Shown: piece after piece, positions 1 through 64,000 of the stretch
Numbering within the stretch: the stretch's first letter is position 1
Layout: every line of letters begins with the position of its first letter
Assembly (NCBI GenBank): GCA_963827655.1
Contig: CAWHCF010000046.1
Span: 1-64,000 of the forward strand
DNA length: 64,000 nt
Source of the DNA: an uncultured Acidobacteriota bacterium
GTDB taxonomy: Bacteria > Acidobacteriota > UBA6911
Reading direction: 5' to 3'
Made by a program: the position numbers and the translations under genes
Notes under the pieces: model-generated
The model's database searches: none
What the model was told of the DNA's origin: nothing
The model's input: the letters and a program-made list of their open reading frames with translations, nothing else

Positions 1-730
1 ACCTGACACCTGTAATTGCGGACGGTTCCACTTCCGACCGAGCTGTCTTAGCGGAGATCCATTTCATCAACAGCTCGTTCGCTGGTAAACGCGTAACGAT
101 CGAACGATCTCGCACCTCTTTCGGACGTTGAACAAAAAGTGATGTTCAGTTGCCCGATGAGCGTAAGAGCGTCGGGCGTATCCATTTTTTCATCGATCGC
201 GAAGGAGATCGTTTTTACTTAACAGACAACGAAAGTACCAATGGGACCTGGCTCAATGGAAGCAAGATCGCCGCGAAGAACCTAATAACAGGGATAATAT
301 CCGTGTTGGACCCTATTTGCTTCAGTTGAGTCTTCAAGTATCCGAACCTGCGCCGACGCCGCCCCACGAACCCGCTCCGACCAGGACTATACCGATAACT
401 CCCTTAGTCCGCATATCTTTGCGATTAGATCCCAGGTTGACGGTGTTCCGAGTGCGCAATATGCGACGAACAGGCTAACGATAGGCCGCGGGCTTGACAG
501 TAATTTGGTTCTCCACGATACCTACGTCGCGCGGTTACACTCTGTCGTAGAGCGAACTCCTACCGGTTACCTCCTGATCGACAATCACACCACAGAGGGG
601 ACGACGCTAAACGACAAGAGGGTGGTGACATACCCATTGAAAGTCGGCGATGTAATTGGTATCGGCGGCTCGAGCTGACTGCCGAGTATATCCGAGGGGG
701 CTTGGCGTTTATCCTGACCCGCAGAGCAGA
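1..730 (+). CDS. Two tandem FHA domains (5'-truncated, disrupted); probable N-terminal part of the cytochrome/oxidoreductase gene
   Basis: Hand translation gives ...TSFGR*TKSDVQLPDERKSVGRIHFFIDREGDRFYLTDNESTNGTWLNG (approx. 60-270) and TIGRGLDSNLVLHDTYVARLHSVVERTPTGYLLIDNHTTEGTTLNDKRV...LKVGDVIGIG (approx. 478-670). Both carry FHA GR..S/H..NGT-type motifs. There is an in-frame TGA at 129-131 plus frameshifts. Confidence 0.75.
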
Positions 731-959
731 GAGAACGAAAACCATCGTGGTTAAAGACAAGACTATTGTAATTAGAACAGCGGGGGTGACGGCGGCGGTG
801 GATACAGGGGCAGGTCTCCGAGAACTCAAGGGATCGCCGTTCCTTTGGAATCGGGCGAAGCTCTTGATTTAAAGCCCTCCGAAAGGAAGGACTCCATAGC
901 CGAGGCGTATTAGAGGATCTACCCCAGGACCGTCTTACACGTCCACCTCGCTAGGTGCC

Positions 960-1700
960 AACGTCGGACCATGAGGAGCCCTGGAAACTGGAGACATCCA
1001 TGTATTCGGCGCTCGGAGCTGTCTCGGTTCTCTCGCAATAGTAGCGGTGGCCAGAACCCGTACCTTCGTGCCGGAATCGCTCTCATCTTCCCATCTCCAA
1101 GGGCAGCCCAGGCCACCGATTACATTCAAGGCCTCCGATGGCACCTGTCGGGATGTCACTCGCAGGTTTATGGAATCGATCTCGGCCGTTGTAGCTCGTG
1201 TCATGACGCGCGAGTATCCGCCAAACACAGCAACGCGCGGCTGAACTGCATGGACTGTCACACGGAGCACAAGGGAGCGGATTTTCGTCCGAGCGAGGTA
1301 GGCGCCTGGCGTGCGCCAAATGCCATGACGGCCAATACACTTTCCGGGATTTCGTGGATGGATCAGCCAAGATTCTCCGTGTGCCTCACGGTGGCCGACC
1401 GATGGGCTACCCAGTACAGAAGGGCCAATGGGAGGCGGTGGCGTTTAAAGACGGAACAACGTTGACACGGGGATCCTTCCACCTAAGGCACACCGCGAAA
1501 TCAGTAGCCTGCCTTGACTGCCACAGTACTGTTCAAGAAGGCAAAGTTGATCGCGAGACCCCGGAGCTCGCGTGCAGCGCATGCCATGGGGGAAGGGACC
1601 TGGTAGATCCGACACGAATCCTCATCCGATGTACGTCATGCCATGCCCAGCACGGAGATTTCAAAGAAGTGGGTGCAGTCGAAAAGAGTTTTCCAAGGAT
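960..1700 (+). CDS. Multiheme c-type cytochrome region (cytochrome c3-like), frameshifted, preceded by a TM segment
   Basis: CxxCH motifs: CSSCH (~1190), CMDCH (~1247), CLDCH (~1510), CSACH (~1573), CTSCH (~1630), plus a C-SGCH broken by a 1-nt indel (~1146). A hydrophobic stretch and 'PESLSSSH' precede them. The region is spread over ORFs 971..1465, 1047..1244 and 1354..1827. Confidence 0.8.
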
Positions 1701-3218
1701 GCATACAAGAAACCATGGGACCAGTGGGCAGGACCGAAAGAAGGACCGGGGCCTATCTTGCCGGCTACCCGTCTACCCCGTCGGTATTCAAAGTTGTCGT
1801 TCGGAATACTCATCCCCACTCTGTTAGCACTAGCTGCTGTTCCAGTGTTACTCATCGGCGCGATCTATGCAACCATGCGCGCAAAACGGCGCGCGTACGA
1901 TCTCAGCCTCACGGCACCCTTGGAGACCCCCGCAGCCCCTCCCAAGGACCTGGACTGGGGCTTGGATCGGAGGGATACGAGAAAGGAATTTGACGATCGG
2001 ACCGTGATTCTTCCCGTGCCTGCGCCAGATCCCCAGATAAAGCATGCATATCCAATCATCGACGTCAATCTCTGCGTGGGTTGCAAAGCCTGTGTCGAGG
2101 TATGCCCCTTTGGAGTTTTAGAACTCATAAACGGCAAAGCAGTTCCGACCCTAATTGGGGCGTGCCAGGAAGACAGCGCGTGCGTCAGGGTTTGTCCGAC
2201 TTACGCCGTCAAGCTCATAGGCACAGGTAAGGTTCTTCAGACCGCTGAAATACCTGATGTAGGTGAGTCTTACGAAACGAATAAAAAAGGACTCTACTGC
2301 ATCGGCGATGTGACAAGTCTGCCGCTGATCAAAAATGCGATCAATATGGGCAAAAAGGTTATCGATCGTGTGGTTGATTCGAAGCCGTCGGGAACTGGGG
2401 AGTATGACGTCGCGATTGTTGGTGTGGGGCCCGCTGGGCTGAGTGCAGCGCTGAGCGCGCAAGCAGCGGGCCTCAATTACATTGCTCTCGAACAGGGTGA
2501 AACGGCCAACACCATCCGAAACTATCCCAGGCAGAAGCTGGTGTTGGGCGAACCGGTAAACGTCCCCGCATTCGGTCGGCTGGAGATCAAGGATTGCTTG
2601 AAGGAAGATTTGTTAGAATTATGGGATCGAATCATTGTCGAGAGCGGTGTAAAAATCCGAACGAGTCAAAAGGTTGAGAACGTTCAGGGTGAAGATGGGA
2701 ATTTTGTGCTCACCACGCCTGACAATCAGTACACGGCTAAGAAAGTAATTCTTGCGATCGGGAAGCGCGGCACGCCTAGGAGACTGGATGTCCCCGGAGA
2801 ACAACTTCCGAAAGTTAGTTACAGCCTGGTCGACGCAGCAGCTTATCAGAATAAACACGTTCTGATCGTGGGTGGGGGCGACTCCGCCCTTGAAGCGTGC
2901 ATTGGCCTGGCCGCCCAGGGCACCAACACTGTCTCGCTCTCTTACCGCAAAGAAAAATTCGCAGGGGCCAAAAGCCGTAATATTGCGAAGATAAAAGAGG
3001 AGTTCAAGAACGGAAGGGTCACGTTTATCCCGAACTCCAAAGTAAAAGAAATCCGCGAGTCGGATGTAATTTTGAAAATCAAGGAAGCCGAACAGGTCTT
3101 GCTCAACGACTATGTGATTATACTGATCGGCGGCGAACTGCCGAAGCCGTTTCTTGAGAAAGCAGGGATCCGTCTCATCCGTCGCAACCTTACTGAGGCG
3201 ACGCCGCCCGCATCTTAA
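1572..3218 (+). CDS. TM helix + 2x[4Fe-4S] ferredoxin domain + FAD/NAD(P)-dependent oxidoreductase (thioredoxin reductase/YpdA-like fold)
   Basis: Fe-S motifs CVGCKACVEVCP and CQEDSACVRVCP; FAD motif VAIVGVGPAGLSAA; NAD(P) motif VLIVGGGDSA; TM segment ILIPTLLALAAVPVLLIGAIY. The true 5' end is probably continuous with the upstream heme region via a frameshift near 1690. Confidence 0.88.
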   Translation: MQRMPWGKGPGRSDTNPHPMYVMPCPARRFQRSGCSRKEFSKDAYKKPWDQWAGPKEGPGPILPATRLPRRYSKLSFGILIPTLLALAAVPVLLIGAIYATMRAKRRAYDLSLTAPLETPAAPPKDLDWGLDRRDTRKEFDDRTVILPVPAPDPQIKHAYPIIDVNLCVGCKACVEVCPFGVLELINGKAVPTLIGACQEDSACVRVCPTYAVKLIGTGKVLQTAEIPDVGESYETNKKGLYCIGDVTSLPLIKNAINMGKKVIDRVVDSKPSGTGEYDVAIVGVGPAGLSAALSAQAAGLNYIALEQGETANTIRNYPRQKLVLGEPVNVPAFGRLEIKDCLKEDLLELWDRIIVESGVKIRTSQKVENVQGEDGNFVLTTPDNQYTAKKVILAIGKRGTPRRLDVPGEQLPKVSYSLVDAAAYQNKHVLIVGGGDSALEACIGLAAQGTNTVSLSYRKEKFAGAKSRNIAKIKEEFKNGRVTFIPNSKVKEIRESDVILKIKEAEQVLLNDYVIILIGGELPKPFLEKAGIRLIRRNLTEATPPAS

Positions 3219-3339
3219 GGTCTTCGAGTTTTATATGGAGACCTGAAGACGCAAGAAGCGTCGGGTCTGTTGCAAGATACCAGGAAACCCGCCTGCGACA
3301 GACTGTATTAGCTTGAGATTATTCTATGGGGGCCTTCTC

Positions 3340-3657
3340 ATGGCAAGTGACTATGATGATGACGAAGACAGCCTAGACATTGAGCAGCCAGAACCCGAAG
3401 TACTCAGGGTTGTAGTGCCCGCCGGTAGTGAGCTTCGTTTGAAATTCGAGGATTACTTCAAACTGTCGCGCGAAGAGAGGAACAGAATCGAGCTGGAGCA
3501 ACCTGAGACTTTTCGCAACGGGCAATACGGCAAGATTATCAGTGGTGGCACAACCGGTACGGAGGTTGAGCTTCCATTCGAAAACTTGGGAACGGCAATT
3601 CTCTTCTTTTGGGATAGTAAAGGCCATTTGTTGCGTAGCGAGCAGATTTTCCCTTGA
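3340..3657 (+). CDS. Hypothetical acidic protein
   Basis: ORF 3313..3657 with likely ATG at 3340 (MASDYDDDEDS...). No family recognised. Confidence 0.6.
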   Translation: MASDYDDDEDSLDIEQPEPEVLRVVVPAGSELRLKFEDYFKLSREERNRIELEQPETFRNGQYGKIISGGTTGTEVELPFENLGTAILFFWDSKGHLLRSEQIFP

Positions 3658-3758
3658 CGAAGCCCGTTACAACTAATGGAAAACAGGCGGGATAATAACC
3701 GAAAGTCACGCGAATCGGACCACCCATCACTGAATGTGTCCTCGAAAACTAGTAGCTG

Positions 3759-3821
3759 ACCGCGAACACGCGAAGATGCGGAGATTCTTAGTGTTCCTTC
3801 GCGTCTTTGCGTCTTAGTGGT
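3759..3821. repeat. 9-mer-periodic repeat, adjacent forward + reverse copies ('empty' pair)
   Basis: ACCGCGAACACGCGAAGATGCGGA is immediately followed by GATTCTTAGTGTTCCTTCGCGTCTTTGCGTCTTAGTGGT. Confidence 0.75.
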
Positions 3822-3877
3822 CGCTTCCGTTTATTATAGCGGTCCGTCAAAGTGGAGTCGGCTCAGGTTCTTGGTCA

Positions 3878-4543
3878 TTGTTCCTAGATCCACCGGATGG
3901 GCAAACCTCGTATTCATCAACATGGGCGCGTAAGTTGAAAAAGTCACCCCACAGCCCGGCTGGGCATTTTGCCCTCGCAGATGATGCAGCCGTGCTTGTC
4001 CAGAGGGTTGCGGGCGGGGATGCGCACGCTCTGACGGCTCTTTACGATGGTACGAACCGGCTGGTCTTCGGTTTGGTGTTGCGAGTTCTCGGCGATCGGG
4101 CGGCCGCCGAAGAAGTGCTCCTGGATGTATATACCCAGGTCTGGCGCCAGGCCGCCTCGTATGACCGGGGACGCGGCTCACCGCTGGCCTGGCTGATGAT
4201 GATAGCTCGCACGCGCGCCATCGATCGGCTTCGATCCGGAAGACAGGCTCAGAAGCGCAGCGAGCCGCTCGAGAAAGCGCTGGATGAAAGATCTCCGGTA
4301 GCTGATCCCGAACAGGCAGCGGTGACTTCTGAGCGCGAGACGATGGTTCGATCGGCGCTTGAATCGCTTTCGACCGAACAGCGAGAAGTGATTGAACTGG
4401 CTTACTACAAGGGGCTGAGTCACAGCGAAATCGCGATGCAGCTCGGCCAACCGCTCGGGACTGTGAAAACTCGGACCCGGCTGGGAATGATCAAGTTGTC
4501 GGAATTGCTGGGTCCGCTGGTTGAGGGGAAGGAAATTCGGTGA
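3878..4543 (+). CDS. ECF RNA polymerase sigma-70 factor (SigK-like)
   Basis: Region 2 (AEEVLLDVYTQVWRQAASYDRGRGSPLAWLMMIARTRAIDRLR) and region 4 (QREVIELAYYKGLSHSEIA...LGTVKTRTRLG). The true start is probably downstream of 3878. Confidence 0.93.
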   Translation: MFLDPPDGQTSYSSTWARKLKKSPHSPAGHFALADDAAVLVQRVAGGDAHALTALYDGTNRLVFGLVLRVLGDRAAAEEVLLDVYTQVWRQAASYDRGRGSPLAWLMMIARTRAIDRLRSGRQAQKRSEPLEKALDERSPVADPEQAAVTSERETMVRSALESLSTEQREVIELAYYKGLSHSEIAMQLGQPLGTVKTRTRLGMIKLSELLGPLVEGKEIR

Positions 4544-4620
4544 CAGGCACCAAATTGCGCGGTTGGAGAGACCAAGGACCGGTGGTTGGCTACGCAATTT
4601 GGTGCCTGTCACCGAATTTC
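4532..4620. repeat. Perfect 28-bp inverted repeat with 33-nt spacer (REP/MITE-like)
   Basis: GAAATTCGGTGACAGGCACCAAATTGCG (4532-4559) and its reverse complement at 4593-4620. Confidence 0.9.
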
Positions 4621-4659
4621 TTCGGCTCGAAGAACCGGTAAAGGTCTAGAGGCGTTAAA

Positions 4660-5496
4660 TTGAAGCACGAAAACGTAACCGAAGAAATCCAGGAAACAGC
4701 CTCGCTGTACGCACTTGGCGCTCTCAGCCAGCATGAGGCGCGAGCCTTTAAATTTCATATGGATGAGGGCTGCGAAGTATGCGCGCGTGAGCTGGTTCGG
4801 TTTGAGAGGGTGCTGGCCGGACTGGGAATGGGCGCCCCTGAGGTCGAGCCGCCGGCCTACATTCGCGATCGGCTGGCAGCTCGCCTGGAACAAGAACGCC
4901 AGGTTTCGCCTGCCCCGCTTCGCGGGCCGGTCGAGCAAAAAAGTGTCTCGCCCCCCGCTCGACCCTACCTCCCATGGCTCATTGCCGCGTCGGTGGCTCT
5001 CGTTGCGCTGGTCTCTTTTGTTGAGTATCGGCGGTACCAGGAAGTGGATCGGCAGCAGCAGATCGTTGCTTCAACTCGCAACGAAGCCGCACAACTCCAG
5101 GCTCAATTAGAGCAACAAAAAGGAAGGCTCCAGGAGCTCGAGCAGATGAGGGACGCGCTAAGCGCCCCGGAGTCTCGCGTCATATTCCTTTCCGGCCAGG
5201 AGCCTGCTCCACCAACCTCGGCTACTATCGTATGGGACACAAAGGCGAACCGCTGGCTGGTGACTGCCAACCTGCCACAGCCGCCTGTCGGCAAGGTCTA
5301 CCAGCTTTGGTTCGTCACCGCCTCAGCCAGGGTATCGGCAGGTTTGATCCAACTCGACTCCACCGGACGCGGTTTTGCGGTCGTGCAGGTCCCGTCTGAA
5401 ATCGGCAAGATCGCTGCCGCCGCCATCACACTCGAACCCGCGGGAGGTTCGCTTCAGCCCACAATGCCCATTTACGCTCTTGGCAAAATCGGGTAA
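4660..5496 (+). CDS. Anti-sigma factor, RskA family
   Basis: N-terminal zf-HC2-like motif (LYALGAL...HMDEGCEVC), one TM, and C-terminal VYQLW...AAAITLEPAGGS..PT. Lies directly downstream of the ECF sigma. Confidence 0.92.
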   Translation: MKHENVTEEIQETASLYALGALSQHEARAFKFHMDEGCEVCARELVRFERVLAGLGMGAPEVEPPAYIRDRLAARLEQERQVSPAPLRGPVEQKSVSPPARPYLPWLIAASVALVALVSFVEYRRYQEVDRQQQIVASTRNEAAQLQAQLEQQKGRLQELEQMRDALSAPESRVIFLSGQEPAPPTSATIVWDTKANRWLVTANLPQPPVGKVYQLWFVTASARVSAGLIQLDSTGRGFAVVQVPSEIGKIAAAAITLEPAGGSLQPTMPIYALGKIG

Positions 5497-5618
5497 CTCT
5501 TCACGTCTAACCTGTTTACCGCGAACCCTCGTAAGAATTATCGCGAACTCGTGCTCGCCCTTGGTATGATGCAAAGGAGGCCACCCACGGAATGGGTATT
5601 AGACAGGAGGGAAAAACA

Positions 5619-6251
5619 ATGAGTTCGGAAGCCAGAAAGCTCAGTTTCGTTTCCTTGGCAGTACTAATCGCCTCGTTCCTGTTCACGCCTGCTTTGCGCG
5701 GCGATAATGACCTTCTTGGTGAAATCCAGTTCGTTGGGACTGGAAAGGTCGAAAAGACAGCCGGTGTCTGGGTCGATGGCCAGTACCTCGGTTATCTGAA
5801 AGAATTGGGGGGATCGAAGAAGGTCCTGCTGATGCCGGGCGAACACGAGGTCATCGTGCGCCACAACGGATACAAAGATTTCTCCCAGAAAATTGTTGTT
5901 GAACCTGGCCGTAAGCAGGTACTCAACATAGCCCTGGAAGCCGATCCTCAGGCGCGCTATCCGGAGGTGACAGCCGAAGTGAAAATGTCGGTGAAGCCAA
6001 GACGCGCCGCTGTGTTTGTCGACGATCGGTTCGTCGGCCATGTCGACGAGTTCGATGGTGCGAATCAGGGATTATTGCTGGCCCCGGGCAAACATCGGGT
6101 CAAGATCTCACTCCCCGGCTACCAGACCTTCGAAACCGATATCACGCTTGTGCCCAATCAGAAATTCGAGTTGAAAACGGAACTCTTCAAGGGGAGCATC
6201 ATGGAGGCCGGGCCCCTGATTAAAGGGAAAGACAATCCTTCTTCCAACTGA
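5619..6251 (+). CDS. Secreted PEGA-domain protein (two PEGA repeats)
   Basis: Signal peptide followed by AGVWVDGQYLG...LMPGEHEV..GY and AAVFVDDRFVG...LAPGKHRV...PGY. Confidence 0.85.
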   Translation: MSSEARKLSFVSLAVLIASFLFTPALRGDNDLLGEIQFVGTGKVEKTAGVWVDGQYLGYLKELGGSKKVLLMPGEHEVIVRHNGYKDFSQKIVVEPGRKQVLNIALEADPQARYPEVTAEVKMSVKPRRAAVFVDDRFVGHVDEFDGANQGLLLAPGKHRVKISLPGYQTFETDITLVPNQKFELKTELFKGSIMEAGPLIKGKDNPSSN

Positions 6252-6290
6252 TGATGCTCTAGCCTTTCTTCGTGTCTTGAAGGCTTAGTC

Positions 6291-6544
6291 GGTTGGTTCA
6301 TAATTACGCCGACGTATTGGGCAGAGCGGTAGGAGTCGGCGTGTTGTTGCCTAGGGACGAAGGCCTGTCAGTGAGTAGCCCCGCCCGTAAGGGCGGGGTT
6401 TTCGAAGGGTCCGTGACACGAGGTCCGAAGGACCGGCACTCCGGCAGTCGCACCTTCGGCGCTCCTTCCTGATATTGCACGTCTGATCCCGGCCTACGCT
6501 GGCCAACTCTCTGGCGGCCCTTCAGGCCTCACTGCCAAAATACG
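6291..6544. repeat. MITE/REP-like element copy 1 (right end truncated)
   Basis: Starts GGTTGGTTCATAATTACGCCGACGTATTGG, contains hairpin GCCCCGCCCGTAAGGGCGGGG and AGGTCCGAAGGACCGGCAC, ends GGCCTCACTGCCAAAATACG. Homologous to 7510-7708. Confidence 0.8.
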
Positions 6545-6592
6545 CGCTAACCGCCAGGACGCGAAAACCCAAGTTCATCGAGGTGTTCCCCG

Positions 6593-7480
6593 ATGGTCCA
6601 TGCCACTGCAGTGTCTCGACGCAAGATGATAGAGCGGACAGCCGCCTGCCTCGGGGCCGGTGAGCTATTGACTCGGACGTCGCTCTCCCAGGCGCGGGGT
6701 CCGGGTGCCGGCGCGGTTCAGAAGGGCCGCCTCAAGCAGTCGGCGGCACGCTGGTGTTACAACAAGATCCCGTTCGAAGAGCTCGCGAAAGCGGGTTCCG
6801 AGATTGGTCTAAAAGGGATCGACCTCGTTAATAATCCCGAAGATTGGCCGGTGCTCAAGAAGTATGGCCTGGTTTGCACCATGACCGCCGGGGGCGGAAC
6901 CATTGCGGACGGGCTCAATCGGAAGGAGAATCACGACAAGCTCGAGCGGGAGTTTCGCGAGAACATCCCGAGAGCGGCGGCTGCAGGATGGTCGAATGTG
7001 ATTACGTTCTCCGGAAACCGGCGGGGTCTGTCCGACCAGGAGGGATTGGATAACACCGTCGTCGGCCTGAATCGAGTCAAGGCGCTGGCCGAGGAACACA
7101 ACGTGACGGTCTGTCTGGAACTGCTCAACAGCAAAGTGGATCACAAAGACTACCAGTGCGACCATGCGGGGTGGGGGCTGGAGGTCATCAAGCGCGTCAA
7201 TTCACCACGGGTAAAGCTGCTCTACGACATTTATCACGCTCAGATTATGGATGGCGATATCATCCGAACGATTCGTGAGAACATCGGATCGATTGCCCAT
7301 TTTCACACGGGCGGCGTACCCGGTCGCCATGAGCTTGATGACACTCAAGAGCTAAACTGGCGGACCATTGCGCGCGCCATCGCGGATACGGGATTTAGCG
7401 GCTATATCGCTCACGAATTCGTGCCGGTGCGCGATCCGCTGACTTCGTTAAGAGAGGCCGTGGCAATCTTCGACGTGTAA
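6593..7480 (+). CDS. Hydroxypyruvate isomerase family / xylose-isomerase-like TIM barrel protein, Tat-like leader
   Basis: Motifs LELLNSKVDHKDY, LLYDIYHAQIMDGD, HFHTGGVPGRHE; N-terminal SRRKMI. Confidence 0.9.
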   Translation: MVHATAVSRRKMIERTAACLGAGELLTRTSLSQARGPGAGAVQKGRLKQSAARWCYNKIPFEELAKAGSEIGLKGIDLVNNPEDWPVLKKYGLVCTMTAGGGTIADGLNRKENHDKLEREFRENIPRAAAAGWSNVITFSGNRRGLSDQEGLDNTVVGLNRVKALAEEHNVTVCLELLNSKVDHKDYQCDHAGWGLEVIKRVNSPRVKLLYDIYHAQIMDGDIIRTIRENIGSIAHFHTGGVPGRHELDDTQELNWRTIARAIADTGFSGYIAHEFVPVRDPLTSLREAVAIFDV

Positions 7481-7509
7481 GTAAAACCCAACCGCAAGGA
7501 CACCAAGTT

Positions 7510-7708
7510 GGTTGGTTCATAATTACGCTGACGTATTGGTCAGGGCGATAAGAGTCGGCTGTGTTGTCGCCCAGGGCCGAAGTCCCGTCATTGAGTAGCG
7601 CCGCCCCTCAGAGGGCGGGGTTTTCAAGGGGCCCCTGACACGAGGTCCGAGGACCGGCACTCCGGCTGTGTCGCACCTTCAGGGCCTCACTGCCAAAATA
7701 CGTCACCG
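7510..7708. repeat. MITE/REP-like element copy 2; its right terminal repeat is split by the recombinase element and resumes at 10992-11009
   Basis: Left end GTTCATAATTACGCTGACGTATT. The reconstructed right end AATACGTCACCG|TAATTGCGAAC is its imperfect reverse complement (20/23). Confidence 0.8.
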
Positions 7709-7899
7709 TTAACCGGCCAATGTTTATTTATCACTAATGAGTTCTGACACTGGCGTTGTGTTTATTCTTTCTGCATTTTCTTTAAGTGAAAAAAGGAATA
7801 GAGAACTCATTGAGTTTTCTTCCTGTTTTTTCTTCCACTCAAATTCTTCGGATTCTTCCGTGAGAGGCTTCAGAGCTGTGAAGTCTTTCCGGAGAATCG

Positions 7900-8349
7900 T
7901 TGATGAAGAACAGAGATATTCGCTATTGCTGCGTTTGTAGCAAGCGGTTTGAACCCCATCCCGGCCTGGGCGGCAAGCAGCGCACGTGCGGTGGCGCCGA
8001 CTGTCAGAAACAACGACGGCGGCTCAATGCGCAAATCTGGAGAGCCAAGCATCCGGAAAGCGATGATGCGGTTTATCGCCGGATTCGCCGCCGCGATCGC
8101 CGAGCTTATCGTCGCCAATATTGGGCCACACATCCCGAAGCGCGACAGCACCATGCCAGCTACATGAGACAGTGGCGTACCAGTCACCGACTGACTTCCA
8201 TGAGCGTGAGGGACCCGTATCGCGATACGCAACTTAAGCTGCCTGCTATCAATACTTACCTGCAAGTGATGGATGTGAGGGAGGCAAATCGCATTATTAC
8301 GGCTAAGCTACTATCCCCACAAGAGTTAAACGCTGCCACTGCCGCGTGA
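7900..8349 (+). CDS. Small Cys-rich, Arg-rich protein (putative zinc-binding) of the element
   Basis: CCVCSKRFEPHP...QRTCGGADCQKQRRR motif followed by a basic helix. Confidence 0.7.
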   Translation: MMKNRDIRYCCVCSKRFEPHPGLGGKQRTCGGADCQKQRRRLNAQIWRAKHPESDDAVYRRIRRRDRRAYRRQYWATHPEARQHHASYMRQWRTSHRLTSMSVRDPYRDTQLKLPAINTYLQVMDVREANRIITAKLLSPQELNAATAA

Positions 8350-8364
8350 GGGACACGAATCGCG
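8206..8364 (+). repeat. Three iteron-like direct repeats at ~70-bp spacing
   Basis: GTGAGGGACCCGTATCGCG (8206), GTGAGGGAGGCAAATCGCA (8275), GTGAGGGACACGAATCGCG (8346). Confidence 0.7.
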
Positions 8365-8401
8365 ATGGATTCCCGGTCCCCCCGCCTTTACCTTCTTCGC
8401 C

Positions 8402-8785
8402 ATGCGAACCGACATCCCTATCCTCCGCCCAGATCGCATCCGCCGGCGCCACGGCAGTTTCGGATGGATCGAACATCGCTTCATCCGAGAGGGCTTCCTG
8501 GAAGGTCTGCATCATCCGGAAGCTCTGCTCTATGTCTTCCTGGCTATCGTGGCCGACCAACGAGGTATATCGTTCTACTCTCAAGACCGAATCCGCTATC
8601 TCTTACGTATCCCTCACGCGCATACCCTGCAGGGAGCCATCAACGAACTCGTCGATCGTGATTTGTTGGCGTACAGTTCCGGCATCTACCAAATCCTAGA
8701 TCTACCGGCTTCAGCCGGTCTCTACGATCGATCACACGATCTCAAAAAACCAGGTCAACATCGAAACCTGTCCCTCTCTCCGTGA
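8402..8785 (+). CDS. Winged helix-turn-helix protein resembling phage replication-organiser N-terminal domains
   Basis: EALLYVFLAIVADQRGISFYSQDRIRYLLRIPHAHTLQGAINELVDRDLLAY. The stop overlaps the YR1 start. Confidence 0.7.
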   Translation: MRTDIPILRPDRIRRRHGSFGWIEHRFIREGFLEGLHHPEALLYVFLAIVADQRGISFYSQDRIRYLLRIPHAHTLQGAINELVDRDLLAYSSGIYQILDLPASAGLYDRSHDLKKPGQHRNLSLSP

Positions 8786-9828
8786 TGTTTATGAGCAATA
8801 AGATCCGTCTTCAATATGAGCCGTCGACGACCGCCAGCCGTTGTCCTTATCGCTTGCTGGATCGCACAGATCGGGAGATCAAATGGGCCTGTCAGTTTCT
8901 CGATGCCCAACAAATACGCGGCCTCTCTCCGGCCTCCCTGCGAGCCTATGGCTACGACCTGTTGAACTTTTCCAAGTGGTTGCATAAAACACGATCCTCT
9001 GTATCCAGTCTCAACCAAACGTGTCTGCTCAGCTACGTTCGTTACCAACTCAACTGCCAACCTAACCCCACCCCTCAAACCATCAATCATCGACTGGTTG
9101 TCTTACATTGTCTTTATCGATTTCACTATGGTTGCGATATCCCCCAGGGCCAAGTTACCATCCAGTCTAGTTATAGAACCCGCAACCCTCTCGGCTATGG
9201 AAAACCTCGACGCCGACTGGCCCGCTTACGATTGAAGCAACCACGTCGGGTCGTGATTCCTCTTACCGCCGATGAGGTTGCCCGCTTCTGGTCCAGCTTT
9301 CGTTCTTTTCGTGACCTCAGCCTTGTCGCTTTGATGCTCTTCAATGGCCTCCGCTCGCGCGAGACTATCCAAATTCAACTCGAAGACCTCCATATCTCCC
9401 AAGCCCAGCTCCGCATCCTCGGAAAGGGCAAAAGAGAAAGAATCGTTCCCTTAGCCGACGAAACTATACAGATACTGCAACGCTACCTAGACGTGGAACG
9501 ACCTCTGGGCAACTCCTCTTATCTCTTTCTTTCTCTCAAAGGCCCCCATCGAGGCCAGCCCATGACTTGCGCCGGCCTGCGTTCTCTGTTTCGCCATCAC
9601 CGCCGCTGCAGTGACGCTCCTCAAGCGAATGCTCACCGCTTTCGACATACGTTCGGCTCCGATATGGTCCGCGCCGGCTTGTCCTTGCCGGCTCTGATGC
9701 GACTGATGGGCCATTCCAATATTCACACCACCATGCTTTACGTCGAACTCTCCCGTGAAGATGTGTGGCGCGAGTATCAACTTGCGCTTCAGCGCCGGGC
9801 TTCACTTCCTCCGCCAAAGGTCCCATGA
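8782..9828 (+). CDS. Tyrosine recombinase/integrase 1
   Basis: SAM-like N-domain (SLRAYGYDLLNF); catalytic GLRSRE, GKGKRER, HRFRH, LMGHS, TTMLY. Confidence 0.95.
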   Translation: MMFMSNKIRLQYEPSTTASRCPYRLLDRTDREIKWACQFLDAQQIRGLSPASLRAYGYDLLNFSKWLHKTRSSVSSLNQTCLLSYVRYQLNCQPNPTPQTINHRLVVLHCLYRFHYGCDIPQGQVTIQSSYRTRNPLGYGKPRRRLARLRLKQPRRVVIPLTADEVARFWSSFRSFRDLSLVALMLFNGLRSRETIQIQLEDLHISQAQLRILGKGKRERIVPLADETIQILQRYLDVERPLGNSSYLFLSLKGPHRGQPMTCAGLRSLFRHHRRCSDAPQANAHRFRHTFGSDMVRAGLSLPALMRLMGHSNIHTTMLYVELSREDVWREYQLALQRRASLPPPKVP

Positions 9829-10991
9829 ATAGACATCGGCAAGACCTCCAACAATTATTCGACTCTCACATTCAAAATCTCGCCCTAACCCTACGTCCCA
9901 ACTCCGTGCTCAGCTATCGAACCGCTGCCAGTTGCTTCCTCAACTACCTTGCTTCTTCTTATCCTCAGATTAACCGGTTCTCCCAGTTGCGCCGCGCTCC
10001 TCATATCCTGGGTTGGCTGCGAACCCTCTGTGAGAAAACACCCCCCTATAAGAGCGCAACCCGAATAGCCTATTTGATTCGTCTTCGTCGTCTGCTCCAA
10101 GACCTGGCTTCAAATCAAAAGAATTCAGGCGAACAAGACCTCATTGTCTCGGAAGATTTTCCTCCCCTTGATGCCTATCTCCCTAAGCCCCTTTCTCCAG
10201 AGGACGATCGTCTCCTGGATCAGCAACTCCGTAAAAATCCGGACCTCTCCCATACTGGCTTGCTGCTCCTGCGCGCCACCGGTATGCGAATAGGGGAATG
10301 TGTTAGTCTTTCTACAGACTGCCTGCGACATCTGCAAAAGGACCAGTGGGTCCTGCGAGTCCCGCTGGGAAAGCTTCACAACGAAAGATGGATCCCCGTC
10401 GACGACGAGATCCGCAAATTCATAGCCCGCCTTCTGTCGTTGAGAAACTTGGCCCTCAATACCTCCTCAAATCTCCTGATCCCACAACCCCGCGGACATC
10501 GTTATGCCGGCGAGGTTATCAGACACTCTCTTGATGCTGCCGCAAAGCGTGCGGGTTGCTCCACCCACATTACACCGCACCAACTTCGGCACACCTTCGC
10601 AACCGAAATGCTACGTGCAGGCATGAGTCTTCCGGCTCTAAAGGAGCTGCTCGGTCACAAATCGATCCTCATGACCATGCGCTACATCGATGTCAGTCAG
10701 ATCGATCTGCAGCAGCAATACCTCCAGACGCGCCAAAAAATAGCCAGTCGCTACATCGTTCCTAAACAACCGCTAGCAAAAAACAGAGCGACTCAAGCGA
10801 CAACATCGGGCATCCATACAATCTGCGCCTCAGTGGCTGCTGCACGCCACATGCTGGAGATGTACAGACGTCGACATACCGATAAACACCTCGACAAGAA
10901 ACTAAAGCGATTCATATGCCGGCTGGATCGCGTTGCAAAAAACTCTCGCAGCTTGACAGCACCCCAAAATGAGAACAAATTGGCCGGTCAA
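9825..10991 (+). CDS. Tyrosine recombinase/integrase 2 (no stop at element end; reads through)
   Basis: ATGA overlap with YR1; catalytic GMRIGE, LGKLH, HQLRH, LLGHK, MTMRY. The last codon inside the TIR is CAA (10989-10991) where TIR symmetry predicts TAA. Confidence 0.92.
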
Positions 10992-11036
10992 GTCACCGTA
11001 ATTGCGAACAGCCGCACTAAGGCAAGGGAAGGGTTC

Positions 11037-12776
11037 ATGACGAGAATAAGGATCTACTGGCTGGTGATCCTTTTGCCTCTTTACCTGGAAGACCCACGCG
11101 CGTCCGCCGCGCAAGAGAAGGCGGATCTCGTCGTGGTGAACGCAAAGGTCGTGACCCTGGACAAGGAATCTCGCGTGGTCGAGGCTTTCGCAGCGCGGGA
11201 GGGCAAGTTTGTCGCGGTCGGGAGTACGACGGAAATCAGGGGATGGGTCGGGCCTCAGACCAGGGTGATCGATGCGCATGGCAAGACCATTGTACCCGGG
11301 ATCATCGAAAGCCATTCTCATGCGTCGGCCGTAGCCCGGGCCGAGGCGGCCGAACCTTACCAGGAGATGACCTCGATCGCCGTCATTCAGGAGTGGGTCC
11401 GACGCGCGGCTCAGAGAAAACCTGAAGGTGAATGGATTGTGATTCCCCGATCCTACCCGAGCCGCCTCCGTGAACGCCGCTTCCCTTTCCGGGCCGAGCT
11501 TGATGCTGCGACCACTCGCCATCCGGTCGTTTTTGACGGAGCCTACGCGCATGTGTTGAATAGTCTTGCTCTGGAAAAGGCAGGTATTCGGCGCGATTCG
11601 CCCCCCCTTGCGGTCGGTGAAATCGTCCGGGATGCCGCCGGTGAACCGACCGGGCTCCTGCGGAATGCGCGCGGTCTTCTGGGCAAGTTTTTTCCTGCGC
11701 CCAAAGTCTCCAGCGTCGAGGTCCTGAACCGTCTCGAAGAACTGCACCAGATCTATGCTTCCCTCGGGATCACCAGCATGATGGAACGGGCTGGAAGCAT
11801 CGAGGATTATCGAAGGTATGAGGAACTCCGGGCGCAGAATCGCCTGAAGCTTCGCACGCGGTTCACCCTTCGGCTGCCTGGGACGACGTCAGCGGAAGCG
11901 GAGAAGTTTATCGGGAACTTACCTCTGAAGCCCGGCGGCGGCGACGAATGGCTGGCGCCTGGGCCGCTGAAGATCACGGTAGACGGTGGCATCCTGCTGG
12001 GCACGTCGTTCATGCGCGAGCACTACGGCGCAAAAGCCGTGGCGCTCTACAGCCTTACGGATCCTGATTACCGCGGCAGCCTCAGTCTCGAGCCCGAAAG
12101 CATCACGGCCCTGATCACCACCGGCCATCGTCTGGGGTGGCAGATGTCCGCTCACGTCACCGGCAACGCCGGGGTCGACCTGGTGCTCGACGCCGTCGAA
12201 GCCGCCGGGAAAATCCGGCCCATCGAAAAATCGCGCTTCAATCTCATTCACGCATACTTCCCCGACGCGGCCACAACGGCGCGCGCCAGGAAGCTCGGCG
12301 TCTGCCTCGACACCCAACCCGCCTGGTACTTCAAAGACGCCGACGCCTTGCTGACCGCCCTGGGCTCCGAACGGCTCAGCAAGTTCGTAGGGGTGCGCGA
12401 ATGGCTTAAAGCAGGGGTTCCGGTCGCAGCCAACACCGATCACATGCTGGGCATGGATCCCAATCGGGCGCTGAATCCTTTTAATCCCTTCCTCACGATG
12501 TATGTACTGGTAACCCGCAAGACCGAAGGGGGACAGGTGATCGGCGCGGCCCAAAAAGTGTCGCGCGAGCAGGCGCTGAGAATGATGACGCGGGACGCAG
12601 CCTACCTGACTTTCGACGAAGACAGGAAGGGTTCGATCGAAGCGGGCAAATTTGCGGACTTTGCAATTTTATCGGATGATTACCTGAGCTGTCCGCCGGA
12701 GAAGATAAGGAACATTCAAGCCGATACCACGATTGTGGCAGGCCGCGTAATCTACGAGCGCAAACCGGCGCCGTAG
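11037..12776 (+). CDS. Secreted amidohydrolase (YtcJ/amidohydrolase 3 family)
   Basis: Own ATG with upstream purine-rich RBS and a signal-like N-terminus; motifs IVPGIIESHSH, LKITVDGG, SAHVTGN, LIHA, KGSIEAGKFADFAIL. Confidence 0.9.
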   Translation: MTRIRIYWLVILLPLYLEDPRASAAQEKADLVVVNAKVVTLDKESRVVEAFAAREGKFVAVGSTTEIRGWVGPQTRVIDAHGKTIVPGIIESHSHASAVARAEAAEPYQEMTSIAVIQEWVRRAAQRKPEGEWIVIPRSYPSRLRERRFPFRAELDAATTRHPVVFDGAYAHVLNSLALEKAGIRRDSPPLAVGEIVRDAAGEPTGLLRNARGLLGKFFPAPKVSSVEVLNRLEELHQIYASLGITSMMERAGSIEDYRRYEELRAQNRLKLRTRFTLRLPGTTSAEAEKFIGNLPLKPGGGDEWLAPGPLKITVDGGILLGTSFMREHYGAKAVALYSLTDPDYRGSLSLEPESITALITTGHRLGWQMSAHVTGNAGVDLVLDAVEAAGKIRPIEKSRFNLIHAYFPDAATTARARKLGVCLDTQPAWYFKDADALLTALGSERLSKFVGVREWLKAGVPVAANTDHMLGMDPNRALNPFNPFLTMYVLVTRKTEGGQVIGAAQKVSREQALRMMTRDAAYLTFDEDRKGSIEAGKFADFAILSDDYLSCPPEKIRNIQADTTIVAGRVIYERKPAP

Positions 12777-12784
12777 CGAGCAAC

Positions 12785-12875
12785 TAATGACAAATGACAG
12801 GTGACAAGTGACAAATGAAAAATGACCAATGAAAGCGCCCTCTGTGCATTGATCATTGGTCATTTGTCATTTTTC
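12785..12875. repeat. Heptamer-periodic (AATGACA-like) tandem repeat with inverted half forming a hairpin
   Basis: AATGACAAATGACAGGTGACAAGTGACAAATGAAAAATGACCAATGAAAGC...TCATTGGTCATTTGTCATTT. Confidence 0.8.
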
Positions 12876-13431
12876 ACGCCGCTCGTCGATTTCATGAAGC
12901 TACGTGAGCGACGACGACTGATTGCGATGATGACGCCGGCCACAGCGTCTCGTTCGGTCGGAAGACGCAGGTGCTGGAGGAAGGATTGCGTGCAATTGGC
13001 ACTGGGGCATCAAGGACCGCCTGGCCCGAGCTGGACACGCGCAGGCTTCAGCGTGATTTGGTGGACGCTGAAATCTCATTGCTGATGCTTCGATGAGGGG
13101 TCACGATGGGAAGCGATTGCTGCGGCGGATATGCGGTTCAGCCGAACAGAGCGCGTGCGTCTTGAGATTCGGTGGGCTTGGTCCGCGCGATGGCAAGTGC
13201 CTGCACGGCTAGGTGCTCGATCGCGGCGACATTCTCACGCAGGTGCCGGTGCGAGTTGGCGAGCGCACGGATGAAGGATCGGGTCAGCGGTGGATCACCG
13301 CGGATGTCACGCTTGCTGCGCTGAGCTCGCCGACTACGCCATTGAGGTCGTGATTCAACGCGAGAGCGGCGAGCAGCGCGTCCTGACGCCGGTGCGGGTC
13401 GTCAGGTGAGCCGTACAACGATGAGATCGCT

Positions 13432-16121
13432 CTAGTCCTGGCGCAGCGCCATCATCGGATCGATCCGCGCGGCGCGCCACGCGGGCAGGAGCGTGGCCAG
13501 CAGCGCGACGCAGACGAGGAACGCGGCCGCGCCGACGAACGACACGGGGTCGCGGGCCTCGACGCCGAACAGCAGCGACGCGAGGTAGCGGGTGCCGGCG
13601 AACGCCGCGGCGAGCCCGAGCACGAGCCCGACGCCGACCGGCACCATGCCCTGCCGCACGACGAGCGTGACGACGCTGCCCGACCGGTGCGCCGAGCGAT
13701 CGACGAATGCCGATCTCGGGCGCGCGCTCGGTGACGAAGTACCCGAGCACGCCGTACAGCCCGACGGCCGCGAGCACGAGCGCCAGCACACCGAACAGGC
13801 TGAAGAGCGTCGCGCCGAGACGGAACGGCAGCACGTCACCGCGGATCCTCTCGGCGAGCGGCTCCACGGACACGAACGGCAAGTCGCTGCGCAGGCCCTG
13901 GAGCGCGGCGCGCACCGCCGCCGCGTCTCTGCGCCGGGTTGCGCGTCCTCACGATGAGCGAGGGAGTGCCGAAGGGAACCGCATTCGGCGACTGCGCCCA
14001 CGCCAGGAACACTCGCGGCTGCGGCTCGTCGTCGAGATAGAAGCGACGCTCGGACTCGACGACGCCGACGATGCGCGTGCAGCCGCCACGCTTGACCTGC
14101 CTGTCGAACGGCACACAGAGTCCAAGAGCGTCGCCATCCGGCGCGATCAGTCGCGCCATCGCGTCGTTCACCACGGCCACGGGTTCGCCGCCTCGCCGGT
14201 CCGTCGCCTCGAAGGTGCGACCGCGCAGGAGCCGGGTGCCGGCGGCCTCGAAGTAGCCGGGACCAGCCACGGTCGAGGATCCCAGGCGTCTGCTGGATCG
14301 TCGATTCACCCGGCCTGGCCCAGAACGCCACCGGCATCCCGCCGTGGAACGGCTCGAGGTGGACGATCGCTGCGCGCTCGACGCCGGGAAGATTCGAGAG
14401 CCGCGACGAGCGCGCTCTCGTAGAACGCCTGGCGCGTCTCCGGCGTGTAGCGGGCGCGCCGCAGATCGACTCTGGCGACGAGCACGCGATCGACGTCGAC
14501 GCCGCTGTGAATCGCATTCACGTGCTGCAGCGACCGCACGAACAGGCCGGCGCCGACGAGGAACGCCAGCGACAGCGGCGATCTGCAGCACGACCAGCGC
14601 CCGGCGCGTGTGGTTCCGTCGTCAGCGCGCCGCCGGCGCGCGAGTCCTTGAGCGCCTGTCCGGGATCGACCTGCACGGCGCGGATCGCGGGAAGGATGCC
14701 GAAGAGCAGCGCCGGTCAGCAGCGAGACGTCCCAGCGCGAACGCGAGCAGTCGCGCGTCGATGCGTCCGGCCGACGGCGGCAGCGGGAACTGCTGCATCA
14801 GTCCCATCGCCCAGTACGCCAGGACCACTCCGGCGACGCCGCCCAGCAGCGCCAGCACCGCGCTCTCGGTGAGATGCTGCCTCGCCACGCGCCACGCCCC
14901 CGCCCCGAGCGACAGCCGAACCGCGAGCTCGCGGCGCCGCGTGATCGCCCGCGCCAGCAGAAGGTTCGCCACGTTCGCGCACGCGATGATGAGCACGAGC
15001 GCGGCGACCAGCGCCAGCCACAGCGACAAATCGCCGCCGCTCGTGCCGTCCGAGCGCTGCCGCCAGCACGATGGGAGACATCAATACTTCCGGCGTCGGA
15101 TCGAGCTCCGCGTCCGCGGCACGCAGCGCAGCGCTTCCGCCGCCTGCCGCGCCGCGGTCGAATCCTCGGCGCCCGGCGCCAGCCGGGCGACGTAGCGCGA
15201 CACAGAAGCAGTCGACCGTGCGCCAGTCGCCGTCGGCGCTCAGCCAGCCCGAGAGGTCCGGCCATCGACGAGGGCAGCCACACGTCGACGCCGTCCGCGT
15301 CGATGCCGGCGAAGCCCTTCTCGGTGACGCCGACGATCTCGAGCAGCACGCCGTTCACCAGCAGGGTCTTGCCGACCGCGTCGGCCGCGCCGCCGAAGCG
15401 CGACTGCCACATCGCGTGGCTGATGACGGCGACCGGGTGCGCGCCCGGCACTCCGTCGTCCTCCGCGACGAAGAACCGGCCGAGCGCGGGGCGGATCCCC
15501 AGCACGCTCCAGGAAATCGTGCGAGACCACACTGGCGCGCACCTGCTCCGCTTCGGCGCCGCGACCCAGATCGACGAGCTCCGGAGGCAGGTACGCCCCG
15601 ACGCCGGCAAGCGCCGGCCCGCTGTCGCGCATCGCGACGTAGTCGACCCACGAGCCCGGCCCGCCGATCGGCGTCTGCATGTGGCCCGCGTCGCGTTTGA
15701 TGTACAAGCCTGGCGCACCGATCCCGGCGTCCGCTACCCCGGCCGGCGCACGCAGGAACAGGCCATCGACGACGCTGAAGATCGCCGTCGTGCCGCCGAT
15801 GCCGAGCCCGAGCGTCGCGACCGCGGCCGCGGTGAAGGCCGGCTGCTTGCGGAGCATGCGAGACGCAAAGCGCACGTCCTGCCACACGCTCTCGACGACC
15901 GACTCCCAGCCGACGTCCCGAACCCGATCCTTCACCGCTTCAACGCTGCCGATCTCGACGCGTGCGGCGCGAACGGCGGCGTCGCGGCTCATGCCGCCGG
16001 ACATTTTCTCTTCGGCGGCCGTCTCCAGGTACTCCCGCAGTTCGTCGTCCAGGTCCTGTTCCGCGCGGTTCTTCTGGAACAGGCCACGGAACCCGCCGAT
16101 GACGCGGCTGAAGATGGTCAT
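13432..16121 (-). CDS. ADOP-type duplicated ABC permease (MacB/FtsX domains), multiply frameshifted
   Basis: Fragments: AEQDLDDELREYLE..WQDVRFASRMLRKQPAFT..LGIGGTTAIFSVV; LIIACANVANLLLARAITRRRELAVRLSLGA; EIGIRRSLGA; LPAWRAARIDPMMALRQD. Very high GC. Confidence 0.88.
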
Positions 16122-16472
16122 CACAACTCTCCCAGTGAGGCCTTGAGGATTCTCGAGATGGCGGCGGTCTGGACCTCCCAATCGCGCGCCTCGTGCTTGA
16201 ACCTGGCGCGCCCCTGCGCGGTCAGCCGGTAGACCTTCGCGCGCCGGTTGTTCTCGGTGACCTGCCAATCGCCTTCGATCAGGCCGTCGCGCTCGAGACG
16301 GCGCAGCGCGGGAAAGAGCGATCCGGCGTTGACGAGGAAGACGCCTTTGCTGATCTGCTCGAGGCGGGCGCCGATCCCGTAGGCGTGCATCGGTTCGAGC
16401 GCCAGCGTCTTCAGGATGAGCATGTGCAGCGTGCCCTGCACCAGGTCGGTTGGCTTTGCCTCGGCCGGCCAT
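16121..16472 (-). CDS. PadR family transcriptional regulator (acidobacterial type)
   Basis: DLVQGTLHMLILKTL..MHAYGI..GSLFPALRRLE..W..TENNRRAKVY. ATG at 16472 with GAGGAGG RBS needs a 1-nt correction. Translationally coupled to the permease. Confidence 0.92.
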
Positions 16473-16498
16473 GGCGTCGTCCTCCTCGCGGTCTCATC

Positions 16499-16546
16499 TA
16501 GATAAACTAGACAAGCGAAGGATACGCCTCTTATCTAGTTTGTCAA
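16499..16546 (-). promoter_or_regulatory. Sigma-70 promoter overlapped by an inverted-repeat operator (probable PadR site)
   Basis: On the minus strand, TTGACA (16546-16541), 16 nt, TATCCT (16524-16519). Arms TAGATAAACTAGACAAG and CTTATCTAGTTTGTCAA. Confidence 0.7.
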
Positions 16547-16593
16547 GGGGGAGAGAGAAGCTCAACAGGGGAGGGCAAAAAGTTGGAAGTCGA

Positions 16594-16788
16594 TCACTCG
16601 GAGCGCAGAACGGACATCGGATTCACGCGCATCACCAGGCGGGTGGGTATGAACGCCGCTGCCGCGGCGATGGCCAGCATCAGCAACGGCGCGCCAATGA
16701 AGGCGACCGGATCGTAGGGATAGACCCCAAACAGGACGGAGTGGAGGAGCCGCACGGCGGCTGCCGCGGCCGCACCGCCGAGGGACAT
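16594..16788 (-). pseudogene. C-terminal remnant of a second ADOP/ABC permease
   Basis: ..VRLLHSVLFGVYPYDPVAFIGAPLLMLAIAAAAAFIPTRLVMRVNPMSVLRSE*. The 5' part is cut off at the heptamer repeat. Confidence 0.8.
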
Positions 16789-16807
16789 GAAATGACAGAT
16801 GACAGAT

Positions 16808-18172
16808 CACTGCTGTCCGGTAAACGATCGGGCGTGTTTCCGTAACTCGTTGGATACATAAAAATAATCAGGATTTTCGAGTGTTGACGATTACAGAGTT
16901 TTTGAACGGATTTCCGGTGCACCACGGTAGCCGGATCCCAATGACCAACTGTCATCTAAGCTTTGGGTATTCGAAGCGAGGAATGACCCATGTATGTTGG
17001 CAGTTTGGTCTTTGCTCAGTTGATGAGTCTGTTGCCACTCCATGCTTTCCATCGTTGTGTGCAACGCTACGACGGACATAGCTACGTCAAGAATTTTTCC
17101 TGTCTAGATCAATTTCTCGTCATGGCTTTCGCACAACTGACTTTTCGCGAAAGCTTGCGAGACATCGAAGCGTGTTAGCGTGCCATTCCCGGCGAGCTCT
17201 ACCACATGGGAATTCGCAGTACAGTGGCACGCAGCACGCTCGCCGATGCAAACGAAGCCAGCGACTGGCGCATCTTTGCCGACTTCGCTCGAGTTCTGAT
17301 TGGTATAGCACGAGGTCTTTACCGCGACGAAGAGTTAGGTATAGAGATGGACGAAACGGTCTATGCGCTGGACGCTACCACGATCGATTTGTGCTTGGCA
17401 CTCTTCCCATGGGCCAAGTTCCGGCAGCACAAGGGAGCCATCAAACTCCATACTCTGCTGGATCTGCGCGGGAGCATACCCTCCTTTATCCATATCACCC
17501 ATGGAAAGGTACACGATATCAAGGTTCTCGATGAGCTAATTCCCGAGCCGGGTTCCTTCTACGTGATGGATCGTGGTTATCTCGATTTCAGACGCCTGTA
17601 CGGTCTCACACAGAACCTGGCTTTCTTCGTTGTTCGCACCAAAGAGAATCTCCAATCCGGCGACTCTACTCACATCCCGTCGACAAATCCACGGGCTTGC
17701 GTTGCGATCAGACTATAGTCGTGACCGGGCCTTTAACATCTCAGCTCTACCCAGAGAGATTGCGCCGTGTCCGATATGTCGATGCTACCACCCTCAAGCG
17801 CTTTACTTTTCTGAGCAACAATTCTGTACTTTCAGCACTGACGATTACTCAACTCTACAAATGCAGATGGCAAGTGGAGCTATTCTTCAAGTGGATCAAA
17901 CAGCACCTGCGCATCAAAGCCTTTTACGGAACGACGGAGAATGCCGTAAAGACACAAGTCTGGATTGCAATCTCGGTTTAAGTGTTGGTGGCGATTCTCA
18001 AAAAGCAACTCAATATGGACCTGAGTCTCTACACAATTCTACAGATATTGAGTCTCACGCTTTTCGAGAAAGCCCCAATTTAAAAAGTACTTACAGAATT
18101 CACTAACATGATTCAGGAGTCTGATACTTCTAGTCAATTGAAACTAATCGACTAATGACAGAGACACTAATG
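16808..18172 (+). mobile_element. IS4-family insertion sequence (decayed)
   Basis: Left end CACTGCTGTCCGGT; degenerate right end GACAGAGACACTAATG. Heptamer repeat units lie on both flanks. Confidence 0.75.
16990..18155 (+). pseudogene. IS4-family DDE transposase pseudogene (DUF4372 + DDE domain)
   Basis: Motifs MAFAQLTFRESLRDIE, ALDATTIDLC, YVMDRGY, LYKCRWQVELFFKWIKQHLRIK. Frameshifts near 17176 and 17655, plus in-frame TAA at 17979 and ~18080. Confidence 0.9.
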
Positions 18173-18236
18173 ATAGACAAATGAGAAATGACCAATGAAA
18201 GCATTTCCTGTCATTAGTCATTTTTCATTCGTCATT
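18173..18236. repeat. Heptamer-periodic hairpin repeat (right part; left part at 16787-16807)
   Basis: ACAAATGAGAAATGACCAATGAAAGC...TCATTAGTCATTTTTCATTCGTCATT, similar to 12785-12875. Confidence 0.75.
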
Positions 18237-18238
18237 CC

Positions 18239-20848
18239 TCAGTGCTTTCCCGGATAAGGAACGCCGGGTCCCTTTACGGCATGCCACAGAATCCGGTTAA
18301 AGGTATCTTCATCGGCTCGATCGACATCGTCGAAATCGAGCTCCATCGATTTCTGGGCCCAGTGTCGCGCTTCTCCGCGTAGAGCCTTTAGCGGAGGATT
18401 CATTTCATCCAGCGGGATTTTGTTGGGAATTGCGGTGTAGGGAGTCAGGTCCTTTTTGTCGTGGAAGCAATCCGACATCGGCTCCGCCACGAGATCCAGC
18501 TGGTTCATGTGCGGCAACCCCAGGATCAGCTCCATCGTCCGAATCATGCTCACCTGGTTGTAGTTCGTGTGAATGACTTCCCCGCGGCGTGTGTAGGGGC
18601 TTATCACCAGGCCAACCGTGCGGTGTCCGTCGACATGATCTAACCCGGCTTGCGGGTCGTCCTCGGTCACGAAGATCGCGGTTTCGGGCCAGAACCGGCT
18701 CTTCGTCACAGCCTCAACAATCCGGCCCAACGCAAGGTCGTTGTCGGCCACCATGGCGCGCGGGGTCGGAAAACCGGGACGCGTGCCGCTGGTGTGGTCG
18801 TTGGGCAGCAGCATGATCATGAAGTTCGGCAGGTTCCCCTTGGCCTCGAATTCCTTCAGTTCCCGGATAAACTCTCGCGCCCGGTATACGTCGGGAACGG
18901 TGCTGGGAAAACCAACGAAGGTGGGACACAGATAGGGACGCAGCGTGGCGACCTCGGCGGTGGCACGGATTTTGATTTTTTGAGTTCCGTTGACGTAGTC
19001 GTTCCAGATGTCGGTCCAGGTCGCGGTGCGAGGAGTGATGCTGGCTTGAACGAACTCACCGTAGTCGCGAAACGACAATCCCTTTTGCAGCACCTTGTCC
19101 CAGATGAATCCCGAGCTGGCGTAGGCCATAGGATCATCGCCGTCGTAAGGGTAGCTTCGATTGAAACCCCCGAAGCTCTTCTCGATGTAATCGGTGACGT
19201 AGGCTTCAGTGCTCCACTGGTGCCCGTCGGCGCTCAGGACGCCGCTGCAGTAGAAATTGTCCAGCAGAACGAATTGCTCCACCAGAGCGTGATGATTGGG
19301 CGTAACCTCGCGTCCGAAATGTACCAGGGTCGGATCGCCGTCGCCCTGGGGAAGATCGCCAAAGACCTGGTCGTACGTCCGATTCTCTTTGATGATGTAG
19401 AGCACGTGTTTGAAGGTTGAGGGTTCTCCGACTCGCTCGGGCACGGGCCGCGCAGGCGCGCTGCCGGCTTTGGCGGCGACCCGTTCCAGGATCAGCCGCA
19501 TTCCGTTATTGCGCTCGACCAGCGCCGAGTGGCGTTTCAACTCGGTGGGGTCAGGCAGTCTAATGAAAGAAATCGAGCCCGTGTGGTCGTGAGAATTGTA
19601 GCCCTTCCGGTCGCTCCGTTGATTGCGGCTTCCGATGCCCTTCGTGTTGGCGACGATGAGAAAACCGCGCTGTCTGTCGAGCCGCACCGCTCCAGGGTAC
19701 CAACCGGTGGGAATGTATCCGGCGACGCGACTCGCCGTTCGGGGCGCGCTCTGCGACACCGACGAGCCTCCGAGGGCCACGACACAGATGGCATTGTCGG
19801 TTCCATTGGCCACGTAGAGCGTTGAGTTATCCGGACTGACAGCCAGGGCGTTCGGGGCGCTTCCGAACGGGCGAGATCGGTCGGCAACTACGGAAATTAC
19901 TTCCACGACACGGTCCGAACTCGTGTCGATCACCGAAACCGTATCGCTGTTGGCATTAGTAACGAACAAGCGCGACCGATCGGAGTTGAATGCCATGCCG
20001 CTGGGGTGCAGGCCGACTTCGATTTGCTGCAGTTCGGCGCGGGCGCGCGTGTCGACGACCGAAACCGTGCCGCTGCTCGCCACGCCGGTTTTGGGATCGA
20101 CCAGCACATCACTCCCGGAACTCTTGGCCGTAACCTCGCCGGCCTTCGGCTTTCTTCCGGCCCAGTTGGTCACATAAGCCTTGTTCGCCGGACCGAGCGC
20201 GACACTGTAGGGCGCCATTCCGACCGGGACCTGGGTTAGCTGATTGGTCTTGAGGTCGATCACACCCAGGGTATTGTTGCGGCTCAGGGTTACCCACAGT
20301 TCCTGCCGTTCGGAGTCAAGCGCCATGCCTCCGGGCGATGAGGGAGCGCGAGCGGACTCTGGCCGCTCCCCGCCGCGAGGGTTCTCTACCGCAGGCCCGG
20401 GAAGAGCGATGGGCGCCTCCCAGCGCATGACGTTCTGGGCGTCCAATGCCGCTACATGAATCAGCCCTTCGCTGTCGGTGGTAAAGATACGCTTGCCATC
20501 CTCGGAGAACAGGATGCCGACAAAACCCTGGCCCCCCTTTTCCACAGGCAAGGTCTGGAGGATGGCGCGATCCTGCATGCGGACCAGCAGGATATCGCGC
20601 ATGTTCTTGACTGCAAGGAGACTGCCATCCGGACTGAGTGCAAGGTCTGTGGGCCGGCCGGGAAACAGAATCTGCAAGCCCGCCGGACTGAGCAGCTGAT
20701 TGGTCGGCACCAGGATGGTTCCGTCCGGCTGCGGCCCCAGCTTGCGCGGGACGCGGTCTTGCAGGCTCGACCTGCTCTGCCAGACGATGATGACTGCGGT
20801 TGTGGCCAGGGCCGCCAGCACCAGCCATCTTCTCCACGATGTTCTCAT
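18239..20848 (-). CDS. YVTN/YncE beta-propeller + phosphoesterase (alkaline phosphatase superfamily) protein
   Basis: Propeller repeats (LFVTNANSDTVSVID, LYVANGTDNAICVV); KHVLYIIKENRTYDQVFGD; DNDLALGRIVE; EDDPQAGLDHVD. Confidence 0.9.
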   Translation of the reverse strand: MRTSWRRWLVLAALATTAVIIVWQSRSSLQDRVPRKLGPQPDGTILVPTNQLLSPAGLQILFPGRPTDLALSPDGSLLAVKNMRDILLVRMQDRAILQTLPVEKGGQGFVGILFSEDGKRIFTTDSEGLIHVAALDAQNVMRWEAPIALPGPAVENPRGGERPESARAPSSPGGMALDSERQELWVTLSRNNTLGVIDLKTNQLTQVPVGMAPYSVALGPANKAYVTNWAGRKPKAGEVTAKSSGSDVLVDPKTGVASSGTVSVVDTRARAELQQIEVGLHPSGMAFNSDRSRLFVTNANSDTVSVIDTSSDRVVEVISVVADRSRPFGSAPNALAVSPDNSTLYVANGTDNAICVVALGGSSVSQSAPRTASRVAGYIPTGWYPGAVRLDRQRGFLIVANTKGIGSRNQRSDRKGYNSHDHTGSISFIRLPDPTELKRHSALVERNNGMRLILERVAAKAGSAPARPVPERVGEPSTFKHVLYIIKENRTYDQVFGDLPQGDGDPTLVHFGREVTPNHHALVEQFVLLDNFYCSGVLSADGHQWSTEAYVTDYIEKSFGGFNRSYPYDGDDPMAYASSGFIWDKVLQKGLSFRDYGEFVQASITPRTATWTDIWNDYVNGTQKIKIRATAEVATLRPYLCPTFVGFPSTVPDVYRAREFIRELKEFEAKGNLPNFMIMLLPNDHTSGTRPGFPTPRAMVADNDLALGRIVEAVTKSRFWPETAIFVTEDDPQAGLDHVDGHRTVGLVISPYTRRGEVIHTNYNQVSMIRTMELILGLPHMNQLDLVAEPMSDCFHDKKDLTPYTAIPNKIPLDEMNPPLKALRGEARHWAQKSMELDFDDVDRADEDTFNRILWHAVKGPGVPYPGKH

Positions 20849-20989
20849 AATCCGCCAGTATAGTCCGAAAAGCCGCCTCTATCTGCCCGGGAAACTTTGC
20901 ATCTTGGCCCCGTCGGAATAATCTTTGTAGCCTGAAACGGGTTTGCGTCTCCCGGGCTCTGTGGCAATATTCCAGTTCCGGGGGAAGCG

Positions 20990-23897
20990 ATGCCTGTTTA
21001 CAACCCGCACGATATCGAGGCCCGGTGGCAGGAATACTGGGAGCAGAACAAGACCTTCCGCGCGCCGGATGATAGCGCCAAGCCCAAGCTGTACGTGCTC
21101 GACATGTTTCCCTACCCATCCGGCGAAGGGCTTCACGTCGGACACCCGGTAGGATACACCGCCACCGACATGTATTGCCGTTTTCAGCGCATGAGAGGTT
21201 ACAACGTCCTGCACCCCATGGGCTACGACGCCTTTGGCCTGCCGGCCGAGCAGTATGCTATCGAAACGGGAACCCACCCCCGGGTCACAACCGAGCGCAA
21301 CATAGCCAATATCCGGCGGCAGATCAAGCGTCTGGGCTTCAGCTACGACTGGGAGCGCGAGTTCGCGACCACCGATCCGGAATACATGCGCTGGACGCAG
21401 TGGATTTTTCTGGTCCTGTTCGACACCTGGTTCGATCCCGATGTCGAATGGACCGACCCTCAGGGGAAAAGCCGGCGCGGCCGGGGACGCCCGATCAGCG
21501 AGCTCCCCGTGCCCCAGGAGATCACCGCTCAAGGCGAGAACGCGGTGCGGCGTTACCGGGATTCTTTTCGCCTGGCCTATCAAGCGGAGGCGCCCGTGAA
21601 CTGGTGCGAGGCGCTCGGCACCGTGCTCTCGGACGAAGAGGTCATCGACGGGCGTTCAGACCGCGGCAATCATCCGGTGCAGCGAATCCCGCTGCGGCAA
21701 TGGATGCTGCGCATTACCGCCTATGCCGACCGGCTGGTCGAGGACCTCGAACTGCTTGACTGGCCCGACCCCATCAAAGAGATGCAACGCAACTGGGTGG
21801 GGCGCAGCGAGGGGGCCGAAGTAGATTTCCTCGTGAGTGGGGAAAAGACTGTTTTTCACGATTGGAAAGAGGAACGAGCCAGGAAAGGATTTCCCGCCGC
21901 CGCCGAAACCGAAGCCATCCGGGTTTATACCACGCGTCCCGATACGCTTTTTGGAGCTACCTACATGGTGCTGGCGCCCGAGCACCCAATGTTGGAGCGG
22001 CTCACGACGCCTGAGCGCCGCGCGGAGGTTGAAGCTTATCGTCAGCGAGTGGCCATGATGAGCGAGGAGGACCGCATTGCGGGGCGGGGAGAGAAGAGCG
22101 GAGTCTTCACCGGAGGGTACGCTATAAATCCTGCCAATGGGGAGCGGGTTCCCGTTTGGATCGCCGACCACGTCCTGATCAGCTACGGCACAGGGGCGAT
22201 CATGGCGGTGCCGGCTCACGACGAGCGAGACTTCGAGTTCGCCAGGAAATTCGGGCTGCCCATTCGAGCCGTTGTCATGCCGCCCGACGAGTGGCTCTCC
22301 CGGGCGTCGGCGCCTGGTAGCGATCTATCCCCGGATAAGGCCGGGCAATACCTCAAAAAACCGGAGGCATTCTCGTCGGTGTTTGTCGATGACGGCACCG
22401 GCGTCCAATCCTCGAATCCTGGCGTGTCTCTCGATGGATTGCCGACAGGGCAGGCCAAGAAGGCAATGACGCAGTGGTTGGTGAAATCAGGACTGGGAAA
22501 ACCGGCCGTAAAATACAAGCTTCGCGACTGGCTTTTCAGCCGGCAGCGCTACTGGGGTGAGCCCATTCCGATCCTGCACGAAGTCGACGTCAGCGGGAAT
22601 CCGACCGGGCTGACGCGTCCGGTGCCCGAGGATCAGCTTCCGGTCCTGCTGCCGGAGCTGGAAGACTTCAAGCCCACCGGTCGTCCTGGCGGTCCGCTCG
22701 AGAAGGCTCTCGATTGGATTCATGCGGGGGAAATCCCACCCGCCCAGGAGAAAGAAGACTCCGTCACGCTCAAGATCGACTCGAACCAGACCCTGATGCT
22801 TCGGCGAGAGACAAATACCATGCCTCAATGGGCGGGTTCGTGCTGGTACTACCTGCGTTTTTGCGATCCGCGCAACAGCTCTCCGGCCCTGGGATCCGAT
22901 GAAGGAGCGCTACTGGATGCCGGTCGATCTGTACGTCGGCGGCGCCGAACACGCGGTTCTGCATCTCCTGTACTCGCGCTTCTGGCACAAGGTACTCTTC
23001 GATCGAGGGCACGCTTCCACGCTGGAGCCCTTCCGCCGCCTGATCAACCAGGGGCACATACTGTCGATCACCTACCGCACGCCGGAAGGCCGCATCATCC
23101 CGTACTCCAGGATCAAGTTTGGCGAAGGAAAGGCTGTGCATGCGGAAACCGGCGCGGAGCTTGCCGGCGAGACCGAGAAGATGTCCAAATCGCGGGGCAA
23201 CGTGATTCCCATCGACGAACCGCTGCGGCAGTACGGCGCCGATACAACGCGGCTCTACGAAATGTTCATGGGACCGCTGGAGGCGACCAAGCCCTGGAGC
23301 ATCCTGGGCGTCGAAGGGATCAGCCGTTTCCTGAACCGCGCCTGGCGCATGATTGTCGATGAAGAGAGCCCGATGCTCCGTTCCAGCTCGAAGGTGGTGG
23401 AAGGCGATGAGGCGGAGGCGCAGCCCACGCTCGAGCAACTCCGAGTCCTGCACAAAACCATCCAGGCGGTGACCGGGGACCTGCAGCAGCTGCGGTTCAA
23501 TACTGCGATCAGCCGTCTGATGGAGTTCGTCAATTTCTTTACCGGCCAGACCAGTCGCCCGCGCGCTTGCGTCGAGCCCTTCGTGCTCATGCTCGCGCCG
23601 CTCGCCCCTCATATTGCGGAAGAGATGTGGCAGGCCCTGGGACACCTTGAATGCCTGGCTTATGAGCCCTGGCCGCAGTTCGAGGAACAGTACACCCGCG
23701 ATGATGTGGTCGAATTGCCGATCCAGATCAACGGGCGCGTCAGGAGCAGGCTGTTAGCGGCCGTGTCGTCGAGCCGGGATGAGCTGGAACGCGCCGCTCT
23801 CTCCGACGCAAAGGTGAAGAAGTATATCGAAGGCCGCGCGGTCGGAAAGGTGATAGTCGTTCCCAACAAGCTCATCAATATTGTCGTGAATTTGTAG
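20990..23897 (+). CDS. leuS: Leucine--tRNA ligase (one frameshift near 22885)
   Basis: [21 protein letters not shown] editing domain, [32 protein letters not shown]. Confidence 0.97.
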
Positions 23898-23963
23898 GTG
23901 GGGCTAACCACGAAGACGCGAAGACACAAAGAAATACGAAGCACCTTATCACCGGGGGGATTT

Positions 23964-24539
23964 ATGGTTTTAAGATACGTGGTGCTGATTGCTTCGATCT
24001 GGATATTGGCGGGATGCTCCGAGGATAGCCGGGAAGGCGGCGGTTCCGCTGCGATCAAGCCCGCCACGCCGCGCGGTTCCGGCTCCGCTCTCAAATTCAC
24101 AGCGCCGGCGGGCTGGGTCTCGGAGACGCCATCCTCCGGCATGCGAAAAGCGCAGTATACCCTTCCTCGAGTCGAGGGAGATCCCGAAGATGCGAAAATG
24201 GCCGTATTCTTCTTCGAAGGTCAGGGCGGGTCGGTCCAGGCGAATATCGACCGGTGGATCGGCCAGTTCAGCAAAGCCGACGGAAGCCCTGCCACAGACG
24301 CGGCTCGAGTTTCCAAGAAGGAATCCCACGGAATTCCTTTGACCATTGTGGATGTCAGCGGGACCTATAAGGAATCCATGGGCCCGATGACCGCAATGAC
24401 ACCCAAACCAAACTTTCGCATGCTGGCGGCCGTAGCCGAGACTGGCTCGGGGCCCTGGTTTTTCAAACTGACGGGTCCCGCGAAAACCGTGGCGAAATGG
24501 GAACCTAGTTTTCATGCATTTCTGGATACTATCGAGTAG
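23964..24539 (+). CDS. Hypothetical lipoprotein
   Basis: Lipobox ILAGC; conserved-looking GGSVQANIDRWIGQF and WFFKLTGP. Confidence 0.8.
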   Translation: MVLRYVVLIASIWILAGCSEDSREGGGSAAIKPATPRGSGSALKFTAPAGWVSETPSSGMRKAQYTLPRVEGDPEDAKMAVFFFEGQGGSVQANIDRWIGQFSKADGSPATDAARVSKKESHGIPLTIVDVSGTYKESMGPMTAMTPKPNFRMLAAVAETGSGPWFFKLTGPAKTVAKWEPSFHAFLDTIE

Positions 24540-24614
24540 CTTTGATTGATCGCGCCGTAGTGAGTACGCGCGTATCGATCCGAGACGCTTAAGGCGCAGA
24601 GACGTCTAGCGGCA

Positions 24615-25583
24615 ATGCTTACCGAGGGTATCACCACTCATCCGCTCAACAGCTTCGCCAGCGAAGTGCGCGCGGGTTTGACCAGGGAGGGACAAAAGGA
24701 ACTCCCCTCCAAGTATTTCTATGACGAGGTGGGCTCGGCTCTTTTCGAGGTCATCAGCGTGCTGCCGGAATACGGACTCACGCGCGCCGACACACGCATC
24801 CTGCGACGATATGCGCGAGATATCGTAGACCGGATGGCTCTGCCGGTGATCGTTGCCGAATTAGGAAGCGGGACCGGGAAAAAGACCCGGTGGATCCTCG
24901 AAGCGCTCTGTTCCCGTCAGAACACCACCTACTACCCCATCGAAATGTCACGCACCGCTCTGGCTCGCTGCGAGCTCGAGCTGGGACGCATCGACTGTGT
25001 GAGCATCGTGGGTTTTGAAAGGGAATATCTGGACGGCCTGCTCGAAGTCTCCGCCCGGCGCCATCCCGGGGAGCAACTGCTGGTGCTGTTCCTGGGGAGC
25101 ACCATCGGGAATTTCGATCGACCGGCGGCGATGCAGTTTCTGCGCAGCATCCGCGAAACTCTCAGGGAAGGGGACGCGCTCCTTTTGGGCACAGATCTCC
25201 AGAGTTCGGTGCCTGAGCTGATCCGGGCGTATGACGATTCCCTGGGCGTGACGGCGGCGTTCAATCTCAATCTCCTGGCACGGATCAACCGCGAACTCGA
25301 CGCCAATTTTGTTCTTTCTCAGTTCAGGCATGCCGTGAAATACGACCCCGGGGAGCATCGGGTTGAAATGCACTTGCGATCGGCTGTCGAGCAGACGGTT
25401 TCCGTGTCCCGAGCAGATTTAACCGTTACTTTTGAGAAGGATGAAACCATCTGGACCGAAAGCTGCCACAAGTTTACCCGCGAGGGGACCGTTGCGCTGG
25501 CGGAACGCAGCGGCTTCAAATGCGATGCGCAATGGGTCGATCGGGAGTGGCCTTTTGCGCAGAGCCTGTTGGTTGCAGCCTAG
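24615..25583 (+). CDS. egtD: L-histidine N-alpha-methyltransferase (EgtD family)
   Basis: ELPSKYFYDEVGSALFE, ELGSGTGKKT, LFLGSTIGNF, AYDDSLGVTAAFNLNLL, IWTESCHKF. Confidence 0.92.
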   Translation: MLTEGITTHPLNSFASEVRAGLTREGQKELPSKYFYDEVGSALFEVISVLPEYGLTRADTRILRRYARDIVDRMALPVIVAELGSGTGKKTRWILEALCSRQNTTYYPIEMSRTALARCELELGRIDCVSIVGFEREYLDGLLEVSARRHPGEQLLVLFLGSTIGNFDRPAAMQFLRSIRETLREGDALLLGTDLQSSVPELIRAYDDSLGVTAAFNLNLLARINRELDANFVLSQFRHAVKYDPGEHRVEMHLRSAVEQTVSVSRADLTVTFEKDETIWTESCHKFTREGTVALAERSGFKCDAQWVDREWPFAQSLLVAA

Positions 25584-25695
25584 ATTCTTCGTGTCTTCGT
25601 AGTTAGCGTCGCGAATACCTCCAGGACGCAAAGACGCGAAGAAACACCAGGAATCTCTTACCGACGAGTAACCCAAAGGATCAGGAGAAGGGAAA

Positions 25696-25983
25696 ATGAC
25701 CAGGGCCATATGGGAAGGAACTGTGCTGGCGGAGAGCGACAAATGTGTTGTGGTAGAGGGAAATCGATATTTCCCGCCGGAGTCGGTCCATCGGGAGTAC
25801 TTGAAGCCGAGTGTCAAGAAGACTGTCTGTCCCTGGAAGGGAGAAGCCAGCTATTACGACGTCGAGATCGGCGGCAAGCGAAATCCTGATGCGGCCTGGT
25901 ACTATCCGGACCCCAAGCCGGCGGCACAACAGATACAGAATCGCGTTGCCTTCTGGAAGGGCGTTAATGTGATTGACGATTGA
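25696..25983 (+). CDS. DUF427 protein
   Basis: VVEGNRYFPPESV, CPWKGEASYY, AAWYYPDPK. Confidence 0.92.
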   Translation: MTRAIWEGTVLAESDKCVVVEGNRYFPPESVHREYLKPSVKKTVCPWKGEASYYDVEIGGKRNPDAAWYYPDPKPAAQQIQNRVAFWKGVNVIDD

Positions 25984-26003
25984 CGATTGACGATTGACGA
26001 TTG
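25970..26003. repeat. GATTGAC heptamer tandem repeat overlapping the DUF427 stop
   Basis: GATTGAC repeated four times, followed by GATTGA. Confidence 0.8.
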
Positions 26004-26101
26004 AAGAGCCCGGCCATCGTCAATGAAGAGTGTAGATCTGTGCTCGCCGGGCGATCTTGGCGTCTTAGCGGTGTGACACCTGAAATCGAAAGGAAAATCG
26101 T

Positions 26102-29100
26102 ATGCGAAATCGCTCCCTGGTTTTGCTTTTCCTTCTTATCGGTTCGGTCGCCAGGATCTCGGGGCAGACTATCTCGGGGCAGGTTTCCGGGACAGTTTTT
26201 GATGCGAGCGGAGCCGTAGTGCCAGAAGCTCAGATCGCCATCCGGAATGCCGGTACCGGCAACATCGAGCGAACCTCGACCAACGAGAATGGATACTTCG
26301 TCTTCACCGACCTCCTGCCTGGAACCTATGAGCTCGAAATCGAGCGGCAGGGCTTTCAGCGCTTCATCGAGTCCAAGATCATGCTCAGCGCCAACGGCAA
26401 GTTGACCGTCAACGCCCGGCTGGCGCCGGGGGTTTCGAGCGAGGTCGTGCAGGTGACCGCGCCGGTCAACCGGGTCGATACCAGCAGCGGTGAGATCAGC
26501 GCGGTTATCACTCAGCGCCAGGTCACCGGGCTTTCTCTCAATGGCCGAAATTATATCCAGCTCCTTCAGTTGATTCCCGGTGTTACGGTGGATTACACCT
26601 CCTCCTTCAACTCCATCACAACTGTTAGCGAACAACACGTCAACGGTTTGCGCGGCAACACCAGCGGGCTGATGGTCGATGGATCGTACAACCTGGATGT
26701 CGGCTCCAACGGCACAAATCTGGTGAATCCGAGCATCGACAGCATTCAAGAGGTGAAGGTCTCGACCAACTCCTACAGCGCAGAGTACGGCCATGCTCAG
26801 GGAGCCCAGATCAACCTGGTAACGCGCGGCGGTACCCGCGCCTTCCACGGGGGTGCCTTCGAGTTCCTGCGCAACGACAATCTCGACGCCAATGATTGGA
26901 TCAGTAATCGATCCGGCCTGGGCAAGCGGCCGTTGCGTTTCCATGACTACGGGGCCTATCTGGGCGGCCCCATCTTTGTTCCCGGGCACTGGAATACCGA
27001 CCGCAGCAAGGCTTTCTTCTTTTTCTCGGCGTCGTTCCGTCACAACACTCTGGGCACGGCCCGTACGGGGAACGTTCCCACAGCCGAGGAGCGGCAGGGA
27101 GACTTTCGCAACTCGTCTCTGGCGGTTCCGCTGGATAGTCGAACGCGCCAGCCGTTGAATCCGGAAAATCCCAGGGTCCTCCCTTCGAGCCTGTTCTCAA
27201 AAAACGGCCCTCCTCTTCTCGAACCCTATCCGCTGCCGAATACGACCGGGCCTGGATTCAACTTCATCACCCAGACGATCGCCTCGAATCCCCAGGAGGA
27301 GCAGCTGCTTCGAGTCGATTACAATGTTTCAGACCGCACTCAGGTGTTCTTTCGCTGGATCCGCGACCTCTTTGATTCCGCAGATCAATCCAGCGGCAGC
27401 GCCCTTGGAATGGTGGGCAATACCAATCGAAGGAATGGAACTCAGATTTCGCTGAACCTCAGCCACACCTTCAGCCCGATGATGGTGAATGTCTTCAACT
27501 TCTCGCTCTCGGGAAACCGGATCGATAACTTTCCGGTGGTGGATAACTTCACCCGCGAAGGACTCGGCTTGACCTATCCCAAGCTGTTTCCCTCGAACCG
27601 CTACCAGGCCGGTCCGGATGTGAGCGTCCAGGGGTTGACCGGCTATGGAATCGGCGCCAACCTGCAAAACTTCCAATGGATGTTCGTCTGGCGCGACGAC
27701 CTGACCTACGTGAAGGGGAATCACGCCATGAAGTTCGGCGTCTGGATCGAACGTTACCGCAAGAACGCGAATGTCCTTCAGGGTGGGCCAAGGGATAATG
27801 GCTCGGTCAATTTCGCAACTTCCTCGGCGCTCTCCAGCGGCAACCCCATTGCCGACGTGCTGCTGGGGAATTTCCAAAGCTACGGAGAGTCGAGCGCCGA
27901 TTCCGTGGTCTTCACTCGCTACACCCAGATCGAGGCCTATGCTCAGGACAACTGGCGCGTGCGCCCGAACTTCTCGGTGGAATATGGCGTGAGATACGTG
28001 ATCTCGCCCGCAATCTACAGCGCCTTGAACAATGTCATCGCGTTCCGGCCGGAATTGTACGACCCGTCCCAGCGGCCGCGTTTCAACAGCGACGGCAGCC
28101 TTGCGCCGGGGGTGGGGGACTTCATCGGGGAGTTCTACGTGAATGGTCTTTCGCTGCCGGGCGAGGGGTGGCCGAAAGGAGCGACGGGACGGGTGGCAGC
28201 CGCCTCGGATCCCGCATACGACCGGCTCTTCCGAGGCGTTCCACGGGGAAGCTACGAAAACGCGTTACAACAATTTCGCTCCACGCATTTCGATTGCCTG
28301 GGACCCGACCGGCGCCGGAAACTGGTCGATCCGCGCGGGAGGGGGATTCGCCTACGATCGAATTCGCAACGGAAGCACAATTCTCACAGGGCTCGGTGTT
28401 CCTTTCCTGCAGCGCACGACCATTTTCGACGCCAACCTCGACCTTCCAACCGCCGGGCGAGTAGGCCCGATTCTCCCCTCGGCGGTCACTTCCTGGAGCC
28501 CGGTGGTGAAGACTCCAGCGGTCTACAGTTACAGTGTTGGCTTTCAACGGCAGCTTCCGGCCGCCATGCTGGGCGAAGTGCGCTACGTGGGCACGCTGGC
28601 GCGCTACATCACGATGGGGACGGATTTGAACGAGCTGCCGCTTGGAACCAGGCTGATTCCCGGCAACGGTTCTCTGCCGAGAGACAGCCTGCGCCCCTTT
28701 CCCGGTTTCGGCGCCATCACCTGGCTGACCGCGCAAGGTTCGTCGAATTATCATGGCCTGCAGACCTCTCTGGAACGCAGGCTCGAATCGGGCTTGCGCT
28801 TTGGAACCGCTTACACCTGGTCGAAGGTGATAACCAACGCCACTTCGGAGCAGTCGATTGGAGGAGTCCAGAACTCCTATGACCTCCGCGCCGAGCGGGG
28901 TTTGGCGGACTTCGACCGCACCCATGTGCTGGTCATGAACTATAACTGGGAATTGCCGTTCTTCGCCGGGCGCGGCGACTGGCTGGGTAAGACTCTCGGG
29001 GGATGGGAGTTGGCCGGCATCAATAATTTCACGTCCGGTCTCAACTTCACGCCGAGCTTTTCCTTGGCCGGGGATCCGACCGGAACCGGAAAAACCAGCA

Positions 29101-29495
29101 TAAGGCCCGATCTTGTCTCACCGATTCGCACTCTCGATCCCCGGCAGGTGCAGACCTTTACGCTCCCGAATGGTCGCGCGGTCACCGGAAACTTCTTCTT
29201 CGATCCCAGTGTGTCGTTCAGTCTTCCTGCGCCGGGGCGTTATGGTAATTCGGCTCCAAGTGTGATTCGCGGCCCCGGAATGAACAACTGGGATCTGTCG
29301 CTTTTCAAGAATATCCCGATTCGCGAGCAGCTGAGGATGCAGTTCCGGGCCGAGGTCTTTAACTTCTTCAACCACGTCTCATTCAGCGCCATCGGTGTCG
29401 GACTCCCGGCAACGGCGACCAACACGACCTTTGGCCAGGTTATCGCGGTCGCGCCGGCGCGCACCCTTCAGTTTGGAATGAAGCTCGAGTTTTGA
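26102..29495 (+). CDS. TonB-dependent receptor with N-terminal carboxypeptidase regulatory-like domain (frameshift ~28262)
   Basis: LSLNGRNYIQL, EFLRNDNLDA, YAQDNWRV, NNFAPR, C-terminal RTLQFGMKLEF. Confidence 0.92.
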
Positions 29496-29621
29496 AACCT
29501 GGTTTTTTGCTTCTGATTGGACTAATCGTCTGGTGGTCCGCCCCGGCATCGCGTGCGGCTAATTCACTGAAACACCCACCGCGAAGACGCCAAGACAGGA
29601 AGTCGGGGGCAGCGCTCTACG

Positions 29622-29653
29622 GACTAGTCAATTGACCGGTCATCTGCTATCCT
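29622..29653 (+). promoter_or_regulatory. TA operator palindromes + extended -10 (probable leaderless promoter)
   Basis: GACTAGTC (29622-29629), GACCGGTC (29634-29641), and TGCTATCCT ending 7 nt before ATG 29661. No RBS. Confidence 0.55.
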
Positions 29654-29660
29654 CGACCGA

Positions 29661-29890
29661 ATGAAAGCCAGAGAAATTCCAATTAGCGAATTCAAGGCGA
29701 AATGTCTGCGAATCCTGGAAGAACTTGGCCCCTATGGGATCCTGATCACAAAACGGGGGCGACCGATCGCGCGTGTGACGCCGCGCTGCCTCCGCCGACA
29801 ACCGTGATCTAATTGGTTGCATGAAAGGAAAGATCCAGATCAAGGGCGATCTTTTCTCTACGGGGGTGAAATGGGATGCTGAACCTCGAC
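29661..29890 (+). CDS. Phd/YefM family antitoxin (frameshifted, missing from the ORF track)
   Basis: MKAREIPISEFKAKCLRILEEL..ILITKRGRPIARVTP, then in another frame DLIGCMKGKIQIKGDLFSTGVKWDA. The end coordinate is approximate. Confidence 0.8.
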
Positions 29891-30244
29891 ACCCATATTC
29901 TCGTCGCGCTTCTCGGCGGAAGTCTCACGGAAGGTGAGCAGGCCCTGGTTGCAAATGATGAACTTGCAATTTCAGACATCGTCCTGTGGGAACTCGCGAA
30001 GTTAATTCAGGTGGGTCGCTTGAGCCTTGATCTCGACAGCCGTGAGTTTGCCCGGTGTTTACGGAGTTTCAGGGTCCTTCCAATCAGTCTTGAGATCGCT
30101 CGCATGAGTACTGAACTCGACTTTTCTTCGGATCCTGCGGATGAGATCATTGCCGCGACTAGCGTCATCGAACGAATTCCACTCCTGACCCGCGACTCGA
30201 AGATACTCCGGTCGCGCATGGTTCCCTTCGCCAAACGGTCTTAG
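29876..30244 (+). CDS. vapC: VapC/PIN-domain toxin
   Basis: LNLDTHIL, ISDIVLWEL, DPADEIIAATS, LLTRD. Confidence 0.9.
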   Translation: MLNLDTHILVALLGGSLTEGEQALVANDELAISDIVLWELAKLIQVGRLSLDLDSREFARCLRSFRVLPISLEIARMSTELDFSSDPADEIIAATSVIERIPLLTRDSKILRSRMVPFAKRS

Positions 30245-30290
30245 GCGCTTAGTGAAACGTTCGAACCAACATGTTGTCCTTCAGAAGGGG

Positions 30291-30320
30291 CCTTCGTTCG
30301 GGACGAAGTCCCCGAACGAA
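30291..30320. terminator. Hairpin downstream of vapC (terminator or REP-like)
   Basis: TTCGTTCGGGAC-GAA-GTCCCCGAACGAA. Confidence 0.4.
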
Positions 30321-30442
30321 CCTTAGAGCCTTCGAGTCTCGCGGTTGAGTGCCATCCTCGCCGACACCCCATATCAATTCCCCCTGCGCAAAAGTATAAT
30401 TCACGTCACGAGAGCTTTGGTGGCTCGTCATTGGAGGTACGT

Positions 30443-32180
30443 ATGACTAGGAAAACTGCCTGGGTGCTGGGGATTCTCGTTCTGGTCTTGGTCATCTCTG
30501 TCGGCGTTGCTGCGTTCGGCTTGTACATGTTATTTCGCCCCGACAGGATCGATGTGGCGCAGAACAGCGTTCTGGAAATAAACCTGGACGAACAGGTTCC
30601 CGAACTGCCCGCGACGTCCACGGTGGTTCAGATTCTGCGATCGGATGTCATCAACATGGTCGACCTGGGACTGGTTCTACGCGAGGCAGCCAGGGATCAG
30701 AGGATCTCGTCCGTTTACCTCAGGATTCATTCGCAGGTCGGAAACTGGGCCCAGGTCGAAGAGATTCGCGACTATTTGAAGGTGTTTCGGAAATCCAACA
30801 AGAAAATCTATGCTCACCTGGCGCTCGACATGGCCGACGAAAGCGAGCTTTACCTTGCGTCTCAAGCCGACGAGATTTATCTCAACCCGGATGCCGGCCT
30901 CCTGGTCAACGGTCTGGTAGCAGAAATTGATTTCTACAAGAAAATGATGGACAAGCTGAAGGTCGAACCTCAGTTCCTGCAGTTCAAGGAATTCAAGAGC
31001 CCGGAGAACTGGAATCGCGAAAATATGACTCCTGAATTCCGCGCCATGATGGAAAGCATCCTGGCCGATATCCAGAACCGTTTTGTTCAGACTGTGGCGC
31101 AGGAACGCCGCATCGAGACGGCGCGTTTGCGCGAACTGCTCAATCAGGGGATTGCCCCGGCCCGTCTGGCCCTCCAGGAGCACCTGGTCACCGCGCTCGG
31201 ATACGAGGACGAGGTCCAATCCAAGCTGATGGTTGACAAGCCCGGCGGCGGCAAAGAGTACCGCTCCATCAGCGCGAGCAAGTATCTGAAGGTTCTTCAG
31301 GCCAGGACCGGTCGCAAACCGACGACATCGCGTGGCTCTGGTGGGCGGGCTGGGTCCAATTGTGGCCGGTCCGGGTGATGAAACCTGGGAGCAGGTCATG
31401 GGGGGCGAAACCATGGCCGCGCGCCTGCGGGAGATTCGTAAGGAAAAGGACATCAAAGGGGTCCTCTTCCGCGTCGACAGTCCAGGGGGCTCGGCCGTGG
31501 GTTCCGACAAGGTTTGGCGGGAGATTCGGTTGCTCGAGAAAGAAGGCAAACCGGTGGTCGTCAGCATGGCCGGCGTGGCAGGCTCAGGAGGATACTACAT
31601 CGCTATGGGAGCCCGCAAAATCGTGGCCCAACCTTCCACAATCACCGGGTCCATTGGAGTTATCTTCGGCAAGTTCAATCTGAAAGGGCTCTTCGAACAC
31701 TGGCTCGGCATCACAACCGACAAGGTGAAGCTGGCCGAGAATGCCGATATCTTTTCGCCGGTCAGCGCGCTCTCCGACCAGCAGAGGGAGCAGATCCGGC
31801 GCTGGATGGAAGAAATCTACAACAATTTCGTGCGCAAGGCCGCCGAAGGCCGCGGGACGACGTTTGAGGATCTGGAACGGAAAGCTCACGGGCGGATTTA
31901 TACAGGGGCCCAGGCCAAGCAGCTCAAGCTGATTGATGAAGTCGGCGGTCTGAGCACTGCCATCGAGCTTCTCAAAAAGGAGTTGAAGATTCCCGACTCC
32001 GAAAACGTCGACCTGGTGCTCTATCCCAAACCGAAGAGTCTGAGGCAGAGTTTTCTGGAAGGTGACCTGTTCAAGGTTTCGACCGGCAGGCCTTCGCTGG
32101 ATTCCTTCTGGCAGCGAACGATTCGGACGCTGGAAACTCCGGGTCCATGGCTGCTGGCGCCTGAAGTGAGGATTCGCTAG
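30443..32180 (+). CDS. sppA: Signal peptide peptidase SppA, 67K type (frameshift ~31325)
   Basis: N-terminal TM; EFKSPE; RVDSPGGSAVGSD; PVVVSMAGVAGSGGYYIA; TITGSIGV; GRIYTGAQA. Confidence 0.92.
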
Positions 32181-32211
32181 TCATGTCTTTGGTTGATGCA
32201 AGGAGACCAGC

Positions 32212-35200
32212 ATGACTGACCGACTCTTTCTCCGCTGCTTCTTCGTCGCAGTATCATGGACCGTGGTCGTTGGCACCGGATGGGCCCAGACTCCGACCGG
32301 CACTATCGTCGGGACAGTGAGCGACCAGTCACGAGCCCTCCTTCCCGGGGTGACGATCACGATTGAGAATCAGGCCACCGGGGTCAAGGCCACGGCCCTC
32401 AGTAACGACGAAGGGCACTTCGTCGTTCCTTACCTGCAGCCGGGACGCTATATCCTTTTGGCTCAGCTTCAGGGTTTCGCGACCGCCGAGATCAAGGACC
32501 TGGTCCTGCAGATAAACCAAACGCGCGAGGTGCAACTGAACATGCAGGTCGGAGAGCTCACAGAGACCGTGACCGTCGACGAGGCGGTTCCTCTGGTCGA
32601 CACCGTCAGTTCCGCCGTGGGCCAGGTGATTGACAATCAGCGCGTCGTAGAACTGCCGTTGAATGGCCGCAACTTTGTTCAGTTAGCAACTCTGAGCCCT
32701 GGAACCAGCACCCGTGGCACAAACCAATTCACCAGTGAACCCGATGTCAACATTAACGGCAATCGAGGCAAAGCGGCGGGATTCCTGATTGACGGGGCGG
32801 AAAACTTCGAACAAAACGCCGAAACCGTCATGATCAGTCCTTCCATCGAGACTATCCATGAATTCAAGGTCCAGAGCAGCACGTTCTCAGCCGCGGAAGG
32901 AAGGCAAGCAGCGGTCATCTCAGTAGTCACGAAGTCGGGAACCAATCAGTTCCGGGGGAACCTCTTTGAATTCCTGCGCAATGAGAATTTCGACGCCCGG
33001 AACTTTTTTAACCCGACCAGCGAAGCGGAGCCGCTGAAACGCAATCAGTTCGGCGGAACCTTCGGCGGGCCGGCGATCCGGGACCGGCTGTTCTTCTTTG
33101 CGGCCTATGAAGGGACACGAGAGCGCAGGGGCGCCGTGCGCAACAGCCTGGTGCCTAACGCAGCCCAGCGCGGTGGTGATCTGTCGTCGCTTCCACCTAT
33201 TTTCGATCCGGCAACGACGTCTGAAGCGAGCCGAACGCGACAGCGGTTTTCCGGCAATCTCATTCCGGCCACGCGGCTCGATTCCATTGCCTTGAGAACG
33301 CTGCAATACATACCGTTGCCTAATGCCCCCGGCGACCGCTTTATTACCAGCGTCTCGAACAAGGTCAACGTCGATCAGTACAGTTTTCGCGGGGACTACA
33401 AGCCTACTCAAAAGGACTCCTTTTTCGCCCGCTATACCCACAATCACCGGTTCTTGACATCTCCGGGACCTTACCAGACGATCGTGGGCGGGGACGACCA
33501 GGATGTTCTTTCCCTGAACGGCGTTTTCTCCTACACCCGGTCGTTCTCGCCCAATACGTTGAATGAGTTCCGATTTGCCGCCACCCGGTTTCACCTGGAA
33601 TTCGATACGCTGAGCAAAGACCTGAAGATCATCGACGACTTTGGCATCCAGGGACTGGAAGGGAGAAAGAGAGAGAATATTGAAGGGTTTCCCATCCTCA
33701 ATGTTACGGGTTACGGCAACTTCGGCGACATTGGAATTCGTCCGCTGCAGCAGCGCTTCAACACGTTTACCTGGGCGGATACCTTCACGTGGACCAGGGG
33801 CAACCACACGTTGAGGACCGGGGTTGATATTCGACGGTACCAGAGAGCCGCTTTCAACGGCATCGATGCCCGCGGCAATTTCTCGTTCACCGGTGTCTCG
33901 ACTCAAAACCCGGCTGCACCGGGAGGCACCGGATCAGGCCTGGCCGATTTTCTGCTCGGATTGCCGACCTCGGCCCGCCGGAACTTTCCGCGCCTGCGCC
34001 AGCAGCTCTTCTGGACTAATGTCAGCTCCTTTGTTCACGATGATTGGAAGCTATCGCGACGGCTGACTCTGAACCTCGGGCTGCGCCACGAGTTTAACGG
34101 CGCTCCTCTGGAAAAACTGAACCGGATCGGCAGTTTTGATTTTGCGACCGGGCGGCCGATTGCAGCCTGCGATTCCAGTGGACAGATGCATAAAGACGCG
34201 CTGATTTTCTTCACGCCGCTGGAACTGGATTCGCTTCAAACAAGCTGTGGCCAGGCGGTGGGATTTCCAGCCCGAAGTCTGCGCGAGAACAATCTTCTGA
34301 GCTTTGCCCCGCGCTTCGGATTAGCCTACGACCTCTTTGGCGGGGGGAAGACGGTGATCCGCGGCGGTTACGGCATCTTCTACACGCTGGTGGGAGGTAA
34401 CCTCCTCACCCGGATCATCGGTTCATTGCCATTCTTCCGCGGAGAGACGTTCGATACCGACCGGCTGGTGCCGACCCTCACCTTTGCGCAGGCTTTTCCC
34501 GAAAGCACCGCATTTCCAGTTCCGGACATCATTGCGTTTCCCCGGAATCCGAGCGACCCCTACGTCCAGGATTGGAGTGTCAGCATTCAGCAACAACTCG
34601 GTCGCGCTACGGTTCTGGAAGCCGCGTACGTGGGCAACAGAGGAACCCATCTCGACATTAACTATCAGGCAAACCAGCCGCTGATGCCGGCGGCCGGAGC
34701 CATCCAGCAACGGCGTCCATACCCGCTGTTCTCCACCATTACACTTGATACGACTGTGGGCTATGGAAACTACCATTCCCTGCAGGTGCGCGCCGAGAGG
34801 CGGTTCGGGCAAGGCTTGTCTTTTCTCGCGGCTTACACGCTTTCGAAGTCGATTATCATGGCGGGCCAATCCCAGGATCCATGGAATCTCGACGACGGCA
34901 AGGGACCGGCGCCTTATGATATTCCCCAGCAGTTTGTCTTCAGCACGGTTTACGAGTTGCCGTTTGGCCGGAACCGCACCTTCCTCAACAGAGGCGGGGT
35001 GGTGGATGCGGTCCTGGGCGGATGGCAGATCAGCGGAATTGTGCTCCTGCAATCCGGTGTGCCTTTCAGTCCTACGACGGGGCGCGACAGCGCGAATATG
35101 GGGACGACAACCCGTCCTGACCGGCTGGGCAGCGGCACGGTCCCGGAGCCGACCATCGACCGCTGGTTTGATGCATCGGCCTTCGCGAACCCGGCGCCGT

Positions 35201-35451
35201 TCGTGTTCGGCACTTCGGGGGTGAATATCCTGAGACAGGACGGATTTCAAAACCTCGACCTCTCGATCAGCAAGGATTTTCACTTCAGCGAGTCGCGTTA
35301 CCTGCAGTTCCGCTCGGAGTTTTTTAACACTTTCAACCACCCGAATTTTGGACCGCCGAATGCGAATATCAATCAACCGGCGCAGGTGGGACGCGTGTTC
35401 AGCGCCGCCGATCCTCGCATTGTCCAGCTGGCGCTCAAACTATTTTTTTAG
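32212..35451 (+). CDS. TonB-dependent receptor (carboxypeptidase regulatory-like domain)
   Basis: Intact 1079 aa; LPLNGRNFVQLA, RNQFGGTFGGP, C-terminal PRIVQLALKLFF. Confidence 0.95.
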   Translation: MTDRLFLRCFFVAVSWTVVVGTGWAQTPTGTIVGTVSDQSRALLPGVTITIENQATGVKATALSNDEGHFVVPYLQPGRYILLAQLQGFATAEIKDLVLQINQTREVQLNMQVGELTETVTVDEAVPLVDTVSSAVGQVIDNQRVVELPLNGRNFVQLATLSPGTSTRGTNQFTSEPDVNINGNRGKAAGFLIDGAENFEQNAETVMISPSIETIHEFKVQSSTFSAAEGRQAAVISVVTKSGTNQFRGNLFEFLRNENFDARNFFNPTSEAEPLKRNQFGGTFGGPAIRDRLFFFAAYEGTRERRGAVRNSLVPNAAQRGGDLSSLPPIFDPATTSEASRTRQRFSGNLIPATRLDSIALRTLQYIPLPNAPGDRFITSVSNKVNVDQYSFRGDYKPTQKDSFFARYTHNHRFLTSPGPYQTIVGGDDQDVLSLNGVFSYTRSFSPNTLNEFRFAATRFHLEFDTLSKDLKIIDDFGIQGLEGRKRENIEGFPILNVTGYGNFGDIGIRPLQQRFNTFTWADTFTWTRGNHTLRTGVDIRRYQRAAFNGIDARGNFSFTGVSTQNPAAPGGTGSGLADFLLGLPTSARRNFPRLRQQLFWTNVSSFVHDDWKLSRRLTLNLGLRHEFNGAPLEKLNRIGSFDFATGRPIAACDSSGQMHKDALIFFTPLELDSLQTSCGQAVGFPARSLRENNLLSFAPRFGLAYDLFGGGKTVIRGGYGIFYTLVGGNLLTRIIGSLPFFRGETFDTDRLVPTLTFAQAFPESTAFPVPDIIAFPRNPSDPYVQDWSVSIQQQLGRATVLEAAYVGNRGTHLDINYQANQPLMPAAGAIQQRRPYPLFSTITLDTTVGYGNYHSLQVRAERRFGQGLSFLAAYTLSKSIIMAGQSQDPWNLDDGKGPAPYDIPQQFVFSTVYELPFGRNRTFLNRGGVVDAVLGGWQISGIVLLQSGVPFSPTTGRDSANMGTTTRPDRLGSGTVPEPTIDRWFDASAFANPAPFVFGTSGVNILRQDGFQNLDLSISKDFHFSESRYLQFRSEFFNTFNHPNFGPPNANINQPAQVGRVFSAADPRIVQLALKLFF

Positions 35452-35480
35452 ACCGGGCGCTTCACCCCAGGGGGTTTCAA

Positions 35481-36938
35481 TTGCCGCGCGCCGCTGAATA
35501 CTTGGCATTTCTTTGGGTCATTGCGTACTGGTGGCTGATTCCGGACCTGGCGGCCCGGCCCCAGGCGGTCACGGCCACGCGTCCGAACATCATCGTGATC
35601 CTTTGCGATGATCTGGGCTACAGCGATCTGGGCTGTTACGGCAACCGGATCATTCGCACTCCTAATCTCGACCGCCTGGCCTCACAGGGCACGCGCTTTA
35701 CCCAGTTCTACATGACCTCGCCCGTGTGCACGCCGTCGCGCGCCGCGCTGATGACCGGGTTTTATCCCCAGCGCTTCGGCATTCACCATGCCGATCTTCC
35801 AGAATCCTTGCCGCGATATCCGCTTCCCGAGTCCGCCGTCACGATCGCTGAGGTCTTGAAGCGCGCCGGTTACTACACGGCCCATATAGGCAAGTGGCAT
35901 CTGGGCGAGCCTCCCGAGACCGTGGTCCCCAGGAAACAGGGTCTTGACTATTTCTTCGGCTGCTTCGGCGGCCGACCCAGCTCTCCCTGGAACAGATACG
36001 CGCGCTCGATGGATCCCGAAATCATTGTCGACGAGAATCGCCCCGTGGTGTACCAGGGTCACGTCACCGAGGTGCAGACAAAAGCCGCTCTCGATGTGCT
36101 CGGCCGAGTGGCGCGCAATCAACCGTTCTTTCTGAACCTCTGGTACAACGCGCCGCACGAGCCGCTCGCGCCGCTTCCTGACCAGTCCGAGATCTACCGG
36201 CATTGGAGCCCGGAAGAACAAACCTACTTCCAGACTGTCACCGACATGGACAAAGGTGTCGGCCAGATCCTGGCCAGGCTTGACGAGATGGGCATCGGCA
36301 ACGAAACGCTGATTTTCTTTTCCAGCGACAACGGACCGGAAGCTCATTCGATGAAGTACTCCCGAGGTTCAGCCTGGCCGCTGAAAGGAATGAAGACGCA
36401 ATTGTGGGAAGGCGGGGTCAGGGTGCCGGCGATCATGCGGTGGCCCGGCAAGGTTCCCGCGGGCAAGTCGTCGGAAGCAATCACGAGCGTGCTCGACATC
36501 TTCCCGACATTGTGCGCGGCAGCCGGTATCAGCGAAAAAGAACTACAGGCGATGCGCGACCCTCCCGCGAGTGACCGTGGTATTGATTTGCTTCCCGTCG
36601 TAAATGGAAATCTCAGCGGGACCGATCGCGCAATCTTTTTCGAATTCCATTTTCCGCAAAGGGGCGTTGAGTCGAGCCTTCCGATGGCGGTGCGGCGAGG
36701 CAAGTGGAAGCTGTTTGCTAATCACGCGTTCACCGCGGTTCAGCTTTACGACCTGGACCGAGACCTGGGCGAGCAGAAAGATGTGGCTGCGGAAAACGAA
36801 GCGATGATGCGGGAGTTAAAAGCTCAGCTGCAGCGATGGTGGGCTCAGTTCACGGGCAAGGTGGACCTGAATGCCCCGCGAACGAGTGTGCCCGTACCGT
36901 CAACCGAAGAGCTGGAGAAAAGGCACTACCGCAATTAG
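35481..36938 (+). CDS. Arylsulfatase-like sulfatase (Cys-type)
   Basis: PNIIVILCDDLGY, CTPSRAALMTG, GKWHLG, SDNG, EGGVRVP. Confidence 0.95.
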   Translation: MPRAAEYLAFLWVIAYWWLIPDLAARPQAVTATRPNIIVILCDDLGYSDLGCYGNRIIRTPNLDRLASQGTRFTQFYMTSPVCTPSRAALMTGFYPQRFGIHHADLPESLPRYPLPESAVTIAEVLKRAGYYTAHIGKWHLGEPPETVVPRKQGLDYFFGCFGGRPSSPWNRYARSMDPEIIVDENRPVVYQGHVTEVQTKAALDVLGRVARNQPFFLNLWYNAPHEPLAPLPDQSEIYRHWSPEEQTYFQTVTDMDKGVGQILARLDEMGIGNETLIFFSSDNGPEAHSMKYSRGSAWPLKGMKTQLWEGGVRVPAIMRWPGKVPAGKSSEAITSVLDIFPTLCAAAGISEKELQAMRDPPASDRGIDLLPVVNGNLSGTDRAIFFEFHFPQRGVESSLPMAVRRGKWKLFANHAFTAVQLYDLDRDLGEQKDVAAENEAMMRELKAQLQRWWAQFTGKVDLNAPRTSVPVPSTEELEKRHYRN

Positions 36939-36950
36939 CCAATTTCCTTC

Positions 36951-37101
36951 AAACCACGAAGACGCGAAGACACACCGCATTTGCATTGGTCATTTCTTGA
37001 TGCTTTACGCTTGGGCGGAGCCCGGTTCGAAGACCGCATAACCAAACCGACAAACGGCGTTGATCAATGAAAAATGACAAATGACTGATGAAAAATGACA
37101 A
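36951..37101. repeat. Composite intergenic repeat: forward 9-mer repeat followed by a heptamer inverted pair
   Basis: AAACCACGAAGACGCGAAGACACACC; CATTTGCATTGGTCATTT ... CAATGAAAAATGACAAATGACTGATGAAAAATGACAA. Confidence 0.75.
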
Positions 37102-37170
37102 AGTAACTGTGCGTGTTGGTGACTCTGAACTTATCGAGCAAAAAATGATGCACATCGAGAGGATAATGGT

Positions 37171-38019
37171 ATGGCTTACGGAATGAACATGCTCTTGTGG
37201 ACCGCCGATGCCACGGGCGAAAAATTCCTCGCGCTCTTCGAGCGCCTCAAGAAGATGGGATTCGATTCCGTCGAGATTCCCATCATGGCGCCGGACGTCA
37301 AGAAATGCGCCGAGCTGGGCGAGCGCCTGGAAAACATGGGGCTCAAGCGGACCGCGGTCACGGTACTCACGTCCGAAACCAATCTCATTGGCCCCGACAA
37401 GAAGCAGCGGCAGGGAGGCGTCGCCCATCTCAAGGCGGTCGCCGAATGCTGCCAGGCGCTGGGGTCGAGCCTGCTGGTCGGGCCGATTTACGCCGCGCTG
37501 GGAGTCTTCACCGGTAAAGGCCCCACGAGTGAGGAATGGCACTGGGCCGCTGAGGGGCTGCGCGAGGCCGCGGAAGGCGCCCGGAAGTGCGGAGTGACTC
37601 TGGTTGCCGAGTATTTGAATCGGTTCGAGATCTACCTCCTTAACTGCTGCGCAGACGCGGCCCGGATGGTCAAGGATGTCAACCATCCGAACTTCCGCAT
37701 GATGTACGACACCTTTCACGCCAACATCGAGGAAAAAGACATCACCGCCGCTCTCTCCGCGTGCGCCGACGTCATGATCCACGTGCACATCTCCGAAAAT
37801 GACCGCAGCACGCCGGGAAAAGGCGGCGTGAACTGGAAGGAAACCTTCGCCGCACTCAAGAAGATCCAGTACCAGGGCTCGCTTACCATCGAGGCATTCG
37901 GGCTGGCTCTCCCCGAACTGGCCGCCGCCACCAAGATCTGGCGCCGGATGTTCGAGGACGAAGAGCAGTTGGCGGAGCAGGGTCTGGCCTTCATGAAATC
38001 CCGGTGGGAATCCGTATAG
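37171..38019 (+). CDS. Sugar isomerase/epimerase (D-psicose/D-tagatose 3-epimerase family)
   Basis: EYLNRFE, YDTFHANIEE, HVHISENDRSTPG, IEAF. Confidence 0.9.
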   Translation: MAYGMNMLLWTADATGEKFLALFERLKKMGFDSVEIPIMAPDVKKCAELGERLENMGLKRTAVTVLTSETNLIGPDKKQRQGGVAHLKAVAECCQALGSSLLVGPIYAALGVFTGKGPTSEEWHWAAEGLREAAEGARKCGVTLVAEYLNRFEIYLLNCCADAARMVKDVNHPNFRMMYDTFHANIEEKDITAALSACADVMIHVHISENDRSTPGKGGVNWKETFAALKKIQYQGSLTIEAFGLALPELAAATKIWRRMFEDEEQLAEQGLAFMKSRWESV

Positions 38020-38070
38020 GGACACGATTCTTGGTGTTTCTTCGTGTCTTTGCGTCCTCGTGGTATCAGC

Positions 38071-38970
38071 ATGCTCGAACGGCGGTCGATTCGGTGGTTC
38101 ACCATCTGGCTTGGCTGGACGTTAATCGCCTTCTTTTTTGCCACCCACAGCTTCATCAACGCCTATCTTGGCTCCCAGTATGCGCCCCGACCGATGAGCC
38201 TGCGACAGGCGCTGATTTTGGCTCTGAGCGAGTGGTACGTCTGGGCGGCGCTGGCGCCTCTGATTGTCTGGCTCGCACGCCGCTTCCCAATCGAGCGGCC
38301 GCGCCTGTGGCGCGGTCTCGTCGTACACGCGGGCGCAGCTTTGATCTTGGCGGTATTCAAGGTCGGCATCGACATTTGGGTGATTCAACTCCTCGGCTGG
38401 AGTCCCAACCGCACCATGACTTCGTTTCGCCTTCATCCAAACCTGCTTACCTATGCAGCGATTGTGGGCGCAACTCACGCTCTCGAATACTATCGGCGAT
38501 ATCGTGAGCGCGAACTCCGCGCATCGCGGCTCGAGACGGAACTCGTCCAGGCTCAACTTCAGGCGCTCAAGATGCCTCCCGATGACGAAAACCTTCCGCC
38601 TTTCCAATGGGAGGCAGACCTTCACCGCGATCTCAAGCTCCGCGAGCTTTACGCCAAAATGTCAGTGACTACTCAGGAAACGATCGGTGGCGGAAGCGCC
38701 TGGGTGCTCGAGGCAGAATCTCGCCGCGGCCAAACCGAAAAGCTCTACTTTGACTCGCAAAGCGGTCTGCTACTCCGCCGGCTGCAAATTCGCGAAAGCC
38801 CGCTCGGACCCGTGCCGCTGCAAATGGACTTTGGCGACTACCGTGAGGTTGACGGCGTGAAAATCCCGTTTTTTAGCCGCTGGGCGCGGCCGGACGTGAC
38901 CTTTATCTTCCAGTACGATGAAGTGCGCCACAACCTGCCCGTGGAGGACGCCAGGTTCGAGAAACCTTGA
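38071..38970 (+). CDS. Chimeric ORF: LytS-type sensor kinase membrane domain fused to an unrelated beta-rich C-terminal domain
   Basis: Four TMs, then YRERELRASRLETELVQAQLQALKM, with no QLxPHFLFN H-box. The tail is KLYFDSQSGLL...DFGDYREVDGVKIPF...VRHNLPVEDARFEKP. Confidence 0.75.
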   Translation: MLERRSIRWFTIWLGWTLIAFFFATHSFINAYLGSQYAPRPMSLRQALILALSEWYVWAALAPLIVWLARRFPIERPRLWRGLVVHAGAALILAVFKVGIDIWVIQLLGWSPNRTMTSFRLHPNLLTYAAIVGATHALEYYRRYRERELRASRLETELVQAQLQALKMPPDDENLPPFQWEADLHRDLKLRELYAKMSVTTQETIGGGSAWVLEAESRRGQTEKLYFDSQSGLLLRRLQIRESPLGPVPLQMDFGDYREVDGVKIPFFSRWARPDVTFIFQYDEVRHNLPVEDARFEKP

Positions 38971-39310
38971 TTCGGGGACAGTCGCCGCGGTTCCCAACCG
39001 TCGGGAGTCAGGTGTGGAATCAGACTTCGGAAAGGGCCTCGCTTGAACCGCCGGACTATGTAGATGGTTTCAGTAGTGGGCGGAAAGACAGATGTGAGAT
39101 CGCCGGGATGTCGAAGACGGGCGTCCGTTGCCTGAAGCCGACGACACAGGTCGGAGAAGCCGTCCCGAGACTGTCCGGATTTGGACAACCTCATCCCAGG
39201 ACCGGACGTCCGGACCCGATGTAGCTCCACGACGAAACCGTTAACCTCTGACTATTCTTCGATTCAGCGCGTGGCACACCGCTTGCGATGGTTGCCTGCA
39301 GGAGGTGAGT

Positions 39311-39944
39311 ATGAAGAGCCGACTTATTGCGACTCGATACATCATCCCGACGCTGCTGGCGCTTCAAGTGGCTGGAGCCCAGATCCGCGAGCCCGCCGTA
39401 CCCCGCTCGTCGATTTGGATCGACACCGTCAAGCGGGGTGATATGGTTCGGGAGGTTCGGGGGCTCGGCCAGCTGCGGGGAGCGACCGGATCGGTGACAG
39501 CGATCCTTAAGGTCGCGGCGACCCAGGCCACCGAGATCAAGGTTGGTCAGGCCGCGAAGATCGACACAGGGCGCGCCCTTGTTGCCGGCACGGTAGCCGC
39601 GCGTCAGCTCGCCGCCCATCGATGGGATGGTCGACGTAGAGATCAAGCCTTCGAGCGCTTTACCCGAGGGCGCAATCTCCGGAACGGCGATCGACGGCAC
39701 GGTCGAGATTGAACGCCTGCAGAACATCCTCCACATCGGCCGGCCCGTCGCTGGGGGCGCCGGAAGCACCGTCGAGCTGTTTCGATTGGAACCCGGCGGC
39801 GACTATGCGGCCCGCGTGCCGGTATCATTTGGGCGAAGCTCAGTCAACGTGATCGAAATCCGCAAGGGCCTGCGCGAAGGGGACAAGGTCATCCTCTCGG
39901 ACATGTCGGCGTGGAGGACGAGCACTCGTATTCGCCTTGAGTAA
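39311..39944 (+). CDS. Short HlyD/membrane-fusion-protein-like protein (frameshift ~39615)
   Basis: SIWIDTVKRGDMVREVRGLG; DGTVEIERL..LHIGRP; VPVSFGRSSVNVIEIRKGLREGDKVILSDMS. Confidence 0.75.
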
Positions 39945-40140
39945 AAGGGATCGCAACAGCTTTCATGGATTGCCGCGACCGGGACGGGCTTCTTCGTTGT
40001 CCGCTTCTTTCGGGTCGTGCTCATAACGGCCGAATCCTCCCAGTCAGCAGCTGCTGCATCATACCCTGCTTCAGCGCACATGAATTCGCTTTGATTGATT
40101 GGCCGGGCACCACGGATTATGTTCTGACTATGCGTGAACC

Positions 40141-41099
40141 TTAGCCGGTTTCTGAGCCAGCCGGGCGGGCGCCTCCGCAGAGCTCGACGGCAGCCTGGAG
40201 GCGCGCAAGCAGACGATCGATCTCCGCGCGGGTCGGGCCGTCCGGGACCCAGGCATCCGGAGAGCGCATCCGATCCGAGATGAAGATTCCGCGTTGCTTC
40301 ATGATGTACCGCTCGATCGAGATGAATCCGTCCAGGCCTGCCTGAAGCTGGATCACCAGCAAGGCGAGGATGGGAAAATAAAGACTGTAAGCGACTTCGT
40401 CGTCGCCCCGCTCGAGCGCGCGCCAGAGCGGCACGATGGCGTCGATGAGCTCGCAACCAGGCATGACCCCGGTGATCCCGCGCCGGAAGCTATCGATGAG
40501 GTAGGCGCCTCCGGAGCCATCGAAGATGCGCGCGACATCGCCCGTCGCCTGGTTCAGTCGCGACACGTTCGGGCCGATCGGCGCCGTTTCCGGCTTGTAC
40601 AGGATCTTCTCCGGCCCGTAACGCTCGAGCAGGCTTGCCTGAAACTCGATCGTCATCGGATTGCCGACGTAGGCCGAGGCATCCTGAACGATGAGGGGCA
40701 GATCGATTTCGTCTGCAAGCTGGAGGAAATGCTTCTCGACCCCGCCACCGGCAAGCGGAGGGGTTGACATGATCGCGTCGTAGTGAGCCCGCTCGGCGGC
40801 GCGGCCGTACTCGATGGCCTCCGCCGTCGTCCGCGGCCGAGACGCTCGCCACGATGCTTCCGCGCCCGGCGTTGAGCCGCGCCACCACGTCGATCAGGGC
40901 GAGCCGCTCAGGACGCGTCAGCCGCAGAGTATCGGTCGCCAGCGCGATCGCGCAGCCGTCCACACCCACATGGTAGATCCAGTCGATCTCACGCTCGAGG
41001 GTGGTGACATTGATCGAATCGTCGCCGGTGTACTCGATGTGAAGAATCGGGATGACGCCCCTGAACGGCTCGGATCTTCCTTTTTGCTGACTTCATCAT
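40141..41099 (-). CDS. Dihydrodipicolinate synthase/N-acetylneuraminate lyase family protein (frameshifted)
   Basis: Fragments VIPILH..TLEREIDW, GVDGCAIALATD.LRL, LPLIVQDAS, LYKPE, FDGSGG, GVMPG. Confidence 0.8.
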
Positions 41100-41187
41100 G
41101 CGAAACAAATACCTCTGACGCGAAGACGCGAAGAAACACCAGGAATCTTGCTGTATACTTTCCCCAACATACTTCCGGAGGGTTACC

Positions 41188-44100
41188 ATGGACACTCGTA
41201 CGGTGTTCGCTTCCGTCGTCTGCCTCCTGTTTTCCACCTTCAGTCTTCTCGGCCAAACCAGCGCCGGCCTCACCGGCACCCTGACCGATGCCACCGGCGC
41301 CGTGGTACCCGGCGCGCGCGTCGCCCTCACCCACGCGGAGACTGGCGTCCGCCGCAACACGGTCTCGAACGATGCCGGCCTTTATCAATTCCCGCTCCTC
41401 CCGCCCGGCGACTACTCCATCGCGGTCGAGAAGGAAGGATTCAAGCAGCTCACACGCGAAGGCATCCGGCTCGAGGTCAACCAGACTGCGCGCATCGACT
41501 TTACCATGCAGCTCGGCGATGTCACCGAGACCGTTAACGTCACCGCGTCGGCCCCGCTGCTGGAGTCGTCAACCTCGTCCATAGGCGCCGTTATCGAGAC
41601 CAGGGCCGTGAGCGACCTTCCGCTCAACGGCCGCAATTTCGTCCAGCTCGCCATCCTTTCGCCCGGCGTTACCGGCGTCGGTTATGCCGCGACCGGCACC
41701 ATCGGCAGCGGCACCCGTCCGGACGACATGCGTCCCGGCACGGAGCTTTTCTCCAACGGCAACCGCGAGCAGTCGAATAACTTTCTCCTGGACGGCGTCG
41801 ACAACAATTTCCGGCGCAACGGCCTCATCACCCTCCGCCCCTCTGTCGAATCGATACGCGAGTTCAAGATCCAGACCAACCTGTTCGCGGCCGAGCAGGG
41901 CCGCAATCCCGGCGCCACCGTCAACGTCATCACGAAGTCCGGCACCAACGAGTTTCACGGCAGCGCCTACGAGTTCTTTCGCAATGATGTTCTCGATGCC
42001 CGTGACTTCTTCAATGAAAAGCGCGAAGGAGTGCGCAAGCCCCCCTTCCAGCAGAACCAGTTTGGCGCCAGCCTGGGCGGTCCTCTCGTGCGCAACCGCG
42101 CATTCTTTTTCGTGAACTATGAAGGCTTCCGCCGCCGCCGCGGCACCACCACCGTGATCGCTACCGTCCCGACCGAGCGCATGCGCCGCGGGGACTTCTC
42201 CGAGACCCGCGACATTTTCGATCCCTTCAGCACCGTGGCGGCTCCCGGCACCGCAAGCGGCTTCACCCGGACTCCCTTCCCCGAGCGCCAGATTCCGGCC
42301 AGCCGCTTCGACTCGGTTACCAGCCGCCTCATCCAGGGCTATCCGCTTCCCAACCTCCCCGGCCTGGCCAATAACTATGCCACCAATCCCAAGCACATCC
42401 AGGATTGGGACCAGGGGGACGCCCGCGTGGATTGGAACGTCGGTTCGTCGACCAATATCTTCGCCCGCTATTCGCGGCAGGACACCTTCACCCAGCCGCC
42501 CTCGACTTTTGGCCTGCGAGAGGTCCCTGGGGTCGATGTCCCGCTCAGCCTGGGCGCCGACGGCACCTTCGCCGGCGATTCCAATCTCATCGCCCATCAC
42601 GCCGTTCTGTCCGGCACCCACGCGTTCAGCCCAACACTTCTCCTGGATGCCCGGATGGGTTACGGCCGCTTCAATCTCCGCCATTTGAAAGTCGGCGCCG
42701 AGGAGGGCGCGAAGCTGGGCGAGAAGCTCGGCGTCCCCAACTCCAACCAGGGCCCGTTCTCGGATGGCGTCCCGATTGTCGCGCCGGCCAACTACACGGG
42801 CATCGGAGGGCCGCAATCGCTCCCGACCATCCGCGTGGAGAATACCTTTAACCCGAACGTCAGCCTGACAAAGATCAGCGGGACCCATACGCTCAAATAT
42901 GGGGTCAACGTGGTCCGGCGCCATATCGTCGACTTCCAGACCAACCGCGGCGACGGCCGCTTCAACTTCGACCGCAACTTTACGACCAATCCCAACAGCA
43001 CCGGCAACACGGGCGACTCCATGGCGAGCTTCCTGCTCGGAACCGCCTCCGCCATCGAGCAGGATTTCCTGCTCGTCTGGGCCGGCATGCGCACGCTGGA
43101 AATCGGCTCTTACATTCAGGACGACTGGAAGGTAAGCTCCCGCCTGACCCTTAATCTCGGTTTGCGTTACGAGTACACGCCGCCGCCGGTCGAGGTCGCC
43201 GACCGCTGGGCTAATTTCGATATCCGCACAGGCAAGATGCTGATCGCGGGCTTCAACTCGGACCGGCAGGCGGGCGTCGAACCCGATAACAACAATGTCG
43301 CGCCCCGGTTCGGATTCGCCTTTCAGCTCCGGCGCACGACCGTCATTCGCGGCGGCTTCGGCATCTTCCACAACACCCAGGGGAACGGCGCCGCGCTCTT
43401 CCGCCTCCATCGACATCTCCCGTTCGGCCCCATTAATGTTGAGGATATCGACCAGTTCTCCGCCAACCCCCGCCGCGTGCAGGCCGGCTTCCGCCCGATT
43501 CCGCCGCTCGATTTCGAGACCGTCACTACGAATCCCGCCGGCAGCTTCAACGCCATTCCGCCCAATTACAAGACGGGCTACGCCCAGCAGTTCAACTTCG
43601 GGATCCAGCAAGAGATTCCGGCGTGGGACGTGGTCGCGAAGGTGTCGTACGTCGGCAACCTCGCTCGCCAGGTCGACTCCACCTACAATATCAACGCGCC
43701 GGACCCCGGCCCCGGCACGCCCGCCAGCCGCCGCCCGCTGCGCGACATTGCTCCCGGAGTGGTCAACGTCACCTGGGGCGACACGACGGGCAACTCGAAC
43801 TATCACGCGCTTCAGGTTGCGGGCGAAAGGCGTTTCTCGGGCGGCCTCGGCTTCCTGAGCTCGTACACGTACGCGCACTCGATCGACAACGTCCCGCTCC
43901 AGCAGGGCGGCGGCGCGGACGGTCCGATCCCCCAGGACATCCGTTACCGCTTCCTGGATCGCGCCTCGAGCGCGTTCGACATCCGCCACCAGTTCACCCA
44001 GAGCTTGAATTACACCTTGCCGGTCGGCGCCGGGCAGCGCTACGACCTGGGCCGCGGCTGGGCCAACCAGGCTTTTGGCGGCTGGCAGGTGAACCTGATT

Positions 44101-44526
44101 GTATTCACGCGCTCCGGCCTGCCATTCACTCCGACTCTGGCGACTTCGGTTTCAAACGCCGGGGGCAGCCGCCCCGATCGCCTGAAACAGGGCGATCTCG
44201 AGGTGCGCGAGGTCACGCGCTGGTTCGACACTTCCTTCAACACCGCCGACGCCGCCTGGGCTACCCCCAGACAGTTCACTTACGGCAACTCGGGCCGCAA
44301 CGTTCTCAGCGGCCCGGGCCGGACCAACGTCGATTTCTCGGTGTTCAAGGAATTCTCGCTTACAGAGACCGCGCGGCTTCAGTTCCGTGCCGAGTTCTTC
44401 AACCTGTTCAACCACCCTCAGTTCGATCTGCCGAACTCCTCCATCGGCAGCCCAAGCGCCGGACGCATTTCGAGCACCGTGGGAACCCCGAGGGACATTC
44501 AATTCAGCTTGAGGGTGTCGTTCTGA
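41188..44526 (+). CDS. TonB-dependent receptor (carboxypeptidase regulatory-like domain)
   Basis: Intact 1112 aa; LPLNGRNFVQLA, QNQFGASLGGP, C-terminal PRDIQFSLRVSF. Confidence 0.95.
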   Translation: MDTRTVFASVVCLLFSTFSLLGQTSAGLTGTLTDATGAVVPGARVALTHAETGVRRNTVSNDAGLYQFPLLPPGDYSIAVEKEGFKQLTREGIRLEVNQTARIDFTMQLGDVTETVNVTASAPLLESSTSSIGAVIETRAVSDLPLNGRNFVQLAILSPGVTGVGYAATGTIGSGTRPDDMRPGTELFSNGNREQSNNFLLDGVDNNFRRNGLITLRPSVESIREFKIQTNLFAAEQGRNPGATVNVITKSGTNEFHGSAYEFFRNDVLDARDFFNEKREGVRKPPFQQNQFGASLGGPLVRNRAFFFVNYEGFRRRRGTTTVIATVPTERMRRGDFSETRDIFDPFSTVAAPGTASGFTRTPFPERQIPASRFDSVTSRLIQGYPLPNLPGLANNYATNPKHIQDWDQGDARVDWNVGSSTNIFARYSRQDTFTQPPSTFGLREVPGVDVPLSLGADGTFAGDSNLIAHHAVLSGTHAFSPTLLLDARMGYGRFNLRHLKVGAEEGAKLGEKLGVPNSNQGPFSDGVPIVAPANYTGIGGPQSLPTIRVENTFNPNVSLTKISGTHTLKYGVNVVRRHIVDFQTNRGDGRFNFDRNFTTNPNSTGNTGDSMASFLLGTASAIEQDFLLVWAGMRTLEIGSYIQDDWKVSSRLTLNLGLRYEYTPPPVEVADRWANFDIRTGKMLIAGFNSDRQAGVEPDNNNVAPRFGFAFQLRRTTVIRGGFGIFHNTQGNGAALFRLHRHLPFGPINVEDIDQFSANPRRVQAGFRPIPPLDFETVTTNPAGSFNAIPPNYKTGYAQQFNFGIQQEIPAWDVVAKVSYVGNLARQVDSTYNINAPDPGPGTPASRRPLRDIAPGVVNVTWGDTTGNSNYHALQVAGERRFSGGLGFLSSYTYAHSIDNVPLQQGGGADGPIPQDIRYRFLDRASSAFDIRHQFTQSLNYTLPVGAGQRYDLGRGWANQAFGGWQVNLIVFTRSGLPFTPTLATSVSNAGGSRPDRLKQGDLEVREVTRWFDTSFNTADAAWATPRQFTYGNSGRNVLSGPGRTNVDFSVFKEFSLTETARLQFRAEFFNLFNHPQFDLPNSSIGSPSAGRISSTVGTPRDIQFSLRVSF

Positions 44527-44563
44527 TTGAAGTGGCGGCAGCCACGGCACCGGATGCGCGGCA

Positions 44564-45826
44564 TCATCGCGCGCGTTCGATGACATGGGCCCGCGTGATT
44601 TTACCGACCGAGCTCGTCCCGGCGTAGCGCATCATCATCTCGAGCTCCCGCGCAAGGATGTCGAGAATTGCCTCGACACCCTCCTGACCGAACGCGGCCA
44701 GGCCCCACAGGTAGGGTCGCGCCATGCAAACCGCCTTGGCCCCAAGGGCCAGGGCCTTGAAGATGTCGGTTCCGCGGCGGAAGCCTCCGTCGACCAGCAC
44801 CGGGATGCGTCCCGCCGCCCCTTCGAGAACCTCGGGCAGGCTCTCGATCGATGAACGCCCGCTTGCCTCCGCGCGGCCGCCGTGGTTGGAGCAGATGATG
44901 CCGTCGGCGCCGTGCATGACCGCCAGCTCGGCATCCTCGCGGGTAACAATCCCCTTGATCACGAGCTTCATCGGCGTCGTATCCTTGAGGCGCCGGACAT
45001 AGTCCCAGGTGATGTTCGACGGCTGGAAACGGACCCCTTTGAGATCCAGCCCCTCGAACATAGGCTTGCGCTGGACCGAAGACTGCATGCTGCTCCGGTC
45101 GTGACAGACGTTGCACTCCCGCTTGTCTTCCCTTTGAAAGAGCTTCAGCGTCTCGCGGTTGGTTCCGCCGAGCTGATCCACCGTCAGGACCAGGACGGGG
45201 CACCCTGCGGCTTCGGCGCGTTTCACCATCGTGCGGCTGACGTTCCACTCGGAGGCGGCATAGAGTTGGTACCACACCGGCTCGCCGCGCGCCGCTACGA
45301 CATCCTCGACCGAGGTGGTGGTCGTGGTCGAAAGAATCTGCAGGTGTCCTTTCGAGCGGGCCGCCCGCGCCACCGCCAGCTCGCCTTCGGGATGAAAAGC
45401 CCGCTGGGACCCGGCGGGGTCGAGGACGACCGGGGTCTTCCAGGTGGTTCCGAACAGTTGAACGGCCATGTCGATCTTGCTGACGTCGATCAGCCGGCGT
45501 ACCCGGATCTCATACCGCGTGAATCCGTCGCGGTTGGCCCGCAGGGTCGCGTCGTCGTCGACGCCGGTCGTGAGATAGCCGAAGTGCGCCGGGGGGAGCT
45601 TCCGCCGTGCCACGGGCTCGAACTCGAAGACGTTGATCGCGTCCTTCGGCGACGAGATCACGTCTTCACTCTGTTCGAGCGATTCGAGAAGTGCGGGCAA
45701 GCTCAAGGTGGGTTCGCCGCGCCCGGGAGTGGGGACAATCCCGGCCATGGCAGAGGCCGCGACGGCGGGACTTCCGCCCAGCAACCTCAAGAACGCTCGT
45801 CTGCTACCCTCGTGACAGAACCGCAT
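44564..45826 (-). CDS. FMN-dependent alpha-hydroxy acid oxidase/dehydrogenase with Tat signal
   Basis: SRRAFL Tat motif; HPEGELAVARAA, WYQLY, LVIKGI, SNHGGR, DGGFRRGTDIFKALALGA. Confidence 0.93.
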   Translation of the reverse strand: MRFCHEGSRRAFLRLLGGSPAVAASAMAGIVPTPGRGEPTLSLPALLESLEQSEDVISSPKDAINVFEFEPVARRKLPPAHFGYLTTGVDDDATLRANRDGFTRYEIRVRRLIDVSKIDMAVQLFGTTWKTPVVLDPAGSQRAFHPEGELAVARAARSKGHLQILSTTTTTSVEDVVAARGEPVWYQLYAASEWNVSRTMVKRAEAAGCPVLVLTVDQLGGTNRETLKLFQREDKRECNVCHDRSSMQSSVQRKPMFEGLDLKGVRFQPSNITWDYVRRLKDTTPMKLVIKGIVTREDAELAVMHGADGIICSNHGGRAEASGRSSIESLPEVLEGAAGRIPVLVDGGFRRGTDIFKALALGAKAVCMARPYLWGLAAFGQEGVEAILDILARELEMMMRYAGTSSVGKITRAHVIERAR

Positions 45827-46021
45827 GGCAGGTCTCCTTTGATTGGCGTGATGATACGAGGGCCGCCGCCCGGCATCAAGCAAGTTCTGTCGTGTTAGCG
45901 TTTCTTCGGGTCCTTGGGTCTTGGCGGTATTTGTTAGACAGCTCTAGCCACGAAGACGCGAAGGCACGAAGAAACACCAAGAAACCTGTCGAAAAAGCGA
46001 GTCAACGATGGAGCGCGGATG

Positions 46022-46062
46022 TTGACAAAGGCAGGGCCTTACTGTACACATAAACTGTACAC
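46022..46062 (+). promoter_or_regulatory. TA promoter with Phd-type operator palindromes
   Basis: TTGACA at 46022; TGTACA at 46043 and 46056. Confidence 0.65.
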
Positions 46063-46085
46063 CAAAAGGCCGCTCAGGAAAAAGA

Positions 46086-46382
46086 ATGGCTAAGGAAACG
46101 ATTCTCTCATTCGTTGAGGCGCGCGCCAACTTGAGTGAGATTGTTGACAATGTGAGTGAGCACGGACAGACCTACGTCATCTCCAAGAGGGATAAGCCCG
46201 TTGCCGTCATCGTTGGGATGAAAAGATACAAGGAGATGACAACTGCCGGTAAATATCTGAAGAATTTTCAGGGCAAGCGGATTCTAAAGCTCAGGGGCAT
46301 AGCGACGGCTGTCGGCGACATGGACCAGGCCATTAAGAATCTAAGAAAATCCAGGATCGAGTCTTTGACGCGTTCCCTTTAA
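46086..46382 (+). CDS. Phd/YefM family antitoxin
   Basis: SFVEARANLSEIVD..YVISKRDKPVAVIV. Confidence 0.9.
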   Translation: MAKETILSFVEARANLSEIVDNVSEHGQTYVISKRDKPVAVIVGMKRYKEMTTAGKYLKNFQGKRILKLRGIATAVGDMDQAIKNLRKSRIESLTRSL

Positions 46383-46784
46383 ATGACGTTTGTCACAGAT
46401 ACCCACCCGTTGGTCTATCATCTCACCGGTCTCAACAGGAAGCTGGGTCGAAGAGCGAAAGCCATTTTTGACCGGGTCGACCGGGGAGTGGACAGTCTCC
46501 TGGTTCCTTTCACCGTGTTGGAAGAAATAATGCTACTCTCGGAAGCGGGGAAAATCCGGCTTCGCATTCCCTTCAGGGAACTGCTCCTTGCATTGATGCA
46601 AGCAGAGAATTTCAATCTCCGGGAAAACGATGCCGATCTCCTTCTGGAAGCCTGCGCGTTAGTTGGAATCAGAGATCCGTATGACCGGATGATCGTTGCT
46701 CAGGCTAGAGCGACGGGATTTCCGCTGGTGACTGGTGACCAGGAGATCCAGAATTCCAACCTGGTTCGCACCGTTTGGGAATGA
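46383..46784 (+). CDS. vapC: VapC/PIN-domain toxin
   Basis: VTDTH, VLEEI, DPYDRMIVAQA, LVTGD. Confidence 0.9.
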   Translation: MTFVTDTHPLVYHLTGLNRKLGRRAKAIFDRVDRGVDSLLVPFTVLEEIMLLSEAGKIRLRIPFRELLLALMQAENFNLRENDADLLLEACALVGIRDPYDRMIVAQARATGFPLVTGDQEIQNSNLVRTVWE

Positions 46785-47076
46785 ATCCATGAATTCCTTG
46801 CGTTACCTCTCTTCCCTGCTTCGTGCGTCTTCGCGTTCTTTGCGTCCTAGCGGTGACGTGACTCTCTTTCCCTGACGAGCGGCCGCGCTCATAGAATCTC
46901 CGCCTTGATCGGAGTATCGAAGCCGCTACGTCCGCCTCCTACCGGATCTCCGGGTTGATCGTGGTTGGTGCTGTGAAACAAATACCACTGAGACGCGAAG
47001 ACACGAAGAAAAACTGGAGCAGCCTTAGACTCAGCCCATGATCTTCTCGGGCGACAAGAACAGAGGACAATTAAAC

Positions 47077-48853
47077 ATGAAAATGGGTCACAAGACGAAT
47101 TACTGTGCGTGGCGTAGCCTCACGCTCCCACTGGTTGCCGGGTTCCTGTTATCAGCGACCGAGCCCGCACCGGCTCAAAGCGGGCAAGCCGCGTCGCCAG
47201 AGGCTGACGTGAGCTACGCGGCGGAACCGGCCGCCGGCAAGCCGGGCGCGGCAGAGACCAGCGAGAGAGAGTGGGATCTACTCAAGGCGCAACTGGCGGC
47301 GCAGCAGGAGCAGATTACTCTGCTCCGCAAGGTGCTGGAAGAGCAGGCGAAGTTGATCGAGCGTGTCCTCCAGACTCAGGCCAATGCGTCAGGCTCATCC
47401 ATCCAGGTTGCCGCCACACAGTCTTTCAGTCCCGCCCGGGCGGCTAGCCGCTCACCCGTGATGCCTTCTCCCGGCCCGGTGCCGACAGCCGGTCCGCTGG
47501 AGCGAAGCGACCAGGAGGCGAGAGCCGAGGAACCCAAGCCTTCTCCCCTTTCGTTCAGGATCGGCACCGTCGACATCACCCCGTTAGGGTTCATGGACTT
47601 CACGGGTGTGATCCGCGACAAGAATGTGGGCAGTGGGATCACCACGAACTTCGGCGCCATCCCATTCAACAATACGGTGAGTGGCAACCTCCGCGAGTAC
47701 CAATTCAGCGCCCAACATTCGCGGCTCGGCCTGCGGTTGGACGCAAGACTGCGCGAAGTGAAGGTGCTCAGCTATCTGGAGACGGATTTTCTCGGCGTCG
47801 TACCCGGTAATGTCGCGGTGACGTCCAACAGCGACACGCAGCGTCTGCGCCTTTTTTGGCTGGATGTTCGGAAGGGCAGGCTCGAGTTCCTGGGCGGGCA
47901 GTCCTGGAGCTTGATGGTGCCGAATCGGAAAGGGCTCTCGCCTCTGCCGGCGGACATTTTCGTAACCCAAGGGTTCGATCCGAATCTGCACGTGGGTTTA
48001 ACCTGGACCCGCAATCCGCAGCTTCGCTTTGTCTATCATCCCAGCGAGACCGTTGCGCTGGGGTTGTCGGTGGAAGCCTCGGAACAATTTGCCGGCGGCG
48101 CCAGCGGATCCGGAGAGATCATCTTGCCTTCGCAGCTTGCCCCTCACTACGGCTCCCAGCTGAACACGGGCACGGATAACTTCGCTACGCCCAACCCTCA
48201 TCAAGACATCATCGCGAAGATCGCGTTCGATCCCAAGGTGGGAAATCGGTCGCTTCACTTCGAAGTGGGTGGAGTCTTGACCCGGTTTGCTTTCTTTAAT
48301 CCGGTCAGCAACCAACACTTTAATGCGGCTGGCGGTGGCGGGTCGTTCAATTTCAACGTCGAGCTGGTGAAGAACCTTCGTCTGGTCGTCAATACTTTCT
48401 ACAGCAGTGGCGCAGGCCGATACATCTTCGGCCTGGGGCCGGACGTGATTATCCAGGGCGATGGCAGTCCTTCGCTTGTGCACTCGGCCTCGACCTTGAA
48501 CGGGTTTGAGTATCAAGCCACGCCGAAGACGGGGTTCTTCGCCTACTACGGCGGCGCTTACTTCCAGAAGAACGTCGCCATTGACCCAGCCAACGGCCAG
48601 CCGGTTGGCTTTGGCTACAGCGGATCTCCGTCGAACCACAATCGCTTAATTCATGCAAGGGACGTTCGGCTTCGCGCATACGTTTTGGCGCGATCCCAGC
48701 TATGGAGGCCTGCAGTTGGGAATGCAGTACTCCTACCTGGTTCGTCATCCCTGGTACGTGGCGCCGGACCAGCCGGGCAGTGCGTACCTGAATATGCTGT
48801 ATCTAAGCCTCAGGTATTTTTTGCCCGGCGCTCCGCCGGCTGCGCAGAAATAG
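47077..48853 (+). CDS. Outer-membrane porin-like beta-barrel with N-terminal coiled coil (frameshift ~48655)
   Basis: Signal peptide, coiled coil LKAQLAAQQEQITLL, FSAQHSRLGL, YLETDF, LRLFW, C-terminal LYLSLRYFLP. Confidence 0.75.
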
Positions 48854-48958
48854 AGAATGACCCGAGAGGAGCAGTGGGATCTGCACGGCCTGCTGCAGAA
48901 GGGCTTTACTGCCACAGTTTCTTCGGTGTTAAGATCTATCATGCCCAGGCAACCCGAC

Positions 48959-50674
48959 ATGAATTACTTGCGTCACTTCTCTTTCCTGCTTCGCGCGTCT
49001 TGGCGTCTTTGCATCTTCGCGGTGGCTTTCGCTTTCATGCACTCCGCGATCGTTCTCTCGAGATCGCAAGAAACCAGGCAGACCCAGGATTCGGCGGGCT
49101 ACGATCTGCTCATCCGTGACGGCCGCATCGTTGATGGGACGGGCGCGCCCTGGTTCAGCGCGGATGTGGGGATCCGGAAGGGGCGCATTGCAGCGATGGG
49201 ACGGCTCGCCGGGGCGCAAGCGACCCGGATCATCGACGCCAAGCGTCTGGTGGTCGCGCCCGGCTTCATCGACATGATGGGACAGACCGCCGCGCCCTTT
49301 TTGCGTGATCGCGACTCAGGCTTCAATCTCCTGACCCAGGGGATCACGACCATCAATGCCGGCGAGGGCCGCTCGGACGCCCCGCTGGGCGAGCCGGAGG
49401 GAGGCAAGGCGGGCTGGCGGACGATGCGCGAGTTCTTTGCCTTGCTGGAAAAGGCCGGCATGCCGATAAACATGGTGCAGACGGTCGGCCACACGCAGGT
49501 GCGAGCCATTGTCGTCGGCCTGGAGGACCGTCGCGCCTCGTCCGAAGAGATGGAGCGCATGAAGACCCTCGTGCGCGAGGCCATGGAGGCGGGTGCCATC
49601 GGCCTTTCGACTTCGCTCATCTATCCGCCCGCGGTCTACGCGCCCGAAGAGGAAATTGCAGAACTGACGAGGATTGCGGGCGAGTATGGCGGCCGGTATT
49701 TCACGCATATGCGCAACGAAGGCGATGGACTGCTGGAGGCTGTGGAGGAAGCGCTGCGGATCGGCCGGGCGGCAGGCACTCCCGTGCACATCTACCATCT
49801 AAAGACGGCCGGGCAAGCCAACTGGGGAAAGATGGACCAGGCGATCGCGCGCATCAAGGCCGCGCGCGCAGCCGGTCAGGAGGTGGGCGCGGACGTCTAT
49901 CCCTACATCAACAACGGCCTCGGGATTCGGGCGCTCATCCATCCGCGGCACTCCGCCAAAGGGCCGGCGGATCTGCTGCGTCGTCTTGGGGACCCCCAGA
50001 TTCGCGCCGAAATGCGCCAGGAGATGGAAACCGGCACCGGTTGGGAGAATTGGTTCGCGCACGCCGGGCACGACTGGGATCGCATCGTGCTGGGAAATAT
50101 CGGCGACCCCGCCTACGCCGGGCACAACGGCAAGTCACTCGGTGAGATTGCCCGGCTGGTCCAGCAGGATCCCTGGGATGTTTTCTTCGCCGTCGTCCGC
50201 GCCGGCGCTTTCGCCATGCCCCAGACTATGTCGGAAGGCAACAAGATCAAGGCGATTCAGCAGGAGTTCGTCTCGTTTGATACCGACGTCGGACCGGCAG
50301 CGGGTTCCATGAGCTCGAATGCCAGCCATCCCCGTTCCCACGGCGCCTTCCCGCGGGTGCTGGCCCGCTATGTCCGCGAACTGGGCGTCCTGTCGCTCGA
50401 GGCGGCCATCCATCGCATGACCGCGGTAGCCGCCAATGAGATCATGGCGTTCGATCGTGGCAGGCTCGCGCCGGGTCTGGCGGCGGATATCGTGATCTTT
50501 GATTCCAGCATGATTCGAGATCGGGCCACTTTCGGGGAGCCTGCGTTGCCATCCGAGGGAGTAAAACACGTGATCGTCAATGGCGCGCTGGTGCTCGAGG
50601 ACGGAAAGTACACGGGGGCCACGCCCGGCCAGGTGCTGCGCGGGCCGGGCTACCGCCACACGGGGGCCCGTTGA
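48959..50674 (+). CDS. N-acyl-D-amino-acid deacylase (D-aminoacylase family amidohydrolase)
   Basis: YDLLIRDGRIVDGTG, VVAPGFIDM, THMRNE, HPRSHGAFPRVL, RGRLAPGLAADIVIFD. Start is uncertain (48941/48959/49037). Confidence 0.9.
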   Translation: MNYLRHFSFLLRASWRLCIFAVAFAFMHSAIVLSRSQETRQTQDSAGYDLLIRDGRIVDGTGAPWFSADVGIRKGRIAAMGRLAGAQATRIIDAKRLVVAPGFIDMMGQTAAPFLRDRDSGFNLLTQGITTINAGEGRSDAPLGEPEGGKAGWRTMREFFALLEKAGMPINMVQTVGHTQVRAIVVGLEDRRASSEEMERMKTLVREAMEAGAIGLSTSLIYPPAVYAPEEEIAELTRIAGEYGGRYFTHMRNEGDGLLEAVEEALRIGRAAGTPVHIYHLKTAGQANWGKMDQAIARIKAARAAGQEVGADVYPYINNGLGIRALIHPRHSAKGPADLLRRLGDPQIRAEMRQEMETGTGWENWFAHAGHDWDRIVLGNIGDPAYAGHNGKSLGEIARLVQQDPWDVFFAVVRAGAFAMPQTMSEGNKIKAIQQEFVSFDTDVGPAAGSMSSNASHPRSHGAFPRVLARYVRELGVLSLEAAIHRMTAVAANEIMAFDRGRLAPGLAADIVIFDSSMIRDRATFGEPALPSEGVKHVIVNGALVLEDGKYTGATPGQVLRGPGYRHTGAR

Positions 50675-50702
50675 CATTTCTTTGCGTCTTTGCGGTTTGT
50701 TC

Positions 50703-52677
50703 TCACTGTGGCAGGCCGATCCGCCGGAGCAGATCGAGATAGCGCGGGTCACCTCGGATGCTATCGTAAACGGGATCGACCTTGAGGTAGCCGAGGCGCT
50801 GGCGGCGCTCCTGATAGGCCTTCTCCAGCCATTCGAAAGCTTCATCGCGGCGGCCGACCTTCAAGCAGAGCCGCGCGATCAGCAGCGACTCGACGTACTC
50901 CTTTTGGGACCGTTCGATCAACTGCAGATGCCGCTTCTTCAGGACGCTCGCGTACCCTGACGTGGCGAAGACGCGTCCCAGCTCTTCCGCTTCCTGCTTG
51001 CGCCCTCGGTCGATCATGATCCCTTGCCATTCTGCGAGGGCTTCAGCATACATGGCCTTCTGCTCGTACGTGTTGGCCGCGGCGAAGCGAGCCGCGTAGA
51101 ACGTGGGGTCGATCTCGAGAGCCTTGCAGTACTGCGCGATCGCTTCGTCGTAGCGTCGGGCGACGTACAGGTTGTATCCGAGGACGTAGTTAATGATGAT
51201 CGAAAGCGGATCCAGTTCCTGCGCGAGCTTGGCCTCTGCCACGGCTTCATCTATACGTCCCACCATGGTCAGGTACTCGGAGTACCACTGGTGCGCGGTC
51301 GCATAGTTCGGGTTGAGTTCGAGAGCTCGTCTGAACTCCATTTCCGCCCCCGTCCAGTCCCATTCCAGATGGCGGATGGCGGCTAGCGTGGTGCGTGTTT
51401 CGGCAAGCGAATCGTCCAGTTCCAGGGCTTTCGTCGCCGCCGCGCGCGCCAGCGGGAGGGTCTGTTTCGCCGAGAGCGCGCTATAGGTCTCCAGCACTAT
51501 GTAGGCGTCGGCCAGACCGGAGTAGGCCGGGGCGTACCTCGGATCGTGCTGGATGGCCTGCTGGAAATATTCGATGCTCTTGCGAATCGTTTCCTCTCTC
51601 CGCTTGTTCCAGAAGAAACGCCCTTTCAGGTACGCTTCGTAGGCCGCCGGAGTGGTCGTCGCCGAGAGGCCCGGCGGGCCGCGGCGCGACGGCAGCAATT
51701 CCACCGCCAGGGATCCTGCGATGCGCCTGGCGACCTCGCTCTGAAGGGCCAGCACGTCGGCACCACCCCGTTCGTAGTGCTCGACCCAGAGCTGGGTCTG
51801 GTCACTGACCTGGATGAGCTTGGCCGTGATGCGCACGCGATCTTCGGCCCGGCGCACGCTCCCCTCGACGATGTAATCCAGGTCCAGCTCTTTACCGATC
51901 TGGCCGATACTTTTGTTGGTGCCGGCGTATTGCATGGCCGAGGTCCGCGCGATCACTGCCAGCCGGGGGTGCAGACGACCGAGCTGAGCTATCATTTCCT
52001 CGGTCAATCCCTCGCTGAGATATTCCTGCTCCGGATCTCCGCTCATGTTCTTGAACGGCAAGACCGCCAGCCTGATCCGGCTCGAAGTCGATGGGGGATC
52101 AGACTTCCACCGCACCCAGGCAACGTAGGAGAAATAGGCCAGCAATAGTCCTGCCCCCATCGCCGCAACAGTCATCCACGATCGTCGCGGGTGCGGCCAT
52201 CACCGAACCCGTCGCCGGCGTCGCCGGTGACTCAAGAGGCGAGGTCTGCGCAACAGGGCCCGGCTCGTTTTCAATCGCGGCTGGCGCTGCCGGACCCGGC
52301 AAAGGCAGCGGAGCCCTGGAAGCCTCGGCCTCCGGATCCTGCAGTTCCACGGGCGCGATGAAGCGGTAACCGCGCCGGGTGAGGGTCTCGACATAGCGCG
52401 GGCTGCCGGCGGACTCGCCCAACGCCTCGCGCAGCTTGCTCATGGCCGTGTTGAGACTGTTGTCGAAGTCTACGAACGTATCCTCGGGCCAGAGCCGCTC
52501 CCGAAGCTCCTTCCGGGTCACTACGTCGCCGCGCCGCTCCAGCAATATGGATAGAATCTGAAAGGGCTTTTCCTGCAGCCTGATCTTCAGACCCTGTTTT
52601 CTCAGCTCTCCCGTGCGGAGATCGACCTCATAAAGACCAAAACGCGCCACCCGGGGACTTTCAGAAGATTCGAGCAT
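50703..52677 (-). CDS. CadC/OmpR-type winged helix + TM + TolB-like domain + TPR regulator (frameshift ~52180)
   Basis: RFGLYEVDL..ELRKQG..LQEKPFQIL..YVETLTRRGYRF; LAVLPFKNMSGDPEQEYLSEGLTEEMI; AYEAYLKGRFFW and TPRs. Confidence 0.9.
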
Positions 52678-52915
52678 AGAGATCAAAGTAGAGGGAGTTT
52701 ATCATGCCGACGTCCCAATCAAGCCAGGGCAAGGCAAGCAATACCGCTGCTTAATCGATTTATTTCCAAGAGCTTGAGCGATACTCAAAATTTATTCTCC
52801 CGATATGTCCGGGTCGATTGACCGTTCCTGCCCCCGCCGTGACACTCAACCCACGCTATTGCGCACTTTTTGCGCTTATCTGCAGGGAAGCTATTTCCAC
52901 AGGGGGAAGTCTGCG

Positions 52916-55900
52916 ATGGTCGCTGGAAACAAGTTCAAGATTCCGCTCCGCACAGGGTTCGTTTTCTTCTTCATCGCAGCAATGGGCACACCCGATCTTC
53001 TTAGCTCAGGTGACCAGCGGGACTATTGCCGGCGTCGTCACCGACCAGACCGGCGCGGTAATAGCCGGGTCGACGGTGACGGTTCGGCACTCTCGAAACG
53101 AACGCAACCCGCACTGCGGTGACTGAAATCGATGGGCGATACACCTTCCCGGGTTTGCCAGTGGGACCCTATGAGCTTACCGTTGAGATGCCCGGTTTTG
53201 CAAGATATGTGCGAGCCGGAATTTTTCTTCTGCTCAACCAGGTGGCCTTGGTCAATCCTGAGCTGCGACCGGCGGGAGGGTCAGAGGTTGTCAGCGTAAC
53301 AGAAAACGCGCCTCTCCTGAACGCGACCACGGCGGAGGTAGGAGTGCGTTTTGATGAAAAACGCCTCACAGATCTCCCCGCCAGCGGTCAGTTCGGGCGA
53401 GGCGGCGGATTCAGGGATGTGTTTGGACACGCGCTCTCCGCTCCCGGGGTCAGCCAGCTCAATAGCGGCAACGTGGCACGGACCGCAGGGACCAATTTCT
53501 CGGTGAACGGAAGTCGTCTCTATGGCAACAACTTCATGATCGATGGCCAGGATTCAAACGAGCCGAGCGTCACAGGCCGCCACCAGGTGCTCAATAATCC
53601 AGACATCGTCCAGGAATTGCGCGTGGTTACCAACCAGTTCCTGGCCGAGCATGGACGCAATACGGGTTCGGTGGTCAGCGTGATAACCAAGAGCGGCACC
53701 AATGATCTTCACGGTTCGGCGTTCTGGTTCTACAACAGCAATGCGCTGAATACCCTCAGCAACCTGGAAAAGGCGGCTGGATTTACGGAGGCTCCCTTCA
53801 TCAACGAACATCAGTTTGGCGGAACCGCCGGAGGACCGATCAAGAAAGACAGCACTTTCCTGTTTGGCTCTCTTCAGCGCTGGACTATCCGGTCTCTCGG
53901 CTCAGGCAGAACCATAGCCGGGGTCCCGACCGAGGCGGGCAAGCAGATCATCCAACAACTCGCGGGCAGCCGGCCGCAGGTTCAGGCGCTGCTGAAATTT
54001 CTCCCGGCGGCGCAGAACACCCGCGGAACACCGGTTCCGCTCACGGTGTCAGGCGCATCGGCACAAATTCCCGTAGGTGACCTGACCAGTTCCACAGGGA
54101 TGGGCCAGGATAACTGGCAGTGGTCGGCCCGCATCGATCAGAATTTTCGCAAGCACCATCTGGGCGGACGTTACCTTTTCAGCGACCTTTTTCAGTTCGG
54201 CGCCGGTCAGGTTACGCCGCCGGGCAACACGCAGGTGACGACGTCACGGCCCCAGGCTGCGATGGCATTCCTCACCAGTTATCCGACCGCTCACGTATTG
54301 AACGATCTTCGCTTGTCATACCAGCGGCTCGGCACAACGACTACCGCCAGCGATCCTTCTTCGGGAGCCATCCCGGCGCTCGAGATCGCCCAGCTGGGTC
54401 TGGCGGAGTTCAATGCCTCCCCGACCCGCACCGGCATCGGTCTGGCAGCCAATTTACCCCAGTTCCGTTTCAACAATGTCTATCAGCTTCAAGACACGGT
54501 GTCGCTGACCTACGGCAACCACTCCATCAAGTTCGGCATCGACTTGCGGCGCATCGAAGTTAAGACGTTTTTCATTCCGCTCACTCGCGGGCGGCTGGCG
54601 TATGCCACGCTCCAGGACTTTGTGGACGACGTCCCCCTCGCAGCCGACATTAACAAGCCGTTCCCAGGCGGCACTCTGATCCAGTACTACAAGATGCACG
54701 ATTTCTTTTTCTTCGCGCAGGACACATGGAATGTCCGGCCCGGCTTCACAATCAATTATGGCCTGCGCTACGAGGCGCCCGGCAATACCCTTGCAAGCTT
54801 GTATGACGTGAACGACAGCGTCGTGCAAGCAAACGGCGGGAACGAAGTCTTCCGGCTTACTCCACGCCCGGAGCGAGACTTGAACAACTTCCAACCCCGC
54901 CTGGGTGTCAGCTGGAATCCTCGCGTTCGAGCCGATGGATGGCTTGGCCGTCTCACGGGCGGCGACAAGCTCGTGGTGCGTGGCGGATACGCCCGGACTC
55001 ATGACTACTCGTTCCTGAACGTAGCGTTGAACCTGACAACCGCCTTTCCGTTTCTGGGGTCTATCAGCGCCCCGGCGGGTCTGCCCAACCCCTATACTGC
55101 GCTCGCAAGCCTGCCGGTGAATCTGACAAACCCGGCTGCGCTCAACATGCTTACCCGCACAATCGTGGGGGAGGATTTTCGTTCTCCCCTTTCGGATCAA
55201 TTCAGCTTCGAGATTCAGCGCCAGCTCGCCTCCGATACCGTGTTGCGGTTCGGTTACGTTGGAACCAAGGGAACCGGGCTACTCCAGACAATAGACGGGA
55301 ACCCGCGCACGATCTGTTCCCCGATTTCAACCAATGCGGCCGGCACTCCGCTGGGCTGCCCCCGGCTCGATCCAAGCCGCGGCATCATTCGCCTGCGCGC
55401 CAATGCCGCTTCATCGATTTACCATTCAATGCAGGTCAGCATGGACAAGCGTTTCTCTCAAGGGTTCAGCGGCGGGGTCCATTACACCTGGAGTTCGTTT
55501 ATCGACGACGCGTCGGACATCTTCAATCCCTCGGCTTTCGGAGACGTCGCGGTTTCGCAGGATTCCTTCAACCGACGGGCGGACCGCGGCCGCTCGACCT
55601 TCGACCGCCCGCACCGTTTCGCCGCGAATTTCGTGTACGAACTTCATTTCTTCCGGAGCCAGGCAGGCGCTCTGGGCCGCCTCCTCGGTGGTTGGCAGAT
55701 CGCTTCCTTCCTGACTTTCCAGGGTGGATCGCCATTCACGCCTCTGAACGGAGCGGACCCGGCCCTGGCATTGCAGGGCATCTCGGGGTTGGTCGGCAAC
55801 GCCATTCGACCGAATCTGGCGACGACCCTCGACCTGTACGGAATGTCAGTCGAACAACTCTATCGCCTTCGCGGGCCGGTTACTCCCGCTGGCAATGCTT

Positions 55901-56211
55901 TGTTCAGCACCCTTCCCCCCTGTGCCCGAGTGGGAGATTCCAATAGCTGCCTTCCGGCCGGCCGGGTCGGCAACGCGGGGCGCAACATTCTTCGCAGCGA
56001 TGGCATCGGACAGGTAGACCTCGGCATTCTCAAGAGCGTGCGCATCAAGGAGTATCACCAGCTGCAATTTCGCGCTGATGTCTTCAATCTTTCGAACACA
56101 CGAAACTTCGGCATTCCGGATGCTTCGGCGAACAGTAACGGCTTCCTCAACCAGTGGGGGACCGATGGAGGCAACCGCCGGATATTCGCCTCGTTGCGTT
56201 ATGTGTTTTGA
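52916..56211 (+). CDS. TonB-dependent receptor (5' frameshifts near 52995 and 53095)
   Basis: LAQVTSGTIAGVVTDQTGAVI, EHQFGGTAGGP, FAQDTW, C-terminal RRIFASLRYVF. Confidence 0.92.
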
Positions 56212-56256
56212 GTGGCTTGATCGGATTGCGATTCAAGCCCTGCCGAAGCGTCAAAA

Positions 56257-56337
56257 CGTGGACGTTGACGTGCTCGTGCACGTGCTCGTGGTCGGTTGTT
56301 GCTCGCCCTTGGAGTGCGCAAGCTTGCTTGCGCCTTG
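56257..56337. repeat. CGTGnn hexamer tandem repeat plus REP-like palindrome
   Basis: CGTGGA CGTTGA CGTGCT CGTGCA CGTGCT CGTGGT; then GGAGTGCGCAAGCTTGCTTGCGC. Confidence 0.65.
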
Positions 56338-56424
56338 TTTCGCGGCAAATTTCAGAGCGCGACCAGTTGCCGACTCGGGCGGAAAAGATTGATCGAACTG
56401 CGGATTTCGTGGCACCAGGAGAAC

Positions 56425-59155
56425 CTAGTGGCGGCTACCCAGGAAGTTCTCCACCAGCATCAGGTCACTGGTCAGATGGTCCGCTTGTGGATAGAGGATC
56501 CAGCGCTCGTCGGGCGACACCGAGAACCCCCACATCACCGGTTTTGTAATGGACGCCAACTGGCTCGTCTTACCACTGGAGAAACTCAAGAAATCGATGG
56601 CAAACTGTCTTTCCCGGGGCCCAGGGATGAAGTAGATTCCATCCTTCACAACGACATAGTTGACTGCGTACACTGAATCCAAAACCTGGGTTTCCACACC
56701 ATCGGCTGAAATTCTCCACAGGCTCGAAACGGGTTCTTCAGGCTTCAAGAAATAGGTGTGCAAGCCGTCGGGTGATTCGACGGGGATCGAGCCTCCGTTC
56801 TTTGTCACCTGGACTGCATCGCCTCCCTGGGCCGGCATTTTCCACACCTGACGTTGGCCGGTACGGTTCGAATCGAAATAGATCCATTTACCGTCTCGCG
56901 ACCATCTCGGTGCTCTGTCGCCTGCCGGGTGGATGGTCAATCGCCGGGCTTTGCCTCCCTCGGCGCCGATGACATAGAGCTCAACCTGCCCCTCCTGATT
57001 GGCGGCGAAAGCGATCTGCTGGCCGTCCGGAGACCAGCAGGGACTGGTACAGTCCTCACCTGAAAATGACGTAAGCTGGAACGCGTTAGAACCGTCGTTG
57101 TCGCAGACCCAGATCTCGGAATGACCGGAGCGATAGGAGGCAAAGACGATCTTCTGGCCGTCGGGAGAGAATTGAGGGAAGTGGTCAACGAAACTTGAGG
57201 AAATAAATGGAGTGGCTGAACCGGCCTTCTGATCCGACCTGGATATCTGGATACGCCAGATGTTGGGGTCAAAGATGCGCTGAACGAACGCAAGATCTCC
57301 CTGGCGTGAAAGCGCCGGTGAAACAAGGTGGACGCCACCCCCGCCCAGAGGCAAGGGCTCGGGCCGTGTCCTTCCCGAGACTGGGACCTTCCACAAGCCG
57401 TAATGGTGCTGGCCGCCGGAGACAAACACGAGTTCGGATCCATCCGGCGTCCAGGCAGGGTAGGTGCTGTGCCGGTTTTCAAACGTGAGCCGCGTCGGTT
57501 CGGCGGTCGGGCTCAGCCCTCTGGAAAGAGCAAGCAAGTAGAAATCAGAGACTGTTGTCGCGATGAATCGGGCGAACGCCAGAGTTCGGCCGTCCGGGGA
57601 GAAGGCCGGGGCGTAGTCGGCGAGGTTAAACGTCGGGCACGAGGTGAGACGGCGTTTTTCGCCAGTCTCGACCGAGACCAGAAACAGCCCATGAGGTTCC
57701 TGCTCAGTGGGCTGGTCTGGCACAGCGAGCCATTGGCTATCTGGAGACCAGGCGAGGGTGGGCCACGGCATGCCCAATTGTGGGCGCCGGAATCCTCCCA
57801 AGCGGCGCTCTCTTCCCCCAACGGTGGAAATGATGAACGCGGCGAATTTGAAGTCGTTGTCCCGACGCAAGAAAGCGATCCAGCCGGCCGTCTGGAGACC
57901 AGACGGGACTGAATTCCTCGCCAGGGTGATTGGTCAAGCGAAGTCTCGATTCCGTCCCCACCTGTTTGATGTAAATGTCAAAATTATCCTGGTTCTCTCC
58001 ATTCCACGAAAATGCAACCTGCTTGCCGTCCGGGGAGAACGAAGGATATCGTTCAATGCCAGGGTAGCTGGTTAAAGGGACAATACGGAGGGATGACGGG
58101 GCGCCGGGTTCGGGGCTGCGACCCAGCCACAGCGCCAGTCCCAGACCCGCTAGAACTGCTGCCGCCACGCCGGCCCAAAGCCAGCGACGCGCCGGCGACG
58201 CCGCCTTCACAGCAGGTTTCTCCCGCCGGAGCTCCTCGTGCAAGTCCTGAAGCACCACTTTCAGGTCGGCAGCACTTTGAAAGCGGCGTTCCCGATCCTT
58301 CCGGAGACATCGTTCGAGAATAGGATCCAATTCCTTCGGTATCGCATGCCTAAGCTGACTGGGAGACTGGGGATCTTCCCGCAGGATCGCGGTCAGCGTT
58401 GCCAGGTGAGAATCTGCCTGAAAGGGGTGCCGGCCGGTCAGCAACTCGTACAACAGCGTTCCAAGGCTGAAAATATCCGACCGGGTATCAACCGGCTTTC
58501 CTTCAGCCTGCTCGGGAGACATGTACGAGACAGTTCCAAGAATCACTCCTGCCTCTGTTCCTAAAGTCTCCGTTGACGCGCCGTCCGTGCCAGATCCGGC
58601 AAGACCTGTCGCTAACCGCTTGGCCAGACCGAAGTCCAGCACCTTGACGACGCCCTGGGCGTTAACCATGATGTTCCCGGGCTTCAAATCGCGGTGTACG
58701 ACTCCCGCTGCATGAGCCGACGCCAAAGCACTGCAGATCTGGATGGCGTATTTCAAGGTTTCATCCAGCGAAAGCTTGCGGCCAGAGTGAAGCTCGGCCA
58801 GAGTCTGACCCTCCACGTACTCCATGACGACGAAGTCAACACCGTCCTCGTTGAGGATGTCGTGTACCACTACAATGTTGGGATGATTCAGGGCCGAAGC
58901 AGCTTTGGCTTCCCGCTGAAGTCTGCGCTTGCGCTCGGGGTCATTGACTAACTCCGGCGGGAGTACTTTCAGAGCAACGGTGCGGCCCAGGAGACTGTCC
59001 CGGGCCTGGTAGACCTTACCCATGCCGCCTTGGCCCAGCTCGGACAGAATCTGATAGTGGCCTACAGTGCGGCCGGTTAGGATTGCGTGCGGATTGTTCG
59101 AGTCTTGAGCGCTGCCGGTTTTCAATACCGCTCCGTTGAAGAATTCTTCAGCCAT
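56425..59155 (-). CDS. Hanks-type Ser/Thr protein kinase + TM + PD40 (TolB-like) propeller (frameshift ~57880)
   Basis: LGQGGMGKVY, VALKVL, HRDLKPGN, DFGLAK, YMSPEQ; repeated P.(F/W)SPDG. Confidence 0.93.
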
Positions 59156-59482
59156 TCGAGGGGATGACAACAGGGAGTCAATGCCGCCGATCTTCTGGAA
59201 CCCCTTCTCGGGTCCTGCGCCCCGCCAGGGCGCATTGGTTTGAATAGTCCGTCCCCGGTGGTTTCATCATCGGCTAGTGTCGGCTGTCCCTCTCGAGACA
59301 GATGTTGGGGCTCTGCAGACGTTCCCGATGTCTACTCCTGACTTCTCATGGCAGGATTGATCCATCAGAAGATGCTATCAACTCCGGCTCAGAGCCTTCG
59401 GGCCTCAGTGGCGAAGCTTGCTTCGCCCTTGCCCACGACCGTTACGAATCAGGCTATAGCGGTGAGGACGCTGATTCCCGGC

Positions 59483-61648
59483 TCATTCGGGGGCGGTCGA
59501 ACGATACCGCTGTACGATTTCCGCCGCAGACGCCGCTACGTCAATCTGCAGGGCGTCGCCCGCGCCGGCAATGCGATAAACACCCGCCGCCGGCTGGTAG
59601 GTTCTGTGTACCTCCTCGGGGTCGACGCGCCGGTGAAGCTGGTCCACGAAATTGAGCAGCAGGAGCCGACGCGGGGCAACCAGAGCCGCCACTTCCGGCA
59701 AATCGAAATCGCGCAATACACCGGGCACAAACGCGCCGAAGCGGTGGGTGTAAAGCTCGCTCTCGATGATGGCCGCATAGGAAAGAAGAGCGCCGGTAAC
59801 CGCCGCCGATTGAATCCGCTCGTCGAGCGCCGCGGCGTACAGAACCAGGAGTCCGCCCAGACCGTGGCCGGCTGCCGAAATCCGACGGCGGTCCACCTCT
59901 TTCCGACTTAGAAGATACTCTACGGCGCCGAGCACGTCGCGCGTTCGGAGTCCTACCAGGGTATTGCCGCCCCGCAGCGCTTCATAGAACCGTCCGACCT
60001 CCGCATCCCCTACGAAACCCCGGTAGTTGCGCTGCGTCGATGAAGAAGCCGGAGCCGTCTCTCCCAGACCCCGCGGGTCAATCGACAGGACCACGTGGCC
60101 GGCCTCGGCCAGCGGTCGCAGGTACTTTTCGGCCACCGCGCCGCTATTGCCTTCTTCATGCACGAAAACCATGCCAGGCGAGGGGCCTTGCCGTTTGGGC
60201 AACAACAGCAGCCCGGGAACGAAGATCTCGGGTTCACTGTAAAAGACAATCTTCTCCAGCGTGAAGGTCCCTTTGTCGGCGCGGGCCAGGATCCTGGGAT
60301 TCAACGGAGCCTGCGCCAGGACGCAGCCGATCTGGACTGCTACCGTCTTCTTGAGTTGCTCACGCCACTGCGCCCAGGCCTCCCGGGCGGCCGGCATCGG
60401 CTGCCGTTGAATCCGTCCTTCCGCCCGGTTCAGCGAGAAAACGGTTTCCCCGCCCAGCGCCGTGCGGACCTGGCCGGTAGTTGTGCAGTGGAGCGCCGCT
60501 TCCGGTTCCAGCGGGGCGGGCGCCTCGACCAGCGCCTCGGGGGCGGGTGTCTCGGAGCGCCACCAGCGACTGAGCCACTTGAAAGCCTCCTGCCGCATGT
60601 TTTCTCCGTAGCCATGCGGCCCTTCTGCAATCAGGAAGCGAGTCCGGTCGGCAGCGCCGAGGACCTGATATGCATTCGCCACTGCCTGGTGCCGCTGCTG
60701 CTTTGCCAGCACGCCGGCGCGCGCATCGCCTGTCGCCTCGATCATGAGAAGCGGCCGCGGTGCGATCAGAAGGTCAATGTCGACTATTCCCAAGCCGGGC
60801 GTTGTGGGCGTGTCCGGAGCGCAGCCTCCATAACAGACGGGAATCGAAACCTGAATCCGATCGTCGATGGCAGAAAGGACCTCGGTCTGCAGCCCCCCTC
60901 CCGACGTGCCCGTGCACGCGATCCGACGCCGGTCCACGTCACCGCGCTCCTCCAGATAATCAATCGCCCTCACCCCGTCCCACACCATTCGCTGGGCGAA
61001 GCTGCGCGGCGTGAGCAAGCTCTGCGCCCCCGCCAAGCCGTGCTCAATGGTGACGAAGAATGTCGAGCCACCTGGATCAATCAGCGAGCGTCCCATCACG
61101 GGGCTGTAGTACTGCAATCTTTCGCCCTGGCCGGGCGCATCATAGATCAACACAAGAAACCCGCGCCGGGCCAGGTAGATTCCGAGCCGCTGGTAATCCT
61201 CGAAAGCCTTTCCATCGCCCCAGTGCCCAACCGGACACACCACTGCGGGAAACGGAGGTTGGCTCCGTTGCGGCACATACACGTTGGCTGTTACGTAATA
61301 CCGCGGCAGGCTCTCGAAGATGATCTTCTCGATGGTGTAGCCGTCGCGTTTCAGCTTTCCCGTGGTAACGGCTCGCAGAGGCGTGCGCGCGGGAAACTCA
61401 CCCAATGCCTGGCGCAGCTTTTTCCGCGCTGCGCTCTGCTGCTGCTCCACATCGGCACTGGTCTTGAGCGCCGCAATCGCTTTTTCGCGGTCGGTCCCGC
61501 TCTGCGCCGCCAGCTTGCGCAGATAGTTCGACAGCATCTGATCGGCGTTTTCGAACCCGGCTTGTCCGTAAAGAACATTCCATTCCGGGTGGAGATCCGA
61601 CTGGGCCAATGCGGCGAGGGGAAAAAGAAGCAACAGGGTCTTCAGCAT
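59483..61648 (-). CDS. Secreted duplicated alpha/beta-hydrolase (acetylxylan esterase-like)
   Basis: CPVGH, DAPGQGER, nucleophile GTSGGG; second domain IDPRGLGE with degenerate GHGLGG. Confidence 0.85.
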   Translation of the reverse strand: MLKTLLLLFPLAALAQSDLHPEWNVLYGQAGFENADQMLSNYLRKLAAQSGTDREKAIAALKTSADVEQQQSAARKKLRQALGEFPARTPLRAVTTGKLKRDGYTIEKIIFESLPRYYVTANVYVPQRSQPPFPAVVCPVGHWGDGKAFEDYQRLGIYLARRGFLVLIYDAPGQGERLQYYSPVMGRSLIDPGGSTFFVTIEHGLAGAQSLLTPRSFAQRMVWDGVRAIDYLEERGDVDRRRIACTGTSGGGLQTEVLSAIDDRIQVSIPVCYGGCAPDTPTTPGLGIVDIDLLIAPRPLLMIEATGDARAGVLAKQQRHQAVANAYQVLGAADRTRFLIAEGPHGYGENMRQEAFKWLSRWWRSETPAPEALVEAPAPLEPEAALHCTTTGQVRTALGGETVFSLNRAEGRIQRQPMPAAREAWAQWREQLKKTVAVQIGCVLAQAPLNPRILARADKGTFTLEKIVFYSEPEIFVPGLLLLPKRQGPSPGMVFVHEEGNSGAVAEKYLRPLAEAGHVVLSIDPRGLGETAPASSSTQRNYRGFVGDAEVGRFYEALRGGNTLVGLRTRDVLGAVEYLLSRKEVDRRRISAAGHGLGGLLVLYAAALDERIQSAAVTGALLSYAAIIESELYTHRFGAFVPGVLRDFDLPEVAALVAPRRLLLLNFVDQLHRRVDPEEVHRTYQPAAGVYRIAGAGDALQIDVAASAAEIVQRYRSTAPE

Positions 61649-61801
61649 CGGATTGAAAGGTTGCCGCGCCACGATCGTGCTCGCTCGTCAAGAAAAAGGA
61701 GAGGTAGCGGGTCGGAAAATAGCACAGGTTGGGTGTCAAAGTCTGTAAAGATTCTTGGTGTTTCTTTGTGTCTTTGTGCCCTAGGGGTATTTGTTTCCGC
61801 T

Positions 61802-64000
61802 CTAAAACGTCAGCCTCAATCCAAGCTGGATCTTTCTCGCGGGAAGCGAGCTTAGAACTCGCCCGAAATTGGGATTGGTATTGATGCCCGCAGTATTGGG
61901 CGTGAAGGTCGTATTGGGGTCGTTGAAGTTTACGGAATTGAAAAGATTGAACGCCTCACCGCGGAATTCCAGATTGACTTCTTCGGTGATTTTCACGTTC
62001 TTGAAGATCGAGAGCGCCACATCGTGTACCCGGCCCGCGTGTCTCGGCAAGGTCCTGGGGATTTTCCTATTACAAAGTTGGCCGGTTTCGGAACGCTTCG
62101 TATTGAACCATCTGGTTCGCTTCTTCGGATCGGCAGAGTCGGGTCGGGGACCATGGCGGGCAAGTTGATACCGGTGAATTTGTGAGATCTTCGACTACAG
62201 GGGACTTCCTGTCTGAAGGCTGACGATGGTATTCACCTGCCACTCCGAAGATATGACCGAGCACGCCGCCGTCTTTCAAGAACCGGCGTTCCGATCCGAA
62301 AGGAGCTCGTAAACCGTGCTGATGACCATCCGCTGGGAAATGTCGCTTTCATCGATGGCGCGATCCTGGCGGCGGTTCAGCCTCCCTACCCGGAATTCAC
62401 CGCCGGCGCCGTTGCCGGCATTGCTCGAGGCGGAATCACTGATCAGCTTCGAGCCCGTGTAGGAAATCATGGCCGCCAGGCCATCTGAGAATCTTCTTTC
62501 AGTGACGAGCTGGAATGAATGATACGTGCTGGCCGCTCCGTGATTCGCGAGCGTGGTGATATTCAAGTAATCGGGAAACGGCCGGAGCAATTGACTGCGC
62601 GCAACGGTCGCGCCCGATAAGGCGCCGGTAGTAATCTGGCCCGAAAACGGATTCGGAACCTGGTCTTGCAGTCTCAGCCCGAGCTCGAAGTTTTTCGGGT
62701 CCAGCTGATTCAGATCGTAATTGGCGCCGAAGAGATGGACGCCGCGATTACCGGCATAGGTGGTTGAGACCAGCCATCGCCATGGAAGCTCACGTTGCAA
62801 GGTCAGGTTCCATTGCTGGACGTACGGTGTAGGAGCCGTCATCGCCTGGAAGCGAACATTCTGACCGCGGAAGGCCGACGGACCTCCGGCGGCGCCCTGG
62901 GGTTGGAGCAAGAACGGAGGGCCTGCGCTGAACTGGAATGCCTTGAACGGGCCCCCTCCCGGAACGATGAAGGTTGTGTCGATGCTGAATCCGAGCGAGT
63001 TTGAGTTGTCTCCCGCAGTGTCCCCGCTCTCCAGCTGGCTGTAAATGATCCCGTAGCCGGCTCGCAGCACCGTTTTTCCATCGCCGGTCACATCGTAGGC
63101 GAAGCCCAATCGCGGGCCGAAGTTGTCTCTGGGGGGTTTGGTGAAATGCCGGTCTTTGGTAACTCCCGCGTACAGCAGAATCCCCGGCATGCGGGTTTCC
63201 GGATTGACAAGAAAGGGATCAAAGTTGGAGTTCCGGTCCCATCGTTCCACCGGTCCCGAGGCCAGATCGTAGCGAAGCCCCAGATTGAGCGTCAGCCTGC
63301 GGCTCGCCTTGAAGTCGTCCTGGATGAAACTTCCGTTCGACCAGCTGTGGAAGGAAAAGAATGGTCTCACGGATTGGCTCCCGCTCGCGACCTCTCCTAG
63401 CAGGAACGTCGCCGTTCCGAATCCTGTTCCTGGGGGTTGCAGGGGATTGTTGGTCAGACTACCGGCGAAAGTGAAATTACCGGAAGGATTGACCCGGTTC
63501 ACAAAGTTAAGCCGTATCCAGCGCTGATCGGTCCCGATCTTGATGACATGCCGGCCCCGGGTGATCGTCAGGCTATCGGAAAGCTGAATCGTATGCTGAC
63601 GGCGATGCCCTCCCGCGAATCCTCCACGCGCGGACCCTATGGTCAGGATGCCGTCAACGTTGATCGGCGGAAAGGCATCCTGCGGGATGATGGGAGGGAA
63701 ACCCAGTTGGGACGGCCAGTCCTGATCGAAACTCGGATGCTGGAAAACCAGGTATTGGCGCGTTGCATTGGCGCGAAAATCGTTAAGAATTGTAGGCGAG
63801 AAAACGTGCGTCTCGCCCAGGATGAAATTGTGATTGTCGCGCTGGTCGTCGCGCGCGTCGGTGTCGGCGGGACCCAATCCCCAGGCGCGGTTCATGCGCG
63901 TGTTTCTCGTGCCGCTGTAACGCCCGAACAACCGATCCTTGCTGCCCAGGTTGTGGTCAATCCGCACGCTGAACTCGCCCTGGTCGGTGGGAAAACCTTG
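61802..64000 (-). CDS. TonB-dependent receptor, C-terminal part (runs off window; frameshifts at 62050-62290)
   Basis: RIDHNLG, FIQDDFK..LTLNLGLRYD, NFGPRLGFAY, C-terminal ARKIQLGLRLTF. Confidence 0.9.

Follow-up and report, generated by a model that had tools for sequence, protein, structure and literature searches.

At the start of the window, the 64,000-nucleotide stretch of Acidobacteriota DNA analysed here, lies most of a gene that joins FHA domains, a heptaheme cytochrome c domain, a ferredoxin and a flavoenzyme in one polypeptide. The sequence evidence points to an electron conduit from NAD(P)H to the periplasm, both ends of which would be encoded by this one intact gene, and we give this full explanation a probability of about 0.6. 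It is very likely that the organism carries one intact, single gene; the fusion protein is probably a subunit of such a conduit, and the chances that the conduit is NADPH-fed and runs outward are about even. The fusion is a reshuffling of modules of uncharacterised clusters that have already been noted, namely the Gallionellaceae FHA-nonaheme cluster, PCC4/Ptd and PCC3. The features of the gene are listed in Table 1.

Table 1. Features of the fusion gene in the window.
Feature	Position (nt)	Strand	Evidence
5'-truncated FHA(n)-TM-heptaheme-TM-ferredoxin-flavoenzyme gene	1..3218	+	colinear alignment to P0001, residues 107-1189
FHA domain, second of three in P0001	51..330	+	PF00498, E 1.7e-11 (frame 3, 132-326)
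Membrane-proximal FHA domain, degenerate	409..720	+	PF00498, E 1.4e-13 (frame 1, within 298-675)
Cytoplasmic linker with conserved W-x-P-T-x-D motif	721..996	+	alignment
TM1, in to out	997..1052	+	hydropathy peak 1.88; crosses frameshift near 1033
Periplasmic heptaheme c domain	1070..1660	+	CxxCH motifs, PF14522, PF14537, conservation
TM2, out to in, then basic stretch	1800..1875	+	hydropathy peak 2.56
Dicluster ferredoxin, one four-Cys motif, the other with Asp as second ligand	2052..2215	+	PF00037
Counterpart of the C-terminal part of the YpdA/TrxR FAD domain, before the GxGxxG start	2250..2390	+	profile alignment
FAD and NAD(P)H domains of YpdA/TrxR type, CxxC redox pair absent	2400..3218	+	alignment, model

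Positions 12-3200 of the window were colinear with P0001, an unbroken homologue of 1189 aa, at 60% identity; because 625 of 1043 aligned codons were identical, the match is not due to chance. The alignment begins at P0001 residue 107, and the gene therefore extends past the window start: about 1066 codons are visible and, judged by read-through length, about 106 more are expected upstream. The stop codon is at 3216-3218. The original prediction of a single polypeptide of more than 1000 aa, with all parts on one strand, was borne out. The parts follow each other on the plus strand in the predicted order, P0001 spans the junctions at about 730-960 and about 1690 without a break, and the whole arrangement of one to five FHA domains, a helix, about seven hemes, a helix, ferredoxin and flavoenzyme was found as one ORF in 61 of the 186 fetched proteins. 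The Pfam matches Fer4 and Pyr_redox_3/2 lie in ORF 1551-3218 of the plus strand. It had been stated that the oxidoreductase has no convincing start before TM2; a TTG at 1758 does precede this helix, and P0087, the public gene call for the window's own ORF, begins there, but homologues read through the corresponding point without interruption. In error-prone assemblies, gene callers hide the fusion protein, as just its last 486 residues were called.

Alignment to P0001 showed that the parts can be joined across nine frameshifts (near 270, 401, 667, 813, 911, 1033, 1149, 1301 and 1702), all of them net -1, and two in-frame stops (129 and 952). All 11 lesions fell within the first 1.7 kb or so and none afterwards (clustering p about 9e-4), and the lesion density in 1-1702 was far higher than in the remaining window. 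This distribution would suit a real pseudogene with a decayed 5' half, in which the TM2-ferredoxin-flavoenzyme part is perhaps expressed from the TTG at 1758, as would the natural occurrence of TM-ferredoxin-flavoenzyme genes and an identity to P0001 over linker and TM1 of 52%, versus 59% between P0001 and P0040. In the homopolymer test, 2 of the 9 best-scoring single-base repairs lengthened a base run; so low a number favours decay as well, and a simple homopolymer-error account is unsupported because the usual pattern was not seen. However, invariant residues were kept at 88 of 89 positions overall and at 28 of 29 in the broken half, the sole loss being the Trp replaced by the stop at 952, and the heme region was 64% identical to P0001, versus 56% between P0001 and P0040. 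The uniform net -1 shifts, the frameshifts in the window's essential leuS, sppA and TonB receptor genes, and a similar break inside the first FHA domain of locus L001, which is from another assembly, also speak against decay, and a pseudogene is highly improbable. With 88 of 89 invariant residues kept and leuS split too, the breaks look like sequencing or assembly errors. Programmed frameshifting was rejected on account of the nine shifts and the unbroken relatives.

The predicted TrxB/YpdA-like flavoenzyme was confirmed as to its fold, but the domain is circularly permuted and has no CxxC. The top Foldseek and VIA match of the model (pLDDT 92) was Bdr (Z 23.8, rmsd 4.8, 262 aligned), and comparison with TrxR/FNR folds gave Z of about 18-20. 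Positions 129-146 of the family profile aligned to Bdr 277-294 and positions 177-440 to Bdr 4-270; a C-terminal segment thus stands ahead of the GxGxxG start, which indicates a circular permutation, and this order was present in 61 of 61 relatives. The CAVC of solved TrxRs faced non-Cys residues in the window flavoenzyme, and CxxC was found in none of the 53 scorable relatives (8 of the 61 could not be scored). Thioredoxin reductase (TrxB) was rejected, as there is no CxxC before the NADPH-binding GxGxxS and the NCBIfam profile TIGR01292 gave 89.5 bits, below its cut-off of 343.45. Both predicted Fe-S motifs of the ferredoxin were located, although the second has Asp instead of its second Cys; of 61 relatives, 28 have Asp at this position and 26 have Cys.

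Bdr, a tetrameric bacillithiol disulfide reductase, is described in the published work as reducing the disulfide directly, as a poor flavodoxin reductase and as having no redox Cys near the flavin. The window flavoenzyme shares with it the two-dinucleotide-binding fold and the absence of a redox Cys pair, and Bdr/YpdA is its best match in both sequence and fold. It could therefore be a Bdr-like reductase or oxidase of small-molecule disulfides that is merely tethered to the membrane, the heme part working independently of it with cytochrome b and quinone, and the existence of split and heme-less forms would agree with this. We consider it very unlikely. The YpdA profile TIGR04018 gave 159.6 bits, below its cut-off of 339.9, the permuted order and a fused ferredoxin occurred in 61 of 61 relatives (the ferredoxin being part of the rule that selected them), and the enzyme is repeatedly fused to the membrane domain itself. 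Bdr/YpdA (PDB 7A76, 7A7B) and the TrxR-like ferredoxin-NADP+ reductases are the closest solved folds and have no CxxC, but they are soluble and unpermuted and carry no fused ferredoxin, and the Cys of the published Bdr GGPCG motif corresponds to Ala in the window flavoenzyme. Of the features expected of a TrxR-like ferredoxin-NAD(P)+ reductase, the TrxR fold, the lack of CxxC and a fused Fe-S partner were found.

FHA domains that read phosphothreonine are defined by GR, SxxH and NG motifs. The two predicted FHA domains both matched PF00498, and both are without the conserved Ser. The first, which contains the stop at 129 and the frameshift near 270, kept GR and NGT and has Gly for the Ser of SxxH; the second, with frameshifts near 401 and 667, has neither the Ser nor the Asn of the phosphothreonine motif, as in P0001. 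A further FHA domain is probably encoded upstream of the window, as in P0001, giving three, and the first two FHA domains of P0001 have all three motifs. By pattern, 51 of 119 FHA domains were complete and 38 of 61 relatives had at least one complete domain. The linker holds the frameshifts near 813 and 911, and its stop at 952 replaces an invariant Trp; W426 was unchanged in 24 of 24 aligned relatives. A kinase motif was absent from all seven fusion-type loci scanned, and with the Ser missing as well, the proposed link to Ser/Thr-kinase signalling gains no support.

The two predicted helices were found, and the positive-inside pattern (TM1 in 56 and TM2 in 57 of 61 relatives) supports periplasmic hemes and cytoplasmic FHA and Fe-S/FAD modules. 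His was rare within the helices (TM1 in 1 and TM2 in 4 of 61 relatives). With no heme ligands there, the protein alone cannot move electrons across the membrane, contrary to what had been suggested. CxxCH motifs were intact at nt 1190, 1247, 1312, 1510, 1573 and 1630 and broken at 1146-1160, and there are therefore seven hemes, not the five intact and one broken motif first counted. Seven conserved His (1092, 1226, 1268, 1387, 1480, 1489 and 1651) are candidate distal ligands. The Pfam scores exceeded their cut-offs (PF14522, 31.4 > 24.8 bits; PF14537, 26.4 > 25 bits), and with one extra His per heme the domain resembles cytochromes of the c7/c3 bis-His type. The heme-domain model of locus L021 (pLDDT 79) had no Foldseek match at E <= 0.001 and a best VIA Z of 3.1; matches as weak as these speak neither for a known fold nor for a new one. 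The best ESM Atlas value was 0.81 for the heme region and 0.76 for the 105-aa ORF downstream of the gene, and both serve as no more than leads.

As the window's own upstream genes lie outside it, upstream neighbours were inspected in four loci of relatives with 33-41% identity (L001, L021, L023 and L053, of which L021 is a split form); the closest relatives, P0001 and P0040, are not among them. In all four FHA-heme loci with upstream DNA, the sequence directly upstream encodes a polyferredoxin that binds cNMP and a membrane domain of di-heme-b type, with gaps of 5-41 nt where both ends were called. The membrane domain carries two WX3HX13H motifs, and a cNMP phosphate-cassette-like motif was present in all four partners. 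L023 is the most compact form, with two genes. The membrane domain was found in 63 of 80 flavoenzyme-family loci, formed one chain with the flavoenzyme in 6 of the 80 and was matched in 13 of the 186 fetched proteins; within the window neither the membrane domain nor the polyferredoxin had a match. A complex prediction of L023 TM1-heme-TM2 with its membrane domain scored 0.11 (mark 0.32) and was given no weight. The downstream 105-aa ORF, ECF sigma factor and RskA were rejected as parts of the system, as the ORF and RskA occurred in 0 of 83 loci and the sigma factor weakly in 2. Promoter and terminator counts were at chance level.

A TM-periplasmic domain-TM-output layout resembles that of receptors. 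The protein might accordingly be a one-component redox sensor, in which the periplasmic hemes control the flavoenzyme through the helices and no electrons cross; the helices without heme ligands, the accompanying FHA and cNMP signalling modules, and a class II cAMP phosphodiesterase and FHA-GAF-cyclase directly downstream in L070 are in keeping with this. The idea resembles the redox sensing of the original prediction. Such a sensor is nevertheless unlikely. The covalent link is dispensable, because at least 120 of the matches listed are FHA-TM-heme proteins of 467-524 aa without the enzyme and because in L021 the two halves are encoded apart, a further gene lying between them. Moreover, a two-heme-type membrane domain lies upstream in 4 of 4 loci, and seven hemes would fit a wire better than one site of sensing.

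The fusion was intact or near-intact in the genome loci L001, L004, L023 and L053. Heme-less versions (P0046, P0048, P0050 and P0055) indicate that the hemes are not always needed. P0001 residues 405-740, used as a region query, retrieved P0001 and P0040 and no others. Trees of the flavoenzyme core grouped the window with these two proteins and did not settle the deep nodes, and the fusion label needs 3-11 changes on them; no claim is therefore made on whether the fusion arose once or on the sequence of steps.

No description of an FHA-heme-ferredoxin-flavoenzyme fusion was found in the literature searched. The predicted novelty of the layout holds to that extent, but FHA-TM-multiheme proteins with similar neighbours are already in print. 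These include the three-gene FHA-nonaheme (NHC) cluster of Gallionellaceae/Ferrigenium (preprint 10.64898/2026.01.22.701106, section 6.3.2) and rows of Table S6 of He 2017 (PMC5566968) with a 9-heme cytochrome of 544-556 aa, an IMP of 308-310 aa and a redox protein of about 800 aa. The Sphingobium herbicidovorans pMSHV cluster B6S01_RS18455-18445 contains these modules in a different arrangement, with an NHC-type layout; its cytochrome matched the family profiles (FHA, E 4e-10; heme, E 1.4e-15), and its IMP and cNMP-ferredoxin matched the partner proteins of the fusion loci. In our view the Table S6 rows, NHC and the Sphingobium cluster probably belong to a single family, the Gallionellaceae sequences being compared by description. 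NHC and Sphingobium share with the fusion loci cytoplasmic FHA, a helix, a periplasmic multiheme domain, a 5-helix membrane protein and an Fe-S protein as neighbours, and, judged in the fusion loci by Pfam, the lack of a porin. They have a single helix and 9-10 hemes, whereas the window protein has two helices and 7 hemes, in a family with 1-5 FHA domains. The flavoenzyme, here C-terminal, permuted and fused with ferredoxin, is in Sphingobium of normal order and fused to the cNMP-ferredoxin in a separate gene.

According to the parts of the reports available, PCC4 (He 2017) and ptdABCDEFG (10.1101/2023.11.21.568154) unite in one operon an FAD/NAD(P) oxidoreductase, a cNMP 4Fe-4S protein, a ferric-reductase-like membrane protein and multiheme cytochromes. 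By domain content alone they resemble L001, L021, L023 and L053, where cNMP-Fe-S, ferric-reductase-like and FAD oxidoreductase components occur together. They differ in their penta-, tetra- and decaheme cytochromes, separate proteins of which the fusion loci have none, and in their porin, a family that Pfam did not name beside the fusion operon; no FHA is reported in those parts. PCC3 (He 2017), which has periplasmic and extracellular cytochromes of 20 or more hemes, shares the type of WX3HX13H membrane protein, and 54 of 80 loci fetched by flavoenzyme motifs had such a protein with a cytochrome of at least 10 hemes. These PCC3-like loci encode a TM-ferredoxin-permuted flavoenzyme of 430-460 aa, about 40% identical to the C-terminal half of the window protein, but they have 20-68 hemes, no FHA and no cNMP partner. 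The main text of He 2017 (PMC5566968) does not contain 'ferredoxin' or 'FAD' and models flow to quinone; the paper also argues for two b hemes in IMPs of this kind. In the available parts of PMC7159879 and PMC8195603, no link to conflict systems was found.

The Ferrigenium nonaheme cluster and PCC3/PCC4 have been proposed to run inward. The fusion might likewise accept electrons from a donor in the periplasm and conduct them over the hemes either to quinone or, against the gradient, to Fe-S/FAD and NAD(P)+; published models of related clusters show electrons flowing inward into the quinone pool, and a published table row gives the related cluster as common in iron-oxidizing Gallionellaceae. 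We regard this as quite unlikely for the fusion. No cytochrome with at least 10 hemes was present in L001, L004, L016, L021, L023, L053 or L070, and Pfam identified no porin family adjoining the operon, although it also named none among 13 candidates of PCC3-like loci. NAD(P)+ reduction from heme potentials needs energy input, for which no module was seen, and the hosts, as far as record titles and a few source names give them, were mostly Acidobacteriota.

In the preferred outward conduit, NAD(P)H would give up two electrons to FAD, from which the fused Fe-S clusters would receive them one at a time, as in TrxR-like ferredoxin reductases. Fe-S clusters of the partner and its pair of b hemes would carry the electrons on to the seven bis-His c hemes, and these would deliver them to a periplasmic acceptor, outward being the thermodynamically easy direction. 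The two helices would tether both ends to cytochrome b and carry no electrons, and flux or assembly may be gated by cyclic nucleotide at the partner and by phosphothreonine or protein docking at the FHA domains. A broader and rather doubtful proposal is that this is a bacterial counterpart of regulated NADPH oxidases and ferric reductases, undescribed so far but widespread, in which two or three subunits form a complete NAD(P)H-FAD-FeS-heme b-heme c wire under the control of cyclic nucleotide and phosphothreonine docking, and that PCC3/PCC4 are tied to NAD(P)H too.

The fusion unites modules seen separately in several multiheme clusters that are uncharacterised, and it suggests a path, open to testing, for the enzyme that feeds or drains them. 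Practical starting points are the two-gene form in L023 and the ferredoxin-flavoenzyme as a soluble protein of 390 aa, for which the window is unbroken over 2031-3215. If the broader proposal is true, PCC3/PCC4-type conduits in many phyla would be joined to cytoplasmic NAD(P)H via a permuted TrxR-like flavoenzyme and not just to quinone. If the preferred reading is right, the inner end of PCC3-like wires would need to be redrawn, and soil Acidobacteriota, and others, would have an electron route linking NAD(P)H with the periplasm that is controlled by a second messenger.

Querying longer proteins with the C-terminal ORF gave 39 matches. The top match, P0001, is a protein of 1189 aa with 61% identity that contains all domains of the window gene. 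In the window, Pfam detected FHA in two fragments of the 5' part and a c7/c3 cytochrome in another; the C-terminal ORF contained 4Fe-4S and pyridine-nucleotide oxidoreductase domains. A frameshift-aware alignment (625 of 1043 positions identical) begins at P0001 residue 107, and therefore the gene starts upstream of the window; P0001 carries one more FHA in that upstream part. The original prediction of a single polypeptide was borne out by this colinear, intact homolog and by the 186 proteins fetched by pooling the C-terminal ORF, region and profile searches, 61 of which had one or more FHA domains, at least five CxxCH motifs, a ferredoxin and the flavoenzyme, in this order, in one ORF. The remaining 125 include one gene call of the window's own gene. 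The predicted five intact heme motifs proved to be six, and the one broken motif stood, giving seven hemes. The data showed that the window gene is a real, conserved fusion.

Features of the window and the evidence for them
Feature	Position (nt)	Strand	Evidence or remark
Region aligned to P0001	12-3200		P0001 residues 107-1189
Broken seventh heme motif	1146	+	alignment to P0001
Intact CxxCH motifs (6)	1190, 1247, 1312, 1510, 1573, 1630	+	six-frame translation
C-terminal ORF	1551-3218		Pfam
Modelled ferredoxin-flavoenzyme part	2031-3188		pLDDT 92 (confident)
Acidic 105-aa ORF	3340-3657		no Pfam match
ECF sigma factor and RskA-type anti-sigma	3878-5496		after the 105-aa ORF
Two tyrosine-recombinase-like ORFs	8400-12776		labelled by reading translations
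G+C-rich stretch	13300-16500		about 70% G+C (window 59%); ABC permease-like gene much fragmented
leuS	20990-23897		two overlapping ORFs (profile 144-510 and 517-843)
TonB-dependent receptor	26102-29495		frameshifted near 28.1 kb
sppA	30431-32180		split in two
Ser/Thr kinase with TolB-like propeller	56425-59170	-	two ORFs

Joining the window gene to P0001 required nine frameshifts, each a net -1, together with two stops, none after nt 1702; these lesions are probably sequencing errors rather than the marks of a pseudogene. Of the 29 residues invariant in the family that fall in the broken half, 28 were intact, the sole miss being a Trp read as a stop, and the unbroken half kept 60 of 60. Heme-region identity was 64% between the window and P0001, and 56% between P0001 and P0040, the other closest homolog. 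The assembly does have indel errors, because leuS and sppA are split and the TonB receptor gene is shifted. Against an error reading, the lesions were far denser in the first 1.7 kb than elsewhere, linker identity was slightly low (52% versus 59% expected), and only 2 of the 9 best repairs lengthened a base run. A thinly covered contig end at nt 1, if present, would explain the clustering.

The 105-aa ORF and the sigma and anti-sigma genes were not conserved next to the fusion family. Farther along, the second recombinase-like ORF continues in frame into an amidohydrolase-like gene (a 1003-aa ORF), as though an element lay at its 5' end.

The predicted topology, with periplasmic hemes and cytoplasmic FHA and enzyme, agreed with the Lys/Arg bias, which puts both the N-terminus and the C-terminal enzyme on the cytoplasmic side and the hemes on the periplasmic side in 56/61 (first helix, TM1) and 57/61 (TM2) relatives. 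His occurred within TM1 in 1/61 relatives and within TM2 in 4/61. Seven extra His are conserved alongside the seven hemes (six of them reaching a majority column), which suggests that all seven are bis-His electron-transfer hemes. The SxxH Ser was absent from both FHAs visible in the window, and at least one complete FHA was present in 38/61 relatives. At one ligand position of the second ferredoxin cluster, 28 of the 61 relatives had Asp, 26 Cys and 7 another residue.

The flavoenzyme had been called TrxB/YpdA-like. Its closest solved relative is indeed Bdr/YpdA (bacillithiol disulfide reductase), but its score was below the family cut-off and the TrxR CxxC was missing. It is circularly permuted: the segment matching the Bdr C-terminus sits before the GxGxxG start, in 61/61. 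An Arg after the NAD(P)H-binding strand was present in 32/61 relatives, those which the pattern matched, and is consistent with an NADPH-using enzyme. Blastocatellia-type members (P0015, P0028, L021, L070 and kin) have a four-Cys zinc-ribbon-like insert in the NAD(P)H domain and an additional Cys after the ferredoxin. The flavoenzyme was also fused to TPR repeats (P0005, P0007, P0008), adjoined a Ser/Thr kinase (loci L055, L008), or lay amid glycosyltransferase genes (L083).

A profile search against representatives clustered at 50% identity gave at least 150 matches. Fusions carried 1-5 FHA copies; the fetched proteins also included 4 heme-less variants and about 10 tetraheme variants without FHA. 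Split forms were represented by FHA-TM-heme proteins of 467-524 aa (120 matches listed), and L021 encodes both halves of the fusion as separate genes. Named sources were mostly Acidobacteriota, Blastocatellia above all. Of the seven fusion-type loci, 4 are labelled Acidobacteriota, 1 a deltaproteobacterium and 2, which may be mis-binned, Bacillota. The genes of the window, too, look acidobacterial.

These seven were among 80 loci taken from 294 confirmed stretches in a genome scan; L004, L016 and L070 had no upstream DNA. In L001, L021, L023 and L053, what lies upstream encodes tandem cNMP-binding domains together with several 4Fe-4S motifs, and a membrane domain bearing two WX3HX13H motifs; these form a single protein in L021 and L023 and separate ones in L001 and L053. 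Of the 80 loci listed, 63 had the membrane domain, 57 had a cytochrome with at least 10 hemes and 54 had both; in 6 the membrane domain was fused to the flavoenzyme. Its four His were invariant in 60/60 aligned sequences (of 64 matches, 4 being too short). In 54 of the 80 (within L002-L077), and in many phyla, a 430-460 aa TM-ferredoxin-permuted flavoenzyme neighboured PCC3-like giant cytochromes and the membrane protein that goes with them, often with a Sel1-ankyrin protein next. Across the seven fusion-type loci a motif search detected no Ser/Thr kinase, and Pfam detected none in the 26 and 80 ORFs scanned, the latter scan covering 79 of 149 candidate neighbours. Genes for nucleotide signalling did adjoin: phosphodiesterase and cyclase genes were near the fusion in L070 (a cAMP phosphodiesterase and an FHA-GAF-cyclase), and LOG/SLOG genes in L001 and L021. 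Pentose-phosphate genes (zwf, opcA, gnd, pgl; rpiA, tkt, tal) adjoined in L070 (1909-11327) and L053 (3095-7381), 2 of 6 fusion-type loci with flanks, a possible NADPH link.

A search of plasmids (211 records) gave no full-length match, but pointed to Sphingobium herbicidovorans, which carries these modules in the order flavoenzyme-cNMP-ferredoxin, membrane protein, FHA-TM-decaheme. Section 6.3.2 of a preprint (10.64898/2026.01.22.701106) describes a Ferrigenium FHA-TM-nonaheme protein with 5-helix and 4Fe-4S neighbours, and the preprint calls FHA previously unreported with multihemes. One table row of a Hoover-type pangenome paper (PMC9900912) lists a 'Forkhead-associated protein' with 10 motifs. 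Comparison also drew on He 2017 (PMC5566968; PCC4/PCC3), 10.1101/2023.11.21.568154 (ptd) and the preprint 10.1101/2020.12.02.408641 (Bdr); passages of PMC7159879 and PMC8195603 contained nothing relevant. Neither the fusion nor the permuted enzyme next to PCC3-like clusters was found described in literature comprising mostly non-subscription papers; Supplementary Figure 4 of He 2017 (domain order, PCC4 redox genes) may bear on novelty. The fusion appears undescribed, and is allied to known, uncharacterised multiheme/cytochrome b clusters.

Onto the observed architecture, topology and gene linkage we would place a putative electron path; its direction, acceptor and regulation are predictions, as are the cofactors and binding. 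Electrons would pass from NAD(P)H to FAD and Fe-S within the fusion protein, then to the Fe-S clusters and two b hemes of the upstream partner, and from these to the seven c hemes of the fusion protein, and the path would be controlled through cNMP at the partner and FHA at the fusion protein.

Follow-up and report, generated by a model that had tools for sequence, protein, structure and literature searches.

Tyrosine recombinases exchange strands over 6–8 bp. Tn554 and its relatives, which are found in staphylococci and enterococci, insert without target duplication and carry a short sequence from the previous site. According to part of a 2023 paper (PMC10214605), the prokaryotic transposons that encode tyrosine recombinases fall into five groups, TnpC is needed for Tn554 transposition, and Tn554 and SEs carry a 6-bp ‘fingerprint’. 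Part of another paper (Van Houdt et al. 2012, PMC3414803) covers actinobacterial Tn554-related elements and also the bipartite module (BIM), which consists of one tyrosine recombinase and an SMC-domain protein.

In the 64,000-nt stretch of DNA analysed here (the window), we find a 3283-bp element with two tandem tyrosine recombinases that is most probably a Tn554-type transposon with site-specific insertion and no cargo. Our literature search returned no description of this two-recombinase element. Its boundaries and insertion site are defined by the following features.

7709..10991, + strand: whole element, 3283 bp, with boundaries fixed by the restored repeat
7709..7721, + strand: left 13-bp terminal inverted repeat, TTAACCGGCCAAT
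10979..10991, + strand: right 13-bp terminal inverted repeat, ATTGGCCGGTCAA
7702..7708, + strand: left 7-bp flanking repeat GTCACCG, the presumed overlap (crossover) region
10992..10998, + strand: right 7-bp repeat GTCACCG
7501..7708, no strand assigned: left part of a MITE-like repeat, interrupted by the element
10999..11014, no strand assigned: rest of the right inverted end of the MITE-like repeat

The element is inserted in an inverted end of a genome-wide MITE-like repeat (49 genome matches), and a near-copy of the target is present in the left inverted end of the same repeat. When a script fuses the two flanks with a single 7-mer between them, the product aligns without a break over the junction with other copies of the repeat (L003, L004, L005, L006, L007, L010, L020, and L028) at 85–93% identity, in accordance with the claim of a preliminary description of this DNA that removal of the element restores the MITE end. 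A metagenome contig that joins position 7500 directly to position 11015 sets the outer limits of the repeat; in this related strain, the two flanking genes are joined without the element or the repeat.

The 13-bp inverted ends and the 7-bp direct repeat GTCACCG named in the preliminary description are both present, and the left and right ends are complementary at 12 of 13 positions. These ends are more than a chance match, because the same 12/13-mers bound 26 related copies. In particular, each of the 29 related copies examined has the left 12-mer core ahead of its genes, never with more than two mismatches, and both ends could be located in 26 of them. The comparison of ends with other copies that had been proposed as a check thus gives the same boundaries at related loci, and the earlier picture is borne out: a tyrosine-recombinase transposon that is compact and free of cargo and whose ends can be defined precisely. 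A search of 7300–11300 against Rfam gives no match.

The flanking 7-mers were compared in 27 copies, the window included. They are identical to each other in 14 copies, agree at six of seven positions in 2, at five in 6, and at four or fewer in 5, and the mismatches fall in the 3′ part. Some 7-mers are common to copies within one genome (TAGGCGT three times, CTCGCAC twice); in another genome, CGTGCAG is found in two of three copies and the third has CGTGCAA on its left. One lineage behaves differently: the left 7-mer is constant (GTCCAAA in 5/5 copies), whereas the right 7-mer is identical to that found at unoccupied targets of that genome, where this 7-mer varies. In other lineages, the insertion is either at the 5′ end of an IS110 transposase gene or in a short clustered repeat. 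Because the targets comprise the MITE-like repeat end, IS110 genes, and a clustered repeat, the element family lands in other repeated or mobile DNA.

Between the ends, the element carries the following features.

7817..7858, + strand: four TTCTTC direct repeats, a candidate binding array (starts at 7817, 7830, 7844, and 7853; spacings of 13, 14, and 9 nt)
7903..8349, + strand: Zn-ribbon-like ORF (ORF1), 148 aa; four Cys residues are invariant, and the protein has a helical hairpin of basic character and a small beta domain
8402..8785, + strand: winged-helix ORF (ORF2), 127 aa, whose N-terminal R..GSFSWIDHRF motif is conserved
8785..9828, + strand: Rec1, a TnpA-like tyrosine recombinase of 347 aa, assigned by Pfam Phage_integrase and a SAM-like N-domain, catalytic residues, and tree
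9825..10991, + strand: Rec2, a TnpB-like tyrosine recombinase, 388 aa to the stop position of its relatives, assigned by Pfam, catalytic residues, and tree

The four ORFs are co-oriented, with a 52-nt gap between ORF1 and ORF2. The ATG of Rec1 overlaps the TGA of the winged-helix ORF, and Rec2 starts in an ATGA overlap with the end of Rec1. Therefore, the last three ORFs are coupled, as the preliminary description had it. A further 67-aa ORF (7737–7940) belongs to no family and overlaps the TTCTTC array, and we do not take it as real. No promoter-like site was found in a sigma-70 scan of 7450–8450.

Both recombinases match Phage_integrase of Pfam (E 1.5e-29 for Rec1 and 1.6e-32 for Rec2), and their R, K, HxxR, H, and Y residues, already noted as kept, line up with those of XerA/XerD. 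A point that the preliminary description does not mention is that Rec2 has no stop codon within the element; its frame continues to 12776 through the downstream amidohydrolase gene. The codon at the position where relatives stop is CAA: a T-to-C change in the right end, which is the sole mismatch between the left and right ends, abolishes the TAA stop. In relatives, Rec2 is 377–395 aa long.

To place the recombinases we use a maximum-likelihood tree of 56 proteins, which includes 13 Rec2 proteins of two-recombinase elements (duos) and three TnpB proteins, two staphylococcal and one actinobacterial. The 13 Rec2 and the three TnpB lie together on one side of a branch with a support of 99/98. Rec1 is sister to a Mycolicibacterium TnpA-like protein (support 99). 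In the best tree, the staphylococcal TnpA proteins are parted from Rec1 by an intervening clade of recombinases from three-recombinase elements (trios), at weakly supported nodes (56–57), and a topology that unites Rec1 with all TnpA is not rejected by an AU test (p 0.465).

The staphylococcal members of the Tn554 family used for comparison are the fexA element on a Staphylococcus arlettae plasmid (L163) and the tnpA-tnpB-tnpC/blaZ element on an S. aureus plasmid (L164). Like them, our element has two tandem tyrosine recombinases, a short TnpA-like protein first and then a TnpB-like protein whose placement is within the TnpB clade, and its insertion is site-specific. The constant left 7-mer of one lineage resembles the carried 6-bp ‘fingerprint’ described in part of PMC10214605. 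As to the mode of insertion, identical flanking 7-mers are seen in 14 of the 27 copies, the window among them; in that lineage the left 7-mer is constant and the right one derives from the target.

Several differences set the element apart from the staphylococcal loci. It has no TnpC (DUF6262), and no ORF follows Rec2, which reaches the end of the element. In accordance, DUF6262 matches none of the four element proteins, whereas it does match the TnpC of the fexA element, and hhalign comparisons of the Zn-ribbon, winged-helix, and Rec2-tail alignments with TnpC yield nothing (probabilities of at most 0.3). Rec2, at 388 aa, is much shorter than the TnpB proteins (637 and 687 aa, and 643 aa for the actinobacterial one). 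The element also has clear 13-bp inverted ends, carries no cargo, and has two extra genes upstream; at the two staphylococcal loci, no 12-mer like the ends in the window is found in a sensible position with up to three mismatches. Its hosts belong to the Acidobacteriota and to other phyla of soil or sediment.

A closer match is the actinobacterial Tn554-related element on the Mycolicibacterium gilvum plasmid pMSPYR101 (L131), which encodes a TnpA-like protein, a TnpB-like protein, and DUF6262. Its recombinases are the nearest tree relatives of both Rec1 and Rec2 (support 94 and 99), and its perfect 13-mer ends, TTGACCGGCTAAT, have 11 of 13 positions in common with the left end in the window. 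It differs in its 643-aa TnpB-like protein, its DUF6262 gene, its lack of the Zn-ribbon/winged-helix pair, and its flanking 7-mers, which are unlike each other. Because the TnpA/TnpB-type pair is present in the same order and the actinobacterial 13-mer ends are nearly the same, the element is most probably a variant of the named Tn554 family that has acquired two genes upstream and lacks TnpC. The preliminary description had instead seen a layout that fits neither the RIT nor the Tn554 arrangement, and so a little-described class; this claim is not supported.

From the anatomy of the element and the established behaviour of tyrosine recombinases, transposition may proceed as follows. Rec1 and Rec2 would bind the two 13-bp inverted ends and exchange strands across the adjacent 7 bp, which would release a circle. 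In this circle, a single 7-mer would be flanked by the right 13-mer on one side and the left 13-mer on the other, giving a simple core site of 13-7-13 layout, like loxP or dif. The circle would then recombine with a target that bears the same 7-mer, or one that is the same at the 5′ side of the 7-mer. The element represents a minimal, cargo-free branch of the Tn554 family in soil Acidobacteriota and other phyla, with clean 13-7-13 ends and no TnpC. Such a branch offers a simple system for the division of labour between two recombinases and for the overlap homology that is needed.

Other recombinase systems resemble the element in part. SEs and GInts (IntA-Tfp-IntB-Srap; GinA-D) likewise combine several proteins of the tyrosine-recombinase fold with a small helper and are target-specific; however, our element has no Tfp-like gene and no third recombinase-fold gene, and its gene order differs. 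The GmtY/GmtZ models of NCBIfam score far below their cutoffs on the element (NF040693, 30 bits versus 340; NF047926, 25.2 versus 600). We also considered a BIM and rejected it, as no SMC-domain protein is present among the ORFs. With XerC/XerD-dif and Cre/loxP-type systems, the element has in common a predicted junction of inverted arms around a 6–8-bp overlap, and with Xer also two paralogous recombinases and the best family-level similarity; it differs from them in being element-encoded and mobile, with both arms nearly identical.

The two genes upstream of the recombinases have a wider distribution than the duos. In a set of 80 genes examined, the Zn-ribbon/winged-helix pair was also found at the front of RIT-like trios and of IS21 and IS110 elements, and in a tree of the cassette the duo, trio, IS21, and IS110 classes are interleaved. 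One of the IS21-type elements with the pair, 3425 bp long, is in cultured Caballeronia strains. Literature searches returned neither IS21 or IS110 elements described with these two upstream genes nor any account of the pair leading four transposition systems. The Zn-ribbon-like protein (AF2 model, pLDDT 82) matches no family in Pfam or NCBIfam, and Foldseek and VIA fold searches give no match at Z ≥ 5, the best being Z 4.9 on helices only. The spaced TTCTTC pattern occurs twice in the 64-kb window (0.05 expected), both times in the array upstream of the Zn-ribbon ORF, and some relatives of the IS21 and trio types have a comparable array in front of their own Zn-ribbon ORF. A palindrome directly precedes the Zn-ribbon start as well.

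We tentatively suggest, with low confidence, that the Zn-ribbon and winged-helix genes form a DNA-binding cassette with the repeat array at the head of the operon. With equally low confidence, the cassette would most likely control or assist the downstream recombination genes. IS21 and IS110 have circular or junction-forming intermediates, and we infer the same for duos and trios. It is conceivable, though doubtful, that the pair is a portable cassette exchanged repeatedly among Tn554-type duos, RIT-type trios, IS21, and IS110, and that it acts on a circle or junction step common to all of them. If so, it could, for example, replicate the excised circle or gate expression from it. As observed, the uncharacterised small DNA-binding pair is found at the head of the operon in transposition systems of four different kinds; this would make it an accessory function of transposons in general, of the same kind as TnpB, which travels with different transposases.

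A different reading of the same genes is that the element is an integrative mini-replicon, in which a Rep-like winged helix binds the TTCTTC repeats as iterons and the excised circle replicates, with the recombinases serving mainly to integrate and excise it. The winged-helix protein has a generic winged-helix fold (model pLDDT 82.8), and its match to HTH_36 (PF13730) is weak and below the cutoff (E 0.075; 13.3 bits versus 25), although PF13730 is annotated on some members of the family, including 46% of one Atlas cluster; the family itself comprises 2068 clusters at 50% identity, all unnamed. The structure matches of longest coverage are the N-domain of a plasmid initiator (4pta; Z 7.3, 85 residues aligned) and a DnaD-like primosome protein (5wtn; Z 6.8, 92 aligned), but these are tied with Crp/MarR-type regulators, and all lie below Z 8, a range common according to the tool. 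The ‘replication-type’ label that the preliminary description gave the winged helix draws on two weak leads, the HTH_36 match and the plasmid-initiator match, which is tied with transcription factors. Ahead of the cassette, the four repeats recur about once per helical turn, but they sit in a pyrimidine-rich stretch and are missing from some relatives. Moreover, domains for loading a helicase or melting an origin are absent from the 127-aa protein, and no free circular contig of the element is seen among assembled contigs. We consider a mini-replicon quite unlikely.

A degenerate RIT (recombinase-in-trio) element that has lost one of three recombinases is highly improbable. RIT elements are likewise compact and cargo-free, with several recombinases and inverted ends, and in these phyla they have the same upstream cassette: of the 80 winged-helix genes examined, 19 belong to a Zn-ribbon/winged-helix pair at the head of a three-recombinase element, and the cassettes of some duo and trio elements are nearly identical. 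However, they have three adjacent recombinases of other clades, and in the tree Rec1, Rec2, and the three trio recombinases form separate clades, each with a support of 100, with Rec2 beside TnpB. The trios in this tree are taken as RIT by their architecture and long T1 N-terminus, following part of PMC8138268, and no classical Cupriavidus RIT sequence is included. Instead of the 13-mer of the duos, the trios have TTATGTTCTGAGTT at their ends, twice on the left and once on the right, and all 29 related copies have just two recombinases, with conserved ends around 26. The possibility raised earlier of a RIT remnant is thereby set aside.

That the pair is fixed and domesticated (Xer-like or an inversion system) and not a mobile element is barely credible: Xer models top the NCBIfam matches of both Rec1 and Rec2 and the locus is single copy, but the scores lie far under the cutoffs (about 120 bits versus 330), the related strain has the flanking genes joined without element or repeat, relatives are multi-copy in differing flanks, and the G+C content of the element is below that of its flanks, with a strongly negative GC skew.

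The transposon in the window looks crippled or dormant, because it is single (one match in the 8.18-Mb assembly), unoccupied targets exist in the genome (free 16-mers, 4 exact and 16 with one mismatch), and the right-end substitution abolishes the Rec2 stop. No circle junction or excision product is seen in assembled metagenome contigs. A short contig that skips 7709–10999 (n = 1, depth 2.67, 25 letters on the shorter side) was rejected as an excision product, since any uninterrupted copy of the repeat gives the same sequence; contigs that skip 7680–10997 were rejected likewise, since uninterrupted copies in the same or other genomes would produce them. Other genomes carry near-identical multi-copy elements, with pairs at 99.7%, 98.9%, and 99.98% identity, and contigs of the element at 95–99% identity are found in four metagenomes from four studies. 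The family is nevertheless sparse: relatives of Rec2 (E 1e-40 or better) are present in two of 301 sampled genomes of the phylum, its own genome included, with at most six candidates scored per genome.

The discrete element of the preliminary description, with its four ORFs, two recombinases, 13-bp ends, and GTCACCG repeat, is confirmed in the sequence. It occupies positions 7709-10991 (3283 bp), and all four ORFs have one orientation.

Features of the element and its flanks
7702-7708 and 10992-10998, flanking 7-mer GTCACCG, on both sides of the element
7709-7721, + strand, left end, TTAACCGGCCAAT
7903-8349, + strand, Zn-ribbon-like ORF, 148 aa
8402-8785, + strand, winged-helix ORF, 127 aa
8785-9828, + strand, Rec1 (TnpA-like tyrosine recombinase), 347 aa
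from 9825, + strand, Rec2 (TnpB-like tyrosine recombinase), frame open to 12776
10979-10991, + strand, right end, ATTGGCCGGTCAA

The winged-helix ORF, Rec1, and Rec2 are joined by start-on-stop overlaps. Pfam assigns Rec1 and Rec2 to Phage_integrase (E 1.5e-29 and 1.6e-32, respectively), and both show the catalytic R, K, HxxR, H, and Y when aligned to solved XerA/XerD. The two ends are complementary at 12 of 13 positions. The G+C content is 0.51-0.57 within the element versus ~0.60 immediately outside, and its GC skew is strongly negative. Just 5' of the Zn-ribbon start (7866-7898), a palindrome (CTTCA, 8 nt, TGAAG) and a GGAGAA ribosome-binding site are kept in the two closest relatives (loci L052 and L053); the palindrome is a possible operator.

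The element interrupts the right inverted end of a MITE-like repeat. The repeat on its left has 49 matches in the 8.18-Mb, 53-contig assembly. When the two flanks are joined by script through one 7-mer, the product aligns without a break over the junction to eight repeat copies at 85-93% identity. Removing the element in silico thus restores the repeat end, as had been claimed, and the element is a real, exact insertion. The repeat is ~224 bp with inverted ends of roughly 24 bp, and its left inverted end contains a one-mismatch version of the target (contig C46, 7521-7536). Two copies lie within 1.3 kb (6301-6457 and 6519-6544; 7501-7708 with 10999-11014). The genes flanking the element encode a xylose-isomerase-like TIM-barrel protein and an amidohydrolase. 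A metagenome contig (2310 nt, depth 14.7) runs from 7500 straight into 11015; therefore, a related strain has both genes without repeat or element between them.

Alignment of winged-helix proteins retrieves 79 loci from species-representative genomes, mostly Acidobacteriota MAGs but also Thermodesulfobacteriota, Nitrospirota, Planctomycetota, and further phyla. Relatives of both Rec1 and Rec2 are present in 29 copies (duos). The ends recur in these other copies, with both 12-mers at the expected places in 26 of the 29; these 26 elements are 3262-4000 bp long. Near-identical duos with differing flanks are found within single genomes (99.7%, 98.9%, and 99.98% identity). On one complete acidobacterial chromosome (L059), two duos stand in direct tandem ~900 bp apart (2453-5880 and 6790-10217), and that genome holds at least two more.

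Left and right 7-mers were compared in 27 duos, including the window copy. They match at 7/7 positions in 14 copies, 6/7 in 2, 5/7 in 6, and 4/7 or fewer in 5, with the mismatches located in the 3' part. The 7-mer varies among lineages and is common to copies inside one genome. This pattern is predicted by recombination across a short overlap, not by staggered-cut duplication. Duos land in other repeated DNA: in the window a MITE end, in the TAGGCGT lineage (L088) IS110-family transposase genes at their 5' end, and in one complete genome a short repeat occurring in clusters. In that genome and in one copy elsewhere (L076), the left 7-mer is GTCCAAA in 5/5 copies, and the right 7-mer matches the one that varies among the unoccupied sites read. 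The element of this lineage appears to bring its own 7-mer on the left, recalling the 6-bp fingerprint described for Tn554 and SEs (PMC10214605). The clustered repeat, a short hairpin followed by GGAGATAACGCC, has 16 occurrences a few kb apart (L133-L148), like cassette boundaries, around 2.92-2.94, 5.02-5.07, 5.61-5.63, and 5.88-5.89 Mb of that genome (G061, contig C1).

To place the recombinases, we built an ML tree of 56 proteins: 13 duo pairs, 24 recombinases >250 aa from 10 RIT-like trio loci, and TnpA/TnpB of three elements, two from staphylococci and one from Mycolicibacterium. All three TnpB proteins fall with Rec2 (support 99/98), and the TnpA-like protein of Mycolicibacterium is the neighbour of Rec1 (99). 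Support for the placement of staphylococcal TnpA is weak (56-57), the staphylococcal rows being flagged for long branches and odd composition, and a single Rec1+TnpA group remains acceptable under an AU test (p 0.465). The Mycolicibacterium element consists of a TnpA-like gene, an IS1182 insertion, a 643-aa TnpB-like protein, and DUF6262. Its ends are perfect 13-mers, TTGACCGGCTAAT and its complement, differing from the window left end at 2 positions. Recombinases and DNA sites agree, and the element is therefore a branch of Tn554-related elements. The proposed duo transposon with exact ends stands, but the proposed new class does not: judged by sequence, the element is a new, minimal variant of Tn554-related transposons. 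Unlike Tn554 proper, it lacks TnpC and cargo, has a short TnpB-like protein, and has two added upstream genes. The element is not a RIT remnant, because the recombinases of trios, equated with RIT by their architecture, fall into three clades of their own and trios end with a different motif. Identity with SE/GInt or BIM elements is excluded. Trio ends (L055, L058, L060, L072, L087, and L115) carry TTATGTTCTGAGTT-like motifs, two tandem copies on the left and one on the right. In L068, L085, and L104, the duo Rec1 gene is truncated and a RIT-like three-recombinase set comes after it, which looks like insertion of trios into the recombinase genes of duos.

The Rec2 stop codon is absent within the element, and the frame crosses the amidohydrolase gene to 12776. 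Most relatives with an uninterrupted frame terminate Rec2 7-21 nt short of the right 12-mer; L084, L086, and L092 instead use as stop the TAA within the TTAA that closes the right end. The window copy has the latter frame but CAA at that codon. Therefore, the sole mismatch between left and right ends is the change abolishing the stop. Through its loss, Rec2 is fused in frame to the amidohydrolase gene via 15 flank codons (9825-12776); the latter also has a separate ATG (11037), and its start resembles a signal peptide. The genome holds one copy of the element, and the 16-mer target occurs there 4 times exactly and 16 times with one mismatch (control, 0 hits). The stop change, single copy, and free targets together suggest that the window copy is dormant or crippled.

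The finding most worth following is that the two small genes occur across transposon classes.

Gene 3' of the winged-helix ORF (80 winged-helix genes, 79 loci)
Rec1-type recombinase: 34/80 (Rec1-Rec2 intact, 29; interrupted by trio, 3; partial Rec1 match with nothing recognisable after, 2)
Recombinase trio: 19/80
IS21 IstA, usually with IstB: 17/80
IS110-family transposase: 6/80
Nothing recognisable: 4/80 (2 at contig ends)

In 68/80, the winged-helix gene is preceded by a Cys-rich ORF. The cassette belongs to the mobile unit: the inverted ends of trios lie outside it, and six records from cultured Caballeronia share, at 100% identity, a 3425-bp unit that comprises both small genes, istA, and istB (13 places counted over 7 records). 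On a Caballeronia plasmid (L132, 4241-7665), the Zn-ribbon and winged-helix pair are the first two genes of such an IS21-family element; an SE/GInt-like four-gene set lies just upstream. In the winged-helix tree, the four classes interleave, with 14 changes of class label (some labels refined afterwards) versus a minimum of 4; given the starred branches, duos require no fewer than 6. The non-coding stretch 5' of the Zn-ribbon gene, often with short direct repeats, tracks winged-helix clade, not transposase class. In the window it contains four TTCTTC with starts 13, 14, and 9 nt apart; this spaced pattern has 2 matches versus 0.05 expected, and none elsewhere in the window. We read the cis sites and two genes as a putative cassette swapped between transposon backbones. 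No published account of the duo or shared cassette was found in the literature searched, including PMC3414803, PMC10214605, and PMC8138268.

Pfam and NCBIfam give no family for either small protein, and the winged-helix ORF has only a weak HTH_36 match (E 0.075). The AF2 models are confident (pLDDT 82.8 for winged-helix, 82.1 for Zn-ribbon). The winged-helix model resembles numerous proteins of that fold at Z 6-7.5; coverage is longest for the N-domain of a plasmid initiator and for a DnaD-like protein, but the scores of these two are tied with those of Crp/MarR regulators. The fold search with the Zn-ribbon model gave no match at Z ≥5. A regulatory role would fit the operon-leading position of the cassette, and a role in replicating circular intermediates would fit the weak initiator leads. 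The winged-helix protein belongs to a large, unnamed family (2068 clusters at 50% identity), with at least 7997 matches among 8000 scored at 90% clustering, all annotated 'hypothetical' and mostly on 1-4 kb contigs.
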